DNA from: Nitrospirota bacterium
GTDB taxonomy: Bacteria > Nitrospirota > Thermodesulfovibrionia > Thermodesulfovibrionales > UBA1546
Length of the DNA stretch: 58,978 nucleotides
Reading direction: 5' to 3'
Assembly: GCA_026387575.1 (NCBI GenBank)
Contig: JAPLLK010000064.1
Coordinates: forward strand, 1-58,978
Shown: positions 1-58,978 of the stretch, piece by piece
Position numbering within the stretch: position 1 is the stretch's first letter
Layout: every line of letters starts with the position of its first letter
Notes under the pieces: generated by a model
Database searches by the model: none
What the model was told of the DNA's origin: nothing
What the model saw: the letters and a program-made list of their open reading frames with translations, nothing else
Translations under genes and position numbers: made by a program

Positions 1-1
1 C

Positions 2-793
2 GTAAAAGAGATAGAAGAAGCGCTTCTCAACGGTGAGGCAGACCTTGCTGTCCACAGCATGAAGGATGTGCCTACTGACTTTCCGAAAGGACTTCATCTC
101 GCTGTTATATGCAAGAGGGAAGACCCAAGGGATGCGTTTATTACAGCAGGGGTTAGTGAAAGGAAAATTAAAAGATTTAAAGACCTGCCAAAAGGTGCGA
201 CCGTTGGCACAAGCAGTCTGAGGCGTTCATGCCAGCTCCTGAGCATAAGGCCTGATTTGAAGATAGAACAACTAAGGGGAAATCTTGACACAAGGCTGAG
301 AAAGCTTGATGAAGGACATTTTGACGCTATCATCCTTGCAGCAGCAGGGGTTAAGAGGCTCGGTTGGGCAGAGAGAATAACAGAGATACTTGAGCCTGAT
401 ATAAGCCTTCCTGCGATTGGACAGGGCGCAATCGGGATTGAATGCAGGATTGACGATGATTTTATCAATAAGCTTATTGCTCCGCTTAATCACAGTGAGA
501 CATCCATCTGTGTCCGCGCTGAAAGGGCATGTCTTAAAAAACTTGAAGGCGGCTGTCAGGTTCCGATTGCAGCACATGCGACACTTAACAACGCCAAGTT
601 GTCAATGGATGGATTAGTCGGTAGCGTAACAGGCGACAGGATTATTAAGAGCCATGTAGAAGGAAATCCCCAAAATGCCGAATCCCTCGGTCTCAAACTC
701 GCGGAAGATTTACTTTCAAAAGGAGCAAAAGAGATTCTTGATGAGGTTTACGGCAAGAACATCAGCCCTGTTAACGGTGAAATAGCAAGCTGA
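2..793 (+). CDS. hemC: Porphobilinogen deaminase (5' end truncated by window edge)
   Basis: Frame is open from base 2 (VKEIEEALLNGEADLAVHSMKD). Motifs REDPRDA, GTSSLRR, RGNLDTRL and LEGGCQVPI (cofactor Cys) are present. Confidence 0.97.
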   Translation, partial: VKEIEEALLNGEADLAVHSMKDVPTDFPKGLHLAVICKREDPRDAFITAGVSERKIKRFKDLPKGATVGTSSLRRSCQLLSIRPDLKIEQLRGNLDTRLRKLDEGHFDAIILAAAGVKRLGWAERITEILEPDISLPAIGQGAIGIECRIDDDFINKLIAPLNHSETSICVRAERACLKKLEGGCQVPIAAHATLNNAKLSMDGLVGSVTGDRIIKSHVEGNPQNAESLGLKLAEDLLSKGAKEILDEVYGKNISPVNGEIAS

Positions 794-794
794 A

Positions 795-2006
795 CTATTT
801 CCCCTCAATCTTCAAAAACTTCCTCTTCCCTGCCTTGAAAAGGTAAGTCCCGGACTTGAGTTTTGCGTCAGGATTGTCGCATTTTTTGTCATCAATTGTA
901 ACACCGCCCTGCTTTATAAGCCTCATTGCCTCGCCTGTGCTTGAGCAGAGACCTGAGAGTTTCATTATCTTCGGAACCCACATCTCATCGTCTTCCCATT
1001 TAAGCTCAAAAACAGGTATCTCATCAGGCATTCCCTTATCCTTAAAAATATGCCCGAATTCTTCTTTGGCTTTCAAGGCATCATCTTTTCCCCAGTATCT
1101 TTCTACAATCTCCAGTGCAAGATTTTCTTTGGCGGTTTTAGGATGGATAGCGCCTTTTTCTATTCCCTTCTTCAGTGCGCTGAGTTCATCAATTGATATA
1201 TGGCTCAGAAGTTCATAGTACCTGAGCATGAGGGTATCGTTTATTGACATTACCTTTCCGAACATATCCTTTGGCTGTTCCGTAATCCCGATGTAATTTC
1301 CAAGGCTCTTTGACATCTTGTTCACGCCGTCCAGTCCCTCAAGCAAAGGCATGAGAACAACAGCCTGCTCTTCAACCCCCATTTTCCTCTGCAAAGTTCT
1401 TCCCATAAGTATATTGAACTTCTGATCTGTGCCTCCAAGTTCAACATCTGCTTTCAGATGTACAGAGTCGTATCCCTGAAACAGAGGATAATAGAATTCA
1501 AGTATTGTTATGTCCTGCTGGCTTTCAAATCTTTTCTTGAAATCCTCTCTTTCAAGCATCCTTGCAACTGTCTGCATTGAGCCAAGTCCGACAATATCCA
1601 TAACGCTCATCTTTGTGAGCCACTCGCTGTTAAATAGCACCTTTGTTTTTTTAGGATCCAATATCTTAAATATCTGCTCTCTGTATGTCCTGGCGTTTTT
1701 TAAAACATCTTCCTTTGTCAGCGGTTTTCTCACCTCTGACCTGCCGGTAGGATCTCCAATCATTCCTGTGAAATCACCGATAATAAATAATATCTCATGC
1801 CCCAGTTCCTGAAACTGTCTCATCTTTTCAAGCAGCACTGTATGGCCGAGATGGATATCAGGAGCAGTTGGGTCAAACCCTGCCTTTATCTTTAAAGGAG
1901 TGTTCTTTTTTACAGACTTCTCAAATTTGGCAAGGAGCTCTTTTTCGCTGATTACTTCAACAGCCCCTCTTTTGATTATCTCAAGTTGTTTCTCAGGTGT
2001 AAGCAT
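795..2006 (-). CDS. tyrS: Tyrosyl-tRNA synthetase
   Basis: [13 protein letters not shown] (HIGH), GGTDQ, KMSKS and a C-terminal S4-like domain. Confidence 0.97.
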
Positions 2007-2067
2007 GGGATTTATGATAACCCCTTAAGGTGATTGCAGTCAATTTTTATATCCTGCCCTCATTATC

Positions 2068-2097
2068 TTGACTTTATTCCTACTAAAAAGATATACT
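2068..2097 (+). promoter_or_regulatory. Sigma70-type promoter for rpmH-yidD-yidC
   Basis: TTGACT-N18-TATACT, 20 nt upstream of the rpmH ATG. Confidence 0.55.
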
Positions 2098-2117
2098 TTC
2101 TCCTCTGGAGAAAAATA

Positions 2118-2258
2118 ATGGGAACATATACTACATACCATCCTCACAAGATTAAAAGGAAACGGACACACGGCTTCCTTGAGCGCATGAGTTCAAAGGG
2201 AGGACGCAAGGTCATTCAAAGAAGAAGGGCAAAGGGCCGGAAGAAACTGGCCGTTTAA
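2118..2258 (+). CDS. rpmH: 50S ribosomal protein L34
   Basis: [46 protein letters not shown], with a GGAG RBS before ATG 2118. Confidence 0.96.
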
Positions 2259-2345
2259 TCTTTGATTCCTTATCGCAGTCGGGGCTTTACACCTATGAAC
2301 CTTATTAATAATGTGAGCGGCTCTGATGCATACAGTGGAGAGTGC

Positions 2346-2570
2346 ATGGCGGGAGATATAATTAAAATTATTTTATTAGGGGCTATAAAGCTCTATAAAT
2401 ATGCAATCTCGCCATTATTGCCTGACAGTTGCCGGTTTGTGCCTACCTGTTCTGAATATTCGGCAGAGGCAATAGAAAAATACGGCGCTGTAAAGGGCAG
2501 CTACCTCTCATTGAAGAGAATACTAAAATGCCATCCGTTTCATAGCGGCGGCTATGACCATGTAAGGTAA
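2346..2570 (+). CDS. yidD: Membrane protein insertion efficiency factor YidD
   Basis: [22 protein letters not shown]...[14 protein letters not shown], with a GGAG RBS before ATG 2346. Confidence 0.93.
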
Positions 2571-2578
2571 ACAGAATA

Positions 2579-4168
2579 ATGGGAACAGAAAAAAGAACAT
2601 TAATAGCTATAGTCCTTTCAATAATCATCCTTCTTGGGTATCAGTTTTTATTTCCTCCTCAGCCGCAGAAGCAACCGGCAACCGAACAGGCAAAAGAAGA
2701 AAAGAAAGAAAATAAAGTGCAGGAGACTGTCAAGCCTGTTTCCGTTCCTGCTTCAAAACCAACAGTATCCCCAACAGAAGAAAAAGAAGTCAGGATTGAA
2801 ACAGGCCTTTATTCTGCAACTTTTTCGTCAATAGGCGGAACGATAAAAAAATGGGAATTAAAAAAGTATAAAGATAAAGAAGGGCTGTCTGTGGTCCTTC
2901 AGCAGGGACAGAGCGTTTATCAACCTCTAAGCATGGGGTCCCAGAATAATTTTAATCTTGCAAAGGTAAGTTTTAGAATCTCAGGCAGAGACCTGAACCT
3001 TGATGAAAACACAAACACAGGCGCCATTGTTTTTGAATATGCAACCTCCGAATCTTCCATAAGAAGAACTTACACTTTTTATAATGACAGCTACAAGATT
3101 GACCTTAAGGATGAAGTTGCGGGGTTGCCTGAATACTGGATAACGCCCGGCACTGACTTCGGTATTTATGACAAAAAAGACAAGTCAGCGCATCTCGGCC
3201 CTGTACTACTTAAAGATGCAGAGAAAATAGAGTTTGACGCAAAAAAACTGAGCGAGACTAAAAGCTATCAGGGCAGGCTGAAATGGATTGCTCAGGAGGA
3301 TAAATATTTCTTTTCAGCTATTGTGCCTGTAACTCAGATGGATGAGGCAAAGGCATGGAAAGTTCAGGATGCGTCAGTTATCGCGTTCAAGGGAAAATCC
3401 GGCATTAATAATTTTATCGTTTATGCCGGGCCGAAAGAACACGACACCCTAAAAAAATTAAATGTCGGGCTTGAGCACATCATTGATTTCGGCTTTTTCT
3501 CTATCATATCAAGACCGCTGTTCTGGCTTATGAAATTCTTTCATAACTTCATGGGGAATTACGGATGGGCCATAGTGCTTTTGACAATAGTAACACGAAT
3601 TCCATTTATCCCGCTTCTAAACAAAAGTCAGGCATCAATGAAAAAGATGCAGGAAATCCAGCCCAAAATGGCTGAGATAAAAGAAAAATATAAGAAGGAC
3701 CCGCAGAGGATGCAGAAGGAAACAATGGAGCTTTACAAAAAACACAAGGTAAACCCCCTTGGGGGCTGCCTTCCTATGCTGCTGCAGATTCCTGTATTCT
3801 TTGCGTTATATAAGATATTATCAATCGCTATTGAATTGAGAGGCGCACCGTTCCTGCTCTGGATAACAGACCTCTCAGGCCCGGACACGCTTTTCGGGCA
3901 CATCCCTTCATGGTTCCCTTTGATTGGCGGTTTCGCTGTCGGTCCACTACCGATTGCCATGGGGATTACAATGGTCATCCAGCAGAAAATGACACCTTCA
4001 TCAGCCGACCCTGCCCAGCAGAAGATGATGATGCTCATGCCGATTATATTTACATTCATGTTCCTTAACTTTGCGTCAGGACTCGTACTTTACTGGCTGG
4101 TAAATAACCTGCTTTCAATTGCTCAGCAGTTTCATGTGAACAGAAAACTTGCGAAAGAAAAAGCGTAA
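2579..4168 (+). CDS. yidC: Membrane protein insertase YidC
   Basis: N-terminal TM, large periplasmic domain, GNYGWAIVLLT, GGCLPMLLQIPVF and ASGLVLYW. Confidence 0.97.
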   Translation: MGTEKRTLIAIVLSIIILLGYQFLFPPQPQKQPATEQAKEEKKENKVQETVKPVSVPASKPTVSPTEEKEVRIETGLYSATFSSIGGTIKKWELKKYKDKEGLSVVLQQGQSVYQPLSMGSQNNFNLAKVSFRISGRDLNLDENTNTGAIVFEYATSESSIRRTYTFYNDSYKIDLKDEVAGLPEYWITPGTDFGIYDKKDKSAHLGPVLLKDAEKIEFDAKKLSETKSYQGRLKWIAQEDKYFFSAIVPVTQMDEAKAWKVQDASVIAFKGKSGINNFIVYAGPKEHDTLKKLNVGLEHIIDFGFFSIISRPLFWLMKFFHNFMGNYGWAIVLLTIVTRIPFIPLLNKSQASMKKMQEIQPKMAEIKEKYKKDPQRMQKETMELYKKHKVNPLGGCLPMLLQIPVFFALYKILSIAIELRGAPFLLWITDLSGPDTLFGHIPSWFPLIGGFAVGPLPIAMGITMVIQQKMTPSSADPAQQKMMMLMPIIFTFMFLNFASGLVLYWLVNNLLSIAQQFHVNRKLAKEKA

Positions 4169-4222
4169 TCGCTAAAGCTCACTGGCAGCGTACTCGCCGT
4201 CCAGCGCAGCGTTTTGTTAAAA
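4164..4222 (-). mobile_element. attC site of the toxin-antitoxin cassette (R' box degenerate)
   Basis: Minus strand directly after the toxin stop reads TTTTAAC-AAAACGCTGCGCTGGACGGCGAGTACGCTGCCAGTGAGCTTTAGC-GATTACG, an imperfect palindrome with an AAC inverse core. Confidence 0.7.
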
Positions 4223-4513
4223 TTATTTTAATTGTTTTTTTATCCAGGCAGGATTTCTACGGCAATCAAGAATCGCATAAACCAATGTTTCAGCATCAGA
4301 TAATTTATAATAAATGGCAAACGGAAAACGTTTTGAAAGCATGCGGTGATAACCGAAGTATACGGGATGGATTCCGGCGTAAACTTGCAAGGAATCAATG
4401 TCAGAAAATAGAGAGTCTATAAAATAATTCCCGAGGCCGACTGATTGTTTATCATAAAAATAAAATCCATCGATCAAGTCTTGTGACGCGGATTCAAGAA
4501 TACGAATTTTCAT
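4223..4513 (-). CDS. RelE/ParE-family toxin
   Basis: 96 aa; MKIRILESASQDL...HRMLSKRFPFAIYY...VYAILDCRRNP. Overlaps the upstream small ORF by 4 nt. Confidence 0.85.
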   Translation of the reverse strand: MKIRILESASQDLIDGFYFYDKQSVGLGNYFIDSLFSDIDSLQVYAGIHPVYFGYHRMLSKRFPFAIYYKLSDAETLVYAILDCRRNPAWIKKQLK

Positions 4514-4722
4514 TTGCAGGATTTTCTAATTCTTTCTTTTTCTCCATCCCAAGCATTAAATTTTTCTTTGCCCTTGGCCACAGATTTTTCGCGCTGAGAT
4601 AAAATATCTTTATGCCATGATGGTGAAGCGACTGCATTTGCATGTTTACATAAATCATCCCACAGTAATTCCATAGCCCGAATTTTATCCCTTGTTGTCA
4701 TTTGGTCGAGTTGTAATACCAT
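4510..4722 (-). CDS. Addiction-module antitoxin (TIGR02574-like)
   Basis: 70 aa; MTTRDKIRAMELLWDDL...SPSWHKDILSQRE. Coupled to the downstream ParE-like toxin. Confidence 0.8.
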   Translation of the reverse strand: MVLQLDQMTTRDKIRAMELLWDDLCKHANAVASPSWHKDILSQREKSVAKGKEKFNAWDGEKERIRKSCK

Positions 4723-4837
4723 ATACTTTCACCTCGCATTTTTTTATTAAAGCATATATGTATATTTTTTAATATTTTAGAGTAAAAAGTCAAAGCTCTC
4801 GGCTTTCGATTTCTTAATTTTCTTCATTATAATTTAC

Positions 4838-4927
4838 ACACAACGACCGAAATGAAGCGCAGGGCACAGACCTGAAACTGAAAACTAACAAGCGTTATTC
4901 CCTGTCGCCTCGATTTTATTGTTGTAC
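4838..4927 (-). mobile_element. attC site (90 bp)
   Basis: Minus strand GTACAAC-AATAAAATCGAGGCGACAGGG...CCCTGCGCTTCATTTCGGTC-GTTGTGT: AAC/GTT ends and pairing arms with extra-helical bases. Confidence 0.75.
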
Positions 4928-4980
4928 ACTGTCTTATTTATGTTTTAATGGTTGCTGGCCCTATTTCCCCAGTTGCATGT

Positions 4981-5220
4981 TTACCATGCTGAAAGCAATT
5001 CCCAGCCTTTGCTCAAATAGGAATCCTCAATGGCGTTTTCAGCAAAAAATGGGTAAATAAGCCATGATATTCCAAATGTAATTGCAGCAAGAACCAGAGA
5101 AATTATAAAATGCTTCCATGCGCCATGTTTTGCAAAATAAAGAGGTCCGAATAGAAAAGTCCACAGTGCCGGATGGCTTGTTTCAACTCTATAGTCATTT
5201 ATAGGATTACGAAATGTCAT
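4981..5220 (-). CDS. Small membrane protein (DUF2628-like), gene cassette
   Basis: 79 aa, hydrophobic; WTFLFGPLYF...YLSKGW. GGGAGG RBS; bounded by attC sites. Confidence 0.65.
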   Translation of the reverse strand: MTFRNPINDYRVETSHPALWTFLFGPLYFAKHGAWKHFIISLVLAAITFGISWLIYPFFAENAIEDSYLSKGWELLSAW

Positions 5221-5305
5221 CTTAAAATTCCTCCCTTGCTCTTACAGCATACAACTTGCTGATAGACGACAATGCCGTCTTTTTGTTCATTATTTTTTTA
5301 TATTC

Positions 5306-5369
5306 GTACAACGTGGAGGTTCAGTGGGAGCCGGCTTTTTCGGCGATCCACTGCAGCCGATGGTTAGAA
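5306..5369 (-). mobile_element. attC site (64 bp)
   Basis: Minus strand TTCTAAC-CATCGGCTGCAGTGGATCGCCG-AAAAAG-CCGGCTCCCACTGAACCTCCAC-GTTGTAC, 7 nt after the stop of the upstream gene. Confidence 0.82.
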
Positions 5370-5376
5370 GGTTTCA

Positions 5377-5829
5377 TTATTGTCCTAGAATCATGTTTGG
5401 TATGTTTTTCTTTTGCCACTCTTTGCCTTCATTGGATATATTTGTAATGACTACGCCCCCTTCCGTTACAAGGGTAATTTTGGGCTTAACCTGATCGCGA
5501 AAATCGATGGTGCCAGAAGCCGTTGTTCCATACTGATTTTTCCCTTTGATTTGATGCACGCCCTTAGAAACAATCTGTTTTTCAACGACAAGATAAACTT
5601 GGGCTTGAGTCAGTATTCCTATACCTGCTATGCCTTCAAAAATACTAACGATATCGAGTGACGTGCCAGTATATTCCAAGTGACCAATGATCGGGGGTTT
5701 GTAAGATTTGTTATCTATTTTGAATTCTATGGCTATGTTTGTGCCGTAGCCAGAATCTGGATCACCCGCAAAACATACTGAATGGGCTGCAAAGATTATG
5801 ATGAAGCACAACGAGATTCTCCTAATCAT
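5377..5829 (-). CDS. Hypothetical exported protein, gene cassette
   Basis: Signal peptide MIRRISLCFIIIFAAHSVCFA; AAGGAG RBS; preceded by core site GTTAGAA (5845-5839), which complements its own attC inverse core. Confidence 0.7.
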   Translation of the reverse strand: MIRRISLCFIIIFAAHSVCFAGDPDSGYGTNIAIEFKIDNKSYKPPIIGHLEYTGTSLDIVSIFEGIAGIGILTQAQVYLVVEKQIVSKGVHQIKGKNQYGTTASGTIDFRDQVKPKITLVTEGGVVITNISNEGKEWQKKNIPNMILGQ

Positions 5830-5969
5830 ATTCTCTCCTTCTAACAATTACTATAGGAACCGTCGTATTTTCTGAAAACTGATTAGAATATAGCATACCT
5901 TACAGATTTTCTAAAGAGAAAAAGTTGTATAAAATCAATTATGGGGTAGTTTCACTATTTAAATTATTA

Positions 5970-6110
5970 GGGACACATCCCATATTTTTCTTCTCTGATT
6001 TCTTCGTTGTTTTCCATAAAAAGTTTAACACAAATACTCGCTAAAGTTTCTCTCCATCTTTAAAGAAATCTTCCGATGCAGCTATTTTTAAGAAATATGG
6101 GATGTGTCCC
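5970..6110. repeat. Perfect 18-bp inverted repeat pair (REP/MITE-like)
   Basis: GGGACACATCCCATATTT (5970-5987) and AAATATGGGATGTGTCCC (6093-6110). Confidence 0.8.
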
Positions 6111-6230
6111 CAGTTTTCCCATATTATTGTAGATTATAGAAATCAAAGACGGGATAGGCAAGAAAAAGTATCCATCCTGAAATTATTCCAAAATCCCGGA
6201 TTCATCATCTTCTAAGTTATACTATTAATC

Positions 6231-7613
6231 ATGATTCTTGACGACACCATAGCCGCCGTCTCAACTCCTCCCGGCGAAGGCGGAATCGGCATTGTCAGGC
6301 TCACAGGAAAAGACGCAATAAAAATAGCAGACAGGCTATTTAATTCTTCAAAAGGCAAAACCCTCTTTGATTCAGCTTCGCACAGAATAATCTATGGCTT
6401 TATAAAAGACTCATCCACAGGCGAAACAGTGGATGAGGTGCTGGTCTCAATAATGCGCTCGCCTAATACCTACACCAGAGAGGATATTGTTGAGATAAAC
6501 TGCCACGGCGGGATGTCCCCTCTGAGAAATGTACTTGAACTTGCGGTTAAACATGGCGCACGGCTTGCTGAACCCGGAGAGTTCACAAAAAGGGCCTTTT
6601 TAAACGGAAGGATTGACCTGAGTGAGGCAGAGGCCGTGCTTGACCTCATAAGGGCAAAGACAGATGAGTCGCGAAGAATCGCCCTTGAACAGCTCAGAGG
6701 CAGGCTCTCTGAAAAAATTCTAAATCTCAGAGAGCAGCTTACAAAGATATGCGTCTTCATCGAGGCTTGCATAGATTTTCCGGAAGAGGACATAGAGCTT
6801 GCATCGAAGAAGGAAATCATTGAATCAGCAGAGACAATCCTGAAAGAGCTTGCGTCCCTTCTAAAAAGTTACGATGAAGGCAGATTTTTCAGAGAAGGGC
6901 TTGCAGCGGCAATCGTTGGAAAGCCTAATGTCGGAAAATCTTCTCTCCTAAATGCGCTTCTTCAGAAAGACAGGGCGATTGTCACAGATACCCCCGGCAC
7001 AACAAGGGACACAATTGAAGAATATCTGAATATCAACGGCTTGCCTCTTCGCATAATTGATACAGCAGGGATAAGAGAATCGCATGACATGGCAGAGAAA
7101 GAAGGAATTAAAAGAAGCATCAGGGCAATGGAAGATGCGGATTTAGTCATAGCTGTTATTGACGGCAGTGAGCCTCTGAAAGATGAAGACATTGAGGTGC
7201 TCGGAAAGACAAGAGGCAAAAACACAATAATAGTTATTAATAAATCTGACCTGCTGGTACATGGAAAGACTGCTTCACAGCTTGCGACCTATACCTCCAC
7301 AATATTAGAGGTGTCTGCAACACGCGGAGACGGACTGGAGAAACTGAAAGAAAGCATATTCCGGTCTTCGGTTAAAAATTGGGAAGAGCAGAAGGAAGGT
7401 GTTATCGTTACGAACCTAAGGCATAAGATTGCAATTCAGGCCGCTTATGATTCTCTCAAGGATGCGATTAAGGCAATTGAAACTGACAAGCCGCTTGAGA
7501 TAATTGCAATTGAATTCAGAGATGCGCTTGACAGGCTCGGAGAGATTGTAGGCGCTGTAACAACAGATGATATCCTCAACAGGATATTCAGCGATTTCTG
7601 CATTGGAAAGTAA
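6231..7613 (+). CDS. mnmE: tRNA modification GTPase MnmE/TrmE
   Basis: DTIAAVSTPPGEGGIGIVR, GKPNVGKSS, GTTRD, DTAG, NKSD and C-terminal FCIGK. Confidence 0.98.
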   Translation: MILDDTIAAVSTPPGEGGIGIVRLTGKDAIKIADRLFNSSKGKTLFDSASHRIIYGFIKDSSTGETVDEVLVSIMRSPNTYTREDIVEINCHGGMSPLRNVLELAVKHGARLAEPGEFTKRAFLNGRIDLSEAEAVLDLIRAKTDESRRIALEQLRGRLSEKILNLREQLTKICVFIEACIDFPEEDIELASKKEIIESAETILKELASLLKSYDEGRFFREGLAAAIVGKPNVGKSSLLNALLQKDRAIVTDTPGTTRDTIEEYLNINGLPLRIIDTAGIRESHDMAEKEGIKRSIRAMEDADLVIAVIDGSEPLKDEDIEVLGKTRGKNTIIVINKSDLLVHGKTASQLATYTSTILEVSATRGDGLEKLKESIFRSSVKNWEEQKEGVIVTNLRHKIAIQAAYDSLKDAIKAIETDKPLEIIAIEFRDALDRLGEIVGAVTTDDILNRIFSDFCIGK

Positions 7614-7622
7614 AAGGAAGAA

Positions 7623-8243
7623 TTAACTTTTCACCGCTGCCGACATCTCAGCTTTTTTGATGGAACTTTGAAGGTATTCTTTGAACTTGGAAGACACCAG
7701 CCATTTAATCCCTAATTTCTCAGCCCATTTTATTATCCCCTGGTCTGCTGTTACAAGCAACGCATCAAGCTCCCGTGCAAGCAGAATGAGGTCAACATCC
7801 TCCTTGCTGTCAATAATCCCTTCTCTCAAAGCCTCTCTGTATTTTCTCCTCATGTCCTTAACAATCTCTTCTTCGCCTGCTTTTGAAACACCCCTCACAG
7901 CCTTCTCTGCCACCCTGAGCCCCTTATTAATCCTCTCTCTCATGTCTTCTATCAATTCATAGAGCAGAAATGCAGGGCATGTAAGCTCATGTTTCTTGGG
8001 AGGTTTTTGCTGAAGGACAATGAGCAGGTCTCCTGATATTTTTTCAGGTTCTATGAAATTAAGGAGTTCCTCAAATATGGATGGCGGCATATAGAACTCA
8101 AGGTGAGGAATCTGCGCTGCTAAGAACAGGAAGCTTTCAAGCGCCTCTGTAGGTGTCCTGCCAAGGCTCTCGCGAACCTCCGGATTTACAAAAAGGCTTG
8201 TATCTAAAACTACAGCACTCTTTTTAAATTTTGCCTGCCCCAT
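7623..8243 (-). CDS. RNA-free ribonuclease P (HARP, Aq_880 family PIN-domain nuclease)
   Basis: VLDTSLFVNPEVR, FYMPPSIFEEL, RERINKGLRVAE, RRKYREALREGIIDSKEDVDLILLA and TADQGI match the Aquifex Aq_880/HARP pattern, including the catalytic Asp residues and spike helix. Confidence 0.92.
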   Translation of the reverse strand: MGQAKFKKSAVVLDTSLFVNPEVRESLGRTPTEALESFLFLAAQIPHLEFYMPPSIFEELLNFIEPEKISGDLLIVLQQKPPKKHELTCPAFLLYELIEDMRERINKGLRVAEKAVRGVSKAGEEEIVKDMRRKYREALREGIIDSKEDVDLILLARELDALLVTADQGIIKWAEKLGIKWLVSSKFKEYLQSSIKKAEMSAAVKS

Positions 8244-9537
8244 GAAGTTTGAACGTATATGTATTCCAGTTATTGCAGCTCGGGCACCTGCCGGACCAGT
8301 CCTGTGATAAATAGCCGCAGGCTGAACACCAGTAAGGAAGCCGGAATGCTATTTTCATGTCCACAGCTTTTTTGAATTCCACCGCTGCCTTGTCGCATTG
8401 ATTGCGCCTGAGATAGAGGTCACCCATTATCTGGTAAAGTTCAGGGGACGCCATCCCGCTTGCATCAACGTAAGAAAATGTTTCAAATGCATCATCTATC
8501 ATCTCAAGCCTGTAATACAGCTTCCCAAGCAGAAATCTCAGCGCATGGTTCTGGGGCTTCTTTGACAGGCTGTTTCCATAAAGCCTTATGAGCCTTGCAG
8601 GTTCTCCGATGTTTATAAGCAAATCTTCAAGCCTTGCAAGAATTATCAAGGACGATGTCTGATCATAGCTCTTTTCAAGAAAGTCAACGGCATCTTCTGA
8701 CTCGCCTTCCCTGAGCATTACCTCGGCAAGTCCGATGTATGCCGGCACAAAATCTACATCCAGCCTGAGCAGTGTCCTAAACAGTTTCTTTGCCTTTTCA
8801 ATATCCCCGCGTTCAAGACTATAACGGCCGTATTCATACTTATACCCAAGGAGGTTCATCTGCTCCCTCTGCCGGTCCTTTTCTGTATGCTCATGTTTCA
8901 GTATCGTCTTCTGCACATCAACAAGCTCGTCCCATTTTTCATCCCTTTCGAGAATAGCCCTCTTTTTGTAGAGAGCGCTTAGGTTGTCAGTATCTATGTC
9001 AAGGATTTTCTCTATGTAATTCAGCGCCTCTGCCCACCTTCCTGTTTTTTCCATCAGGGTTTCAAGCGAGAACAGCACCTCGGGGTTCTGCTGGTTGGAA
9101 GCAAATGCCTTGTTATAGAAGTTCATTGCCTTCTGATAGTCTTCTTCCGAAGATGCGATGTCGCCGAGCCTGAGCAGCGCGTCAAGATGTTTCGGCTCTT
9201 CTGCAAGGATGCTTTCAAGCGATTCCTTTGCTTCATCCTCATTATGAGCAAGAAGCGCATTCAGCGCCTTTGAATACATCTCCTGAACCCTTGCCTCTTT
9301 TTTCTGCCTGCGCTGATACTGAAGATTATCTATAAAGCGTTTTGTGTCTCTTATAGTAAAGACAACGAGCATCGCAAGCGCTCCTGCGACACATGAAAAG
9401 AGTATCAGGGCTATCTTAGGAGTCTCATATGCGTCACCAAAAGGTATTTTGATTGTTGTTATTTCCTGATTGACATATGCAAAACCCCCAAGCCCTGCAA
9501 GAAAAAGAATGAATATAAATATTGCGATCTTCCCCAT
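8224..9537 (-). CDS. LapB-like TPR protein with N-terminal LapA-like membrane domain
   Basis: Two N-terminal TM segments, TPR repeats and C-terminal rubredoxin-type CSAC...WSGRCPSCNNW. Confidence 0.75.
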   Translation of the reverse strand: MGKIAIFIFILFLAGLGGFAYVNQEITTIKIPFGDAYETPKIALILFSCVAGALAMLVVFTIRDTKRFIDNLQYQRRQKKEARVQEMYSKALNALLAHNEDEAKESLESILAEEPKHLDALLRLGDIASSEEDYQKAMNFYNKAFASNQQNPEVLFSLETLMEKTGRWAEALNYIEKILDIDTDNLSALYKKRAILERDEKWDELVDVQKTILKHEHTEKDRQREQMNLLGYKYEYGRYSLERGDIEKAKKLFRTLLRLDVDFVPAYIGLAEVMLREGESEDAVDFLEKSYDQTSSLIILARLEDLLINIGEPARLIRLYGNSLSKKPQNHALRFLLGKLYYRLEMIDDAFETFSYVDASGMASPELYQIMGDLYLRRNQCDKAAVEFKKAVDMKIAFRLPYWCSACGYLSQDWSGRCPSCNNWNTYTFKLHGAGKI

Positions 9538-9539
9538 TG

Positions 9540-9899
9540 TCAGTTATGACCCTTTCCTTCTACAGGTATCCTCGGCGCATCAAGCCAGAGTTTTTCAAGT
9601 TGATAGTATGCCCTTGTTTCTTCTTCAAACACATGAATAATGATATCTCCGTAGTCCATTAACACCCAGTGGCTGTAATTCAGCCCTTCAATTCCGACAG
9701 GACGAATGCCTTTTTTTGAAAAGTTCTCTTCTATTGCCTCAGCAATTGCCCTGACATGTGTTGTGCTTTCTCCTGAGCAGATAATGAAAAAATCTGCAAT
9801 CACAGATAAGCCTTTCAGCTCGAGGACAAGCACACCCACGGCTTTCTTATCCATTGCTATCTTCGCTGCTGCAAGGGCTTTGGCTTTACTTTTTATTAA
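9540..9899 (-). CDS. rsfS: Ribosome silencing factor RsfS (start codon uncertain, see findings)
   Basis: ADFFIICSG, WVLMDYGDIIIHVF and YYQLEKLW; lies downstream of nadD. Confidence 0.93.
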   Translation of the reverse strand, partial: LIKSKAKALAAAKIAMDKKAVGVLVLELKGLSVIADFFIICSGESTTHVRAIAEAIEENFSKKGIRPVGIEGLNYSHWVLMDYGDIIIHVFEEETRAYYQLEKLWLDAPRIPVEGKGHN

Positions 9900-9924
9900 A
9901 GGATTATCCTCCTTTCACAATTAA

Positions 9925-9990
9925 GGTTAGAAGTGGAAAGTTAGAAGTTCTAAATCTGAAATCCTTAACTTTCAACTTTTAACTTTATAA
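9925..9990. repeat. Degenerate heptamer tandem repeats in inverted arrangement
   Basis: GTTAGAA-GTGGAAA-GTTAGAA-GTTCTAA followed by AACTTTC-AACTTTT-AACTTTA. Confidence 0.55.
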
Positions 9991-10634
9991 ATCTTATGAG
10001 TAATTATATAGGATTCAACTTCTTCTGGCAATAGGTATTTTATACTTTTTCTGCGCTTTATCAGCTTTCTGATGCCGGTTGCTGATATCTCAACAGGCGT
10101 GATATGCATCATTATTATATCCCTGCCGTTCTTTAGCCTTGTTTTATAGGTTTGAAGCTTTGCATTATCAAGCTTTTTAAGGATATTTTTGTTTATCTTC
10201 AGATATGGTGAAGAGGCAAGTCCTGTGAATTTAAAAGCCGGCCTTGAGACCACTATAAAATCTGCAAGGCTGACGAGCTTATCGGGCTGCCACCAGTTAG
10301 GGATGTCAATAAAAGCATCAATGCCGGCTATAAAATAAAGCCTTGCCCCGGGATAAATGCGGCGCAGTTTTTCAAGAGTGTCTACGGAATAAGATTTATC
10401 CTTCTTTTTGTATTCAATATCAGAAACAGCAAAGGAGCGGTTTTTAGATATGCCAAGCCGCACCATCCTGTACCTGTGTTTTGCGTCTGCAAGCTCTGTG
10501 TCCTTGAGCGGAGGATTGCCTGACGGCACAAAGATAATCTTATTGAGTCCGAGTTTTTCCTTCACCTCTTCTGCGGCTGTGAGATGCCCGTAGTGGATTG
10601 GGTTAAAGGTCCCGCCGAATATGCCGAGTTTCAT
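9972..10634 (-). CDS. nadD: Nicotinate-nucleotide adenylyltransferase
   Basis: GIFGGTFNPIHYGH and ISATGIR. Confidence 0.96.
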   Translation of the reverse strand: MKLGIFGGTFNPIHYGHLTAAEEVKEKLGLNKIIFVPSGNPPLKDTELADAKHRYRMVRLGISKNRSFAVSDIEYKKKDKSYSVDTLEKLRRIYPGARLYFIAGIDAFIDIPNWWQPDKLVSLADFIVVSRPAFKFTGLASSPYLKINKNILKKLDNAKLQTYKTRLKNGRDIIMMHITPVEISATGIRKLIKRRKSIKYLLPEEVESYIITHKIYKVKS

Positions 10635-10832
10635 ATCTTGATTCTGCTCCGAAATAAGATTTTCAGTTACATTATTATGTGCGGGAGTGTATTGTCAAGA
10701 AATTGTTGATTCTCTCAGCCTTTAAATACCCTTCCTGCTCCAGAAGTTTTTTAGGGTAAAGTGCGCTTCCCCACCTTCCGCGCTATGGGACTATTGAACT
10801 TTATAAGATTGAGAGGATAGGCTGCTTTTTAT

Positions 10833-13637
10833 TTAGGAAGCCTTTTGCAAAATCATCTCAAGGTCATTGGGATCAAATGAAACTGCAAGGCTCCATTCGC
10901 CGAAACCGCCGTGCTGATTTACAGCCCTGCACCATTCATCTAAAAATACTCTTTTGGTTTTGTCCTGTTCGCTATCCTGCCCTTTGGTTTCAAGAATGAG
11001 ATGTTCGCCATTCTTTAACTTTATGATGAAATCGGGGAAATATCTTCTGATTACCCCTTGATAGTTGTAAAGAACAGTAAACCCTAAATGGTCATTCTTG
11101 ACGAATGATTCAACCGCCGCATTTTCGCTGATTGTTTTTGCTTCGAGATATTCCCATTTGCTGTCAACAACGGTGAAGTTGATGTGTGAATTTCCAAAAC
11201 TCTCACAGGGCTTGCTTGTCCACCATGTTCTAACGTCACTAGTTGAACGAATGGGGTGTTCCTTGTCAAATACCGGAGTGAGTTGCGTTGTGTTGTCTGC
11301 ACGAATTTCATTCCAGATGTGCTGAATGACCTTGTTCATATTCAGCATAATGAGTATCCGCTTGCGGACTTCATCCTGATTGAACAATGGATTCTTAATC
11401 TGGATTTTCTCCGAGTAAATAAACTGCTCAATGATACCGATTAACTGGATGAGAAATGTTTCCTTACTGCCTTTCCAGTCAGGTTTTTTCTCTGAATTGT
11501 AAATCGTTGATGCTATTCTGAAGATGATTGACTGCAAGCGAAATTTCTCTCCAATCTCTTTTAAATCAATCTCCGTCAATGCAGCTGGATTCGGTTTCCC
11601 GGCAATGATGGCGGCCAACTCAGCTTCTGTTATTGAGTCGTATGGGTTAATATCAAGCGGTTTTACATTCGATAGGTTGATCGTAAGCTGTGGTTTATAA
11701 ACATGATCAATTCGCAGAATGTTTGGGAACGAAATTTCATGTTCTACTTTTTCTTTAACTGGTTCAATCTTGGTTTTTGGTAGCGGCGGCGGAGGCGGAG
11801 GGCCGTCTGTTCCGCCTTCATGCGGCAGGAATGTAAATGGCACTCCGAAAATATTTACATACTCCGGTTCAAACAAGCCCGTTTCTTTGTTGACATCATA
11901 TTCTGTCCTTCTCAGGCCGCGTCCGACTACCTGCTCACATAACAACTGGCTGCTGAAAGCCCGTAAGCCCATTATGTGTGTAACAGTTTTTGCATCCCAT
12001 CCTTCGCTAAGCATACCTACGGAAATCACATTCTGAATCTGCTCACCTGGTTCACCAATCCGCCCAACCGTATTAACTGTGCATCTTATTAACTCTGCCT
12101 GTTGTTTCTTGGTAAGCTTCTTCTCTTTAGGCTCATCATTTTCATCGTCTGCTTCTTCTCCAGAAATATCAACTTCTTCTGTTTCTGCTTCGGCCTTTTC
12201 TAATATGCTGCTGTCAATTTGCAAAGTCCTTTGCGGATTGCACAAATCACCTAACCCTGCAACAGAAAGCAAAAATGAATCTCGATCAAAAGAGGTTTTT
12301 ATCCGTCCCGATGTATAAGTAGTGTTTGCAACGGTAATCATCACCGGCGGAATTTTATGTCTGGCCTTCTCCCAATCGTCTTTAGTGGCTTGCCAGTCCT
12401 TGCCCAAAAGCAGATAGGCATTTTTTATGAGGTCGGGAAGCGGGGCGCTGTCTTCAGCCTTTCGGTTGATGTCATCTTTCACAGTCTCATCCATGTAAAT
12501 GTGATACAAACGAGAACGCAGGTTATTATCCACGTTTCCATCATCACGGATGACCACCCTTGGCGTTTTTACCAATCCTGACTCAATCGCATCGTTCAAG
12601 CCGAAATCGCTGACTATCCATGAAAACAAGGCTTCTTCAGTCGCTTTTTTGCCGGAAGGCGCAAACGGAGTTGCCGATAAATCAAAGCAACGTATGATGC
12701 CCCTTGCCCTATGAACTCTGTCTAAACCGCCTACCCAAACAGTGCTTTCTTCAATGTCCTCTTTTTTTACGCCTCTTATCTTGCTCTCAGCCGGAACACG
12801 CCATGCATGGTGTGCTTCATCATTTATCACAATAAGGTTTGTTGCCGATGCCATGTCGCTTAAAACCTCACGCACATAAGCTTCGTCACTCTTTGAGCCG
12901 CGCTTGTCAACGGTTTTTTTCTTCCCTATCTTTTCTTCAGTGTCCCAAGCTAATGTATGCCAGTTAATGATTTTTATCTTGCCCTGCCGCAAAGTTTCCA
13001 TCAATCCCGAGGGCACAACATTAAATTCTTCGTAGTAATTTTCTTTGTCGAAAGGATTGAGAACTGACAAGCGGCTGCGAACGGTTAAGCCAGGAGCAAC
13101 AACCAACACATTTTTTGAGAACCGGATATCTTTGCTGTTGGTAACCTTGTTAAGCACTTGCCATGCAATGAGCATACTCATCACAATGGTCTTGCCTGAA
13201 CCCGTCGCCATCTTGCTGCACCAGCGACTGAAATCTCCGCCATCTCCTGGAATTTGGATTCCTGTTCTGTCTGCGTCCGGTGCCTCGGTTAGCCATATTA
13301 AGGTTTCAATCGCTTCCAGCTGGCAAAAGAAAAAGCGTTTGTCCTTTCTTTCTTCGGGGTCTTGCCAATGCTGCAATAATCTCTTGGTGATACCTGTAAC
13401 GCCAGAATAACCCTGTTCTCTCCACTTCACTATGCGCGGGCGGATGGTATTGACCAATTCTATTTCAATGAAAATACCGGGGTCGTCAAAAGCCCTTGAA
13501 CTCTCAGAAGCGACAATATAGCCAGCCGGTCTACGGCCACTCTGCAAAACAAATTCCCTTGTATCACGGAGATATTCCCAATACTGCCGAGGTTCTTCGT
13601 AAGGCGAGTTAATGATAAGCTTGTCTATCTTCTTCAT
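10833..13637 (-). CDS. Type III restriction-like helicase/endonuclease (Res; BPTD_3080-like)
   Basis: KMATGSGKT, NDEAHH, SAT, LSEGWD, EQVVGRGLRR and C-terminal YFPDF...LETKG (PD-(D/E)xK). Confidence 0.9.
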   Translation of the reverse strand: MKKIDKLIINSPYEEPRQYWEYLRDTREFVLQSGRRPAGYIVASESSRAFDDPGIFIEIELVNTIRPRIVKWREQGYSGVTGITKRLLQHWQDPEERKDKRFFFCQLEAIETLIWLTEAPDADRTGIQIPGDGGDFSRWCSKMATGSGKTIVMSMLIAWQVLNKVTNSKDIRFSKNVLVVAPGLTVRSRLSVLNPFDKENYYEEFNVVPSGLMETLRQGKIKIINWHTLAWDTEEKIGKKKTVDKRGSKSDEAYVREVLSDMASATNLIVINDEAHHAWRVPAESKIRGVKKEDIEESTVWVGGLDRVHRARGIIRCFDLSATPFAPSGKKATEEALFSWIVSDFGLNDAIESGLVKTPRVVIRDDGNVDNNLRSRLYHIYMDETVKDDINRKAEDSAPLPDLIKNAYLLLGKDWQATKDDWEKARHKIPPVMITVANTTYTSGRIKTSFDRDSFLLSVAGLGDLCNPQRTLQIDSSILEKAEAETEEVDISGEEADDENDEPKEKKLTKKQQAELIRCTVNTVGRIGEPGEQIQNVISVGMLSEGWDAKTVTHIMGLRAFSSQLLCEQVVGRGLRRTEYDVNKETGLFEPEYVNIFGVPFTFLPHEGGTDGPPPPPPLPKTKIEPVKEKVEHEISFPNILRIDHVYKPQLTINLSNVKPLDINPYDSITEAELAAIIAGKPNPAALTEIDLKEIGEKFRLQSIIFRIASTIYNSEKKPDWKGSKETFLIQLIGIIEQFIYSEKIQIKNPLFNQDEVRKRILIMLNMNKVIQHIWNEIRADNTTQLTPVFDKEHPIRSTSDVRTWWTSKPCESFGNSHINFTVVDSKWEYLEAKTISENAAVESFVKNDHLGFTVLYNYQGVIRRYFPDFIIKLKNGEHLILETKGQDSEQDKTKRVFLDEWCRAVNQHGGFGEWSLAVSFDPNDLEMILQKAS

Positions 13638-13642
13638 GTGCC

Positions 13643-16168
13643 TTATAAGCGGATAATCTTTAAACTCTCGATGCCCCGCGCATCAATGATCTTCACGGCT
13701 ACGACCTTGCCTGGTGTAAATGGCAGTGATGTTGTGCCGCCGAATACCTGTATCTTGTCCTCGTCAATTTCCGCTTTAAGATTTTTCGCCAGCGTCGACC
13801 ACCCTTCTTTTGCTCCTGCCATTGGAAAGAATACCTGTGAAGGGAACAAACTCCTTCCGTCATAGTCATGATCCAGCATCCACATGGCAATGTCGCCTTT
13901 GCCGCCGCTTTCAACTGTTCCTGTTTTCGGATTGTAGTAATCAAAGCCCTGCACTTCCACCTGATATTTGCCTTTGTTTTCTTTGCTTTTTAATTCACGT
14001 ATTAATACATCAGGCTGACCGATAAGCCAAAAGCTTTCATTGCTGCTCCGTTTCTTTTTCAAATCATCGGTGAACAGGTCGGCGTTCATCTGCGCTTTGA
14101 GAAAGACCGTCCTGGTGATCTCAGGATTCATCTCGTCAATGTCTTTTGCGGCCTCTTCGTCAAACTGCAAGGCGCAGAACAGGAGAATATCGGGCTTGTA
14201 AGGCTTCACTTCCTCCCATGCTAACTCAACCGTTCTTTGCTCTAACGGTGCGTGTTCTGGGCCAAATACAACATATACTTTTTTAGGCTTCGCTTCTTTT
14301 GTTTCAGCCTCTGCCTGAACATATCTTAATCCTCTCGCCGTTTCTACCCGTGTAAATTCAATCAACTTGCCGCCTTTGGCTCTCACGCCTGCGCGGAGCA
14401 ATTCATCTTTCCACTCACTTTGACGCAATGTTTCGCCGCTCCGTGCAACTGATGTATTTGTAGTTATATTCCCCTCTTGAGAGGGGGCAGGTGTATGTTC
14501 TTCTTCCAATGATCTTGCCACTGGCGCGGGAACAGCTTCAACAGTGAAAGGACCAGTAACTCGTTGTCTTTTATTGTCAATAAAAGGTTGGTCATACAGA
14601 GTTTCCTGTCCTGGAGGCTCATTGTTGGCAATACTTTTGAGGGTAATATGTGGAACTGTCTTGTATTTAAACCCGCTGCCTACACCTTCATGCTGATGTG
14701 CCAGTTCATAATAATCAAACACAGCCGTCATTAATCGCTGTTTTGCAAGCGTAATAGATACTCTCGATGTATCGCAAGTGATCCATCTTCTGCCCCAGTT
14801 CTCAGCTGCGAATGCCGTAGTACCGCTGCCACAAGTAATATCTATAACAAGGTCGCCGGGGTCTGTGGCCATGAGAAGACAGCGTTGAATAACTCTCGAA
14901 TACGTCTGAACTGCATAGATTTTTTTCTCAGCAAAAGTTGATGGTACAGTATCAGTCCAAATATTATTATAATGTCCGAATGGAAAATCAGTGACATATC
15001 TTTTATACTTCAACCAATTACCTACCTGAATAAATCTATCCCTCTTTCTTAAGTTTACTAACCCATCATATCCAGTTTTCCAATGATAATTGTTGTCTGG
15101 CTTGTAACTTTTTTCGTTAAACTCTATTTCCACAACCTCGTTAGATCCCCCAGGCGAAAGAAGATTATCATGAAAAAAACATTTATCTTTAGCAAATTCT
15201 TTAATTGACTTTATTTGTTTCAGTTCACCATTTGCATCTTCAATACAGTTGTACTTTTCGAACAACTCAATATCCGATAATTCCCGAAACAAAGGTCTAA
15301 ATTTCTCCTTTTCAAATCTTTCTTTATTCTTGGCAAAGACAAGTAGGTAATCAGCTACATTGTCAACACTTAAGGAGCCTCGATAATAAATCTTTTGAAA
15401 GGTGATTTGAGATATGAAATTTTCTTTTCCAAATACTTCATCTAATAAATTCCTAATTAAATGAATATTTTCATCACTAATTTGTAGAAAAATACAGCCA
15501 TTATCTTTTAATAATTCTTTCGATAATATGAGACGGTCTCTTATATAACTTAAAAAACTGTGTATGCCCAATTCCCAAGTATCACGAAATGCTTTAATCA
15601 TCTCCGGCTCGGCGGTCAGGTCTTCGTCTTTACCATCTTTTACATCCCGCTTGTTCACAAACGGCTGAAAGTTGCTGCCGTATTTAATCCCATAAGGCGG
15701 GTCAAAATAGATCATCTGAACCTTGCCACCCATGCCTTCTTTTTCTATCAGCGAGTTCATCACCAATAGACTGTCACCGGCAATAAGACGGTTGCTCCAG
15801 TTCTCTTTGTGCTTATAAAACTCTATGGCTTCACGGAGGGGTTTCTTATCCGCTTCAAATAATGAAGGCTGGCTGTCAGCCTCCTTTTCTTTCCTAACAT
15901 TTTCAATAATCCTGCGCGGGTCTATGCGCTCATGCACATGCAGGCTTACGGTAGGAACTTCAAAGCTGGTATGCTCGGCTTTGCCAGCCCATTGCAGTTG
16001 AGGGTCAAGGTGCGGGTCGTAAGCGTATTTCTTTTTTTTCAGGTCGCCATTGTCGGTGTGAGCGTCAACCAATCCCACAGGTGGGTTGTTCAGCCGCTGT
16101 TTGTCTTTGTGCTCGTATTGCTCAATAGGTTTTTGTTTATTAGTTGTTTCTTTCTTTTTGCGTGCCAT
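13643..16168 (-). CDS. Type III-like N6-adenine DNA methyltransferase (Mod)
   Basis: DPPY precedes the SAM-binding motif DITCGSGTT (beta class); 5 nt from Res. Confidence 0.92.
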   Translation of the reverse strand: MARKKKETTNKQKPIEQYEHKDKQRLNNPPVGLVDAHTDNGDLKKKKYAYDPHLDPQLQWAGKAEHTSFEVPTVSLHVHERIDPRRIIENVRKEKEADSQPSLFEADKKPLREAIEFYKHKENWSNRLIAGDSLLVMNSLIEKEGMGGKVQMIYFDPPYGIKYGSNFQPFVNKRDVKDGKDEDLTAEPEMIKAFRDTWELGIHSFLSYIRDRLILSKELLKDNGCIFLQISDENIHLIRNLLDEVFGKENFISQITFQKIYYRGSLSVDNVADYLLVFAKNKERFEKEKFRPLFRELSDIELFEKYNCIEDANGELKQIKSIKEFAKDKCFFHDNLLSPGGSNEVVEIEFNEKSYKPDNNYHWKTGYDGLVNLRKRDRFIQVGNWLKYKRYVTDFPFGHYNNIWTDTVPSTFAEKKIYAVQTYSRVIQRCLLMATDPGDLVIDITCGSGTTAFAAENWGRRWITCDTSRVSITLAKQRLMTAVFDYYELAHQHEGVGSGFKYKTVPHITLKSIANNEPPGQETLYDQPFIDNKRQRVTGPFTVEAVPAPVARSLEEEHTPAPSQEGNITTNTSVARSGETLRQSEWKDELLRAGVRAKGGKLIEFTRVETARGLRYVQAEAETKEAKPKKVYVVFGPEHAPLEQRTVELAWEEVKPYKPDILLFCALQFDEEAAKDIDEMNPEITRTVFLKAQMNADLFTDDLKKKRSSNESFWLIGQPDVLIRELKSKENKGKYQVEVQGFDYYNPKTGTVESGGKGDIAMWMLDHDYDGRSLFPSQVFFPMAGAKEGWSTLAKNLKAEIDEDKIQVFGGTTSLPFTPGKVVAVKIIDARGIESLKIIRL

Positions 16169-16354
16169 GTTATTCCATTAAACTGACTCCGCCCTCAGTT
16201 GTTTATCTATTTTTGGAGTAGAAAGACTGCCCTGTATCAACATATTATGTTGAATTATCTACATTAAATATAGACTATGTCAATTAAAATCATTATTTGA
16301 GGTAGTTTTAATAAAGCCTTCCGGCAAGCGATTATTAACTGTTCTGGAGGATTT

Positions 16355-16675
16355 ATGAGGACTACTAAGAAATTGCTTGGCGAAAGAATTAAGGAATTAA
16401 GGAAATCAAGAAAGCTGTCTCAGGACAGGCTCTCTGAACAAGTTGATATAGACCCAAAACATCTGAGCCGTATAGAAGTAGGGAATAGCTATCCGTCCCT
16501 CAATACTCTTGAGAAAATAGCTATAGCTTTAAATGTAGAAATAAAAGAGTTCTTTGAGTTTGAACATCTTAGTGGTCAAAAGGAATTGATTAATAATGCC
16601 ATCAAATTGCTTAGAGAGAGTGACAAGGAGAGAGTCAAACTTATTTCAAAAGTTATTAAGGCAATAGTTACTTAG
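16355..16675 (+). CDS. XRE-family helix-turn-helix regulator
   Basis: LGERIKELRKSRKLSQDRLSEQVDIDPKHLSRIEVGNSYPSLNTL; GGAGG RBS. Confidence 0.88.
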   Translation: MRTTKKLLGERIKELRKSRKLSQDRLSEQVDIDPKHLSRIEVGNSYPSLNTLEKIAIALNVEIKEFFEFEHLSGQKELINNAIKLLRESDKERVKLISKVIKAIVT

Positions 16676-16719
16676 AACTTTCACTGGGCACATCCTCTGC
16701 TAGCAGTATGGCAGTATAT

Positions 16720-17241
16720 TCAATAATATCTCTGTTCCGGTTTTATGCCGATTGATTCAAGCCATTCTGTTATTGTCTTTTTCATTGCGCCTGCATTCAG
16801 CGCAAACCATTTCTTTCTGTGCTCAGGAAAAGTGGAAAGCGTCTTTTTGAACCTGCTGAATGAGTCGTGGCTGTTGAGAGCGGCTGAGAGTTCATCGTGC
16901 GGCCTGAGTTCATCAATCTCCTCTGTAAATCTTTTCATGAGGCTGTATGCCTCCTGAGACTTGCGCTCCGGGATTCTGACATATCTTTGCTTTTCAGAGA
17001 ATATTCTTATTGCAAGCTCCACTTCATCTTCAATCCACTCAGGCATGTCATACACTTCGAGCAAGGATTCATCAATCAGTTCATCGCCTTTGTAAAGACT
17101 GCCCTTTGCTCCTTCAAGCGCATCTACTGAGATTGTTTTAATCTCTCCTGTCTCAAGGTCAAGAAAGTAGTCAAATGCATCCCTTGAGACATCTTCCATT
17201 GCCTTCTGAATTTCATTGAAATCTATCTTTAAAAGCTTCAC
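16720..17241 (-). CDS. UPF0158-family protein
   Basis: FLDLETGEI, YVRIP, FSRFKKTL...RKKWF...EWLESIGI. Confidence 0.75.
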   Translation of the reverse strand: MKLLKIDFNEIQKAMEDVSRDAFDYFLDLETGEIKTISVDALEGAKGSLYKGDELIDESLLEVYDMPEWIEDEVELAIRIFSEKQRYVRIPERKSQEAYSLMKRFTEEIDELRPHDELSAALNSHDSFSRFKKTLSTFPEHRKKWFALNAGAMKKTITEWLESIGIKPEQRYY

Positions 17242-18498
17242 CTACTCTCTAATCTGTCCATCCCCAAGCACGATAAACTTTGTGCATGTGAGTTCTTCAA
17301 GCCCCATCGGCCCCCTTGCATGAATCTTGTCAGTTGATATTCCTATCTCAGCACCGAGGCCGAACTGATAACCGTCATTCAATCTCGTGGATGCATTAAC
17401 GAAAACAGCGGATGAATCAACCTCACGCAGAAATCTCATTGCCTTCTCATAATTCTCCGTTACAATCGAATCAGAATGAGCAGAGCCGTATTTTGCGATA
17501 TGATCTATTGCTTCATCCATATCCTTGACAACCTTCACATTCAGGATGAGGTCCAGATACTCCATATAAAAATCATCTTCTTTCACGGCAGCGATGGACT
17601 TATCTATCTTCCTTGTCGCAGGACATCCCTTAAGGCTGACCTTTGCATCTTTAAACCTCTTAATCATTGATGGGAGAAATGCCTTTGCAACCTTTTTGTC
17701 AATGAGCATTGTCTCCATTGCATTGCAAGTACCGGGTCTCTGGACTTTTGCATTAAAACATATATCTTCAGCCATTTTCAGGTCAGCGTCCCTGTCAACA
17801 AATACATGGCATACTCCCTTGTAATGCTTAAGCACCGGGATTCTTGAATTTGCCGTGACTGTTCTTATCAGCCCTTCGCCCCCGCGCGGGATTATGAGGT
17901 CAATAATCCCCTCAAGTTTAAGCATCTCCATCACTGCTTCTCTTTCAGGTATATCAATGAATGTTATTGCGTCTTCATCAAGCCCTGCCGTCTTTGCCAC
18001 ATCCCTCAGTATCTTTACAATCGCCTTGTTGGAGTTTATCGCCTCAGAGCCTCCTCGCAGAATGACCGCATTTCCTGCCTTAAGGCATAGGCTTGTTGCA
18101 TCTGCCGTAACATTAGGCCTTGATTCATAGATGATTCCGATAACTCCGATAGGCACGCGCATCTTTCCGACAACCATTCCATTGGGCCTCTGCCACATCT
18201 TTATTACTTCTCCCACAGGGTCAGGAAGCGCTGCAACCTCAATCAGTCCCTGAGCCATCTCATTTATGCGTTGGTTATTCAGGGCAAGCCTGTCTATCAT
18301 CGCCTTTGAAAGTCCCTTTTTCTCTGCAAAGGCAATGTCTTTTTTGTTTTCTTTTATAAGTTCTGCCTTGCGTTTTTTAAGCGCATCAGCCATCTTTAAA
18401 AGCGCATTATTCTTTTCTTTAGAGGACGCCCTTGCAAGCAGCCTTGCGCCTTCTTTGGCTGCCTTTGCTTTTTTTAGAACATAAGCCTTAATATCCAT
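17242..18498 (-). CDS. proA: Gamma-glutamyl phosphate reductase
   Basis: IYESRPNVT, LRGGSEA, CNAMET, NASTRLNDG and HARGPMGL. Confidence 0.98.
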   Translation of the reverse strand: MDIKAYVLKKAKAAKEGARLLARASSKEKNNALLKMADALKKRKAELIKENKKDIAFAEKKGLSKAMIDRLALNNQRINEMAQGLIEVAALPDPVGEVIKMWQRPNGMVVGKMRVPIGVIGIIYESRPNVTADATSLCLKAGNAVILRGGSEAINSNKAIVKILRDVAKTAGLDEDAITFIDIPEREAVMEMLKLEGIIDLIIPRGGEGLIRTVTANSRIPVLKHYKGVCHVFVDRDADLKMAEDICFNAKVQRPGTCNAMETMLIDKKVAKAFLPSMIKRFKDAKVSLKGCPATRKIDKSIAAVKEDDFYMEYLDLILNVKVVKDMDEAIDHIAKYGSAHSDSIVTENYEKAMRFLREVDSSAVFVNASTRLNDGYQFGLGAEIGISTDKIHARGPMGLEELTCTKFIVLGDGQIRE

Positions 18499-18512
18499 CT
18501 CTCCTCCGGATT

Positions 18513-19082
18513 CTATATTCGCAGGTTCAGGAAGTTTTTAAGAAGGGCTTTCCCGACTTTTGTAAGTATTGACTCAGGGTGAAACTGCACCCCTTCCACT
18601 ATAAACTCCTTATGCCTCACTCCCATTATCTCATCCTGATCAGTCCATGCAGTAATCTCAAGACAGTAAGGCAAGGTTTCTTTCTTAACAATAAGCGAGT
18701 GGTATCTTGTTGCCTCAAATGGATTCGGCAGTCCTTCATATATTGTCTTTCCGTCGTGGTATATCATGGATGTTTTTCCGTGCATGAGCCTCGGCGCCCT
18801 TATTATGTCTCCGCCGAATGCAGCTCCGATTGCCTGATGCCCTAAACACACGCCGAGGATAGGAATCTTGCCTGCAAAGTATTTTATGACATCAACAGAA
18901 ACCCCTGCCTCTTTAGGTGTGCACGGTCCCGGAGAGATAACAATCCTTTCAGGTTTTAGCTCTTCAATATCTTTTATCGTAACCCTGTCATTCCTGAACA
19001 CCGTTATATCCTCTCCAATCTCTCCAAGATGCTGGACAAGGTTGTAGGTAAAAGAATCATAATTATCAATCATCAATAGCAT
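18513..19082 (-). CDS. trpG: Anthranilate synthase component II (glutamine amidotransferase; may also act as PabA)
   Basis: [23 protein letters not shown] and QFHPES. Confidence 0.93.
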
Positions 19083-19084
19083 CT

Positions 19085-20569
19085 CTAACTTAATCCCTTC
19101 TCTGCCATATCCACTGCCTTCATCATTCCCATAGCCTTGTTCACTGTTTCAGTATATTCCCTCTCAGGCACTGAATCAGCAACAATCCCTGCGCCTGCCT
19201 GAACATAAACCTTCCCGTCTTTTATTATAAGCGTTCTTATAGTGATACATGTATCCATGTTCCCTGAATAGCTGAAATATCCCACAGCGCCGGCATAAGG
19301 CCCTCTCTTTATCGGCTCAAGTTCATCTATAATCTCCATGGCCCGAACCTTAGGAGCGCCAGTAACAGTGCCTGCCGGAAAACATGCCCGAAGCACATCA
19401 AACGCATCAAGCCCGTTAACAAGATTTCCCTCAACATTAGACACTATATGCATCACATGGCTGTATCTTTCAACCGCCATCAATTCTGTTACCTCAACAG
19501 AGCCTTTCTCGGCAACCCTGCCGACATCATTCCTTCCGAGGTCAACAAGCATTATATGCTCTGCCATCTCTTTCGGGTCTTTCTTGAGTTCTTCCTCAAG
19601 CACCTTGTCCTCTTCCTCTGTTTCTCCTCTTTTCCTTGTGCCTGCAATAGGCCTCAGGACAATTTTTTTATCTTCAACCCTGACGAGTATTTCAGGAGAT
19701 GAGCCGACAATCTCTGTGTCTCCAGTGTCAATGTAATACATATAAGGAGACGGATTAATCATACGCAAAGCCCTGTAAACATCAAATGGGTCAACATCAG
19801 ATTTTCTCTCAAACCTCTGCGAGAGCACAACCTGAAATATGTCTCCTGCCGCAATATATTCTTTTGACTTAAGCACAGCCTCCTCAAAAGCCTCTCTTGT
19901 CTTAAAACTTGATGTGTATTTGCTGAATGTTTTTTTACTCCTGACTTCTGGCTTCTGACTTATGACTCTTGCACTTTTAAGTTTTTCAACTATGCCTTCT
20001 ATCTTTTTCACTGCCTCTTTATATGCCTTTGCAGGGCTCTTCCCCTCTACATGCACATTAGAGACAACCTTTATTTTCTGCTTAAGGCTGTCAAATATGA
20101 GCATTGTGTCAGCAAGCATAAAGAACATATCAGGCAGATCAATGCCGGTTTTTTTGCTGTCAGGAACCCGCTCAAAAAACCTGACCATATCATAGCCCAT
20201 ATATCCGACAAGGCCTCCTGAAAATCTCGGGAGCCCTGGGACATCAACAGGCATGTAAAGAGCTATCTCTTTTTTAAGCACATCCACAGGGTCATCTGCC
20301 TCAAATACAACAGGCTTCCTGCCTCTTTCTCTTATCTCTATCTTCTTTCCCCAGCCCTTTATAACCTTTGACGGATTTGTTCCGAGGAAGGAATATCTTG
20401 CCCATTTCTCTCCTCCGACAACACTCTCAAGCAGGAAGGAAGGGCTTTTGCCAATCTTTAAAAATGCGGAGACAGGAGTGTCAATATCAGCAAGGATTTC
20501 CCTATAGACAGGGATGAGATTTCCCTTTCCGCATAGAGACTTAAACTCTTTGATATCAGGATACAGCAT
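19085..20569 (-). CDS. trpE: Anthranilate synthase component I
   Basis: LLES (Trp feedback site), [29 protein letters not shown] and [11 protein letters not shown]. Confidence 0.95.
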
Positions 20570-20679
20570 ATTGACAAACAAGTCCTTTTTTCATTATTCT
20601 TAATAGTATAACTCATTAACTAAGACTAAGTTAATAGTTAGAAATTAGGAGTTAAGAGTTATAACTTATCTTCTTGAAT

Positions 20680-20754
<75 letters not shown>

Positions 20755-20830
20755 GATTCGTCAGGAATATTTAGTTAGGAGTCCGGAGTTTTACTCACAA
20801 CTCCTAACTCTGAACTCCGAGCTTCAAGAT

Positions 20831-20906
20831 GGCGGCGTACCCAAGTGGCTAAGGGGGAGGTCTGCAAAACCTTTATGCAGCGGTTCAAATCCGCTCGCCG
20901 CCTCCA
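20831..20906 (+). tRNA. tRNA-Cys(GCA)
   Basis: GGCGGCG...CGCCGCC-TCCA; anticodon loop CTGCAAA; GTTCAAAT. Confidence 0.97.
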
Positions 20907-20984
20907 AATTTTTCGGCATTCTTAGCTCTTTTCTATAGTTATCTCTTGAATTTTCTGGCTGAAGAAGGGAATAATACAAATACC

Positions 20985-21386
20985 ATGCGGGCTAAGACAC
21001 CTCCGTTTTGTCTGCTTCTCTGTATTGCGCTTTTATCTTCAGGCTGTGCGAGCGTCTTGTTAACAGGCGCAAGCGGCGGTGTTGCATATACAGTTACAAA
21101 TGTCGCATATAAGACTGCGACTTTCCCATTTGAACAGGTAGAAGGAGCAGTACATGCAGCTTTGAAAAGGATGGGGATAAAAGAGGCAGGAAAGAAAAAA
21201 ATAGAAAACGGCGTGGAGATTTCAGCGACAACCGATAGATTGAAGATTTATATAGAGCTTGAAAGAATTACGAACAAGACAACAAAGATAAGCGTTAATG
21301 CTAAGAAAAATGTTGTTTTGAAAGACAGTGCAACAGCAACAGAGATAATAGAGCAGATTGAAACGATTCTGGAAGGAAGAAAATAA
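20985..21386 (+). CDS. DUF3568-like lipoprotein
   Basis: Lipobox LSSGC, GASGGVAY and KDSATATEII. Confidence 0.65.
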   Translation: MRAKTPPFCLLLCIALLSSGCASVLLTGASGGVAYTVTNVAYKTATFPFEQVEGAVHAALKRMGIKEAGKKKIENGVEISATTDRLKIYIELERITNKTTKISVNAKKNVVLKDSATATEIIEQIETILEGRK

Positions 21387-21404
21387 CACAACCGTCCCAA
21401 AACT

Positions 21405-22673
21405 CTACTTTATTACCTCCGCCCCCATATGCTCCCTCAGCGCTTCTGGAATCACAATGCTTCCGTCTTTCTGCTGGAAGTTTTCAAGGATGGCGACGAC
21501 TGTTCTTCCGATTGCAAGTGCAGAGCCGTTTAGAGTATGCACAAACTCAGTTCCCTTCTTTCCTTCACGCTTAAACCTGATATTCGCCCTTCTTGCCTGA
21601 AAATCCTCAAAATTAGAGCATGAGGAAATCTCCCTGTATCTCTGCTGGCCCGGGAGCCAGACCTCGATGTCATAAGTCTTTGCCGCCGAGAAACCAAGGT
21701 CGCCTGTGCAGAGCGCAATAACCCTGTATGGCAGGCCGAACCTTTGAAGAATGTCCTCTGCATCATTGGTGAGCTTCTCAAGCTCGCTGTATGAATCTTC
21801 AGGCTTCACGAATTTTACAATTTCAACTTTATTGAACTGGTGCTGCCTTATTAATCCCCTTGTGTCTTTTCCGTATGAGCCTGCCTCGCGCCTGAAGCAT
21901 GGAGTGTATGCGGTATAGTAAATCGGCAGATCACTCTCGTTCAGAATTTCATCTCGGTGAATATTTGTCACAGGAACCTCTGCTGTAGGAATAAGATAAA
22001 ACTCAGGGTCTGCTGTCCTGAACAGTTCCATCTCGAATTTCGGAAGCTGTCCTGTGCCTGTCATGGATTCGCGGTTAACAAGAAGCGGCGGCAATATCTC
22101 CTTGTATCCTTTAGATGTGTTCAGGTCAAGCATGAAATTCATCAGCGCCCTTTCAAGTTTTGCGCCCATGCCTTTCATCAATGAAAATCTTGCGCCTGCA
22201 ATCTTTGATGCCCTGTCAAAGTCAATTATGCCGTGCATCTCTGCGATGTCCCAGTGATTCAACGGAGGAAAATCTAATTCTTTTGGAGCGCCCCATTTTC
22301 GTATCTCAACATTTTCTGCCTCGTCTTTGCCAGCAGGGACTGATTCGTGAGGGATGTTAGGGATAATCAAAAGCTCATGCCTTGCTTCTTCTTCTAAAAC
22401 TTTCAGCCGCTCTTCTTTTTCCGTTATGAAGTCAGATATGTTTTTTGCTTCTGCTAAGATTGAAACCGCAGCCTTCTTCTCTCTTTTTAATATTGCAATC
22501 TCCTGCGAGATTTTATTCCTCTGCTCTCTTTTTTCTTCGATGAGCCTGAGAAGTTCTCTCCTTTCATTTTCTATTTTCAGAAACCTGTCAAGTATGGAGA
22601 GGTCATAGTTTCTCTTCCTGAGCGACTCTTCCACTCTTGCGGTATTCTCTCTCACAATCTTTACGTCAAGCAT
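21405..22673 (-). CDS. serS: Seryl-tRNA synthetase
   Basis: MLDVK start, [26 protein letters not shown] and HTLNGS. Confidence 0.98.
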
Positions 22674-22890
22674 GTCTTCCCCTCGCAATGACAGTGTCTA
22701 ATTATTGTGTATAATATATCGTAATGAGACATAAAAGTGAAGCAGCGATTTTCCTGAGATTATTTTTAGAAAACAATTTTTCATTTAAAGGTCAAAAAAT
22801 TCTTGACAAAAATTTCATGTTACTGTAATTTATTTAACTTAAGAGAGCAATAAAGCTCTTTAGATTAAAATCTAACATGGAGGTAGAGGG

Positions 22891-23215
22891 TTGCATGCTT
22901 TAGGTAAACATTTATTAGTGGAGCTTAAGGATTGTGATCCTGAAATTCTCAAAAGCCTCGACAAGGTAAGAAATGCAATGGTCTCAGCGGCAAAAAAGGC
23001 CAAAGCAACCATCATATGCGGCTGTAGATATTTTTACCTGCGGCGATATTATTAAGCCCGAAGTTGCCGCTCAGTTTCTGATTGAAAAGTTCCGATGCAA
23101 AAATCCATCTGTTGTTGAGATGAAGCGCGGGATTCTCTCTCATTCAGGAGAGAGGCTGCCGTACAAGGTGAATTCTCCTGAACTAACTCTTGTAGCAGGC
23201 GGCAGGACTGTATAA
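22891..23215 (+). pseudogene. speD: S-adenosylmethionine decarboxylase proenzyme, internally deleted and frameshifted
   Basis: GGAGG RBS and TTG start give MHALGKHLLVELKDC...AKATI; the sequence then resumes in another frame as YAAVDIFTCG...VEMKRG. The ESH/HTWPE core is absent. Confidence 0.88.
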
Positions 23216-23274
23216 CAAAAAGTTAGAAGTTTAAAGTTAAAAGTGAAAAATTGAAAACCTCTAATTTTTAATTC

Positions 23275-24030
23275 TCAATATATCCATCTCTTCTGCTTCA
23301 TTTCCCATGTCTTTGCATATTTCAGAAAAGTGTAATAGCTGTAAAGCACCGCAAGCACTAACCCGTGTCTGCCGTCCAGAAACCCGAATCTGAAAAAAAA
23401 CATCTTTATGAATGTAACCGGTGGGCGCACAAGAAAGTCCAGCATGTTAGGCACAACTCCGGTTTTTTTAAGTTCCTTTGCTGCAAGCGAGGAATAGATG
23501 TCCATCCGCTTTAAATAATCGGAGACAGAATTATACGTATAATGGACAAGTGGATTTTTAAGATACGATACGCTCCCATTGACAATTACCTTCTCGTGCA
23601 CTTCTCTATCTTCAACTTTACCTGCACTTTTCCTGAACAGCCTCAATGTATAATCAGGCCACCATCCTCCGTGTTTTATCCACCTGCCCATAAAAAAATT
23701 TTTCCTCGAGACATAAAACCCGTCATGGCTGTTTTCTTTTATTGCATTTATAACCTCTGCCTTTAATTCAGGCGTAAATCTCTCGTCAGCGTCAAGGATA
23801 AAAACCCACTGGACTTCGGCAAGGTCAACCGCCGCCTGTTTTTGCTTTGCATATCCCTTCCACTCTTTCTGTAATACCTTAGCTGTGTATTTCCTGCAGA
23901 TTTCAACAGTCCTGTCAGAACTGAATGAGTCAATGACAACTATTTCAGCGGCATCCTTTACGCTATCAAGGGCGGTTTCAATATTCGCCTCTTCATTTTT
24001 TGTTACGATTACAATTGATACGGGGATCAA
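23275..24030 (-). CDS. GT2 glycosyltransferase (WaaE/KdtX-like, LPS core)
   Basis: TKNEE, VIDSFSSDRT, LDADE, GWWPD and VHE. Confidence 0.88.
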   Translation of the reverse strand: MIPVSIVIVTKNEEANIETALDSVKDAAEIVVIDSFSSDRTVEICRKYTAKVLQKEWKGYAKQKQAAVDLAEVQWVFILDADERFTPELKAEVINAIKENSHDGFYVSRKNFFMGRWIKHGGWWPDYTLRLFRKSAGKVEDREVHEKVIVNGSVSYLKNPLVHYTYNSVSDYLKRMDIYSSLAAKELKKTGVVPNMLDFLVRPPVTFIKMFFFRFGFLDGRHGLVLAVLYSYYTFLKYAKTWEMKQKRWIY

Positions 24031-24791
24031 TACCTTCCTCCTACCAACAGGGCATTTATAGAGCCTATGGCGACTTTTGTCTGGAGCTTCACAGGAATCC
24101 GCTTCTCATCGTCTGTCAGCCAGATATAGATGTCGCCTTTTTTATAAAAGATACCCTCTGATTTCATTAACGGCTTAATCAAGATTGTATCAACTGTGCC
24201 TGTCGGAAGCGTTACCTTTTCCTTTCTGAGCACCTGCACTTCAACATTCCAGACCTTCTTGCTGTCAACGATGGTTACGTAAACCGGCTCTCCGACAACA
24301 AGCTTCAGCGTCCTGAGATAATAGAAGCTCGACAGCGGGTCAAATATAAGAGAAGGTACATCAAAACTATGCTTTTCGTTATTGATATGGTCTATATATG
24401 TAACTTTATTGCCTGTGTTAAAAATTACCTCTTTGTCTCTTCTATGCCTGCCTTCTCTTATCCTGAGCCTATAATTGACAGGCTCTCCGACAAACATCAA
24501 TGAGGATTTTTTTGCGAGGATGCTTTCTACCCTGTCGTCAACAGTATAAAAAACAGAAACCCATTTAGCTGACTGCGCCGTAGAGATGATCTTCACGTCA
24601 TCGCCTGTTCTTGTTATCTCAAGAGTGGCTGTGCCTGCCTTGACGCCTGTCCATGTAAGCTCATATTCAAATTTTTCGGGAATGTTGAAGGATTCAGCAG
24701 TTTGCAGATTAATAAAAATCCCGACAAGAATAACTAAAACAAAAGAAGGAATTTGAACCCTTGAACCCTTGAACCCTTGAACCCTTGTCAT
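24027..24791 (-). CDS. DUF3108-family exported protein
   Basis: Signal-like N-terminus, FDPLSSFYYLR and IWLTDDEKRIPVK. Confidence 0.8.
   Translation of the reverse strand: MTRVQGFKGSRVQIPSFVLVILVGIFINLQTAESFNIPEKFEYELTWTGVKAGTATLEITRTGDDVKIISTAQSAKWVSVFYTVDDRVESILAKKSSLMFVGEPVNYRLRIREGRHRRDKEVIFNTGNKVTYIDHINNEKHSFDVPSLIFDPLSSFYYLRTLKLVVGEPVYVTIVDSKKVWNVEVQVLRKEKVTLPTGTVDTILIKPLMKSEGIFYKKGDIYIWLTDDEKRIPVKLQTKVAIGSINALLVGGRY
24753..24787. repeat. Perfect octamer tandem repeat (TTGAACCC)x4 + TTG
   Basis: Directly visible; encodes RVQGFKGSRVQ at the start of the DUF3108 ORF. Confidence 0.92.
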
Positions 24792-24807
24792 TATGGTATA
24801 TTAATCT

Positions 24808-25536
24808 ATGTTTGTTATTCCTGCAATAGATTTAAAAGGCGGACAATGCGTCAGACTCCTTCAGGGGAAAGAAGATGCTGTAACAATATATTCGGATGAC
24901 CCTGCATCAACAGCAAAGAGATGGGAGGAATCCGGGGCAAAACTCCTTCATGTTGTTGACCTTGACGGCGCATTCACAGGCAACCAGAAAAATCTTGACG
25001 CAATAATAAAGATAAGGCAATCTGTATCCATTGATATAGAGGTTGGCGGAGGGATAAGAGACATAAAAAAAATAGACGGCCTCGTCAGCATCGGTATTAA
25101 CAGAATAATACTCGGAACTGCAGTGATAGAGAACCCTTCTCTCCTGAAAGATGCCTGTGCTAAATATCCGGGCAGAATTCTTGCGGGCATTGATGCCAAA
25201 GACGGCAGGGCCGCAGTAAAAGGCTGGGTTGAGATTACTGGCACTAATGCAAAAGACCTTGCGCAGGAAATGGAAAAGGCCGGAGCAGCAGGCATAATAT
25301 ACACTGACATATCAAGAGACGGCATGCTTGCGGGCCCGAATATCCCAGCCATGAAAGAAATGGTTGAAACCGTCAGCATACCGATAATTGCATCCGGCGG
25401 CGTGTCTTCCATCAAAGACATAATATCTTTGAAGGAGATTAAGAATCTCTGGGGTGTGATAACAGGCAAGGCTATTTATTCCGGAGCAGTTGACTTGAAA
25501 GAGGCTATAAGGATTGCTCAGTCTTCCGGTTTTTGA
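24808..25536 (+). CDS. hisA: ProFAR isomerase
   Basis: IPAIDLKGGQCVRLLQG, LHVVDLDGA, GGGIR, TDISRDG and ASGG. Confidence 0.97.
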   Translation: MFVIPAIDLKGGQCVRLLQGKEDAVTIYSDDPASTAKRWEESGAKLLHVVDLDGAFTGNQKNLDAIIKIRQSVSIDIEVGGGIRDIKKIDGLVSIGINRIILGTAVIENPSLLKDACAKYPGRILAGIDAKDGRAAVKGWVEITGTNAKDLAQEMEKAGAAGIIYTDISRDGMLAGPNIPAMKEMVETVSIPIIASGGVSSIKDIISLKEIKNLWGVITGKAIYSGAVDLKEAIRIAQSSGF

Positions 25537-25562
25537 CAGCGCTTTTACGTCGGGGGTATAAT
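25533..25562 (+). promoter_or_regulatory. Consensus sigma70 promoter for mrcA
   Basis: TTGACA-N18-TATAAT ending 10 nt before the ATG, so the transcript would be nearly leaderless. Confidence 0.7.
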
Positions 25563-25572
25563 CAATTTAACT

Positions 25573-27882
25573 ATGAAAGCACGGGCTGTTGTTTTTCTGC
25601 TAATCATTTCAGTCATAACCGGCGTATCTGTCGGCGGGTATTTTGCGTTTGCAAAAGGAATTCCTTCCATAGCAGAACTAAAACAGTACAAGCCTACGTC
25701 AGGCACCAAGATATACGCTGATGATGACACGCTTATTGGAGAACTCAAAGTCGAGAAAGGCATTTTTGTGCCTCTGAACAGGATCCCAAAACAGCTTATA
25801 GATGCGGTTATAGCTGTTGAAGATTCAAGGTTCTGGAATCATAAAGGCATAGATTACATTGCAATCGGCAGGGCTGTTTTAAAGGATATTCTCCACGCCG
25901 GACTTAAAGAAGGCGGCAGCACAATAACCCAGCAGCTCGCAAAGGTTGTGTTCCTCACCCCTGAGAAAACATTTAAAAGAAAGGTCAGGGAGGTATCGCT
26001 TGCAATAAAGATGGAAAAGAATCTTGATAAAAAAGAGATACTTGAGCTTTATCTGAACAAGATATATTTTGGCCATGGCGCATACGGCGTTGAAATGGCG
26101 TCGCGCGTATATTTCGGCAAATCAGTGGGAGAACTGACTCTGCCGGAGGCGGCAATGATAGCTGCGCTTATAAAGGCTCCCTCCACATACTCTCCTTATA
26201 ACAACCTCACAAAATCAAAGGAAAGGCAGGAGACAGTCCTTTTGCGGATGGAAGAAGAAGGATACATCAAAAGGTCTGAAAGGGAGAAGGCGGCAAAGCA
26301 GTCTCTTTATCTCTCAACGCTGAGAAGGGGCATAGAGGCAAATAATTATTTTATTGAGTATGTCAGGAAATATCTGGAGGAAAAATACGGCGAAGAGACT
26401 GTCTATAAGGGAGGGCTGAAGGTTTATACCACGCTTGACAGGGGAATGCAGGCTGCCGCGCAAAAAGCGCTTCAGGAAGGACTTAGAGAGCTTGACAAGA
26501 GAAGAGGGTGGCGCGGCCCTGTAGAGCATAAGGATATAGATGTTAAAAAAGAGATGGAGAGCAGAGATGTGTACAGCGCTGCTATCGGAGGCGGTGATGA
26601 CATAACATCAGGGCTTGTCCTTAAAGTGAGCGAAACTGAGGCTGTTATTAAGACAAGAGGGATTATCGGCAGGCTGTCAATAGCCGATGCCCAGTGGGCA
26701 GGCAATCTTCTGGATTCAAAAACAAAGAAAACCACAACGATAAAAGGATTTAATTTAACAAAGATACTCAGGCCCGGTGACATTGTTAAGGTAAAGATTA
26801 AAGGCACCAAAGGGAAAGAGGTCAGCCTTGCCCTTGAACAGGAACCTGAAGTGGAAGGCGCAGTTGTGGCAATTGAACAGAGGACAGGGTTTATAAGGAC
26901 AATTATCGGTGGCTATGATTACACCAAGAGCGAATTTAACCGCGCAATCTATGCAAAACGCCAGCCCGGCTCTGCCTTCAAGCCGATAATATATGCTGCT
27001 GCAATGGATAACGGGTTTACGCCTGCATCCATAATAAATGACGAGCCTGTCACATATAAAGGCGGGCCAAAGGGTGACTGGACACCTGAAAACTATGACC
27101 ACAAACATTACGGGCCTACAAGGCTTAGGGAGGCGCTTGCGTATTCAAGGAATGTTGTAACAGTAAAACTCGTGGACGCTATAGGGGTTGATAAAGTTAT
27201 AAAATTCACACAGAACCTCGGGCTTGAAGGCGATATCCCACATAACTTAAGCATTGCTCTTGGCAGTCTGAGCGTAACTCCGCTTGAACTATGCTCAGGC
27301 TACAGCGTATTTGCCAACAATGGACAAAGAATGAACCCCCTTGCAGTAAAATACATTACTGATTCAAAAGGGAAGATACTTGAAAGCAACGAACCTGAAG
27401 GAATGCAGGCGATAAGCAATCAGACGGCATTTCTCATAACATCAATGATGCAGGATGTAATAAATTATGGGACAGGGTGGAGAATAAAGGCTTTAGGCAA
27501 ACCTGTCGCTGGAAAGACAGGGACAACAAATGAGTACAGGGATGCATGGTTTGTTGGATATACAACAGGGATCACTGCGTCTGTATGGGTGGGGTTCGAC
27601 GATGTGAGGCCTCTCGGTTCTCAGGAAACAGGGGCAAGGGCGGCATCACCGATATGGCTAAACTTCATGAAGTATGCATCAAACATCGTAGAATCTTCTG
27701 ATTTCTCTGTGCCGGAAGGCATTGTAATGTATCCTATAGACCCGTCAACAGGGCTTCTATCAAAGGAAACCTTGTTAAAGGAATATTTTAAAGACGGCAC
27801 ACAGCCGACACAATTCTCCACTGCTCCGCCTTCTCCATCTGGAGTAGAGAGAAAGGGTGTGCCTAATCCTGATTTCGATTAA
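25573..27882 (+). CDS. mrcA: Penicillin-binding protein 1A
   Basis: Transglycosylase EDSRF and GGSTITQQL; transpeptidase SAFK, SRN and KTG. Confidence 0.93.
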   Translation: MKARAVVFLLIISVITGVSVGGYFAFAKGIPSIAELKQYKPTSGTKIYADDDTLIGELKVEKGIFVPLNRIPKQLIDAVIAVEDSRFWNHKGIDYIAIGRAVLKDILHAGLKEGGSTITQQLAKVVFLTPEKTFKRKVREVSLAIKMEKNLDKKEILELYLNKIYFGHGAYGVEMASRVYFGKSVGELTLPEAAMIAALIKAPSTYSPYNNLTKSKERQETVLLRMEEEGYIKRSEREKAAKQSLYLSTLRRGIEANNYFIEYVRKYLEEKYGEETVYKGGLKVYTTLDRGMQAAAQKALQEGLRELDKRRGWRGPVEHKDIDVKKEMESRDVYSAAIGGGDDITSGLVLKVSETEAVIKTRGIIGRLSIADAQWAGNLLDSKTKKTTTIKGFNLTKILRPGDIVKVKIKGTKGKEVSLALEQEPEVEGAVVAIEQRTGFIRTIIGGYDYTKSEFNRAIYAKRQPGSAFKPIIYAAAMDNGFTPASIINDEPVTYKGGPKGDWTPENYDHKHYGPTRLREALAYSRNVVTVKLVDAIGVDKVIKFTQNLGLEGDIPHNLSIALGSLSVTPLELCSGYSVFANNGQRMNPLAVKYITDSKGKILESNEPEGMQAISNQTAFLITSMMQDVINYGTGWRIKALGKPVAGKTGTTNEYRDAWFVGYTTGITASVWVGFDDVRPLGSQETGARAASPIWLNFMKYASNIVESSDFSVPEGIVMYPIDPSTGLLSKETLLKEYFKDGTQPTQFSTAPPSPSGVERKGVPNPDFD

Positions 27883-27916
27883 CCCGGAAATGCAGTTCAT
27901 TCATTAGTTTTAATCC

Positions 27917-29293
27917 TTATATAAAAATCTTTCCGGGATTAAGAATATTCTTAGGGTCAAAGAGGTTTTTTATTCCTTTCATCAATTCAAGCTCATGTTT
28001 CTTTATCTCCATGCCGAGATACGGAGCCTTTGTAATCCCTATGCCGTGCTCTCCTGAGATAGTGCCTCCAAGGCTTAGCGTTACCTCAAATATCTCTCTT
28101 ATAAGAGACTCCGCCTTTTGGTATTTTTCAGCATCTTGTTTATCAAACATAATATTCACATGGATATTGCCGTCTCCTGCATGTCCGAAATTCACTATCT
28201 GTATGCCGCTTTCTTCGGAAAGCCTTCTCAGCTTTTTTAATATGTCAGGAATTTTATCTTTCGGCACAACAATATCTTCATTTATCTTTGTCTGGTTCAT
28301 ATGATAAAGCGCAGGCGATATTGAGCGTCTTGCCTCCCAGAGCTTATCACGTGCAGCTTCATCCTCTGCCATCTTTACATCCGCATTGAATGATTCGCAT
28401 ATCTCTATTATCCTTTCCGCCTGCTTTGTTATTGCTGATGGATGGCCGTCCAGCTCAATGAGAAGAAGCGCCTCAATGTTTCTCGGGATTCCAACAGGCT
28501 TGAAATTCTCTACTGCAGCGATTGTCCCTGCATCCATAAACTCAAGTGTTCGGGGTATTATTTTTGATGCTGTTATTTTCGCGACTGCTGAACCTGCTGC
28601 CTCAAGGTTATCAAACATTGCAAGCAGAGTGATGACATCTTCCGGCAAAGGAAGAATCCTGAGACGCACTTTTGTTATCACTGCAAGAGTGCCTTCTGAT
28701 CCTGTGAGTAATCTCGTAAGGTCATACCCTACAACCCCTTTTGTTGTCCTCACCCCTGTTGTTATCACATCGCTGCCAGGCAGTACTGCCTCTATCTCCA
28801 TCACATAATCCTTTGTGACACCGTACTTCAATGCCCTTGGGCCTCCGGCATTATTCGCCACGTTTCCCCCTATTGTGCAGAAATTCATGCTCGCGGGATC
28901 AGGCGGATAGAAAAATCCGAGATGCTCAAGATCACGCTGCAGCCTGCCGTTTATAATTCCAGGCTCAACAACAACATTGAGATTATTAGTATCAAGCTCT
29001 ATCAGTTTATTCATCTTCTCAAGGCTTAAGACAATGGAGCCGTTCAATGGAATGGAGCCTCCTGTCATGCCTGTGCCTGCGCCTCTCGGTGTAACAGAAA
29101 TCTCATTTTCAAAGGCATACTTCATCACCCTGACAACTTCTTCTGTGTTTTTTGGCCAGGCAACTGCCGAGGGACGGCTTTCAATTCCGGATGCGTCAAA
29201 GCCATAACAGATTAAATCCTCCGGTTCTGCAGATATCTTTATGTCAGGAAGGATATCTGTAATCTTGTTTTCCAAATGGTTATTATTTTTCAT
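27917..29293 (-). CDS. FAD-linked oxidase, GlcD/D-lactate dehydrogenase-like
   Basis: RGAGTG, YPPDPAS, KYGVT, GHAGDGNIH, GEHGIG and LNPGK. Confidence 0.88.
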   Translation of the reverse strand: MKNNNHLENKITDILPDIKISAEPEDLICYGFDASGIESRPSAVAWPKNTEEVVRVMKYAFENEISVTPRGAGTGMTGGSIPLNGSIVLSLEKMNKLIELDTNNLNVVVEPGIINGRLQRDLEHLGFFYPPDPASMNFCTIGGNVANNAGGPRALKYGVTKDYVMEIEAVLPGSDVITTGVRTTKGVVGYDLTRLLTGSEGTLAVITKVRLRILPLPEDVITLLAMFDNLEAAGSAVAKITASKIIPRTLEFMDAGTIAAVENFKPVGIPRNIEALLLIELDGHPSAITKQAERIIEICESFNADVKMAEDEAARDKLWEARRSISPALYHMNQTKINEDIVVPKDKIPDILKKLRRLSEESGIQIVNFGHAGDGNIHVNIMFDKQDAEKYQKAESLIREIFEVTLSLGGTISGEHGIGITKAPYLGMEIKKHELELMKGIKNLFDPKNILNPGKIFI

Positions 29294-29294
29294 C

Positions 29295-29837
29295 TTACTT
29301 TAAGATTTTCATTGTATTTAGATGGCACAATGCAAGCGCAAGCGCATCTGCGCTGTCTGCAGAAAGTTTGGTTTTCAGGCTCAGTATCTTTGAGACCATA
29401 CTCTGGACTTGATGTTTTTCTGCCCTTCCGTATCCTACTATTGCCTTCTTAACCTCAAGCGCGCTGTACTCGTAAACAGGAAGCCCTGAGGAAGCCGCTG
29501 CAACCAGCGCCGCGCCTCTTGCCTGTCCGAGGACAAGGGCAGCCTTTATGCTCTTTGCAAAAAAAACCTTTTCAATAGCAACTTCATGGGGGGAATATTC
29601 TCTTATAATGTCTGCAAGGTTGGAGTAAAGTTCTTTCAGCCTTACATTCAGCGGCTGCTTAGAAGGCAGCATGATCCTTCCCGATGCAATATAAATAGTA
29701 TCTGTAGCCTGAGATTGTCTGCTGTATACAGCAGACTGTTTACTGTCTGCTGATTTTATTATCCCGTAGCCGCAGACAATACTCCCGGGATCAATGCCGA
29801 GTATGATCCTTGGCCTATCTTTTTCTTGGCGCCTCAA
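29295..29837 (-). CDS. ruvC: Holliday junction resolvase RuvC (start uncertain)
   Basis: ILGIDPG, AIE, LGQARG, VKKAIVGYGRAEKHQV and DSADALA. Confidence 0.95.
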   Translation of the reverse strand: MRRQEKDRPRIILGIDPGSIVCGYGIIKSADSKQSAVYSRQSQATDTIYIASGRIMLPSKQPLNVRLKELYSNLADIIREYSPHEVAIEKVFFAKSIKAALVLGQARGAALVAAASSGLPVYEYSALEVKKAIVGYGRAEKHQVQSMVSKILSLKTKLSADSADALALALCHLNTMKILK

Positions 29838-30399
29838 AAAGTATCTCCTCCACCATCTGGCAGAGGACATGACCAAGCGTTATGTGGGTTTCCTGAATTC
29901 TCGGGGTGTTATCAGAGGGGACAATAAACGCATATGTAGCCTTTGCTGCGAATTTCTCTCCTTTGACTCCGGTAAATGCTATGGACTTTATTTTCTTTTT
30001 CTTTGCCACATCCATCGCCTTAAGCACATTGGCTGCGCCTCCACTCGTGCTTATGGCAATAACAATGTCGCCTTCTTCTCCGAGCGCCTTAAGCTGCTTT
30101 GCAAACACATCAGAATAATCATAATCATTTGCAATAGAAGTAATGACTGCCATATCAGTATTAAGCGCAAGTGCCGGAAGGCTCGGCCTTTCCTTTTTGA
30201 ACCTGTTAACAAATTCAGCCGCTATATGAGAAGCGTCTGTTGAACTGCCGCCGTTGCCAAAGAGAATAAGTTTTTTGCCGTCGTTAAATGTGTCAGCTAT
30301 TGCTTTTGACACCTCAATTACAGCGTCAACGTTCTCTTTTATGAACTGTTCCTTGACCTTTATGCTTTCTTCAAATGCCTTTAAGATTTTTTCTTTCAT
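29815..30399 (-). CDS. gmhA: Phosphoheptose isomerase
   Basis: GNGGSSTDASH, ANDY, ISTSG and RIQETH. Confidence 0.93.
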   Translation of the reverse strand: MKEKILKAFEESIKVKEQFIKENVDAVIEVSKAIADTFNDGKKLILFGNGGSSTDASHIAAEFVNRFKKERPSLPALALNTDMAVITSIANDYDYSDVFAKQLKALGEEGDIVIAISTSGGAANVLKAMDVAKKKKIKSIAFTGVKGEKFAAKATYAFIVPSDNTPRIQETHITLGHVLCQMVEEILFEAPRKR

Positions 30400-30483
30400 A
30401 AGTGTATTGATAGAGTAATTTAATTATGCTTTACCTGTCAATTGATTTTTAGGGTAAAATATGAATAGCGGGTGTACCGAATC

Positions 30484-30912
30484 ATGAATATCCAGAGAAA
30501 CGGCCAGTTAACAGACAACATGGAAAGGGCGTCAAGACTGCGCGAGATATTTGAAATTCTCTGCGAACGTAACAAAGACATCCCCGTAATAGTTGAAGGG
30601 AAAAGAGATGCGCTTGCGCTCAGGGAACTGGGGCTTCAGGGAGAGATACTCACACTTCACAGCGGGCAGAGCATATACGACTTTTGCGAAGAGATATCGG
30701 AGAAGTTTCACCGTGTGATAATACTCCTTGACTGGGATGAAAAAGGAGAAAGTCTAAATAAAGCTCTATGCAGTCACCTGAATGGGCAGTGGGAAGAATT
30801 TTCGGCATTCAGGGAACTGCTAAAGATACTATGCCAGAAAGAAATCCAAGATATAGAGAGTATTCCGAAGCTCATCAGGAGACTTGAAGCAGATGAAACA
30901 GGTTGGCAGTAA
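30484..30912 (+). CDS. Stand-alone Toprim-domain protein (UPF0292/RNase M5-like)
   Basis: VIVEGKRD and ILLDWDEKG Toprim motifs; C-terminal DIE. Confidence 0.78.
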   Translation: MNIQRNGQLTDNMERASRLREIFEILCERNKDIPVIVEGKRDALALRELGLQGEILTLHSGQSIYDFCEEISEKFHRVIILLDWDEKGESLNKALCSHLNGQWEEFSAFRELLKILCQKEIQDIESIPKLIRRLEADETGWQ

Positions 30913-31240
30913 GGGAGAAGACCTCGCCGCTGAATTCCTCAAGGGCAGAGGGTATAGGATAATCGCAAGAAATTACAAGACTCCAATCGGCGAACTGGAT
31001 ATCATTGCAAAGGACGGAGAGATACTTGTGTTTGTTGAGGTCAAAACCCGCTCAAGCAATGCCTTCGGTTATCCATTTGAGGCCGTAGACTCACGGAAAA
31101 AACACAAACTGAAAAACCTCGCCCTGTTCTATCTTAAAAATCAGAAGAAGAACTGCGCTGCAAGATTTGATGTCATAAGCATTAGTTTAAGCGGGACAAA
31201 AAAAGAAATAGAATATATCAAGGATGCATTTGAGATATAG
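30893..31240 (+). CDS. yraN: YraN/UPF0102 putative endonuclease
   Basis: GSKGE, RNY...GELDIIA, LVFVEVKTR and RFDVI. Confidence 0.92.
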   Translation: MKQVGSKGEDLAAEFLKGRGYRIIARNYKTPIGELDIIAKDGEILVFVEVKTRSSNAFGYPFEAVDSRKKHKLKNLALFYLKNQKKNCAARFDVISISLSGTKKEIEYIKDAFEI

Positions 31241-31283
31241 AGGAGTTGAAAACATCGCTATTTTTATAATAGTATATTAGTAT

Positions 31284-31369
31284 GCCGAAGTGGTGGAACC
31301 TGGTAGACACGCACGTTTGAGGGGCGTGTGGGGTAACCCATGCGGGTTCAAATCCCGCCTTCGGCACCA
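31284..31369 (+). tRNA. tRNA-Leu(GAG)
   Basis: GCCGAAG...CTTCGGC-ACCA; anticodon loop TTGAGGG; long variable arm. Confidence 0.96.
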
Positions 31370-31371
31370 TT

Positions 31372-31614
31372 TTTTATGGCTACTATCTTCGCATCAAGAA
31401 CCATTGCGCCCTTCGGATAAAGCGCAATAGGATTTAAATCAATCTCTTCAACATACCCTGATGCTATTATTACTGAGACTGTGAGGATTGTTTTTATGAG
31501 CGCATCTTTATCTATAGCAGGCTTTCCTCTGTAGCCCTAAAGAAGCCTGTATCCATTCACCTGCTTAATGAGGCAAAACGCGTCTTCTTATTTTAAAGGC
31601 ACAGGGGCAAAGGC
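31372..31614 (-). pseudogene. Fragment of the ATP-grasp domain of ADP-forming acetate-CoA ligase
   Basis: AFAPVPLK*EDAFCLIKQVNGYRLL*GYRGKPAIDKDAL...[22 protein letters not shown], with two in-frame stops (31588-90 and 31537-39). Confidence 0.78.
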
Positions 31615-31713
31615 GATTATGACCTTGTTGATTCAGACCTGTCAGGTCAGCTTGACACAGACTGTCAGGTCACAGAAAAGAAAATACGGCACCATCTGAC
31701 TGATTCAGGCTTT

Positions 31714-32337
31714 ATGGTCAAACAGAAGATGACTGTTGAAGGTGTTGTTTTTTTTGCAAGCGCTTACGAGGGATACATGCCCAATCCCGTGCTTAAGCGC
31801 GTGAGCACCAATCAATATGAAAAACAGTATATAAAGGGTGGCATTATTGCAGGAGGATTTTCCACGGTGCAGGGCAAATGGGAATGGCACGGGGAAAGCG
31901 TATGCCAGATCCCTGAGGACAGGAAAGAGGATGCCTATATTAACTATGTGTTTGGAAGCGAATATGACCTGAACACATTCATGAAAATTGACGCCATAGA
32001 CTCTGCCAAGCTCATTGTTGAATATTCAAACGAATGGGTGCTTGAAGACCAGAATCACCCTGACTATCCTGCAAACCAGCGGTCTTCGCGTCTCGGGCGC
32101 AATGCCATATACATACTTCAGAAAGTTGATATCAACGACAAAAACAAGGTGTCGTATGGCGCCGCATATAACATTTCCAAAAAGGATAATACGCACCGCT
32201 TGACTTACGAGCGTAAATTTAAGGATGGGAAATCCGTAGAAACATTCTATGAGTGGTTCAATGGAGGGGGAAAAACACATTTCGGCCGCTGGGAAGAGAA
32301 TGACCGTATAGTAGTCAAGTTCACAAAGAAATTCTGA
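31714..32337 (+). pseudogene. Probable C-terminal fragment of an outer-membrane beta-barrel protein
   Basis: No signal peptide; alternating beta-strand pattern; ends THFGRWEENDRIVVKFTKKF with a terminal Phe. Confidence 0.45.
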
Positions 32338-32391
32338 CCTTCCGCATCGCAGATTTTTAAAACGAAACAAATTCTAAGACTTCTTTCACTT

Positions 32392-32519
32392 GAGATGGAC
32401 TTTGCAAAGGAAGTTGCAGACAGGGTAGTTGTATTTGACCATGGCGATATAGTGGAAACAGGCCCGCCTGAGGAGATATTTATAAGCCCCAAGACAGAAA
32501 GGACAAAGGTTTTTTAAAC
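32392..32519 (+). pseudogene. C-terminal fragment of a polar amino-acid ABC transporter ATPase (GlnQ-like)
   Basis: [43 protein letters not shown]; no Walker motifs upstream. Confidence 0.8.
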
Positions 32520-32663
32520 TGTGCTGAAAAAAGGTATCATGTAAGATTGTTGAACAGATAATTTTAATGTATGGCAGCGGGTTGCTTTTTGAGGTACAAA
32601 ATGAGAATATTATATACAGGGCAGGAAGGGTGCCCTCATTCTAAGCAGGCAGGGGGTAGTTCT

Positions 32664-34418
32664 ATGAAAAAAAATAAGATTGGAGAGCTACTTATTGGAG
32701 CAGGCTTAGTTACATCCGAACAAATCGAAAATGCCCTTAAGATCCAGAAAAATAAGAATAAAAGGCTGGGCAAACTGCTCATAGAATTAGGCTATGTTAA
32801 TGAGCTCCAGGTTGCAGAAGCGCTCTCCAAGGCGTTTTTGTTCCCTATAGTTGATTGCAACAGCTATACCATAACAGAAGAGTTGCTCTCAATAATACCA
32901 AAAGGGACAGCGGAAAAGAAAATAGTTATGCCGCTTGAATTAAAAAACAAAAAACTGCTGCTTGCCGTGGCTGACCCTCTTGACTGGGAGACGATAGATG
33001 AGATTGCATTCAATACAGGATTAAATATTTCTGTTGCTGTATCCACAGAAACAAGCATCATCAATGCAATAGACAACTATTACGGATCCGCTGAAAAGAT
33101 ATGGGATGTCCTTAAAGAGATCCCTGCATATGAAGGAGTGGAGATTGTAAAAGAGGTTAAGGAAAAGGAAGAAGAAATCAGCATACAGTCAATGTATCGG
33201 CTCAGCGAGGACCCTCCAATAGTAAAGCTCGTAACTATGCTGTTTGCCAATGCCGCAACAACAGGCTCAAGCGATATCCATATTGAACCTGGAGAAAAGA
33301 ATGTCCAGGTCAGATATAGGATAGACGGTATCCTGAAGACTATAGTTAAATATCCTAAGCACATACATGACTCAGTTGTTTCCAGAGTAAAGATTATTTC
33401 AAATTTAGACATCACGAACAGGAGACTTCCGCAGGACGGCAGGAGTAAATTGCGGTTCGAAGCAAGGGATATTGATCTCAGAATATCTACAATGCCTTCC
33501 TTCTACGGCGAAAATATGGTGATAAGACTGCTGGATTCAGCAACGGGGCTTATTCCGCTTGGCAAGCTTGGCATCCCTGCGCAAATCCTTACGCCCATGA
33601 TAGACGTATTCAGCCAGCCTCAGGGCATGCTGCTTGCCACTGGGCCTACAGGGAGTGGGAAAACTACGACACTATATGCAATCTTACGTCAATTGAACGA
33701 AGAGGAATCGCATATTGTCACTATAGAAGAACCCATAGAATATCAGCTCTCCGGTATAACACAGGTAGGAATTAACGAAGCCATCGGGCTTTCTTTTCCT
33801 AATGTGCTGCGTTCCACTTTAAGGCAGGACCCGGACATCATTATGGTAGGCGAAGTCAGAGACCTCGAAACAGCTAAGATTGTAGTACGCGCTGCCCTTA
33901 CAGGGCATCTTGTATTGAGCACCCTCCATACCAATGACACCGTAGCTACAGTCACAAGGCTGTCGGATATCGGCTTAGAGCCATACCTGATAAGTTCATC
34001 CGTATCAGGCATTCTTGCCCAGAGGCTGATAAGGAGAATATGCCCTGATTGTAAAGTTGAGGCTGACCCTCCAACAGATCTGGCGAGATGGAAACTCCCG
34101 CCGATAGAAAAATTTTACAAAGGAACAGGCTGTAAAAAATGTATGAATACAGGATACAAGGGCCGTATCGGAGTATATGAATTTTTATATATGACCACAA
34201 AACTCAGAAGGTTGATTGCCAGGCGCAGCACTGCAGAGGAACTATGGGATGCAGCAAAAGAAGAGGGCATGTTGACTCTTTTTGAGGATGCAATATCAAA
34301 GGTAAGAGATGGTATCACAACATTTGAGGAGGTAGCCTCAAATATTCCATACTCACAGGCAGGGACTATTAAAGAAGATAAAAGAGAAGAGACTGGGAAA
34401 GAAGAGAAAGGAAGTTGA
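32664..34418 (+). CDS. GspE/PilB-family assembly ATPase with MshEN N-terminus
   Basis: SDIHIEP, RLPQDG, GPTGSGKTTT, LRQDPDIIMVGEVRD, HLVLSTLHTND and CPDC...CKKC. Confidence 0.92.
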   Translation: MKKNKIGELLIGAGLVTSEQIENALKIQKNKNKRLGKLLIELGYVNELQVAEALSKAFLFPIVDCNSYTITEELLSIIPKGTAEKKIVMPLELKNKKLLLAVADPLDWETIDEIAFNTGLNISVAVSTETSIINAIDNYYGSAEKIWDVLKEIPAYEGVEIVKEVKEKEEEISIQSMYRLSEDPPIVKLVTMLFANAATTGSSDIHIEPGEKNVQVRYRIDGILKTIVKYPKHIHDSVVSRVKIISNLDITNRRLPQDGRSKLRFEARDIDLRISTMPSFYGENMVIRLLDSATGLIPLGKLGIPAQILTPMIDVFSQPQGMLLATGPTGSGKTTTLYAILRQLNEEESHIVTIEEPIEYQLSGITQVGINEAIGLSFPNVLRSTLRQDPDIIMVGEVRDLETAKIVVRAALTGHLVLSTLHTNDTVATVTRLSDIGLEPYLISSSVSGILAQRLIRRICPDCKVEADPPTDLARWKLPPIEKFYKGTGCKKCMNTGYKGRIGVYEFLYMTTKLRRLIARRSTAEELWDAAKEEGMLTLFEDAISKVRDGITTFEEVASNIPYSQAGTIKEDKREETGKEEKGS

Positions 34419-34526
34419 AGTTCTATCTAAGGATGCCTTTAACAGCAAAAAACAGCAGTGCAAACTGAATATTCGCTTCTTTTGACCTTGAACTTTAGCC
34501 GCATAAATTTAAAATGACGTTTAAGA

Positions 34527-34577
34527 TTTTGCCAGAAAGCTCTACTTACAGGGTGTCTGCTTTTAGGGGAAGCTTAC
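34527..34577 (-). mobile_element. Probable IS3-family terminal remnant
   Basis: Minus strand GTAAGCTTCCCCTAAAAGCAGACACCCTGTAAGTAGAGCTTTCTG resembles IS3-family left ends (CCCC...AGACA, recalled from memory). It starts exactly where lipoyl-domain similarity ends. Confidence 0.4.
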
Positions 34578-34619
34578 GATTCCTTCGCCTAAATCCGGCA
34601 AAACAAAATCATAAGGCAT
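34563..34619 (-). pseudogene. N-terminal stub of a lipoyl-domain protein (2-oxoacid dehydrogenase E2)
   Basis: AAGGAG RBS, then MPYDFVLPDLGEGI followed by VSFP*. Confidence 0.75.
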
Positions 34620-34662
34620 AACGCTCTCCTTTATCTATTCGCTCTGTTCTTTATTTAATAAA

Positions 34663-34691
34663 AGGATACCACGCATGTAAAAAGCAGTCAA
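34663..34691 (-). promoter_or_regulatory. Sigma70-type promoter upstream of the lipoyl stub
   Basis: TTGACT-N17-TATCCT with an extended TGn. Confidence 0.5.
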
Positions 34692-34750
34692 TTTGCTGCT
34701 TGCTCACAAAAATCATGTTCGGTAAGTTAAAAGAGATGTTGTGCTGATCT

Positions 34751-36187
34751 TTAAAACCTTGCTGCTATACGGGCAACATTAATGACTTTTGAAGGTAGCA
34801 CTCCGATAACCAGGACTGCTATAACTGTTATCGTAAGCGCAAGGGCTATTCCGGGAGAGACAGAAAGCTGCACTGCGGCCTTAGGTTCTTTCATGTACAT
34901 ATACATTACAATCCTCAGATAAAAATACGCTGATATTGCGCTGAATATAACCGCAATCACAGCAAGCCACGTATATCCTGCGCTTATTGCGCTCATAAAG
35001 ATATAGAACTTACCCATAAACCCTGCTGTAGGCGGAATCCCTGTGAGAGAAAACATAAATACAAGCATCAGCGCAGCAGCCAATGGATGTGTCTTTGCGA
35101 GCCCCTCATAATCAGAGATGTCATCTCCCTTAAATCCCTCTGACCTGAGCATAATCACAACTGCAAATGCGCCTATGTTCATGAATGCATAAATAAACAG
35201 ATAATTCAGAACACTTGCCGTGCCCTCTGATGTCCCTGCAATTATTCCAAGAAGCACATAACCTGCATGCGCTATTGAAGAATACGCAAGCATCCTTTTT
35301 ATGTTTATCTGTGAAATTGCGGCTATATTCCCGACGGCCATTGTGAGTATCGCTATCGGGATAAGAATGCCTGTCCATTCAATTCTTGCCGCACCGAACG
35401 CTGTCATAAAAACCCTTCCAAGAACTGCAAACCCTGCTGCCTTGGGCCCTACTGACATAAATGCAGTAATGGAAGTAGGCGAGCCCTCATAAACGTCAGG
35501 CGCCCACATGTGGAAAGGAACAGCGGCTATCTTGAATGAGAACGCCACTGCAAACATAGTCATTGAAAGCGTTAAGACGGGATTCCCTGAAAGTCCATTG
35601 ACGGATATGTAAGAAGATATCGCCTTGAGGTCTGTTGTGCCTGTAAGCCCGTATATCAGTGATGTGCCATAGAGCAAAAATGCGGAAGCGAACGCTCCGA
35701 GGAGAAAATACTTCATTGCGGCTTCGTTAGACTTTATGTCATGTCTCAAGAACCCCGCAAGCACATAGGTGCTCAATGCCATAAGTTCAAGTCCAAGATA
35801 GAGGGTTATCAGGTCTCCTGCCGACGCCATAAGCATCATGCCGAGAGTGGAAAGCAGTATAAGGCTGTAATATTCCCCGAAATTAACTTTTTCAATTGCA
35901 ATGTATTTCACTGATATAAGAACAGTAAGAACAACATTCAGCATAAAGATAAGTTTGAAGAATAGGCTATAGTTATCCGCTATAAACATTCCGTTAAATG
36001 TGATTCCTGTAGAACCGACAAGCAAATATGTAACTGCTGCAACACTGACTATGCTAAGAAATGCAATTGTCTCTTTTCTTTTAATCACAAGGTCTGCAAG
36101 CAGAATTAGAAGAGCAAGGCACGTCATTACAATTTCAGGCATAACAGGCCCAAGGTCAGGCATTGAAAATCCAGTAAGATTCGTCAT
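34751..36187 (-). CDS. nuoN: NADH-quinone oxidoreductase subunit N
   Basis: EAAMKYFLLG, FKIAAVPFHMWAPDVYEG and KRMLAYSSIAH. Confidence 0.96.
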   Translation of the reverse strand: MTNLTGFSMPDLGPVMPEIVMTCLALLILLADLVIKRKETIAFLSIVSVAAVTYLLVGSTGITFNGMFIADNYSLFFKLIFMLNVVLTVLISVKYIAIEKVNFGEYYSLILLSTLGMMLMASAGDLITLYLGLELMALSTYVLAGFLRHDIKSNEAAMKYFLLGAFASAFLLYGTSLIYGLTGTTDLKAISSYISVNGLSGNPVLTLSMTMFAVAFSFKIAAVPFHMWAPDVYEGSPTSITAFMSVGPKAAGFAVLGRVFMTAFGAARIEWTGILIPIAILTMAVGNIAAISQINIKRMLAYSSIAHAGYVLLGIIAGTSEGTASVLNYLFIYAFMNIGAFAVVIMLRSEGFKGDDISDYEGLAKTHPLAAALMLVFMFSLTGIPPTAGFMGKFYIFMSAISAGYTWLAVIAVIFSAISAYFYLRIVMYMYMKEPKAAVQLSVSPGIALALTITVIAVLVIGVLPSKVINVARIAARF

Positions 36188-37707
36188 TTGATAATCTCCA
36201 GAATATTTTTTGCAACGCCCACTTCATGCATGCTTCCTGAATTTACCCTCTCAAGCAGATGTTTTACAGACTCATGCATGAAACCGAGAAATGCATTCGG
36301 ATAAATTCCGATCCAGAATATCAGTATAATCATCGGCAGAAGTGTGATTATTTCCCTTAAATTAATATCTGCGAGCCCTGCAACCTTCTGGTTTGTTTCC
36401 ATGAAAAATACCCTCTGATAAAGCCAGAGCATATAACCTGCGCCTATGATTACCCCTGTTGCCGCAAGCACGCCTGCCCATTGATTCGCCTTGAACCCTC
36501 CAAGGATAATCAGGAACTCTCCTATGAACCCGTTTGTCGCAGGAAGGCCTATTGATGCAAGCGTAAACACCATAAACAAAGACGCATACACAGGCATTGC
36601 AGATGCAACTCCTCCGTAATCAGAAATCTGTCTTGTATGAGTCCTGTCATAAATCATTCCGACGCTTAAGAATAATGCACCTGTGACTACTCCATGGTTT
36701 ATCATCTGAAGGATTCCGCCCTCCATGCCCTGCGAATTTAGGGCAAAGATTCCAAGTGTTACAAAACCCATGTGGCTGACAGAGCTGTATGCAATGAGCC
36801 TTTTCAGGTCTGTCTGTGCGAGACATATTACTGCGCCGTAAATTATCGCTATAACAGAAAGCGTAAGCATCACAGGCGTCATTGCCCTTGATGCATCGGG
36901 GAATAACGGCAATGAGAACCTAATAAAACCGTAAGCGCCCATCTTGATAAGCACAGCGGCAAGAATAACGCTGCCTGCTGTCGGAGCCTCTGTATGCGCA
37001 TCAGGAAGCCATGTGTGCACCGGGAACATCGGAACCTTAACGGCAAAGGCTGCAAAGAACGCCCATAAGAGCCAGATCTGTAATTGATACGGATATGTTT
37101 TTGTCATTAGTTCAAGTATGTCAAATGTCCTGCCAGCCTGATAATAAAGAACGATTATCCCGATAAGCATAAGCAAACTTCCAACAAGCGTGAAGAGGAA
37201 GAATTTCACCGCAGCATAAATCCTGTTACTCCCGCCCCACACGCCTATCAAGAGATACATAGGGATTAGCATTGCCTCCCAGAAGAGATAGAAGAGCATA
37301 AAATCCAGTGAACAGAAAACGCCTATCATTGCGCTTTCCATTATCAGAATGGAGATATAAAATTCTTTTGTCTTTGCCTTTATAGAATTCCATGAGATAA
37401 GAACGCAGAGTATTGTAATAAGGGTTGAGAGAAGGACAAACAGAATGCTTATGCCGTCAATGCCGAGACTGTAATTAATATTCAACGAAGGAACCCATGC
37501 ATGTTTTTCTGTAAACTGCATAAGGTGCGTGGACTTATTGAACTCCGTGAACAAAGGAATTGAAATTATAAAAACCGTTATGCTCACAATAAGGCTAACC
37601 CATTTTATAAGGTTCTCATTAGACCTGCTTATCAGGAGCAAAAGCACCGCACCTGCAATCGGCAGGAATATCAATGTGCTCAGTATCGGAAAACCATTAA
37701 GGTTCAT
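36184..37707 (-). CDS. nuoM: NADH-quinone oxidoreductase subunit M
   Basis: FWEAMLIPMY, VKVPMFPVHTWLPDAHTEAPT and KRLIAYSSVSH. Confidence 0.96.
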   Translation of the reverse strand: MNLNGFPILSTLIFLPIAGAVLLLLISRSNENLIKWVSLIVSITVFIISIPLFTEFNKSTHLMQFTEKHAWVPSLNINYSLGIDGISILFVLLSTLITILCVLISWNSIKAKTKEFYISILIMESAMIGVFCSLDFMLFYLFWEAMLIPMYLLIGVWGGSNRIYAAVKFFLFTLVGSLLMLIGIIVLYYQAGRTFDILELMTKTYPYQLQIWLLWAFFAAFAVKVPMFPVHTWLPDAHTEAPTAGSVILAAVLIKMGAYGFIRFSLPLFPDASRAMTPVMLTLSVIAIIYGAVICLAQTDLKRLIAYSSVSHMGFVTLGIFALNSQGMEGGILQMINHGVVTGALFLSVGMIYDRTHTRQISDYGGVASAMPVYASLFMVFTLASIGLPATNGFIGEFLIILGGFKANQWAGVLAATGVIIGAGYMLWLYQRVFFMETNQKVAGLADINLREIITLLPMIILIFWIGIYPNAFLGFMHESVKHLLERVNSGSMHEVGVAKNILEIIK

Positions 37708-37751
37708 GCCTTGCCCCGCAAGAATTTGGATTCGTTTTGTAGTTTATTGCT

Positions 37752-37833
37752 GGCATTCCAGCTTGATGGGAATCCTTCTTCGGAAAGATTCTGGACTGAT
37801 CCCCGACGGAGCGGGGACAAGAGCCAGGATGAC
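37752..37833. repeat. REP-like palindromic element between nuoL and nuoM
   Basis: GGCATTCCAGCTTGATGGGAATCC...GATTCTGGAC[TGATCCCCGACGGAGCGGGGAC]AAGAGCCAGGATGAC, nested hairpins. Confidence 0.55.
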
Positions 37834-37923
37834 AAAGATGAAGGCTGTTTAGTCCAGATACCTCGAAGTTCTATTTTATAGTGGTTTATGTTTCTATTTT
37901 GCATTTTTAATTTTCCCTGCTCC

Positions 37924-39843
37924 TTACCTTAATAACATTACTGCCATTATTATCAACACGCCCAACGCCATTATTGCTGCATAGCGCTGTAACAAACCTG
38001 TCTGAACTTTCCTCAGAATCCGGCTGAATTCTCCGATCCCTTTTGGAATACCATTAACAATCGCCTCGATAATTTTCGCATCCGTAACCCCAATGAGTAT
38101 ATTCTTAGCTGTCCAGATTGTTGGCCGCACGATTATAAAACTGTAAAGTTCATCCACATAGTATTTATTCCAGAGGACTTTATATGTGGCATTAAATTTC
38201 TGCGCAAGCATAACAGGAATATCAGTCTTTACAAGATAGAATAATGCGGCCAGTCCTACTCCTGAAAAACCTGCGATTATTGATATCGCCATTACCAGCC
38301 ATTCCTCTGCGTGTGTGCCGTGTGCTTCGGGATGCCCAAGGACAGGGGTTAAAAATTCCGTGAAATGCTCTCCACCTCCAAGCAGATGGGGAATCCCAAT
38401 CCAGCCTGATGCAACAGCGCCGATGCAGAGAATAATCAATGGTATTGTCATAGCCTTTGGAGATTCATGGAGATGATGTTCCTGTTCGTACGTGCCCCGG
38501 AATTTTCCGTGGAACGTGAGGAATATAAGCCTGAATGAGTAGAAGGCTGTAAGAAACGCAACTACAGTCCCGATAGCCCAAACGAATTTCCCCACAGGAC
38601 TCTGTCCTGAATACGCAAGCCAGAGTATTTCATCCTTGCTGAAGAATCCTGCAAAGCCGGGCACGCCTGCAATGCTCAATGATGCAAAAAGCATTGTCCA
38701 GTATGTAATTGGCATGTATTTCTTAAGGCCGCCCATCTTCTGAAGGTCAAGCTCTCCTGACATTGCGTGCATTACGCTCCCTGCGCATAGGAAAAGAAGG
38801 GCTTTAAAGAATGCATGTGTGTAAAGATGGAACATTCCTGCGGTGTAAGCTCCGACTCCTGCCGCAAGGAACATATAGCCGAGTTGGCTGATGGTTGAAT
38901 ATGCGATAATCCTTTTTATATCATTCTGGACAAGGCCGATAGTCGCAGCAAATAGTGATGTTATAGCCCCTGTTAATGCGACAATCATTAGTGCAGTTTC
39001 AGAAAGGCTGAATATCGGACTGCACCTTGCAACGAGGAAAACACCTGCTGTGACCATTGTCGCCGCGTGTATCAGCGCACTTACAGGTGTGGGGCCCTCC
39101 ATTGCATCAGGAAGCCATACATGAAGCGGCATCTGCGCTGACTTCCCAATTGAGCCGCAGAAAAGAAGAAGCGCAATCAATGTCATAAGATGCACGTCAT
39201 ATCCAAGGAAATTAATTGTTTGTACTGCAAAGACCTTTGCCTGTGAAAAGACAGGCTCATAATAAACGGTTCCGAATGTGAGGAATATCATTATTATTCC
39301 AAGACCAAAGCCAAAGTCGCCGAACCTGTTCACTATAAAAGCCTTTTTGCCTGCGTCAGAGGCTGGTTTCTTGTCAAAGTAATATCCTATGAGAAAGTAT
39401 GAACACAAGCCGACACCCTCCCACCCGAAATACAACTGGAGGAAGTTATTAGCCATAACAAGCATCAGCATACAGAAAGTAAACAGGCTGAGATATGCAA
39501 AAAAGCGGTAGTAGCCCTTGTCTCCTTGCATATACCCAACAGAATATATATGTATCAGGGCGCTGCAAGTTGTTACAACAACAAGCATGACTGCGGTAAG
39601 CTGGTCAATAAGAAAACCCACAGAGACTTTGAATTCGCCGGAAACAATCCATGAGTAGATGTCTTCATTTACAACCTTGCCTGACAGGACATCAAGCAGT
39701 GTTATTACAGTCACAACCCATGACCCGGCAACTGCAAGTATTGATACCCAGTGGGCATTATCCTTCAAATACTTCCTGCCAAAAAGAATATTTATCAAAA
39801 AAGCGGCAAGCGGCAGAAATGGTATTAACAAATAATTGTTCAT
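37924..39843 (-). CDS. nuoL: NADH-quinone oxidoreductase subunit L
   Basis: GWEGVGLCSY, NRFGD, KSAQMPLHVWLPDAMEGPTPVSALIHAATMV and HAFFKALLFL. Confidence 0.97.
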   Translation of the reverse strand: MNNYLLIPFLPLAAFLINILFGRKYLKDNAHWVSILAVAGSWVVTVITLLDVLSGKVVNEDIYSWIVSGEFKVSVGFLIDQLTAVMLVVVTTCSALIHIYSVGYMQGDKGYYRFFAYLSLFTFCMLMLVMANNFLQLYFGWEGVGLCSYFLIGYYFDKKPASDAGKKAFIVNRFGDFGFGLGIIMIFLTFGTVYYEPVFSQAKVFAVQTINFLGYDVHLMTLIALLLFCGSIGKSAQMPLHVWLPDAMEGPTPVSALIHAATMVTAGVFLVARCSPIFSLSETALMIVALTGAITSLFAATIGLVQNDIKRIIAYSTISQLGYMFLAAGVGAYTAGMFHLYTHAFFKALLFLCAGSVMHAMSGELDLQKMGGLKKYMPITYWTMLFASLSIAGVPGFAGFFSKDEILWLAYSGQSPVGKFVWAIGTVVAFLTAFYSFRLIFLTFHGKFRGTYEQEHHLHESPKAMTIPLIILCIGAVASGWIGIPHLLGGGEHFTEFLTPVLGHPEAHGTHAEEWLVMAISIIAGFSGVGLAALFYLVKTDIPVMLAQKFNATYKVLWNKYYVDELYSFIIVRPTIWTAKNILIGVTDAKIIEAIVNGIPKGIGEFSRILRKVQTGLLQRYAAIMALGVLIIMAVMLLR

Positions 39844-39847
39844 ATTT

Positions 39848-40150
39848 TCATCCCTTCATTTCGCTCATCTCATCCGCATGAACTGTGTCCTTGTTCCTGA
39901 ACAGCGCAATAATTATCGCAAGCCCTATCGCGGCCTCTGCCGCTGCGACAGTGATTATAAAGACCGCAAGAATCTGCCCTCTCATGTCCTGCAGGTAATG
40001 GCTGAATGCCACAAGGCTGATATTCACTGCATTCAGCAGAAGCTCTATTGACATGAACATTATTATGATATTCCTCCTTGTAAGGAATCCGAAGACTCCT
40101 ATCATAAAAACCACTGCGCTCAGCATCAGATACCAATTCAAAGGAACCAT
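39848..40150 (-). CDS. nuoK: NADH-quinone oxidoreductase subunit K
   Basis: [11 protein letters not shown] and [10 protein letters not shown]. Confidence 0.96.
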
Positions 40151-40665
40151 TATTTACTCCTCGTCTTTCTCTTTGCCAGGACTATTGCGCCTATAATCGC
40201 AACAAGCAGCACAAGAGAAGCTATTTCAAAAGGGAAAAGATAATCAGTGTATAAGAGTTTCCCCAGCGCCTTTGTATGAGTCTCCTGTTTTATAAATTCA
40301 ATTGAATATTTTCCGGCAGGCCCCGGCACAAAAGACCTTACCACACTCAAAACAATCACAAGCAAAGCCGTAGTTACAAAAAGTCCGGCGGGCCATGCGC
40401 CTATAAATCTTTTCACTTTAAGTTCCTCCCTAAGATTCAGAAAAAGCAAAATAAAAAGGAACAGCACGAGTATTGCTCCTGCATAAACTATAATCTGTAT
40501 TGCCGCGACAAACTCGGCGTTCAGGAACAGATAAAGACCTGCAATGTGGAAGAAAAGCAAAAGCATCCACATAACACTGTGCACAGGATTGCTTCTCGTA
40601 ACAACCAGCAGTGAAAAGATGACTATCGCAGAAGCGTAATATCCAAAAAATAATTCAGACAGCAT
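40150..40665 (-). CDS. nuoJ: NADH-quinone oxidoreductase subunit J
   Basis: [20 protein letters not shown] and [16 protein letters not shown]. Confidence 0.95.
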
Positions 40666-40736
40666 CCTTGCTCCGCAAAAATTCAAAATTCAAAGTTGAA
40701 AATTCAAAATAAATGAATTCCATAATTTTATACTTC

Positions 40737-41288
40737 TCATTTTTCATTTTTTGTTCTCCTGAATACCGCCTGCCCTTCATGCCCAGTGAAGTCCTCTGAT
40801 TTTGGCCTCCAGAAATCTCTGAAATATCTCCTGGCCTTCTCTCCTGTAAAATACTTATCCCAATTTGAAAGAAGTTTTTCTTTAGTCATATAAAACGGCT
40901 CTCTTGAATAATCCGAATATTCGTAATGCTCGCTCAATGTAATTGCGCCGAAAGGGCATGCCTCAACACAGAACCCGCAGTAAATACACCTGAGAACCTC
41001 TATCTCATACCTGTCCACAACCTTTGTATGGTCCTCGCCGTCTGAGGTGTAAATATATATGCACTTTGAAGGGCAGTAAGCTCCGCATAGACCGCAGCCA
41101 ACGCACTTCATCCTGCCATCTTCATCCTTTGCAAGCGCATGAAGCCCCCTGAAGCCGGGCTTAACAGGCCTTTTAACCTTTGGATAGCGCCTCGTCACAG
41201 CGGGTGTAAACATGCTCTTTAGCGTCAATGCAAGACCCTTCAGAATCTCTACAAAGAATATCGTCCTTATAAATTTTCTAACTGTCAT
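40737..41288 (-). CDS. nuoI: NADH-quinone oxidoreductase subunit I
   Basis: FRGLH and two CxxCxxCxxxCP motifs. Confidence 0.96.
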   Translation of the reverse strand: MTVRKFIRTIFFVEILKGLALTLKSMFTPAVTRRYPKVKRPVKPGFRGLHALAKDEDGRMKCVGCGLCGAYCPSKCIYIYTSDGEDHTKVVDRYEIEVLRCIYCGFCVEACPFGAITLSEHYEYSDYSREPFYMTKEKLLSNWDKYFTGEKARRYFRDFWRPKSEDFTGHEGQAVFRRTKNEK

Positions 41289-41309
41289 ATCGTTTTCTTG
41301 CCGGCATTA

Positions 41310-42362
41310 TTAAACCCATATTTTTATAAATCCTGTCAGCACTATATTGAACAGGGCTAATGGTATTAATATCTTCCACCCTATAGCCATAAGCTGGTCA
41401 TACCTGTATCTCGGGAAAGTCGCCCTGACCCAGTAATAAAAAAACATAAAGGCATAAACCTTTATCAGAAACCACACAATACCTGGCACATTCAGCAAGA
41501 AAGGCATTGCATCCATAATAAACTTCGGGATTGTCCACCCTCCTAAAAAACACAACGCTGCTATAGAAGACATTATCAGCATCGCTGTGTATTCGCCGAG
41601 GAAAAATAGTGCGAACCTGAATCCGCTGTATTCTGTAAAATACCCTGCAACAAGTTCGTTTTCAGCCTCCGGCAGATCAAAAGGGAGCCTGTTTGTCTCA
41701 GCAAATGCAGCCACAATAAATACAAAGAAACCTAAGAACTGAGGGATGGCAAACATGCCTGCAGGATGTTGTTGCTGCGCCCTGACAATATCGGACAGGT
41801 TCAGAGAGCTTGCCATCATCATAACTCCTACAAGGCTCAGTCCCATTGCAATCTCATAACTTATTACCTGTGATGCTGCCCTCAGTCCGCCAAGGAATGA
41901 ATATTTAGAGTTTGACGCCCACCCCGATAATATAATTCCATAGGCTCCGAGAGAAGACATTGCAAAAAGAAAAAGCAGGCCTATATTTATATCAGCTATC
42001 ACAAAGCCATCGAAAAACGGAAGCACAGACAATGACGTGAGAGCCGAAACCATGAATATGACAGGCGCAAGATAGAACAACGGCTTATCTGCATTCGCAG
42101 GTATAATGTCTTCCTTGAAAAAAAGTTTCACTCCGTCAGCAATCGGCTGTAAAAACCCATGCCAACCTACTTCAATGGGGCCAAGCCGTACCTGCATGTG
42201 GCCTATTACTTTGCGCTCCCAGTAAGTTGCATAAGCCACATGAAGAAGCGTTATGCCAAGAACAACAGCGATCTTTACGAGAATAATCCCAATATCTATC
42301 CCAAGCTTAATCATAGGGTTCATTCCAGCCGCATTACCTATAAACTGAAAAATGTCGTTCAT
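41310..42362 (-). CDS. nuoH: NADH-quinone oxidoreductase subunit H
   Basis: ERKV...RLGP, QPIADGVK, AETNRLPFDLPEAE and RATFPRYRYDQLM. Confidence 0.97.
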   Translation of the reverse strand: MNDIFQFIGNAAGMNPMIKLGIDIGIILVKIAVVLGITLLHVAYATYWERKVIGHMQVRLGPIEVGWHGFLQPIADGVKLFFKEDIIPANADKPLFYLAPVIFMVSALTSLSVLPFFDGFVIADINIGLLFLFAMSSLGAYGIILSGWASNSKYSFLGGLRAASQVISYEIAMGLSLVGVMMMASSLNLSDIVRAQQQHPAGMFAIPQFLGFFVFIVAAFAETNRLPFDLPEAENELVAGYFTEYSGFRFALFFLGEYTAMLIMSSIAALCFLGGWTIPKFIMDAMPFLLNVPGIVWFLIKVYAFMFFYYWVRATFPRYRYDQLMAIGWKILIPLALFNIVLTGFIKIWV

Positions 42363-45031
42363 AAGCCAGCCTTCTCTATAGCTACTGTATTCCCATCCAG
42401 AACAGAAGCCCTTGTAACAGGCTCTATATCATAGCCCATCAATCTGTATGCACTCTTGCCTTCAAAATTATTAGTGAGCATGACTGAAAAATTGTCTAAT
42501 GCTTTATCGATAACCACAGGCAGTTCAATTGAACCAATCTTTGTGGAAACCCTGACAACTTCACCCTCTTTAAAGGAAAGCGCCTTAGCTGTATCCGGAC
42601 TTATTCTTACAACAGCCTCAGGATATATCTTCACAAGTGCAGGGGCCCTTCTGCTCAAAGTGCCTGAATGGAATAGCGGCCTCTCAATCCTAAGATAAAG
42701 TTTCCCGTTAACACTAAGTCTCTCTGCATTATGCACCTGAATCTCTTCCATCCCATCCCTTAATGGTTCTCCTTTATAAGGATAGATTCCCCCACCCTTT
42801 TCTATATCTTCATATGTAAGGTCTTTATGTAACGGAGATGCCTTGCAAATCTCATTGAATATATCTTCAGCATTGGAGTAATCGAACTTCTTACCCATAT
42901 TCCTTGCGATCTCAGAAATTATCCTCCAGTCCTCCATCCCATTCCCGTTCACTGCCTTTCTCAATCTTTGAATCCTTCTTTCCATATTTGTGAATGTCCC
43001 GTCTTTTTCAGCCCAGCTCAGTGCAGGCAGAACAACATCGGCAAGCTTTCCTGTTTCTGTAAGGAATATATCCTGAACAACAAGAAACTCAATATTTCTA
43101 AGCGCTGCTTCCACTGTCTTAGAATCAGGAAGGTTATAGACAGGGTTTTCACCCATTACATACATCGCTTTCAGAGAGCCGTTCTTTGCAGCATTAACCA
43201 TCTCAAATATCGTGAGCCCTGTTTTTCCTGGGAGTTCGCTTTCCCATATACTTTCGTATCTCCTTTTGGATTCAACATAGGACACAGGTCTATATCCCGG
43301 CAGTATATCAGGCGCGCATCCCATATCAAGAAGGCCCTGCTCATTCGCCCTATCAGAGAGGAGATAGAGCCTGCCGTTAATAAGATAGTTTATTGCTGAT
43401 AGGAGCAAGAGCTTGTAGCTTGCTCCATTGCTCTGTGCCGTCTCCTTACCTATTACTATTGATGGGTTTGTGGATTCTGAAAGGATATTCAAAAACTCAT
43501 TAAAGTCTTTCTCTTCGATTTTGCAGATATTCTTTACATCCTCGATGGAAGTGCTTATATCCTTTATCTTTGCCTCAAGTTTAGAATTTGCATCCGAAAG
43601 TCTCTTCTTATTTTTTAATACAGTAACAATACCTTCAAGCAGAATATCTTCTGTGTACAAGACTGGTACAAGCTTTTGTGGACTGAAATATTCAAGACCT
43701 TTAAAATTTCCGATTGTGAGTATGTTACCACCATTTCTTGAACATGCCCTTATCTGAAGCCCGAGGATAGGATTTACTGTTGTTGGGTCCCCGCCAATCA
43801 CAAATACAAGGTCAGAATTTGAAAGACCTGATATTATGTTTGCTGTTGCACCCTGCCCAAAGATATTCTCTATAAAACTCTGGGCGCCTGCAAAGCCTGT
43901 CCTTGCAGTGCTGTCAATGTTATTTGTCCCGAGCGCAACTCTCATAAATTTCTGGAATATATAATTGTCCTCATTCGTGCATCTCGGTGAGGCAATGCCA
44001 GCTATTGCAGGGTTGCCATACTCCTCTTTGATCTCTGACAGTTTTTTTGCAACAAGGCTTATGGCCTCTTCCCATGTCGCTTCTCTGAAGAGTTCGGAGA
44101 TTACCCCCCCTTGACTCCCCCCCTTATCAAAGGGGGGCTGGGAGAGTGTTGACTCCTGACTCCCGACTCCTGACTGTGTCTTGGGAGCTATCCTTACAAG
44201 AGGTGTTGTCAGTCTCTCTTTGCTTCCTACAAACTCATATCCGAATCTCCCCCTCGTACAGAGAAGCCCATTATTAACAACAGAACCGATTCTGGGGACA
44301 ACCCTCTTAATCACATCATCGCGAACCTGAACAATAAGAGTACATCCAACCCCGCAATAGGGACAGATTGTCTCTATCTCATTCTCCATCTGCCATGGCC
44401 TGAAGCTGTGCCTGTGAAGCCTTGACATAATTGCTCCGACAGGGCATACAGAGATGCAGTTCCCGCAGTATTCGCAATCATATTTGCCGCCCGAGAAAGG
44501 CTCAATATGAGAATGGCCTCCCCTGCTTATAACGTCAATCGCCGAGGCGCCCTGAACCCCCTCGCACATCCTGACGCATCTGGTACACATAATACATCTT
44601 TCCATGTTGCGAACAATAATCGGGTCTTCGAGGCTTTCAGGGACTTTTCTCTTCTTTTCTTTATATCTACCCTTTGCAGGCCCGTATTTTCCTACAAGGT
44701 TCTGCAATTCGCACTCTCCTGCCTTATCGCACACAGGACAATCAAGCGGATGGTTAATAAGCAGAAATTCGAGGATGCCTCTCCTGACATTGGCTGTCTG
44801 CTCTGTCTCTGTCCTGACAACCATTCCGTCAGCAACCATAAAAGTGCAAGCTGTCTGCAACCTCGGCATCTTCTCAATCTCAACAAGGCACAATCTGCAA
44901 CCGCCGTATCTTTCAAGCTGTTCATGCCAGCAGAGCGTAGGTATCTTTATGCCTGCGGACCTTGCAGCCTCAAGCACAGTGACAGGTTTTTCTAATTTAA
45001 TCTCTTTGCCGTCAATGGTAACTGTAATCAT
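42359..45031 (-). CDS. nuoG: NADH-quinone oxidoreductase subunit G (long molybdopterin-oxidoreductase-fold form)
   Basis: CRLCLVE, HPLDCPVCDKAGECELQ, RCIMCTRC and CPYCGVGC; lies between nuoF and nuoH. Confidence 0.9.
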   Translation of the reverse strand: MITVTIDGKEIKLEKPVTVLEAARSAGIKIPTLCWHEQLERYGGCRLCLVEIEKMPRLQTACTFMVADGMVVRTETEQTANVRRGILEFLLINHPLDCPVCDKAGECELQNLVGKYGPAKGRYKEKKRKVPESLEDPIIVRNMERCIMCTRCVRMCEGVQGASAIDVISRGGHSHIEPFSGGKYDCEYCGNCISVCPVGAIMSRLHRHSFRPWQMENEIETICPYCGVGCTLIVQVRDDVIKRVVPRIGSVVNNGLLCTRGRFGYEFVGSKERLTTPLVRIAPKTQSGVGSQESTLSQPPFDKGGSQGGVISELFREATWEEAISLVAKKLSEIKEEYGNPAIAGIASPRCTNEDNYIFQKFMRVALGTNNIDSTARTGFAGAQSFIENIFGQGATANIISGLSNSDLVFVIGGDPTTVNPILGLQIRACSRNGGNILTIGNFKGLEYFSPQKLVPVLYTEDILLEGIVTVLKNKKRLSDANSKLEAKIKDISTSIEDVKNICKIEEKDFNEFLNILSESTNPSIVIGKETAQSNGASYKLLLLSAINYLINGRLYLLSDRANEQGLLDMGCAPDILPGYRPVSYVESKRRYESIWESELPGKTGLTIFEMVNAAKNGSLKAMYVMGENPVYNLPDSKTVEAALRNIEFLVVQDIFLTETGKLADVVLPALSWAEKDGTFTNMERRIQRLRKAVNGNGMEDWRIISEIARNMGKKFDYSNAEDIFNEICKASPLHKDLTYEDIEKGGGIYPYKGEPLRDGMEEIQVHNAERLSVNGKLYLRIERPLFHSGTLSRRAPALVKIYPEAVVRISPDTAKALSFKEGEVVRVSTKIGSIELPVVIDKALDNFSVMLTNNFEGKSAYRLMGYDIEPVTRASVLDGNTVAIEKAGL

Positions 45032-45043
45032 GTTTTGGTTCCT

Positions 45044-45128
45044 GTCATTACACGTCCCGATAAATATCGGGGCGAGGTAATCTCAAAAAAGATTGCCGCG
45101 TCGGTCGTATCGACCTCCTCGCAATGAC
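45044..45128. repeat. REP-like palindromic element between nuoF and nuoG
   Basis: GTCATT...TAATCTC-AAAAAA-GATTGC...CCTCGCAATGAC. The terminal CCTCGCAATGAC also occurs at 22681-22692. Confidence 0.6.
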
Positions 45129-45168
45129 CTCTAAAACTTATTTTATTCCCACTCTTCATTCCCAACTA

Positions 45169-46440
45169 TTAAACTCTCAAACTTTTAAATTTACACTTCC
45201 CATCTTTTATATGTTCCTCAAACTCATTCCTGAAATGTTTTATGAAATTTTGGACAACAGATGCTGCTCCGTCTCCAAGCGGGCAGAAAGTCTTGCCAAG
45301 CATATTTCCTGAAACAGAAAGCAGAAGCTCTATGTCTCCTTCCACGCCTTCGCCGTTTTCTATCCTTTCAAGAATACTTCTCAGCCAGCCTGTGCCTTCA
45401 CGGCATGGCGTGCATTTGCCGCATGATTCATGCTCAAGGAATTTCAGCGCCCTATGGCAGACTTTTACAAGGCAGACTGTTTCGTCCATCACAATCACAG
45501 CGCCTGAGCCAAGCATGCTCCCGTGCTTTGGCATACTTACAAAATCCATAGGACAGTCTATCTTGTCCGCAGGAAGCACCGGAGTCGTAATCCCGCCGGG
45601 AAGCACAGCCTTAAGATTCTTCCCGGCCTTAATTCCTCCGCAGTGCTTATAGATTATGTCGCGCAGGATTGTACCCATAGGCAGTTCATAAACACCGGGT
45701 TTTTCAACATGACCGCTTACACAATACAGCTTTGGCCCCGGGCAATCGGAACTCCCGATCTTTGAATATTCTTCATCGCCAATTTCTATAATAAGGGGAA
45801 TATTTGACAGCGTCTCTACGTTATTGATAACAGTAGGTTTCGCAAAAACTCCCACGTTTACAGGAAACGGGGGCCTCATCCTCGGCTGTCCCTTATCTCC
45901 CTCCAGTGATTCTATTAAAGCGGTTTCTTCACCGCATATGTATGCGCCTGCGCCGCGATGAACAGCGAGATGAAACTTTATGCCCTTCCCTAAAATATCA
46001 TCACCGAGAAAATTGTTTTCATATGCCTGAGCGATTGCCTTGTTCAGGATATGATATGCGCCAGGATACTCGCCTCTCAGGTATATGTATCCGTACTGTG
46101 CTCCGATCGCGTAACCTGCTATGACCATTCCTTCTATCAGAAGATGGGGATTTTTCTCAAGTATAGGCCTGTCCTTGAAGGTGCCTGGCTCTCCTTCATC
46201 TGCATTGCATAGGAGATATTTCGGAAATTTCGTATCAGCGTAGGCAAACGACCACTTCATTGCAACAGGAAAACCTGCTCCGCCCCTTCCCCTTAACCCT
46301 GCTTTTTTCACTATATCAGTTATGTCGAGCGGCTTGTAGTCAAACGCTTTCAGAAGACTCCTGTATCCGCCAATTTTTTTATACTCGTTAATATCGGCTG
46401 AATTCGGGTTTTCTATGTTTTTTAATAAAACCTTTTCCAT
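45169..46440 (-). CDS. nuoF: NADH-quinone oxidoreductase subunit F
   Basis: GLRGRGGAGFP, NADEGEPGTFKDR, YICGEETAL and ESCGKCTPCREG. Confidence 0.97.
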   Translation of the reverse strand: MEKVLLKNIENPNSADINEYKKIGGYRSLLKAFDYKPLDITDIVKKAGLRGRGGAGFPVAMKWSFAYADTKFPKYLLCNADEGEPGTFKDRPILEKNPHLLIEGMVIAGYAIGAQYGYIYLRGEYPGAYHILNKAIAQAYENNFLGDDILGKGIKFHLAVHRGAGAYICGEETALIESLEGDKGQPRMRPPFPVNVGVFAKPTVINNVETLSNIPLIIEIGDEEYSKIGSSDCPGPKLYCVSGHVEKPGVYELPMGTILRDIIYKHCGGIKAGKNLKAVLPGGITTPVLPADKIDCPMDFVSMPKHGSMLGSGAVIVMDETVCLVKVCHRALKFLEHESCGKCTPCREGTGWLRSILERIENGEGVEGDIELLLSVSGNMLGKTFCPLGDGAASVVQNFIKHFRNEFEEHIKDGKCKFKSLRV

Positions 46441-46494
46441 AACTTTAAACTTTTAATAGAACTTCATAAGTGAAACCACGGTTTGTCATCCCTC

Positions 46495-46959
46495 CTATTT
46501 GTATTTCTCCAGTATTTCCTCTATATACTTTTCCGTGAGATTCTCATAAAAATCATCATCCACAAGCATTGCCGGAGCTGTGCCGCATGCGCCTATGCAT
46601 TCCATAATGACAAGTGAAAACCTTTTGTCAGGAGTTGTCCCTCCGGTTTCAAGCCCGTATTTATTCTTAAGGAAGTCTGACAGTTTCTCTGCGCCGAGTA
46701 TCATGCATGAGACATTTGTGCATAGCTGGACAATATGCCGCCCCATGGGCTTATGCTTATACATTGCATAAAATGTCCCCACTCCTCTTGCAATTGCCCT
46801 TGGAACACCGAGAGCATCTGAAACAGCTTCATATGCATCAGCTCCGAGATACCCGAATTCTCTCTGTGCAATATAAAGAGCAGGCAATAGCGCAGCGCTC
46901 GCATCAGGATACTTCTGCCTTATCTCATTTAGTTCTTTTATCGCTGCTTTGCTCAACAT
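46495..46959 (-). CDS. nuoE: NADH-quinone oxidoreductase subunit E
   Basis: CTNVSC and ECIGACGTAP. Confidence 0.95.
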   Translation of the reverse strand: MLSKAAIKELNEIRQKYPDASAALLPALYIAQREFGYLGADAYEAVSDALGVPRAIARGVGTFYAMYKHKPMGRHIVQLCTNVSCMILGAEKLSDFLKNKYGLETGGTTPDKRFSLVIMECIGACGTAPAMLVDDDFYENLTEKYIEEILEKYK

Positions 46960-46987
46960 AGATTCACTCAGACTGCTTGCCTCCTTG

Positions 46988-47455
46988 TTATTTGCTCTTC
47001 CTGAACATCATGTGCATAAGGTCCATATATTCTCTATTAGTTTTTCTGACTATCCCTGTAAGGTGCATTGCAAGTCTGCGTAATATCTTGAAGGCCATGG
47101 GAAGATTTGAATGCACAATATTATCAAAAGCTGATTTCCCTATCTGTATGACCCTTGACTTTTGTTCTGCGATAATTGTTGCGTCATGTTTGATTTCATC
47201 AAGGAATGACATAATACCGAATATGCCTCCCTTTTCAAGTGTTATAATCCTATATTGGTCGCCTTCTCCGGTCATCTTATTTACACCCACCTTGCCGCTT
47301 ACTACAATATAAAGCTCACTGCCGCTGCTTCCTTCCTTAAAGATTATGTCACCTGCCTCGTATTCCTTTACCTGTACTGACCCCTTCAGCATCTCTATTT
47401 CAGAGTCGTCCAGGTCACTGAAGAAATATATTTCGCGTAACTCTTTATTTTCCAT
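46988..47455 (-). CDS. Stand-alone cyclic nucleotide-binding domain protein
   Basis: FFSDL, AGDIIFKEG, LYIVVSGKV, GGIFGIMSFLD...HDATIIA; no HTH domain; AGGAGG RBS. Confidence 0.88.
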   Translation of the reverse strand: MENKELREIYFFSDLDDSEIEMLKGSVQVKEYEAGDIIFKEGSSGSELYIVVSGKVGVNKMTGEGDQYRIITLEKGGIFGIMSFLDEIKHDATIIAEQKSRVIQIGKSAFDNIVHSNLPMAFKILRRLAMHLTGIVRKTNREYMDLMHMMFRKSK

Positions 47456-47471
47456 AAGCCCTCCTTTTTAA

Positions 47472-48662
47472 TTACCTATCACATTCTCCCAAGACTATAT
47501 CAATAGTCCCTATGTTTGCGATAACGTCTGCGACAAATCCACCCGCGCATAATTTCGGCAGAATTGATGCATGAACAAAAGAGGGCGCTCTCACTCTCAT
47601 CCTGTATGGCTTGCCGGTGCCGTCGCTTACAAAATAAAATCCGAGTTCCCCTCTGGGGACCTCTGTAGCAGAATATATCTCTCCTTCAGGAGCAATAGGA
47701 CCTTTTGTTATGAGAACAAACTGATGTATGAGATGTTCTATGTCCTTTAAGACCATATCTTTAGGAGGCAGGGTGAACTTGGGAGAGGCAGCCATTACAG
47801 CTCCTGTTGGCAGTTTTTCAATGCACTGTTTAATTATCCTGTTTGCCTGCTTCATCTCGCCAATTCTGACAAGATACCTGTCATAGCAATCTCCGTTTTT
47901 CCCCAAAGGGACATCGAACTCAACCCTGTCATACGCATCATAAGGAGCATGTTTTCTTACGTCATAGTTCACGCCTGAGCCCCTCAGCATACCGCCTGTA
48001 AGCCCCCAGTTTACGGCCTCTTCTGCGGAAATAACACCTATGCCGACTGTCCTCTTCTTCCAGACCCTGTTTTCAGTAACAAGTGTTTCATAGTCATCCA
48101 TTCTGTCAGGAAACTCAAGAACAAACTCGTAGAGTTCATCAAGAAATTCCTGTGAAATGTCGTTCCGTACACCGCCAATCCTCGGATAACTTACCGTAAG
48201 CCTCGCCCCGCACAATGTTTCAAAAAGGTCAAGAATGCGCTCTCTTTCCCTGAATGCATACAAAAATGGAGTTGTTAGGCCTATATCAAGGACATGTGTC
48301 CCAAGCCATATAATGTGGCTTGAAATCCTTCCCATTTCAGCGACCATGGTTCTGATAAACTTTGCCCTTTCAGGCGCTTCAATGCCAAAAATTTTTTCAA
48401 CAGCATTTACATAGCCGACCTTGTTGTTCATGGATGATATGTAATCGAGTCTGTCGGTTAGGGGAAGCGCGGAAAAATATGTCCTGTTTTCTCCGAGTTT
48501 TTCTATCCCCCTGTGGAGATAACCAACATGAGGAGTGCATTTAATAACAGTCTCGCCGTCAAGGGTAAGCACAAGCCTAAGAACCCCATGGGTTGCCGGA
48601 TGCTGGGGCCCCATGCTGATGGTTAATTCTCTTGTCTCAAATGTCTTTTCTATCTGTTCCAT
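47472..48662 (-). CDS. nuoD: NADH-quinone oxidoreductase subunit D
   Basis: [26 protein letters not shown] and DIVLGECDR. Confidence 0.97.
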
Positions 48663-48733
48663 AATTTTTAGTGCATAGCCTATCAGTACAATAGCGCAGC
48701 AGTTAGAAAACTGCGGTTCTGCTGCTCTATGGG

Positions 48734-49267
48734 CTATTCATGCCATTCGAAATCTTTAAATCTCTTTGCCTTGTCAAGAACTGCTCTAAACCCTGACCAT
48801 TCCTTCTCTGGCCCCTTCACAGGATAATCCTTTCTCAGTGGATGCCCTTCCCAGTCCTCAGGCATAAGGACTCTCCTGAGATCAGGATGCTCTTTAAAAA
48901 TAATCCCGAACATGTCATAACATTCCCTTTCATGCCAGTTTGCTCCGGCCCATACAGCGGTAACAGAATCAATCTCAAGACTGCTCTCAGGCACTGCTGC
49001 CTTTAACCTTATTGCATGACAGCGCTTTATAGAATAAAGATGATAGACAATCTCAAACCTTTTTTCTTTCTTTCCCGCATAATCCGCACCGCATATATCA
49101 ACAAGATAGTCAAAGCAAAGATCAGGGGCGTCGTGGAGATGCCTGCATATTTCAAGGATTCTGTCTTTCTTTAATGTAACAGCGGCCTGTTCCCTGAATT
49201 CCTTTACCTCAAGGACTTCATCCGGGAATTTCTCCTTTATCTTGTCTGCAATCTCTAATGGCTTCAT
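48734..49267 (-). CDS. nuoC: NADH-quinone oxidoreductase subunit C (alternative start 49282)
   Basis: [35 protein letters not shown]. Confidence 0.95.
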
Positions 49268-49791
49268 CTCCACCTGCTCCATCTGAAGCGCTCTTTCTTT
49301 ATCTTTTCCTGAAGCTTTATTATCCCTTCAAGCAGAGCCTCCGGCCTCGGAGGACAACCCGGAATATAAACATCAACCGGCAGGAAACTATCACATCCCT
49401 GCACTGTACTGTAGGTATTGAATATGCCTCCTGAACATGCGCAGCTCCCCATTGAAATAACATATCTTGGTTCTGGCATTTGGTCATAGACCCTTCTAAC
49501 AATTTCTGACATCTTTTTCGTTACAGTGCCTGCGACAATCATGAGGTCGGCCTGCCTTGGAGATCCCCTGAAGATAACCCCCATCCTGTCCAGGTCATAG
49601 TGTGACGATCCCGCCGTCATCATTTCAATGGCTCAGCATGCAAGCCCAAAGGCCACGGGCCATAAGGACGAGCTTCTTCCCCAGTTGATGAGCTTGTCCA
49701 TTGAGGTGATAACGATATTAGGCGACAATATTTTTGTGCCTTTTTCAACCTCAACAAGCGATGGAGAAATTGTGTTTTCAATCAATCCCAT
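49264..49791 (-). CDS. nuoB: NADH-quinone oxidoreductase subunit B with in-frame TGA (probable selenocysteine) at codon 53
   Basis: From ATG 49791: ...[26 protein letters not shown]...[12 protein letters not shown]...MGSCA...PGCPPRPE. The TGA is at 49635-49633. Confidence 0.93.
49603..49619 (-). promoter_or_regulatory. Candidate bacterial SECIS hairpin
   Basis: TGACG-GCGGGAT-CGTCA; the apical loop starts with G, 18 nt after the TGA. Confidence 0.55.
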
Positions 49792-50153
49792 TTAAATGCC
49801 TCCTTTTCCCATGCATAGACATAGCCGACAAACAGTATCACTATAAAAATAATCATCTCAATAAATGCATATAGTCCAATCCTGTCAAAGACAACAGCCC
49901 AGGGGTAAAGGAAAATAGCCTCGACGTCAAAGATAACAAAGAGCATAGCAACAATATAGAACTTAACAGAGAACCTGTATCGCGGCTCTCCGACAGGCAG
50001 GTTGCCTGATTCATAAGGCATAAGTTTTTCAGGGTATGGCCTTTTCAGTCTGAAAAGTTCACCGATTAATAAGGCGCCCATTCCAAAGACCGTTGCGACC
50101 ATCAAAAATATAAGAACAGGCAAATAATCCGAAGGCAAATAAGTTCCTGGCAT
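49782..50153 (-). CDS. nuoA: NADH-quinone oxidoreductase subunit A
   Basis: PYESG and [22 protein letters not shown]. Confidence 0.96.
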
Positions 50154-50277
50154 AAACGTTTTATCCTAACTTTAAAATTCTAATAAATCAATTTAAATCC
50201 TACTCAATGCCGATTTTAAATCTTAATAAAATAATTAAAGTTCTTAATCTTTATTAAGTGAAAAAGCATTCAGAACC

Positions 50278-51291
50278 TCAGCATTTAAATACTTCAGCAT
50301 AAAACTTCTCATCGATTGCAAATCTGATTTTAAGAGCAACAAGATTATCCGGCAAACGCAGGCCTCTGAGCCTTATCACGTCTTTTTCTGTTGTCACAAT
50401 CCAGCCTGCATTGTTTGCTTTTGCTTCTTTAATTACCTCTTCGATGTCCTCTTTTTTATAGGAATAATGGTCGCTGTATTTTTTACTGCCCTTGAGGCTG
50501 CATCCTGCTGACAAGACAGTCTTTTTGAACGACTCAGGGCTGCCTATACCGCAGAACGCAAAAAAGTTTTTACCCTTTGCCCATTCAAACGGCATTGTTT
50601 CCCCTGACAATTTCACAAACCCTGCCGGCTTATGCATAGAAAGGAATACCGGAGTCTTTGAGTTATAGCTCTTTATTTCTCCGGCTATATCTTCAATTAT
50701 TGCCTGACGAATATTGTCTGTTTTTGTCAGGACTACAATATCTGCCCTTTCTATTTCCTTAAGAGGCTCTCTGAGCAATCCGACAGGCAGAAGCCGTCTG
50801 TTGTCAAAAGAATTCTCAGCGTCTATTAACAGAATGTTCTTATCCCTGAAAAGCTGCCAGTGCTGGAAGCCGTCGTCAAGGATAAAAAGTGTTTTAGCTG
50901 ACAGCTGGGAGCTAATAGCTGTCAGCTCTTCTATCGCAAACATTCCACCTTTGTATCTGTCAGCACATTTTACAATAGGGACATCCTTTAATATCTCGGA
51001 CATTAATAGAGGCTCATCTCCGTATAGCTGATGGCTGATGGCTGATGGCTGATAGCTGACAAATACCGGCCCTTTTGCCTTTCCCTTGTATCCTCTTGTA
51101 AGTATTATTGGATAAAAACCTCTTTTCTTCGCCTCATCAGCTATTGCAATTACAGCAGGCGTCTTTCCTGTGCCTCCTGCAGTAATATTGCCTATGCTGA
51201 TAACCTTATGTGGAAGCCGTTTTTGATGTTTTAGGGAATAATGCTTTTTGGCTGAATAGCCGAGATAGTATATGAATTCAAAAAGTGTCAT
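50278..51291 (-). CDS. lpxK: Tetraacyldisaccharide 4'-kinase
   Basis: ISIGNITAGGTGKTP, LTRGY, GDEP, LDDGFQH, LPVGLLREP and TTEKD. Confidence 0.96.
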   Translation of the reverse strand: MTLFEFIYYLGYSAKKHYSLKHQKRLPHKVISIGNITAGGTGKTPAVIAIADEAKKRGFYPIILTRGYKGKAKGPVFVSYQPSAISHQLYGDEPLLMSEILKDVPIVKCADRYKGGMFAIEELTAISSQLSAKTLFILDDGFQHWQLFRDKNILLIDAENSFDNRRLLPVGLLREPLKEIERADIVVLTKTDNIRQAIIEDIAGEIKSYNSKTPVFLSMHKPAGFVKLSGETMPFEWAKGKNFFAFCGIGSPESFKKTVLSAGCSLKGSKKYSDHYSYKKEDIEEVIKEAKANNAGWIVTTEKDVIRLRGLRLPDNLVALKIRFAIDEKFYAEVFKC

Positions 51292-51411
51292 GATATAATC
51301 TTCTTTCTCCCCTCTGCCCACCCCATGTGAAGGTTGATGTCGTAGTGGAATGAAATACAGTCATTCTCCAGTAAAGCACGGCTTATTTTGTCAATAATGA
51401 ATTGAAATTTA

Positions 51412-53988
51412 TTAATCCTTACCCTTTTGTTCCAATTTATCCTCAAGGTCGCTTCCGAAAACTTCCTTTATCAGCCTTCCATCTCTCAAATATTGAAAAA
51501 ACCCTGTATAACTATTGGGACTTAAAAAGTGGAAAATATATTTCTGCTTAATTCCTGATTCCTCAAGCTCTTTATTTAGGTCTGAGAAGTGCTGCCTTGT
51601 CCATCTTAACTTTGCTTTGTTTTCATCAGAGTCATCACCATCTGACTTTACTTCCACAACTACAATATAGTCTATTCCGCCATGATGAATTTTGATGAAA
51701 AAATCAGGATTAAATTGTTGGTTTTTTTGAGGATGTTCACCTTTTCGCCATGAATACTCAACGCTGTAAAATCCTTGATCCCTTGACTTTATCCATGAAT
51801 CAATCTTTTCTGCATTGTCTTTCTTGCATAAATGTTCAACAAACCTTCTTTCAGGTTCTGCCCGTGTAAAAATAATACCAAGAGGGGTTTTAAAAAGGTA
51901 TTGGTTAATTTCTTTCTCGGCGCTCTTAGGCAGACTTTCATCGGTTTTTATTTCTTCGAGGATATCTTTTATTTCCTCCAGCAGTTCGTCGTCAAAGCTA
52001 TCTGCATAAAAAACTGTCGCATTATGTCTCAGATTTCCAACAGCCATAGATTCTTTATCCATATTCGCAGTCAAGATAGGCTGGGGTTTGGTGACCTTTC
52101 TTACATTTACTATGGTCTTTCCCTTTTTTCTTAAAAGCGTTCCGAATGTCTGAAGTATTCTCTGCCTGTTTTTCTCTACAAGCCGATCACCTTTAATTCC
52201 CCTCCTATCCATAGATGTCCTGATGATTTTTCTTATCTCATCCTTAGGAGGCAATTCATTTTTAGTATATTCGCCTTCAGGCAGTTTCAGAACACGCCCC
52301 TCCCACTCCCTCGTTTTAAATTCCTCGTAAATCTTATTTACGATTTCATCAACGCTGTAAGTGTTGTATTCTATTAATGTATTTTTTGCATAAACCTCGC
52401 CTGCAAGACTGGTATATTCTGTGCCTTTTTCATCATCCTCTACCTGCGATATAAGCTCAATAAATCCTTTTGTGTAGTCAAAGACCTCTGTATCACGGCT
52501 TGCCTCTTTCTCCTGAGGCTCTTTGTCATAGTTGATGTTGCAAAGGGCAAAATTGTATTTTGCCCTATCGCCTTCCTTTAGGACAGAGCTTGTTAATTTC
52601 ATCTCTATTTCTAGGATTTCATCTACAAGTCCTTTTATATTCCGGCTCCATGCGTCATGATTGAATACCTTTACTCTTGGCTGCGGCGTCTGGTATTCAG
52701 GCGGCACTCTAAGACCTCTTCCTAAGACCTGTGCTATTAATAACTTTGAATTAAATGCCCTATCTTTCCACGGAACGATCTGGAAAACATTATTTACATC
52801 CCACCCCTCAGTAAGCATAGACACAGATACAATCCACTCTGTTGAATCGTCTTTGTCATCAACATTTTTGAGCCTTGCCGCATTTGCCCTATGCTCCTGC
52901 GCAGAGGTAACTATCAAAACCTTCTTCTCAACTTCCCCCCTTGGCAGAGATTCTTTTTTTGATAAAAATCCCATGAGGTCTTCAGTCAATCTTTTTGCAT
53001 TTGTGATATCGTTTGTAATAAGGATAGTTAAGGGCTTTATTTTTCTGTATTTATTTTGATTCTCAATATGATTATCATAAATTTTCTGAAATTTTTCAGG
53101 GTCACCGATGCTTTCATCCTTGCTTACATAATCCACCATCTTGACTACTTTGTCATCTACTGCCTGTCTCAAAGAATATCTGTAAATGACATCGTTAAAA
53201 TACTCGTCTTCAATATATGCCGTTCCCGTGAAACCGACCATATACATAAAGTTGTAATCCGCACTCAAAAGGAAATCTTTCCATTTCTTAATATCCTGAC
53301 TTTCTCTGTCTCTGCCTGAAACTTTATTGTAGACATGGTGAACCTCATCACTTAAAACCAAGACCTTTGCCCCATTGCTCATAAGGCTGTCCTTTATGGA
53401 TGAACCTGTTTTTTCATAAACTGCATGGATATTTTCAACGCAAATATCACCGTCTTTTATAGTGCTGTTTGCGTCTATAATACGGGGATTCTTATATGCT
53501 GCATCTTTAGGGATTGTCTGTTTTAATCTGCTATCTCCGCTTAATGAAATAAACTTCTCCATAAGTCCCTTCTCTATAGTCAGGGATGGGCATAGCACAA
53601 GAACCTTGTCCACAAGTCCTAATCCGAGCATTATCTGGGCAATGCCATAAATAACATAGCTCTTGCCCGTACCTGTGGCTAAGTCAATGGTTGCAGAAAG
53701 CTTGTTGGACAGTTGTAAATGATGAAAATACTCGTTTATATCTCTATATCTGGTGTGCAGTTCGGGATTTTTATCCCAGTTTTCCCTGACCAGATCCTCA
53801 ATTGATTTATACCTGCCTGATGCGAGATAAATAATAACATTCTCTATAGCTTCACGCTGATACTGCCTGTCTCCACAGAGGACATCAAGGAATCTATCCC
53901 ATCTTGAAAGATCAAGCCTTGCGGGATCATAAGATTTGCTGACCTCTAAAACAAGGTCTTTTGTGTTATAAGTCTTTATCTCAATCAT
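51412..53988 (-). CDS. Type III restriction helicase/endonuclease (Res)
   Basis: LATGTGKS, DEVHH, TGT, LTEGWD, QVLGRGLR and FNPDF...VEVKS. Confidence 0.9.
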   Translation of the reverse strand: MIEIKTYNTKDLVLEVSKSYDPARLDLSRWDRFLDVLCGDRQYQREAIENVIIYLASGRYKSIEDLVRENWDKNPELHTRYRDINEYFHHLQLSNKLSATIDLATGTGKSYVIYGIAQIMLGLGLVDKVLVLCPSLTIEKGLMEKFISLSGDSRLKQTIPKDAAYKNPRIIDANSTIKDGDICVENIHAVYEKTGSSIKDSLMSNGAKVLVLSDEVHHVYNKVSGRDRESQDIKKWKDFLLSADYNFMYMVGFTGTAYIEDEYFNDVIYRYSLRQAVDDKVVKMVDYVSKDESIGDPEKFQKIYDNHIENQNKYRKIKPLTILITNDITNAKRLTEDLMGFLSKKESLPRGEVEKKVLIVTSAQEHRANAARLKNVDDKDDSTEWIVSVSMLTEGWDVNNVFQIVPWKDRAFNSKLLIAQVLGRGLRVPPEYQTPQPRVKVFNHDAWSRNIKGLVDEILEIEMKLTSSVLKEGDRAKYNFALCNINYDKEPQEKEASRDTEVFDYTKGFIELISQVEDDEKGTEYTSLAGEVYAKNTLIEYNTYSVDEIVNKIYEEFKTREWEGRVLKLPEGEYTKNELPPKDEIRKIIRTSMDRRGIKGDRLVEKNRQRILQTFGTLLRKKGKTIVNVRKVTKPQPILTANMDKESMAVGNLRHNATVFYADSFDDELLEEIKDILEEIKTDESLPKSAEKEINQYLFKTPLGIIFTRAEPERRFVEHLCKKDNAEKIDSWIKSRDQGFYSVEYSWRKGEHPQKNQQFNPDFFIKIHHGGIDYIVVVEVKSDGDDSDENKAKLRWTRQHFSDLNKELEESGIKQKYIFHFLSPNSYTGFFQYLRDGRLIKEVFGSDLEDKLEQKGKD

Positions 53989-53990
53989 GG

Positions 53991-56102
53991 CTATTTCTTG
54001 ACTGATAAAACTTCTTTAAATTCATTTCCATAAATATCCACATAAACGACCATTATCTTATCCCCGCAATCCTCTTTATTCAAAGGGATAACGAGCCTAT
54101 CAAGGCGTTTCAAGTCTTCTTTAATCTCGTCTTCATTTTGTTCATCTTCTTTTTCGGTCTTCTTTTTCTTTGGCAGCAAGTCCTCTGCAAAATAAAACTC
54201 ATCCATAACAAATTCCCTGTCGTTGTAATCATTATCAATCAGAGCCATTGCAAGAGACTCAAAGTTTTTCAGTTCACTGCCTGTTTCTTCTTCAAGATAG
54301 TTGGAAAGAAATTTGGTGATATGGATTTCCATATTTCCACTTTTTTTTACAATTTTTGACTCTACATCCGGCTGTCTTATAAAGTGAAATCCTATGGCAT
54401 CATCAAGGTCGTTGACATTTTTTTTACTTTGAGGCTGTCTAAATTTCTTAAACTGCACCTTATGAAGCTCTTTTATTATTTGATATGGCACTTTCAGGAA
54501 ATAGTATTTCGTTTTGTCTATTTCGTGATAATCGCTTATAAAATCCACATAATTTGCAGGGGCAATGATATAGAGCCTTCCTCCGACCCTTTTGCCGATG
54601 TTTGAATGCAAGTCCTCAAGATATTCCTCATCCACCGATGCCTTTTTAAACTCCCAGTAAGGATAGATAACCGCATAGTATCCATCCTTCTTTTGCCCGT
54701 CTATCTTTATGCCTCCGATTTTTTTGTTAACAGGCTCTACTTCAAAAAGGTTCATCACAAACTTGATGTAATCATCGTTTTTAAGTTTAAAAACCTTCTG
54801 CAAATCGTAAAGCCCAGTGTTAACGGTTACAAAACTTCTTGCTTTTTTGCCGTATTTCTTTTTGGGTTTTTCCAAATCCTTGCTGTTCTGAATGGTTAAG
54901 ATTCTTTTCTGCATCGTATAAAAAGACAGCTTGCCGATATCGCACGCAATCCACCGCCTGCCGAGCTTTTCAGCTACTGCAGGGGTAGTTCCACTCCCAG
55001 CAAAAAAATCAAGGACGAGGTCGTTCGGCCTGGAAGCTGATAATATTACTCTTTCAAGTAACTCTTCGGGGTTTTCTGTAGGATAGCGAGCACTCCGCAC
55101 ATAACCTTTCACATCTGTCCAGTTAGAATCTACAGGTGTTTCTTCGGTTTGTAAATATTCTGGCACTCCTTTGTGTTTATTACTTGCTAAATCAGTCCAT
55201 GAATCGTTGTTTTCAATTCGAATACGCCCATCTTCAGCCATCTTGTTGATTTTTTCTTGAGAGAATGTCCAATGCCGTCCTCTTGGGGGTAACAAAACCT
55301 TTTCGAGAATTGTTCTCTCCGGTGGATTTCGCAATCCTGGAGATGACATTGGTAACCATTGAGGCTCAGCCTTTTGACCACAAAATGAACAAATTCTACT
55401 TCTAAATATTTCGTTAAACAACACATTCCCAGAATTTGAATAAAAGAAAATACAGTCTGTGGCATGATTAAATTGGTTTAAGTCCCTTAATTGTCTTTTG
55501 AAACGATTAATTACTATTTCATTCCTAAAATTACATCGGTCGAAAATTTCATCCATCGCCATTTTGATATAGTACCCAAAATGATAATCAAGACGAATAA
55601 AAATGCTTCCATCATCAGCTAAAATTTCTCTGGCAAGAATTAGTCTTCTTCTCAAAAATTCTACAAAATCAGCACCCTTTCTCTTTGCACTATATGCACT
55701 CCGCCCATTACCACCGTCATATTCATCGCCAGTCCCGAACGGCGGATCAATATAAATCAACTTGACCTTGCCTTTTACCTTATCCTTTATCAAAGGGTCT
55801 TTATTTTCACAGACTGTCTTTAAAAATTGCAGATTGTCACCAAAGACAATCATATTGCGCCAGTCTTTATCGCCTGCCGGATACTCCTCTCCGTTGAAGA
55901 CCTTTTCAACCTGCAAAGGCACAGGGAAAACACCGTCTTCATTTGCGAGGATGTCTTCTTTCCGCATCTTGCCGGCATATACAAGCTCATATTCCTTTTG
56001 CTTTGTAGGGAAGAGTTTGTACTTATAATCAGCCGGAATAGGCTCGCCTTTTTGGAGAGTCTTAACTAAAAACTGAATGTCGTATTCGTTCAGCTTGTTC
56101 AT
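53991..56102 (-). CDS. Type III DNA methyltransferase (Mod)
   Basis: GDNL, YIDPPF, YPTENP and DFFAGSGTT. Confidence 0.92.
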   Translation of the reverse strand: MNKLNEYDIQFLVKTLQKGEPIPADYKYKLFPTKQKEYELVYAGKMRKEDILANEDGVFPVPLQVEKVFNGEEYPAGDKDWRNMIVFGDNLQFLKTVCENKDPLIKDKVKGKVKLIYIDPPFGTGDEYDGGNGRSAYSAKRKGADFVEFLRRRLILAREILADDGSIFIRLDYHFGYYIKMAMDEIFDRCNFRNEIVINRFKRQLRDLNQFNHATDCIFFYSNSGNVLFNEIFRSRICSFCGQKAEPQWLPMSSPGLRNPPERTILEKVLLPPRGRHWTFSQEKINKMAEDGRIRIENNDSWTDLASNKHKGVPEYLQTEETPVDSNWTDVKGYVRSARYPTENPEELLERVILSASRPNDLVLDFFAGSGTTPAVAEKLGRRWIACDIGKLSFYTMQKRILTIQNSKDLEKPKKKYGKKARSFVTVNTGLYDLQKVFKLKNDDYIKFVMNLFEVEPVNKKIGGIKIDGQKKDGYYAVIYPYWEFKKASVDEEYLEDLHSNIGKRVGGRLYIIAPANYVDFISDYHEIDKTKYYFLKVPYQIIKELHKVQFKKFRQPQSKKNVNDLDDAIGFHFIRQPDVESKIVKKSGNMEIHITKFLSNYLEEETGSELKNFESLAMALIDNDYNDREFVMDEFYFAEDLLPKKKKTEKEDEQNEDEIKEDLKRLDRLVIPLNKEDCGDKIMVVYVDIYGNEFKEVLSVKK

Positions 56103-56106
56103 ATAT

Positions 56107-56553
56107 TTACCTGTCTACTTGCTTTGCTGCCTTTTCAATCCAATCCCCCAGATTTTCTCTTCCATTGTCATTATTCCATAAATATTTCCCATACCCGGCA
56201 GGGAGCGGATTTGCTCCTGTATCATCTGTATTTCCATCTTGATCTTTTATCTTGCTAATATCGATACCAATGAGTCCTTTTCCAAGCTCGATACTTCTCT
56301 TTATTTCGTATTTTACCCAAGGTCGAGTCGATGTTTCCTTACCAATGAGAACAACTGTTACAGATGTCCCATTCAGTTGTTTTTCAATCCAATTTTTTAC
56401 TGCTTGCGTTCCCTGTTTTTTAATTGCTTCCCAATCTGCTTTGTCATAAAAAGGATTTTTATCATAACCAGAAATAACATTACAATTTCTTACTTGACCA
56501 ACACGCCAAGCATCACGTGAGTAATGAAAACTAAAAAATACCTTTCTTGCCAT
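56107..56553 (-). CDS. TIR-domain protein, ThsB/MTH538-like (DUF1863)
   Basis: RKVFFSFHY..D.WR..QVRN, TSVTVVLIG and RPWVKYEI (catalytic Glu intact). Confidence 0.9.
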   Translation of the reverse strand: MARKVFFSFHYSRDAWRVGQVRNCNVISGYDKNPFYDKADWEAIKKQGTQAVKNWIEKQLNGTSVTVVLIGKETSTRPWVKYEIKRSIELGKGLIGIDISKIKDQDGNTDDTGANPLPAGYGKYLWNNDNGRENLGDWIEKAAKQVDR

Positions 56554-56554
56554 T

Positions 56555-56986
56555 TTAACCTCCTGGTATGGTTAATAATATTAAAGCGTAAATTATAACC
56601 AAAATTGCTATAGAACAGTAAAACCAGCCTAATGTGATAGAGAACATGATTCTGAACTTTGATTGAACTTTATCTTTAAACCTATAGGCATTCATGTTAA
56701 AGAGATATTCATCTGTTTTAAGCCTGTTTTCAACAACCCATTTATATAATTCTCTATACATCTTTTCTTGCCAGAGAAAATAAGCATCCAGAAACCAGAA
56801 AACCAAAAGGGGAATGAAGGCAATCAAAACCTGATATTTGTTTCCTTTCAAAAGGAGAGTGGCTACCACCAATGTTATTGCCCAACCCTTTATCAGAAAG
56901 GAGTTTAGAGCCATTCGTTTGATAATATCTTGAATTATCTTTAATTCCTCAACAAAAAATTTTTCAATTTCTATTTTTTCAGACAT
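56555..56986 (-). CDS. Small multi-TM protein, putative effector of the adjacent TIR protein
   Basis: ELKIIQDIIKRMALNSFLIKGWAITL...FWFLDAYFLWQEKMYRELY; about 3 hydrophobic segments; GGAGGTG RBS. Confidence 0.75.
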   Translation of the reverse strand: MSEKIEIEKFFVEELKIIQDIIKRMALNSFLIKGWAITLVVATLLLKGNKYQVLIAFIPLLVFWFLDAYFLWQEKMYRELYKWVVENRLKTDEYLFNMNAYRFKDKVQSKFRIMFSITLGWFYCSIAILVIIYALILLTIPGG

Positions 56987-57659
56987 TGTTATCACCTCCC
57001 TTTAAAATGCCTTCTGCCTGAAAGCTGAAATATCCATTTTTACCGATAATTATGTGATCAATAACCTCAATCCCAACTATTTTACCAACTTCCATTAACC
57101 TTTGGGTTATAGCGATATCTTCTTTGCTCGGTTCAACATTTCCAGAAGGATGATTATGAACAAAAATAATCCCTGCTGCTCTGTCACTTATTGCATCAGC
57201 AAATACCTCTCTCGGATGGACAATGCTATGATTTAATGTGCCTATAAAAACAGTTCTTTTCTGTATCAGATTGGAAGCGCCATCTAAGGTAAGACTCAGA
57301 AAATACTCTTGTCTCTTATCCTTCAATTCTTCGGTTAATCTTAATACATCATCAACATTCTTAATCTTTATTCCGTCTTTTATCAGAAATCTCTTTGAAA
57401 ACTCAATGGCTGCCATAATCTGACATGCCTTAGCCAGTCCAATACCTTCAATATCTTTCAATTTCTCTAAGCTGATATTATCAAAATCATCTTGGGCCAA
57501 CCTTAAAATATCCTTTGCCACTTCAAAAACATCCTTGCCCTTTATGCCGCTGCCAAGTAAAACCGCCAGTAGCTCAAGATTAGAAAGAGCCTTTGCGCCC
57601 TTTTGTTCCACCTTTTCACGAGGCCTATCAAATTGAGGTATGGCCTTAATTTTCTTCAT
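56979..57659 (-). CDS. radC: RadC-family JAB/MPN protein
   Basis: RPREK...ALSNLELLAVLLGSG, HhH (GIGLAKA), HPREVF, HNHPSG...PSKED and DHIII. Confidence 0.93.
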   Translation of the reverse strand: MKKIKAIPQFDRPREKVEQKGAKALSNLELLAVLLGSGIKGKDVFEVAKDILRLAQDDFDNISLEKLKDIEGIGLAKACQIMAAIEFSKRFLIKDGIKIKNVDDVLRLTEELKDKRQEYFLSLTLDGASNLIQKRTVFIGTLNHSIVHPREVFADAISDRAAGIIFVHNHPSGNVEPSKEDIAITQRLMEVGKIVGIEVIDHIIIGKNGYFSFQAEGILKGGDNNV

Positions 57660-57665
57660 AGTTAT

Positions 57666-57755
57666 CTATAATAAGTCAACCCGTTCGGCCACATGCAGGT
57701 TTTCCTGCAATTCATGGAGCAGTTTTTGTTCTGCATTATCAAAAATACGCGGCAT
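57666..57755 (-). pseudogene. 29-codon N-terminal stub of a probable PLD-domain/SNF2 helicase defence protein
   Basis: ATG overlaps the dinD stop (TAATG): MPRIFDNAEQKLLHELQENLHVAERVDLL*. Confidence 0.55.
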
Positions 57756-58630
57756 TATTCCTCTTCCGGTTTGCCGATTAATCCCTTTGCATCTTTTTCT
57801 TCCAGTTCCAGTTTAGGAGCAGCGCTTTTTACACGCTTTTCGACCTGCTTGATATGTTCAGCAGGGGGAAGCTGTTCAGGCAGTGTGCCGCCTATACGTT
57901 TAATGGCGTCTCTAACTTCTTTACCGACGTTTTCGTGTGTCCTGATTGCTACTTGCTGATCTTTTACCTTATCTTTTGCTAATTTGTCCCGCGTCTGTGT
58001 CATACGAAACTGGTTTGCCGCTAACTCTGTAGTATCCATGCGGTCCATGAGATTTTCTTTTTCAGGTATTCTTTTCTGTTTCTTTATCGCATCCCTGCCC
58101 AGTCCGCCATACATGCCTTTATATCCGGCATCATGGAAAACCCCGAACATCCTGTCATGCACTCCTGCATCACGCGCCGCACCTGATAATGCCTTAAATT
58201 CTTCGGCTGTCTGCTTGCGAAGTTCCAAACGCTCTATATCAGCGGCAATTGCAGTAGAGATTTCCTGCCGCCGTGCCTGAACAGCAAAATACTTCTGAGC
58301 ATTGGCAATTTCAGGCTTACGCGGATCACCATTCTGAGCAATTAAATAACATGCAAAGCGGGACAGGTTATAATCAGGAACTTCACGCACGCTTCCTGAT
58401 CCAAGGTCAACCATTTTGCCGGCGCCGGCAAAATGGTTTTCAACGGTATTTCCTGATTGTTTACAGGAGGTTAGCGCCCTTTGAATTGCATCTTCAAAGC
58501 GCCGCCATTGCGTATATCCTAAAAGAGGCTGAATTTCCCGCGCGCTCCAATATTCCGCGCCATATTCATTTGTTTTCTTCAGGTCTTCAAAAGACTTGCT
58601 TCCCATTGGCACTAAATTTTTATCCGACAT
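57755..58630 (-). CDS. dinD: DNA damage-inducible protein D family (Bro-N-like)
   Basis: EYWSARE...LGY..WRRF, LSRFACYLIAQNGDPRKPEIANAQKYFA and ELAANQFRMTQT. Confidence 0.88.
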   Translation of the reverse strand: MSDKNLVPMGSKSFEDLKKTNEYGAEYWSAREIQPLLGYTQWRRFEDAIQRALTSCKQSGNTVENHFAGAGKMVDLGSGSVREVPDYNLSRFACYLIAQNGDPRKPEIANAQKYFAVQARRQEISTAIAADIERLELRKQTAEEFKALSGAARDAGVHDRMFGVFHDAGYKGMYGGLGRDAIKKQKRIPEKENLMDRMDTTELAANQFRMTQTRDKLAKDKVKDQQVAIRTHENVGKEVRDAIKRIGGTLPEQLPPAEHIKQVEKRVKSAAPKLELEEKDAKGLIGKPEEE

Positions 58631-58667
58631 GCCCCCTCCTGAAATAAGACGCCAATAATATTATAAG

Positions 58668-58978
58668 TTATCCAGCCTCATTTCTTAAAAACTTTTCTAT
58701 CTCCTTCATCGCCCTTTCAACTGCGCCTGCCTTTTCATTGTACAAATCTTTTGCCTTGTTGCCCATAGATTTCCTTTTCTCGGGAGACTGAAGCAGTTCT
58801 TTTAGTTTTTCGCGGAGAGATGAACTTTCAGTTTCTATCGCAGCGCCCCTTTCGTAGAACTCTTTCGCAAAAGGGAAATTCTCCATGTGCGGCCCGCATA
58901 TTATCGGCTTTGCCCAGAAGGCAGGCTCAAGCAGGTTCTGCCCGCCGTGCTCTATGAAACTTCCGCCTATCACAGCAA
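58668..58978 (-). CDS. waaA: Kdo transferase, C-terminal part (truncated by window edge)
   Basis: GGSFIEHGGQNLLEPA...GPHMENF. Confidence 0.93.
   Translation of the reverse strand, partial: AVIGGSFIEHGGQNLLEPAFWAKPIICGPHMENFPFAKEFYERGAAIETESSSLREKLKELLQSPEKRKSMGNKAKDLYNEKAGAVERAMKEIEKFLRNEAG

Follow-up and report, generated by a model that had tools for sequence, protein, structure and literature searches.

Deletion of the ribozyme RNase P genes and an intact HARP gene in a bacterium of the Thermodesulfovibrionales

The bacterium studied here (G000), a member of the Thermodesulfovibrionales (Nitrospirota), has lost rnpA and rnpB, which together encode the ribozyme RNase P, by deletion at their ancestral sites, and an intact HARP gene behind lapB very probably encodes its sole RNase P. 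RNA-based RNase P is nearly universal. An earlier note on the window, a stretch of 58,978 nucleotides, had proposed that the organism relies on HARP alone; with both ribozyme genes gone from their sites and from the assembled genome, and with the HARP residues intact, the sequence data make this reading highly likely.

Ancestral sites of rnpA and rnpB

The gene rpmH (2118..2258, plus strand; ribosomal protein L34, 46 aa; PF00468, E 2e-22; TIGR01030) starts with an ATG at 2118 and ends with a TAA at 2258, while yidD (2346..2570, plus strand; PF01809, E 5e-31) starts with an ATG at 2346, leaving a spacer of exactly 87 nt (2259..2345) at the position of rnpA in rnpA-keeping relatives. The absence of rnpA between the two genes, as claimed earlier, was thus confirmed, and so was that of any recognisable remnant: a profile of eight RnpA proteins from relatives reached -2.6 bits (E 1.6) on the spacer, though it does detect a real rnpA stub retained by relative G153 (E 4e-8). 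The sole tblastn match proved to be rpmH in another frame, and profile and Rfam searches were negative, ruling a remnant out. In all eight rnpA loci from relatives, rnpA lies immediately 5' of yidD. The distance from the L34 stop to the YidD motif is 164-204 nt in 16 of the 17 loci of family f1 (one was not measured) and 411-540 nt in the three measured loci with rnpA. The conserved order rpmH-rnpA-yidD-yidC-mnmE invoked by the note is broken at rnpA as described, but yidC (2579..4168, plus strand; PF02096, PF14849) and mnmE (6231..7613, plus strand) are not adjacent either, as an insertion of 2,062 nt (4169..6230) with four minus-strand ORFs (an addiction-module pair, a DUF2628-like and an unknown one), outside the RNase P system, lies between them.

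The genome-wide check suggested for RnpA and rnpB gave no PF00825, RF00010 or RF00011 match in the G000 contigs (92.2% complete). RF00010 and RF00011 were the covariance models used for rnpB. Profiles built from the relatives' own genes found neither rnpA nor rnpB in G000 (tblastn; nhmmer, best E 5.3; hmmsearch, best E 0.16). The ancestral rnpB site has the order zinc-ribbon gene, rnhA, rnpB, LysR; in G000 it is assembled continuously on contig C44, separate from the contig with the rnpA site, and with 37 nt remaining, rnpB has been deleted in place. An apparent rnpB match on this contig was rejected as being the flanking LysR gene, though it pointed to the deleted locus. Among 27 HARP-only genomes examined at this site, none had an rnpB match, and in all 15 with both anchors located its length was 46-252 nt, compared with 574 nt in G091, an rnpB carrier.

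The HARP gene and its product

HARP, a protein-only RNase P of 206 aa, is encoded on the minus strand at 7623..8243 (PF08745, E 9e-60; PDB 7e8k, E 6e-68). As the note had stated, the gene is full-length and overlaps lapB (8224..9537, minus strand; 20 nt, at the HARP start), a gene for a LapB-like TPR protein with a zinc ribbon (PF18073 and TPR families; NCBIfam LapB models below cut-off), behind rsfS (9540..9854, minus strand; PF02410) and a gene for a nucleotidyltransferase (9972..10634, minus strand; PF01467), which we take to be nadD from the gene order. On its other side HARP stands tail to tail with mnmE, across a gap of 9 nt; in many relatives this side is occupied by the Rnl3 RNA ligase. 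That HARP lies near the rnpA site is true of this contig but does not hold as a meaningful link: HARP is found 3' of lapB in 92 of 110 related loci and together with mnmE in 22 of the 110, many of these loci being short. The proximity is incidental.

The protein consists of a single PIN_5 domain (PF08745, 202 bits, cut-off 27; TIGR03875, 204.5 bits, cut-off 95.3), the HARP family being defined as single-domain proteins of about 23 kDa, and its top PDB matches are all RNA-free RNase P. Among the best 120 of 1,917 matches in a homologue search, all named ones were from Nitrospirota. The acidic residues D14, D145, D149, D151 and D167, reported earlier as intact, and the spike-helix and leader-contact arginines R102, R110, R117, R132, R136 and R140 show no substitution in any of 52 aligned homologues, with K134 also kept; the four catalytic aspartates (D14, D145, D149, D167) and D151 are likewise invariant in 37 of 37 sequences from across the order. 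Residues essential in mutagenesis of AaHARP and PbHARP align with invariant positions. In the region of the C-terminal helix, which HARPs need for oligomers, the alignment runs as far as residue 196. HARP is predicted to cut 5' leaders from pre-tRNAs as a metal-dependent oligomer, in which, by analogy with AaHARP and PbHARP, one dimer would hold the tRNA elbow through Arg110, Arg117, Arg132 and Arg136 and a neighbouring dimer would cleave where the acceptor stem ends, via Asp14, Asp145, Asp149, Asp167, Arg102 and Arg140.

Distribution in the order and tRNA leaders

The 150 relatives divide into 83 HARP-only genomes, 17 with both enzymes, 47 with the ribozyme only and three with neither; rnpA and rnpB disappear together, and of the 86 sampled genomes without them 83 have HARP. 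Seven families gave rnpB in 0 of 78 genomes, rnpA in one (on a likely contaminant contig) and HARP in 77. The loss described for this organism is real but not peculiar to it, as the trait spans the whole family and more than half of the order. The other families of the order and one outgroup genome retain rnpA and rnpB at the ancestral sites, so the loss occurred within this order of Nitrospirota and independently of that in the Aquificaceae, as had been supposed. The tree requires at least six changes between RNase P states, which appear to be separate ribozyme losses within one bacterial order. A single loss, or a single HARP-only clade, was rejected (AU p 1.5e-5), and the G000 family is separated from the other HARP-only families by ribozyme-keeping lineages.

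These counts bear on a strongly diverged RNase P RNA, alone or with another protein, that the models would have missed, leaving HARP with a side job. Such an RNA is very unlikely, although the large searches had stricter filters and few candidates scored per genome (8-9), with RF00010 and RF00011 as the models. The rnpB of the relatives is ordinary (169-340 bits), which means that a form beyond recognition would need at least six origins; even archaeal controls give a signal with RF00010 and RF00011; and the joint disappearance of rnpA and rnpB, together with HARP in nearly all genomes without them, speaks against it as well.

The tRNA genes give a mixed picture. A at position -1 occurs in 14 of 41 called G000 tRNAs (34%) compared with 38 of 44 in Aquifex (86%), and overall in 28% (65/229) across six HARP-only genomes against a comparison value of 11%; the 65/229 share lies below the upstream background of 35%. 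Strong leader coevolution of the Aquifex type is rejected by these counts; the leaders of HARP-only genomes shift only partly towards the HARP preference. With His and Sec left out, positions -1 and 73 form a G-C pair in 0 of 41 G000 tRNAs and in 1 of 44 in HARP-only G041; three ribozyme-bearing relatives together show it in 6 of 100, and all these numbers are small. Encoded CCA, present in 38 of 41 G000 tRNAs, counts against the HARP-only reading, given that CCA slowed one HARP about tenfold, but most HARP-only lineages still have it encoded, and 29-43 T-arm-plus-CCA matches in each of five further HARP-only genomes led us to reject the idea that CCA must be lost.

A HARP with little or no activity on pre-tRNA, the tRNAs being nearly leaderless or trimmed by other RNases, is also highly improbable. 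Inactive HARPs exist, four other bacterial ones of conserved sequence having shown no activity in vitro or in E. coli, which counts against activity here; moreover, leaders of up to 7 nt are tolerated by E. coli and the HARP signature in the leaders is weak. Against this, some G000 tRNA pairs are separated by 2-4 nt, so that the downstream tRNAs need 5' processing, the active-site residues are invariant throughout the order, and nearly all ribozyme-less genomes carry HARP.

Relocation of rnpA and rnpB into the unassembled 8% of G000 (98 contigs; tmRNA and four tRNAs missing from the assembly), with HARP accessory as in archaea, has very little to recommend it and is already largely refuted, as the assembly spans both ancestral sites and shows them empty, family relatives of 95-100% completeness also lack both genes, the only two matches among 19 family relatives (G018, G005) lie on foreign-looking contigs, and the single-contig HARP-only genomes G025, G041, G090 and G120 gave no rnpA or rnpB match. 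The G018 rnpA, on a contig of 1,127 nt beside dnaA, was set aside as a likely contaminant, its own yidD locus being without rnpA, as was the G005 rnpB, whose neighbours are 34-47% identical to those of G000 despite the same genus.

A probable history may be outlined. An ancestor near the base of the Thermodesulfovibrionales would have acquired HARP at the 3' end of the nadD-rsfS-lapB operon, probably together with the Rnl3 ligase; the dual state would have been kept in some lineages, HARP dropped in others and the ribozyme in at least six, and the G000 family would also have lost the ligase, so that HARP would work without it here. On balance we lean towards regarding the order as a natural replicate of ribozyme-by-protein replacement, with one early gain of HARP, at least six ribozyme losses and several HARP losses, surviving dual intermediates, one rnpA stub and many HARP-only lineages apparently in ordinary groundwater, each loss being followed by drift of the leaders from the U(-1) of the ribozyme to the A(-1) of HARP. 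Many of the closest HARP relatives carry groundwater-assembly titles. Sequence covering HARP also occurs in contigs from two RNA runs on groundwater or aquifer samples, but these contigs are mostly from relatives and may reflect DNA carry-over, so they carry no weight as evidence here.

These data speak against any need of a HARP-only cell for extreme A(-1) leaders, for loss of encoded CCA or for the Rnl3 ligase, and suggest that it does not need high temperature either. A 2024 review poses the ribozyme replacement in Aquificaceae as an open question. From one case alone, chance, temperature and genome size cannot be told apart as causes, whereas repeated losses and close sisters with one or both enzymes make these ideas testable. 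The HARPs of the G000 family may also provide an enzyme that works efficiently when the temperature is moderate.

Comparison with known systems

The core claim has precedents: HARP-only Nitrospirae were published in 2016, 2019 and 2021, and the HARP gene itself is not new either. Thermodesulfovibrio yellowstonii and others have HARP without the ribozyme RNase P (PMC4779614; PMC6380272; PMC8266387), as G000 does, and share its phylum and order; the GC content of G000 is 43%, that of Thermodesulfovibrio genomes 33-36% (2025 table). In the available portions of those reports, locus-level deletions, a tree and a loss count were not found, nor did the literature searched contain the distribution series, repeated losses and dual intermediates among the 150 relatives.

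Aq_880 of Aquifex aeolicus (AaHARP; PDB 7f3e, 8kd9) is the sole RNase P of a genome without rnpA and rnpB. Equivalents of its D7, D138, D142, D160/161, R125, K127 and R129 are conserved in the G000 HARP. At E 1e-46 it stands further from the G000 HARP than PbHARP and TcHARP do, and its K119 and R123 are acidic here (E126, D130), which, like the A(-1) share, counts against the HARP-only reading. PbHARP (Planctomycetes bacterium GWF2_40_8; PDB 7e8k, 7e8o; PMC9051087) is the closest solved relative, aligning ungapped over 191 aa; nine residues named in that report are all conserved (catalytic set D151, D155, D173), although PbHARP comes from another phylum and has a long basic N-terminal extension absent in G000. 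Both PbHARP and TcHARP, the closest solved relatives, cut pre-tRNA in vitro, PbHARP weakly (about 6% cleaved in 20 min), which counts against activity here.

The HARP-Rnl3 pair (PMC12153264; TIGR03875, TIGR01209) has its counterpart in 47 of 133 order loci, duplicates included, with the ligase tail to tail with HARP; the G000 contigs contain no Rnl3 gene, and mnmE occupies that side. Thermodesulfatator indicus (PMC9945441; PMC12439589), with a dual RNase P, retains a working ribozyme, which G000 lacks, but resembles the 17 dual-enzyme genomes among the relatives, and its A at -1 in 15 of 49 is close to the share in HARP-only relatives.

RNase P genes in the window and the genome

The window encodes HARP, the protein-only RNase P, at 7623-8243 on the reverse strand (206 aa; PF08745, E 9e-60; TIGR03875), and seven of the eight PDB matches of this protein are RNA-free RNase P. 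The gene overlaps lapB by 20 nt and closes the nadD-rsfS-lapB run; upstream of nadD lies a type III restriction Res-like gene (PF04851, 10833-13637, reverse strand). Alignment to the HARPs of Planctomycetes bacterium GWF2_40_8 (PbHARP, 7e8k) and Aquifex aeolicus (AaHARP, 7f3e) places the residues reported as essential in the accessible parts of PMC9051087 and PMC8266387, respectively, at D14, D145, D149, D167, R102, R110, R117, R132, R136, and R140, so that the full-length protein with intact acidic residues described in the earlier note is borne out. None of the ten varies among 52 aligned homologues, of which 51 were chosen out of 120 matches listed, and a set of 37 HARPs spanning the order likewise shows no change at the mapped Asp residues, R132, or R136, while two basic positions of AaHARP are acidic here. 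Such conservation is no guarantee of activity, since four bacterial HARPs are described as inactive in the accessible part of PMC9945441. No gene for the Rnl3 RNA ligase, often the partner of HARP, was found in this genome.

Only 87 nt separate the end of rpmH (2258) from the start of yidD (2346). A profile built from eight RnpA proteins of relatives, which picks up a genuine rnpA stub in another genome of the order, G153 (E 4e-8), found no match in this spacer (E 1.6), in agreement with the previous claim that no remnant is recognisable. The divergent neighbour of rpmH is tyrS (795-2006, reverse strand), not dnaA, and yidC and mnmE are set apart by a 2,062-nt insertion, with ORFs at 4223-5847 (reverse strand) comprising a PF09720 antitoxin, an adjoining 96-aa ORF without Pfam match, which we take to be RelE/ParE-like, an ORF weakly matching DUF2628, and an orphan of 156 aa.

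The assembly (1.63 Mb, 98 contigs, 92.2% complete), of which the window is contig C85, gave no matches to PF00825, RF00010, or RF00011, controls for these searches being positive in 10-11 of 14, nor to profiles made from the rnpA and rnpB of relatives; the genome-wide search that had been proposed thus found neither component. The 80 closest HARP loci are nearly all Nitrospirae, Nitrospiraceae, or Thermodesulfovibrionales by name. At six of eight genuine rnpB loci of relatives, the gene has a zinc-ribbon gene on one side, in some cases together with rnhA, and a LysR gene on the other. The corresponding site of this genome, outside the window on contig C44 (13262-13298), amounts to 37 nt, flanked by the stop of rnhA (13261) and the ATG of the LysR gene (13299). 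As both ancestral sites are assembled and empty, rnpA and rnpB are deleted in place, and an assembly gap does not explain their absence. The proposal that this organism lost the ribozyme and relies on HARP alone is therefore very probably sound, HARP activity being predicted.

Also missing from the assembly are tmRNA, along with any hit to an SmpB motif, and tRNA-Tyr, Thr(GGT), Thr(TGT), and Gly(TCC), which are probably assembly gaps; in four HARP-only relatives we recognised 3' ends that are presumably those of tmRNA. tRNA-Ser(CGA) occurs twice with identical ends and flanks (C6:14131-14220 and C29:2388-2477), perhaps as an assembly duplicate.

Distribution and probable repeated loss

Among 150 relatives, each at least 90% complete and taken from a larger group, 83 were HARP-only, 17 dual, 47 ribozyme-only, and three had neither enzyme; rnpB was searched in 149, three HARP-only genomes of family f12 were searched again, G018 was scored HARP-only (its rnpA contig is likely foreign), and G050 was scored dual from rnpB alone. 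Likely contaminant contigs were seen in two f1 assemblies (L193 on G018:C301 with rnpA; L194 on G005:C85 with rnpB). No rnpB was found in 78 genomes of f1 (the family of the window), f3, f5, f6, f7, f10, and f11, and no HARP in 36 genomes of f2, f4, and f8; f9 and f12 are mixed and the single f13 genome is dual. In the phylum sample, HARP occurred in one of two genomes from the class but outside the order, and in none of 89 from other classes. The positive one, G241 (L195, L257, L295), has HARP behind lapB, no rnpB, and neither rnpA nor rpmH near yidD, the one locus where rnpA was looked for, and is likely a further HARP-only lineage.

The species tree (RpoB, RplJ, and the RpoC N-terminus; 71 genomes hand-chosen to cover families and states; 1,979 columns; IQ-TREE quick search under LG+G4, with SH-aLRT support only) left out 10 of the 80 searched genomes, two without rpoB and eight not fetched. 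It requires at least six changes of ribozyme state within the order, seven counting G241, and six of HARP state. A single HARP-only clade is rejected (AU p 1.5e-5): forcing the 33 HARP-only rows together lowers the log-likelihood by 1,009 units. HARP-only genomes fall into the following groups: f3+f5; f7+f10+f11 (support 86); G039; G027+G060; G121+G153+G156; and f1 with f6, the last left unsplit from the dual G031 and hence representing one or two events. Such counts carry no direction; we read the ribozyme changes as losses because retained rnpA and rnpB occupy their ancestral positions, two loci that are not linked, outgroup G176 carries both genes, and the 5' third of rnpA survives between rpmH and yidD of the HARP-only G153 (L253:1286-1411), which suggests a recent loss.

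HARP itself follows lapB in 92 of 110 loci and in 13 of 18 additional ones, and lies tail to tail with Rnl3 in 47 of 133, duplicates included. The HARP tree, a short alignment with long branches flagged, recovers f1 and f9 and joins f10, f12, f6, and part of f7 (100/99), contrary to the species tree; some transfer of HARP inside the order is therefore likely. HARP lies outside the lapB operon, mostly beside Rnl3, in L196-L200 (f12) and in L013 and L021 (f10), and since these copies group against the species tree, a mobile two-gene unit is suggested.

tRNA leaders and encoded CCA

A at -1, the preference of HARP, was present in 65 of 229 tRNA genes (28%) from six HARP-only genomes vs. 11 of 100 (11%) from three ribozyme-bearing ones, in partial sets of 30-44 genes each, four located chiefly via the CCA pattern and with genes of a genome non-independent. 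G at -1 stood at 1 vs. 9, and Watson-Crick -1/73 pairs made up 23% vs. 41%. Since U is still commonest in the HARP-only leaders (57%) and A stays under the upstream background (35%; 29% in the ribozyme group), the shift looks more like a relaxed ribozyme preference than strong selection for A. In a pattern count of one tRNA class in 67 genomes, A/(A+T) was 0.52 in 34 HARP-only, 0.29 in 10 dual, and 0.245 in 23 ribozyme-only genomes. It was raised in all seven contrasts chosen by us (sign p 0.016), individually below 0.05 in two only; a stricter independent-pairs test gave no significance (median p 0.125), and f11 showed no shift (0.22). The partial shift is suggestive only. With 0.74 in this count, f3 and f5 may resemble Aquifex more than any other lineage does; in G023 (f5, L538-L546), kept out of the leader pool as pattern-picked, 11 of 13 fetched tRNAs have A at -1 against a background of 24% A.

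Encoded CCA is kept in 38 of 41 tRNAs of the window's genome, and five further genomes gave 29-43 pattern matches each; only G041 (f11; L296-L325, L416-L427) has all but lost it, with two of 44 tRNAs encoding it, in contrast to the remaining families looked at.

Relation to known HARP-only bacteria

The accessible part of PMC6380272 reports a few Nitrospirae genera encoding HARP alone, with RnpA as proxy, a statement repeated in that of PMC8266387; in the portions available, PMC12153264 lists nine HARP-positive Thermodesulfovibrionales, one with the ligase, and PMC10941002 treats replacement of the ribozyme as an Aquificaceae question. We found no literature account of repeated loss in Thermodesulfovibrionales, though subscription papers or the 2017/2019 supplements could hold one. 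For the leaders, the available text of PMC12439589 gives A at -1 in 38 of 44 Aquifex tRNAs vs. 15 of 49 in the dual T. indicus. The HARP-bearing genome without rnpA and rnpB is real, yet HARP-only Nitrospirae are already in print; what is added beyond these known cases is the well-supported replicated loss of the ribozyme with intermediates, together with the partial leader shift.

Follow-up and report, generated by a model that had tools for sequence, protein, structure and literature searches.

The question raised by this locus is whether a stop codon inside a core gene of respiratory complex I is read as selenocysteine (Sec). The window, i.e. the whole stretch of 58,978 nucleotides analysed here (contig JAPLLK010000064.1 of assembly GCA_026387575.1), comes from a Nitrospirota bacterium of the class Thermodesulfovibrionia and the order Thermodesulfovibrionales. 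It carries a nuoB gene with a TGA at the position of the second of the two tandem cysteines that bind Fe-S cluster N2. In complex I, this cluster forms the terminal redox centre and passes its electrons directly to quinone.

The nuoA-N operon, as delimited by NCBIfam matches, occupies positions 34751-50153 on the minus strand. All of its 14 nuo genes, namely: nuoA, B, C, D, E, F, G, H, I, J, K, L, M and N, give full-length matches, and only nuoB contains an internal stop. A first-pass annotation of this DNA had described an otherwise intact operon of 14 genes; all 14 nuo genes are whole, but the cluster holds 15 ORFs, the additional one being a 155-aa ORF with a cyclic-nucleotide-binding domain at 46988-47455 (minus strand), between nuoD and nuoE. 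This ORF has weak NCBIfam matches to CRP-like and cNMP-binding proteins, is unusual in nuo clusters and may have a regulatory role. Six of the 15 cluster genes, nuoB among them, end in TGA; thus, the codon is not reassigned here.

The nuoB gene (NuoB/Nqo6/PSST homologue) lies between nuoA and nuoC at 49264-49791 (minus strand) and comprises 175 codons when its one internal TGA is read through, the terminal stop being TGA as well. The read-through product matches both NF005012 (2.9e-77, 257.9 bits; cut-off 116) and TIGR01957 (1.1e-73, 245.9 bits; cut-off 142.7) over their full length. The in-frame TGA, the candidate Sec codon, is codon 53 at 49635-49633 (minus strand), in the setting ...FGLAC-TGA-AIEMM..., and directly follows the TGC of codon 52 (49638-49636), the codon of the first tandem Cys. 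In 17 Cys-Cys orthologues, the residue aligned with the TGA is the latter Cys of the CC pair; the TGA thus stands exactly where the first-pass annotation had placed it. To our knowledge, Cys occupies this site in every NuoB characterised so far. The motifs FGLAC-x-AIEM, GSC and GCPP are kept, and C52, position 53, C117 (GSC) and C146 (GCPP) are taken by us, from motif homology, to be the N2 ligands; this four-ligand set is complete only if TGA53 is decoded as Sec or Cys. The ligation assumed is of the type described in PMC8042128, in which N2 is held by four Cys of the NuoB-type subunit, a strained tandem pair included, and according to which this unusual strained ligation has long been linked to the special redox behaviour of N2. 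The window protein thus resembles canonical Cys-type NuoB/Nqo6/PSST (NDUFS7) in its profile match, its position between nuoA and nuoC and its motifs, and differs from it in having TGA rather than TGC/TGT as the second ligand codon, followed by a SECIS-like hairpin.

The TGA recurs in contigs from public runs (X1, X2 and X6) that belong to three studies. It is found in X1 (record 6; 293 nt, no differences from the window), in X2 (record 15; 89 nt, no differences) and in X6 (record 17, spanning the whole 537 nt). One of these runs may be the source of the MAG itself, which still leaves at least two independent assemblies with the TGA. X6 and X1 contain it as the sole or predominant form and X2 in about equal share with a TGC strain, while run X9 contains TGC relatives only. 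Thus, the TGA is a natural allele that coexists with a Cys allele and not an assembly error. TGC or TGT as the true base had been named beforehand as the outcome that would speak against Sec; the contigs of all three studies carry TGA.

The near-identical TGC strain of X2 (record 14) differs from the window at three positions in 217 nt (49614, 49633 and 49653) and has the state of the relatives at each. All three changes are non-synonymous (Ala47, Sec53 and Ala60) and fall within 14 codons. Such a cluster could reflect co-adaptation or a recombination patch; we do not rely on co-adaptation, since a short recombination patch or neutral change looks alike. On the branch leading to the window, nuoA-D have accumulated 41 synonymous and 11 non-synonymous changes, and on the sister branch 42 and 10; in nuoB alone, the window branch has 16 and 3. 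By these counts, nuoA-D show no sign of relaxed constraint on the window branch.

The genome to which the window belongs (1.63 Mb, 92% complete) encodes selA, selB, one tRNA-SeC and a selD that has an in-frame TGA of its own. All of the genes selA, selB, selC and selD, which the first-pass annotation had proposed to look for, are therefore accounted for. It had further held that a lack of Sec machinery combined with Cys in close orthologues would argue against its reading, and here the machinery is present. TGA-interrupted frames were sought by a coding-potential scan and then compared with Pfam, which identified five further such genes in known selenoprotein families, namely: a DsbC-like UxxC protein, a DsbA-like UxxC protein, SelD and two FdhA-like proteins. 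They are located on contigs C22, C27 (two genes), C48 and C23.

The SECIS-like hairpin lies 3′ of the TGA at 49622-49601 (minus strand). Its core is formed by TGACG (49619-49615), the loop GCGGGAT (49614-49608) and CGTCA (49607-49603). This is the hairpin that had been pointed out from the sequence at the outset, with the first G of the loop 18 nt past the UGA, and both details are borne out. A G.U closing pair and two extra pairs beyond a bulged A extend the core to 8 bp, of which 6 bp make up the upper stem, and reduce the loop to the 5 nt CGGGA; the distance between UGA and loop is then 19 nt (18 nt with the G.U pair open). The hairpin, with -5.6 kcal/mol, is the minimum free energy (MFE) fold of the 40 nt starting at the UGA. 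When folded within 100 nt, it has pair probabilities of 0.70-0.75 for the core, 0.49 for the closing G.U and 0.39-0.48 for the two outer pairs.

The bacterial SECIS model of PMC13188914, as set out in the legend to its Fig. 2, has a loop of 3-9 nt, an upper stem of 4-16 bp, at least one G at loop position 1 or 2, a distance of 16-37 nt from the UGA to the apical loop, and an MFE of -7.5 kcal/mol or lower. The window hairpin falls within this description with respect to its loop (5 nt, or 7 nt without the G.U pair), its stem (6-bp upper stem, plus 2 bp past the bulged A), its loop G (position 2 of CGGGA or position 1 of GCGGGAU) and its spacing (18-19 nt), but its energy of -5.6 kcal/mol is weaker than the threshold. 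An Rfam scan of 49500-49700 with E-values up to 10 returned no SECIS family and only three snoRNA matches at chance level. Four other SECIS hairpins of this genome, which belong to FdhA-like and thioredoxin-fold genes, have their loops at 19, 19, 22 and 23 nt from the UGA, the 19-nt spacings being those of the FdhA-like gene on C48 and the DsbA-like gene on C27. Thus, the UGA of nuoB sits at a spacing that the SelB of this organism already uses.

Comparison with the fdhA, selD and DsbA-like UxxC genes reveals the same layout: a UGA aligned with the Cys of homologues and a 3′ hairpin whose loop has a G at position 1 or 2. The hairpins of these genes, however, have 7-9 contiguous bp, whereas the stem in nuoB is shorter and weaker (6-8 bp, -5.6 kcal/mol). 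In addition, the Sec of these proteins is a redox-active or Mo/W-binding residue, while that of NuoB would be an Fe-S cluster ligand.

NuoB was searched for in 40 relatives and then in all 317 genomes of the order, 286 of which gave a match. Among the first 150 of the matches listed, at least 48 contain one in-frame TGA. In each of the 49 TGA-bearing orthologues that were fetched, the TGA is located at the first tandem Cys (GLA-TGA-TGY-AIEM; UC forms hereafter), and two more found later bring the number of related genomes with TGA at the codon equivalent to codon 52 to 51. The TGC-TGA order is unique to the window in this set (the 49 fetched orthologues plus the window). It should be noted that the UC genomes are related to one another, such that the counts do not represent independent events; they are nevertheless distributed over five or more families of the order.

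A window-like peptide, MMT[T/A]GSSHY, and the hairpin of the window accompany the TGA in 34 of the 49 UC forms; the other 15 combine the peptide MMAVYASHN with another hairpin in the equivalent location. In the 34 forms, the four codons that make up the stem (Thr, Thr, Ser and Ser) have a synonymous entropy of 0, and the Gly codon in the loop is variable. The same four stem codons have a synonymous entropy of 1.25-1.92 in the 17 Cys-Cys orthologues. Over the rest of nuoB, the mean synonymous entropy is similar in the two groups (1.23 in the 34 UC forms vs. 1.17 in the 17 Cys-Cys forms). All five core pairs of the hairpin are found in only two of the 17 Cys-Cys forms, both from the genus of the window. 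This absence of synonymous variation in the stem codons of UC forms only points to selection at the RNA level that is tied to the presence of the UGA, as predicted for a working SECIS. There is thus strong support, from comparative sequence data, for NuoB in this order often being a selenoprotein with a dedicated SECIS. The UC hairpins have energies of -6.5 to -8.0 kcal/mol, and a threshold of -7.5 kcal/mol therefore fails to separate even these constrained hairpins.

The window nuoB shares with the UC forms the gene, its place in the operon, the hairpin UGACG-(A/G)CGGGNU-CGUCA and a genome with Sec machinery. It retains every stem pair of the UC-type class-A hairpin (UGACG-NCGGGNU-CGUCA), and the first base of its loop is G, as in two UC forms (L028 and L134). 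It differs in having TGC at the first tandem codon and the Sec codon one position downstream, i.e. Cys-Sec instead of Sec-Cys, with a UGA-to-loop spacing of 19 nt vs. 22 nt in the UC forms. The orthologue comparison that had been suggested at the start therefore has two sides: orthologues with TGA exist and show a hairpin-specific synonymous constraint, but the close ones have their TGA at the first Cys or are Cys-Cys.

In a tree built from 3.8 kb around nuoB, the window is the sister of G001 (support 99/98), and the clade also holds G009 and G010; all three of these genomes are Cys-Cys. The adjoining clade is a pair of one UC and one Cys-Cys form, and another UC/Cys-Cys pair lies nearby. Such mixed pairs indicate that Sec and Cys forms of NuoB interchange often. 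The TGC-TGA of the window is a single C-to-A step from the TGC-TGC of its neighbours, and the Cys-Cys gene of G001 (L008) still has every pair of the hairpin.

Within the class, a pattern search found TGA at the second tandem codon in two of 390 genomes, namely: the window genome and a second genome, G306. The tally is one Cys-Sec and one Sec-Sec genome vs. 51 verified UC genomes. An additional case, L267, is a lone metagenome contig from JGI that was retrieved with a pattern combining TGY-TGA and a class-A hairpin; since the pattern itself demanded the hairpin, its presence in L267 is no extra evidence. The NuoB of L267 (minus strand, around 2438-2959) has TGC TGA in an otherwise intact frame, is 67.5% identical to that of the window at the nucleotide level and 70% at the amino acid level, and is followed downstream by intact frames of the size of nuoC and nuoD.

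G306 is the genome closest to L267 (90% amino acid identity); here both tandem codons are TGA, and the same hairpin lies downstream. Its NuoB is encoded at 161-682 (minus strand) of the locus L302 (G306:C117:1-2182). Two adjacent TGAs that fall exactly at the two ligand codons, in a relative of a contig with TGC TGA, are hard to attribute to chance nonsense. The two codons are a candidate for a pair of Sec ligands of N2 that depend on a single SECIS. G306 has a selD with an in-frame TGA (Sec-type); selA and selB were not found in this assembly, which is 63% complete, such that their absence proves nothing.

Outside the class, with one genome per species, two NuoB with Cys-TGA were identified in MAGs of two other phyla: L165, labelled Candidatus Binatus, and L183, labelled Tectomicrobia. 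They are the two NuoB among 43 matches to the Cys-TGA NuoB-context pattern, and the same two were recovered among 30 matches to a looser pattern. Both genomes have selB; selA was not found in the Tectomicrobia genome (G318), which in an incomplete assembly proves nothing. As a control, a pattern with a Glu-to-stop change three codons downstream was run against the same collection and yielded one NuoB (L247) in 40 matches. In L247, from a MAG labelled Gemmataceae, the Glu codon of ...CCAI-E-MM... is replaced by an in-frame TAG, apparently a plain nonsense change or an error. Isolated nonsense alleles in MAGs are thus about as frequent as the two Cys-TGA cases from outside the class. Among the 40 relatives of G318 that were searched, the nearest is Cys-Cys and the TGA of L183 is absent throughout, and the hairpins of L165 and L183 resemble those in GC-rich Cys-Cys relatives. 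In view of the control, the unshared TGA and these hairpins, L165 and L183 lend weak support to Sec at the second position. Overall, four cases of TGA at the second codon have a genome attached, L267 being left out of this tally as a lone contig; three of these genomes (window, Binatus and Tectomicrobia) have selB, and G306 has a Sec-type selD.

The window genome also contains a partial NuoB-like paralogue at a contig edge (L268; G000:C72:2-301, the NuoB-like match at 5-292), with 48% identity to residues 68-162. Relatives have full-length NuoB paralogues of about 170 aa, some with internal stops, e.g. at G010:C150 (one TGA) and G025:C1:608639 (TGA and TAA). The paralogue may belong to a second complex-I-like module or a hydrogenase-type module.

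Taken together, these data make it probable that UGA-53 of the window nuoB encodes Sec at the second tandem ligand of N2 and that the gene is a rare positional variant of the Sec-NuoB family. The first-pass annotation had proposed Sec insertion at this TGA, and the Sec machinery, the independent contigs, and the TGA and hairpin constraint in orthologues all argue in its favour. According to this model, SelB with Sec-tRNA(Sec) would bind to the 49622-49601 hairpin when the ribosome is positioned at the UGA, 19 nt before the loop. In the resulting full-length NuoB, a selenolate would replace the thiolate of the second tandem ligand of the [4Fe-4S] cluster N2, the reducer of quinone. Selenium would then ligate N2, the properties of the cluster, such as potential, strain or oxygen tolerance, might be changed, and the enzyme might depend on selenium.

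The hairpin itself would be the SECIS that serves the UC-type orthologues throughout the order. Since Cys-Cys neighbours still carry it, one C-to-A change would suffice to put a Sec codon one position downstream of that in the UC forms and within reach of the SECIS. An alternative route would lead from Sec-Cys via Sec-Sec (TGA TGA, as in G306) to Cys-Sec. A broader proposal of 'ligand hopping' could, in our judgement, equally well prove right or wrong: selection may keep selenium on N2 and not at a given ligand position, with one SECIS serving a UGA at either or both of the tandem codons. To the same even degree of belief, single-base changes may take lineages from one form of NuoB to another, be it Sec-Cys, Sec-Sec, Cys-Sec or Cys-Cys.

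The main competitor of Sec at position 53 is a recent nonsense allele, which we consider unlikely but worth weighing seriously. In this case, a TGC-to-TGA change in a Cys-Cys lineage would end NuoB after 52 residues, with re-initiation possible at Met57/58; the 14-subunit complex I would be inactive or dispensable in the strain, and the hairpin would be a relic of a UC-type SECIS. The phylogenetic setting agrees with such a change, given that Cys-Cys is the form of the nearest relatives (G001, G009 and G010), that G001 still has every hairpin pair, and that the single C-to-A step separating the alleles is the same as that of a nonsense mutation. A TGC strain co-occurs in X2 with differences at only 3 of 217 positions, the control scan demonstrates that at least one MAG (L247) has a plain nonsense change in this region of NuoB, and another complex-I-like enzyme, to which the partial paralogue on C72 may belong, might compensate for the loss. 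Against Sec at position 53 count, in addition, the rarity of TGA at the second codon, which is restricted to the window genome (G000) and G306 among the 390 genomes of the class, the lack of any FGLAC end among 32 short N-terminal NuoB proteins in the protein database, and the hairpin, which at -5.6 kcal/mol misses the threshold of the SECIS model and matches no Rfam family. A loss of NuoB, however, fits poorly with a TGA that is dominant or sole in the contigs of two further studies, and with 14 nuo genes that have no other lesion and no excess of non-synonymous changes. It also leaves to coincidence that selB (three genomes) or a Sec-type selD (one) accompanies each of the four second-codon TGAs with a genome, and it is difficult to reconcile with TGA TGA in G306 and TGC TGA in L267, i.e. 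adjacent chance hits at ligand codons in two relatives.

Read-through of UGA-53 that does not involve selenium is less probable still and, in our estimate, improbable. Leaky decoding of UGA is established in bacteria, and a near-cognate Trp or Cys tRNA, or a Cys-charged tRNA(Sec), could yield low amounts of full-length NuoB with Cys or Trp at position 53. Such a mixed product is compatible with our results, and UGA-to-Cys read-through had been raised as an option from the start. It would, however, leave unexplained why the hairpin pairs are kept and why the cases lie in genomes with Sec machinery; moreover, Trp is unable to ligate N2, and TGA serves as an ordinary stop in six of the 15 operon genes. 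A sequencing or assembly artefact with TGC or TGT as the true codon has only a very slight chance of being correct: MAGs do contain single-base consensus errors, but this TGA was assembled independently in runs of three studies (X1 record 6, X2 record 15 and X6 record 17).

It had been suggested that similar cases might already be reported in other anaerobes. Full-text literature searches, covering the main text of papers available without subscription, turned up no report of Sec-NuoB. Likewise, the selenoprotein catalogue tables of a 2026 and a 2022 review list neither NuoB nor any PF01058 entry; the same tables include NADH:ubiquinone oxidoreductase subunit E of the Rnf/Nqr family. We thus found the Sec-NuoB family, comprising the UC type and the second-Cys variant, in no published catalogue, which is not to say that it is unpublished. 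A close parallel, among selenoproteins whose Sec is proposed to bind metal or Fe-S centres, is the (2Fe-2S)-binding, CopZ-like family, which the catalogue table of PMC13188914 lists with two forms, GxUC and CU. Like NuoB, this family would have Sec in place of a cluster-binding Cys and adjacent UC and CU variants within one family. It differs in fold and in cluster, and the two residues of the NuoB pair ligate a single [4Fe-4S] cluster, located at the quinone site of an energy-converting enzyme.

If Sec is indeed inserted at these positions, natural forms of complex I that carry selenium at either tandem position, or at both, would be site-specific probes of N2 ligation. A core respiratory enzyme would join the selenoproteome, and energy conservation in these anaerobes would be tied to the supply of selenium. 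Ligand hopping, if it occurs, would furnish natural complex I variants with selenium at defined N2 ligand positions, together with a selenium-dependent respiration.

A practical aspect concerns annotation. When the 52-aa N-terminal piece of the window NuoB was compared with the protein database, 32 short proteins were retrieved, of which 31 end in FGLA, as UC-type genes would give, and one is a longer fragment; none ends in FGLAC, and gene callers may fail to call or store pieces of the latter kind. The 31 N-terminal fragments indicate that gene callers split TGA-bearing nuoB genes, such that many MAGs may be credited, wrongly, with a broken complex I. Elsewhere in the window, an 858-aa ORF at 51412-53988 (minus strand), upstream of lpxK, has weak matches to restriction-endonuclease/helicase families and is unrelated to the TGA of nuoB.

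Follow-up and report, generated by a model that had tools for sequence, protein, structure and literature searches.

A RadC-linked type III restriction-modification cassette with a cargo slot between waaA and lpxK in a Nitrospirota bacterium

We consider it likely that the genes inserted between waaA and lpxK in a 58,978-nucleotide stretch of Nitrospirota DNA (the window) form a layered defence hot spot, made up of a type III restriction-modification (R-M) cassette, an accessory RadC and a slot holding a Thoeris-like module. The locus is composed of families of known kinds, and a specific coupling of its TIR protein to the R-M enzyme is not supported by our data. Its features, as window coordinates and strand, are the following:

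58668-58976, minus: waaA (Kdo transferase), 3' end, flanking the insertion site on the left (NF004388 6.7e-20, profile positions 323-423)
57755-58630, minus: dinD, DNA damage-inducible protein D with a Bro-N domain (NF008573 1.5e-108; PDLC04919 PDC-S13 2e-111)
57666-57755, minus: 29-codon ORF that shares 1 nt with the dinD stop
56979-57659, minus: radC, first cassette gene, HhH-type N-domain plus JAB/JAMM (PF04002 9e-44; PF20582 2.9e-22)
56555-56986, minus: TM, 143-aa membrane protein (PADLOC PDC-M50A, PDLC04684 1.5e-50)
56107-56553, minus: ThsB-like TIR, 148 aa (PF08937 ThsB_TIR 4.7e-27; PADLOC ThsB1 PDLC00431 3.3e-61; PDC-M50B PDLC04688 1.4e-54)
53991-56102, minus: mod, beta-class N6/N4 DNA methyltransferase of the type III kind (PF01555 9.4e-41; PADLOC MTase_III 4.8e-67)
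55010-55600, no strand assigned: mod, variable central region, spanning roughly residues 168-364 and separating motif IV from motif I (DNA homology break)
51412-53988, minus: res, SF2 helicase with a C-terminal PD-(D/E)xK nuclease, last cassette gene (PF04851 2.1e-17; PADLOC REase_III 6.5e-14)
51322-51411, minus: res-lpxK spacer, containing the right insertion boundary
50278-51321, minus: lpxK, right flank (PF02606 2.8e-77; TIGR00682)

The insertion site and dinD

Six co-oriented minus-strand genes, their ORF positions read from the window sequence, lie between waaA and lpxK. All six were found where the original prediction had placed them, and the profile matches uphold its assignments of DinD, RadC, TIR, Mod, Res, LpxK and WaaA. 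The block is an insertion that splits two lipid A/Kdo genes, as had been proposed, since waaA abuts lpxK directly in four (G001, G010, G014, G018) of the ten relatives' lpxK loci compared, two of the ten being cut by contig ends; the waaA end is 89-93% identical to that of same-genus relatives. In agreement with the prediction, no match to an integrase or transposase family was seen for any of the six proteins. At the right boundary, flank homology begins at 51360 in the same-genus genome G003 and at 51282-51291 in cassette-free relatives, and position 51352 is the contig start in two public runs (records 1 and 25). The radC and TM genes overlap by 8 nt if TM starts at its ATG, or by 17 nt if it starts at the GTG at 56995, which is also open; the gaps TM/TIR, TIR/mod and mod/res are 1, 4 and 2 nt, so that the predicted junction sizes are reproduced with the ATG start. 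A scan for consensus promoters and terminators did no better than on shuffled sequences, and the operon structure is thus read from gene spacing alone; a search for RNA runs containing the locus returned none. This spacing suggests that the five genes from radC to res are probably co-transcribed.

The dinD gene matches its equivalog model well (362.5 bits against a cut-off of 242 for NF008573) and also matches PDC-S13, a single-gene candidate in PADLOC. Copies 92-95% identical to it stand alone between waaA and lpxK in the same-genus genomes G009 and G008, and DNA homology to G009 ends at the dinD stop, 57755, where the GC content also changes, from about 46% in dinD to 33-40% in the genes that follow. 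A tblastn search with DinD found no match in 160 loci carrying TM, and none of the other copies of the cassette described below contains dinD. The same site in G003 holds a divergent RadC-Mod-Res without TM or TIR, with the same flanks, the left one retaining a 62-nt remnant of the dinD 3' end. Judged from the sequence, dinD is an independent, older resident of the site, separate from the cassette, and the role of accessory once proposed for it does not hold, the gene being missing in all other cassette copies and standing alone in two relatives. The 29-codon ORF next to it, which the original prediction had overlooked, is probably what is left of the 5' part of an older, truncated gene: it is not shared by G009, G008 or G003, and a metagenome cassette (L085) carries directly upstream of radC a 28-aa stretch that is 50% identical to it.

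The cassette and its cargo slot

The order radC-TM-TIR-mod-res constitutes a separate cassette of about 6.25 kb, with the start codon of radC and the stop codon of res as its ends, whose DNA homology to other copies starts at 57660-57671 and stops at 51409-51431 (the latter in comparison with L083, L087 and L110). The search for recurrence of the gene order, one of the checks suggested for this locus, recovered it in 8-9 metagenome contigs with flanks that differ between copies. The order is complete in L083, L087 and L110 and cut by contig ends in L085, L086, L108, L113 and L134, while L084 shows the end of RadC, TM, a different ThsB_TIR and Mod. Of the six-gene combination first envisaged, five genes thus recur together and are co-inherited, and dinD is not among them.

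A scan with a Res profile found the Res family in 11 of the 401 genomes of the phylum. Between RadC and Mod-Res, two genomes carry a PIN-domain gene and a 68-aa ORF (G298, G346), a third carries an AAA ATPase and an S8 subtilase protease (G294), and three have no cargo (G003, G061, G287). The backbones with different cargo remain close to that of the window (RadC 85-93%, Res 79-86% identity) and form in the Res tree one clade of 7, with support of 99/100, in which the cargo types are interleaved. Decay products are also seen, namely a RadC-Res fusion ORF in G130 and a split Mod in G061. The radC-mod junction acts as a cargo slot.

The Mod-Res backbone appears to be an R-M system of the type III kind. 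It has the mod-res order of EcoP15I-like systems, here with a 2-nt gap. Motif IV of Mod (DPPF, residues 119-122) precedes motif I (FAGSG, 367-371), on either side of a variable middle that we presume to be the target-recognition domain: mod DNA homology to L083, L087 and L110 breaks there, both sides aligning at 74-87%, and across cassettes Mod is 60-72% identical overall as against 78-86% for Res. Res has SF2 helicase motifs (GTGKS 106-110, DEVH 214-217, QVLGRGLR 420-427) and a C-terminal PD-(D/E)xK nuclease (PDFF 761-764, VVEVK 777-781), all of which are invariant in 6 relatives, and is matched weakly by the PADLOC REase_III models (6.5e-14, residues 183-435). The coupled upstream radC gene and the insertion slot between radC and mod set the backbone apart from known type III systems; three plasmid homologues lack an annotated RadC.

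RadC function has been disputed for decades. The cassette protein, 82-93% identical across 12 other cassette copies, matches PDB 2qlc (6.1e-27) and carries the JAMM motif H-x-H-x7-S-x2-D at residues 168-181. It had been taken for an HNH nuclease, but the letters in question belong to this JAMM motif, and such an assignment has to be withdrawn. A second radC in the genome, on contig C1 beside riboflavin and purine genes, is 40% identical to the island-borne copy. RadC-family JAB proteins have been described on DNA that moves horizontally, in a conflict context (PMC12458937; PMC5512222), and the RadC/ArdB modules of mobile elements are comparable as carriers of such a protein. In contrast to these modules, the RadC found here is full length, with a UPF0758 N-domain, and opens an R-M operon, whereas RadC and ArdB together make an anti-restriction module.

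The TM-TIR pair and its relation to Thoeris

The TM and TIR genes, 1 nt apart, match both members of a PADLOC candidate pair, PDC-M50A and PDC-M50B (1.5e-50 and 1.4e-54), and are a recurrent pair, in support of the original pairing of a TIR with a membrane effector. The same models, however, overturn the claim that the system is undescribed, as TM-TIR and DinD were both already PADLOC candidates, PDC-M50 and PDC-S13 (Payne et al., bioRxiv 10.1101/2024.01.29.577857). A TIR gene adjoins TM in 94 of the 138 informative loci, i.e. those with at least 450 nt downstream of TM. Counted within 1.5 kb downstream, which gives a lower bound, this is the case among genome loci for 41 of 76 and among metagenome loci for 53 of 62. 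The metagenome loci are the 80 most similar of at least 412 and include some duplicates of genome loci (L094=L004, L143=L023, L159=L026), so that the counts cannot be treated as independent. In 53 of 97 loci exactly 1 nt separates the two genes, and two or more TIRs occur at 10 loci. The remaining 44 informative loci (35 genome, 9 metagenome) have no match to the TIR profile, and at some of these the neighbours of TM look like housekeeping genes; TM may thus also work alone or with other partners.

The TIR protein, the only ThsB_TIR match in the genome, is related to PDB 8wcf (9.9e-28), ThsB1 in 9b7d (7.5e-24) and the Bacillus cereus ThsB in 6lhy (7.7e-24). Across 81 aligned TM-linked TIRs, residue E83 (in WVKYE) reaches a conservation of 90% or more, and by its position it is the putative catalytic glutamate of a predicted sensor and signal synthase. 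TM, the predicted effector, has three hydrophobic segments, centred at 37-39, 58-64 and 121-135, with a loop (72-112) that contains 10 K+R against 6 D+E; its AF2 model consists of three long helices (pLDDT 75). It belongs to no Pfam or NCBIfam family and has no Macro or other known signal-binding domain, its fold has no PDB match at E<=0.001, and its 30 nearest ESM Atlas clusters share no common Pfam family. Its own family is nevertheless large, with 3973 representatives (50% identity) at E<=0.001 in bacteria and archaea, and PDC-M50A matches all of 74 diverse relatives. The proposed tie of TM to a TIR-made signal is read from gene adjacency.

The closest parallels are to be found among Thoeris systems. 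Thoeris effectors include small multi-TM proteins activated by TIR-made cADPR isomers, as validated by Yirmiya et al., who list 29 putative Thoeris types (bioRxiv 10.64898/2025.12.03.692087). The same authors describe for type V (ThsB with ThsF/DUF2270) a ThsF with three membrane-spanning helices, predicted positive pockets and a proposed membrane breach when bound to 3'cADPR; as in the window, a ThsB-type TIR stands beside a small three-helix effector. Unlike ThsF, TM does not fall in PF10028 by Pfam model search: 0 of 20 members matched at E<=10, only 2 of 74 TM relatives gave weak matches (best E 0.012, below the cut-off), and the model found nothing in the window's genome (G000) and nothing over the cut-off in 301 genomes of the phylum. 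Type II (ThsB with a TM-Macro effector, signalling by His-ADPR) likewise joins a TIR to a membrane-pore effector, from which the 143-aa TM differs in lacking a Macro or other known signal-binding domain. The Thoeris features present are thus a ThsB-type TIR, its conserved glutamate, an adjacent effector and sometimes several TIRs; a recognised signal-binding domain (SLOG, Macro or similar) is absent from the effector. Payne et al. mined Hma, BREX, DISARM and type I R-M for guilt-by-embedding and identified PDC-M50 by the logic that applies here, genes nested inside other defence operons (bioRxiv 10.1101/2024.01.29.577857). PDC-M50 is a computational candidate whose name did not appear in a full-text literature search, and its host operon here is a RadC-linked type III R-M.

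A layered reading, its rivals and what the locus may mean

We propose the following course of events. The waaA-lpxK junction is a recurrent insertion site in the genus, at which dinD (PDC-S13) arrived first and independently, the mobile cassette then settling downstream of it. Mod would methylate DNA and confer specificity, and Res would serve as the helicase-nuclease, both preceded by the translationally coupled RadC, with its JAB/JAMM and HhH domains, and the slot is filled in the window by PDC-M50, a Thoeris-like two-gene abortive-infection module. Unmodified incoming DNA would be cut by Mod-Res, and infection by a phage that escapes would be sensed by the ThsB-like TIR, which would convert NAD+ into an ADP-ribose-derived signal. 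The small three-segment TM protein would take up this signal on its positively charged cytoplasmic helices, then oligomerise or open, breach the membrane and abort the infection. The two layers, R-M and TM-TIR, would not need to touch each other.

An alternative is that TM-TIR and the other cargos are wired to the R-M enzyme as guards that are set off when Mod-Res or RadC is inhibited by an anti-restriction factor of a phage, with RadC possibly as an adaptor. The analogue is PrrC in the type I system EcoprrI, likewise an abortive-infection gene nested in an R-M operon. In that system PrrC, an anticodon nuclease, is kept inactive by the R-M enzyme. TM-TIR is indeed frequently nested in R-M operons of type I or type III: it stands between radC and mod in the window, behind res in L131, and between hsdM and hsdS in L088 and L112, and it occurs with Mod-type methyltransferases in other arrangements (L131, L064, L010/L114, L151, L162, L102). 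The 109 ORFs directly upstream of TM include 11 N6_Mtase, 8 RadC, 3 Methylase_S and 3 GmrSD_C, and the 51 after the TIR include 10 N6_N4_Mtase, 4 Methylase_S and 2 GmrSD_N. The junctions are tight enough for translational coupling, which together with the recurrence beside Mod-type methyltransferases leaves room for a functional link to R-M. Yet TM-TIR is found with three or more unrelated kinds of R-M as well as beside non-R-M genes, which makes a specific protein-protein sensor unlikely. Cargos as unrelated as a PIN pair or an AAA ATPase with an S8 protease occupy the same slot on near-identical backbones; this interchangeability, and the lack of any sequence relation to PrrC, distinguish the cassette from EcoprrI, and the former argues against a dedicated interaction of the PrrC-guard type. 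Moreover, validated Thoeris TIRs sense phage directly, and embedding without functional dependence is reported as a general pattern (Payne et al., bioRxiv 10.1101/2024.01.29.577857). We therefore regard such guarding as improbable. Of the original idea of a TIR/TM backup to a type III enzyme, the layering survives in the nested architecture; the specific coupling does not, as the cargo is swapped and TM-TIR also occurs in type I systems.

We give similarly little credence to RadC-Mod-Res being a distinct and hitherto undescribed three-gene type III R-M system, in which RadC is a working partner, possibly in DNA-end or nucleotide processing or in the control of establishment, and the radC-mod junction serves specifically for the docking of interchangeable cargos, which are expressed with the enzyme and possibly triggered by its failure. 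If this were true, the cassette would be a modular platform for "restriction plus suicide" that is spreading among anaerobic bacteria.

Still less likely is that the main role of the cargos is to keep the cassette in place, through the killing of cells from which it has been lost, with defence against phage not their primary task. The PIN-domain protein followed by the 68-aa ORF does look like a toxin-antitoxin pair, and the cassette moves without a recombinase of its own and leaves decay products (G130, G061). However, R-M systems are already self-stabilising, no antitoxin-like partner of TM is evident, and the TIR partner ranges from 41% to 100% identity within otherwise conserved cassettes, a variation of the kind shown by sensors under phage selection. 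In 11 Thoeris types, moreover, experiments have shown ThsB-type TIRs with an adjacent effector to act against phage. Least credible, and rejected here, is a single six-gene machine including DinD, to which co-orientation and the 29-codon ORF bridging the dinD stop toward radC might point, given the solitary dinD in G009 and G008, its absence from the 160 TM loci, the break of both GC and homology at its stop and the 62-nt remnant upstream of G003's own RadC-Mod-Res.

With the layered reading, what was only a vague "defence island" becomes a natural experiment of defined layout, with one R-M backbone and three cargos at one junction, together with empty and decayed forms, in which embedded abortive-infection modules can be tested for acting independently of, or in concert with, the host R-M. 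Guilt-by-embedding, applied before to type I R-M, BREX and DISARM, is extended to type III R-M, and a family of small membrane proteins that is both very large and very conserved emerges as likely TIR-signal effectors. For RadC the locus offers a reproducible genetic setting for assays of its function, and the cassette as a whole shows how microbes stack and swap their antiviral defences.

Gene content of the waaA-lpxK interval

The interval that separates the waaA 3' end (58668-58976) from lpxK (50278-51321) contains six minus-strand genes in tandem, together with one short open reading frame (ORF) that the original prediction did not mention.

Features of the interval and their family matches
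57755-58630, minus strand: dinD (NF008573, 1.5e-108; PADLOC PDC-S13, 2e-111)
57666-57755, in the minus-strand block: 29-codon ORF sharing one base with the dinD stop
56979-57659, minus strand: radC (PF04002 and PF20582)
56555-56986, minus strand: TM, a 143-aa membrane protein (PADLOC PDC-M50A, 1.5e-50)
56107-56553, minus strand: TIR protein, 148 aa (ThsB_TIR PF08937, 4.7e-27; PADLOC ThsB1, 3.3e-61, and PDC-M50B, 1.4e-54)
53991-56102, minus strand: mod (N6_N4_Mtase; PADLOC MTase_III, 4.8e-67)
51412-53988, minus strand: res (ResIII; weak PADLOC REase_III match, 6.5e-14)

The family scans agree with the gene names of the original prediction (DinD, RadC, TIR, Mod and Res), and the tight junctions that it described are correct, with radC overlapping the TM gene by 8 nt (17 nt when counted from an upstream GTG) and later gaps of 1, 4 and 2 nt. 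The GC content is about 46% across dinD vs 33-40% across radC to res. Scans for promoters (22 promoter-like sites vs 22.6 expected) and terminators (9 terminator-like sites vs 6.3 expected) were uninformative, and no RNA run containing the locus was found among the public runs listed.

The same genome possesses a second radC (contig C1, L002 1186-1890; 234 aa, 40% identical), located between riboflavin- and purine-synthesis genes and likely to be the housekeeping copy. We therefore rejected a housekeeping role for the radC of the window, which travels with the cassette. RadC-family JAB domains have been proposed to act in nucleic acid or nucleotide processing (passages of PMC5512222), and are also carried by the RadC/ArdB modules of mobile elements (passages of PMC12458937). 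Our literature search, judged from the titles and abstracts of the papers listed and from passages of these two, returned no description of a RadC-Mod-Res operon.

Recurrence of the cassette and its insertion site

Recurrence of the gene order, on which the prediction of a coupled module depended, was found in metagenome contigs with differing flanks. A scan of such contigs with the TM family gave at least 412 relatives, of which the 80 best were retained, some of them duplicating genome loci; among these 80, the RadC-TM-TIR-Mod-Res order is complete in L083, L087 and L110, and is interrupted by contig ends in L085, L086, L108, L113 and L134. In a further locus, L084, the end of RadC and TM are followed by a ThsB_TIR protein of 137 aa that differs from that of the window, and by Mod. 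Identity of the copies to the window is 82-91% for RadC, 76-92% for TM, 78-86% for Res and 60-72% for Mod, and ranges from 41% to 100% for the TIR protein. DNA homology extends from the radC start (57660-57671) to the res stop (51409-51431), and is interrupted at 55010-55600, in the central part of mod that separates motif IV from motif I. The flanks are peptidases, a deacetylase and an AlbA_2 protein in L087, and a DUF5615 protein and malate dehydrogenase in L110. More distantly, L131 (1-6607) carries RadC-Mod-Res, 32-48% identical to the proteins of the window, then about 260 nt, then TM and two ThsB_TIR genes, that is, the same partners in another order. Near-identical cassette DNA is also present in sequencing runs of four studies besides the possible source, and contigs from two of them bridge the dinD/radC junction.

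The search for terminal repeats of the cassette yielded only short two-copy matches and no att-like repeats. Near the cassette ends, but within res and radC, there is a 20-nt direct repeat with 85% identity (51422-51441 and 57598-57617), probably due to chance.

We also compared the lpxK region of 10 relatives, two of whose loci end at contig ends. In four of them (G001, G010, G014 and G018), waaA directly adjoins lpxK; in two others (G009 and G008), dinD stands alone between these genes, 92-95% identical to the dinD of the window. At the same site, G003, a member of the same genus, carries part of an AlbA_2/HTH gene, followed by 62 nt left over from the 3' end of dinD and by a RadC-Mod-Res cassette devoid of TM and TIR, whose proteins are 31%, 37% and 44% identical to those of the window and whose genes overlap by 4 nt; G013 has an 801-aa ORF with hydrophobic stretches. 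The homology between the window and G009 stops exactly at the dinD stop, and on the right side homology starts at 51360 vs G003 and at 51282-51291 vs the cassette-free relatives. These site contents and homology boundaries argue that the waaA-lpxK junction is a recurrent insertion site, of which dinD is an independent, older resident. DinD was also without any tblastn match in all 160 TM loci. The inclusion of dinD in a six-gene defence module, as originally proposed, is thus rejected, given its absence from the TM loci, its solitary occurrence in G009 and G008, and the homology break at its stop.

Several smaller observations concern the history of such sites. The Schlafen AlbA_2/HTH gene lies just upstream of RadC, full length in L087 (3654-5045) and truncated in G003 (L166 3826-4431), and so occurs in two otherwise different cassette contexts. 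The 29-codon ORF has a 50% identical counterpart, a 28-aa peptide just upstream of radC in L085 (84-200), whose frame continues into radC. The ORF is probably what is left of an older gene, either carried along by the cassette or struck by it, and might derive from the 5' part of a larger gene for a nuclease or helicase. Stumps of larger genes also seem to be present as short ORFs in spacers, upstream of the cassette copies of L087 (5054-5177) and L083 (235-485) and between dinD and lpxK in G009 (L164 10090-10170), which suggests repeated gain and loss at these sites. Over 50300-58978 of the window, the summed contig depth in two public runs (X7 and X10) is 10- to 30-fold higher over lpxK, dinD and waaA than over radC to res, a hint that most related genomes in these samples are without the cassette, although such depth cannot rank the parts of a stretch, cannot properly be read that way and is not counted as evidence here. 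Contigs of these runs begin at 51352, and in one X10 contig 51284 is linked to 58687 through 31 letters of other sequence, a weak junction with only 24 letters on its shorter side.

An exchangeable slot between radC and mod

When 401 genomes of the phylum were searched with a Res profile, 11 proved to contain the family. In two of these (G298 and G346), RadC and Mod-Res are separated by a PIN-domain gene (PF01850, 2.2e-07) and a 68-aa ORF, and in one (G294) by an AAA ATPase and an 805-aa S8 subtilase, on backbones that are 85-92% (RadC) and 79-84% (Res) identical to the window. RadC-Mod-Res is contiguous, the slot being empty, in G003, G061 and G287; RadC is missing within the fetched stretch in G302 and G185, and the G281 locus begins at a contig end. 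The seven close cassettes group in a single clade of the Res tree (support 99/100), where the cargo types are interleaved, and deeper in the tree RadC-linked and RadC-less members alternate. Different cargos on near-identical backbones, together with this interleaving, point to the radC-mod junction as a place of exchange for unrelated toxin-type modules on one backbone.

Two members appear altered. G130 (L185, G130:C4, 981-2441, minus strand) has a single 486-aa ORF fusing full RadC (93% identical to the window) to the last third of Res (residues ~592-858, 86% identical), apparently the outcome of a deletion within the cassette, and a DUF3800 gene comes after it. In G061 (L180, G061:C5, 5898-8045), two ORFs, of 116 aa and 570 aa, take the place of an intact mod, owing perhaps to a frameshift or a phase-variable switch, or because the gene is a pseudogene. 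A plasmid search gave 35 matching records, in three of which the match spans at least 80% of Res; these three have Mod-Res and no annotated RadC, in PLSDB gene tables that are incomplete.

The TM-TIR pair and known defence systems

TM belongs to a very large family that is also highly conserved: 1574 proteins match at E<=0.001 among length-matched candidates, the family has 3973 representatives at 50% identity, and its members span bacteria and archaea. No Pfam family matched TM, and PDC-M50A matches 74/74 diverse members. TM itself contains three hydrophobic segments plus a loop of net positive charge, and is modelled by AF2 as three long helices (pLDDT 75); Foldseek of this model against the PDB gave nothing at E<=0.001, only generic helical bundles, and the nearest ESM Atlas clusters are unnamed, an 8xMP cluster at 0.85 being a lead only. 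The TIR protein, the sole ThsB_TIR match in its genome, is akin to solved ThsB structures (8wcf, 9.9e-28; 9b7d, 7.5e-24; 6lhy, 7.7e-24) and keeps the conserved Glu83.

A window-type TIR follows TM in 41/76 genome loci and in 53/62 metagenome loci with enough downstream sequence, some of which duplicate genome loci; these are minimum counts, since the profile missed divergent partners of the ThsB_TIR and TIR_2 kinds. The gap between the two genes is exactly 1 nt in 53/97 loci, and 10 loci have two or more TIRs. Their neighbourhoods are rich in restriction-modification (R-M) genes: the 109 ORFs upstream of TM (112 found, 3 duplicates dropped) include 11 N6_Mtase, 8 RadC, 3 Methylase_S and 3 GmrSD_C, the 51 ORFs after TIR include 10 N6_N4_Mtase, 6 more TIR_2, 4 Methylase_S, 2 Macro and 2 GmrSD_N, and the order is hsdM-TM-TIR-hsdS in L088 and L112. 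The family may have other partners. In three Beggiatoaceae-type metagenome-assembled genomes (L058, L061 and L062), distant relatives of TM (46-49% identical, at ~10001-10400) are followed by a pseudopilin-like gene, with no nearby TIR, and in L063 and L082 an ORF of ~960 aa stops 8 nt before TM.

The PADLOC PDC systems derive from Payne et al. (bioRxiv 10.1101/2024.01.29.577857), passages of which describe how loci of Hma, BREX, DISARM and type I R-M were mined for nested genes, which became the defence candidates. The candidate-selection section makes no mention of type III R-M, the kind to which the host operon of the window belongs. The name PDC-M50 was not found in our literature search. 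According to passages of Yirmiya et al. (bioRxiv 10.64898/2025.12.03.692087), there are 29 putative Thoeris types, types V-XI were validated, and the type V effector is a three-helix membrane protein, DUF2270, activated by 3'cADPR. The TM of the window differs in that it falls outside DUF2270 as judged by HMM, and would be at most a remote relative.

The locus is best read as an R-M cassette of the type III kind that has RadC as an accessory and a slot for cargo; in the window this slot holds a Thoeris-like abortive-infection pair, and an unrelated DinD gene lies beside the cassette. By analogy with its family relations and with the validated Thoeris types, the TIR protein would sense infection and produce an NAD-derived signal, upon which TM would breach the membrane. 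The layering of defences in the original prediction is thereby supported, but not a dedicated link of TIR and TM to this R-M enzyme. One might still argue from the repeated nesting of TM-TIR in R-M operons that the pair guards this very enzyme, which we consider improbable. As to the claim of an undescribed system, the locus is partly catalogued already, as PDC-M50 and PDC-S13; what is new here is the RadC-linked type III cassette with its swappable slot.
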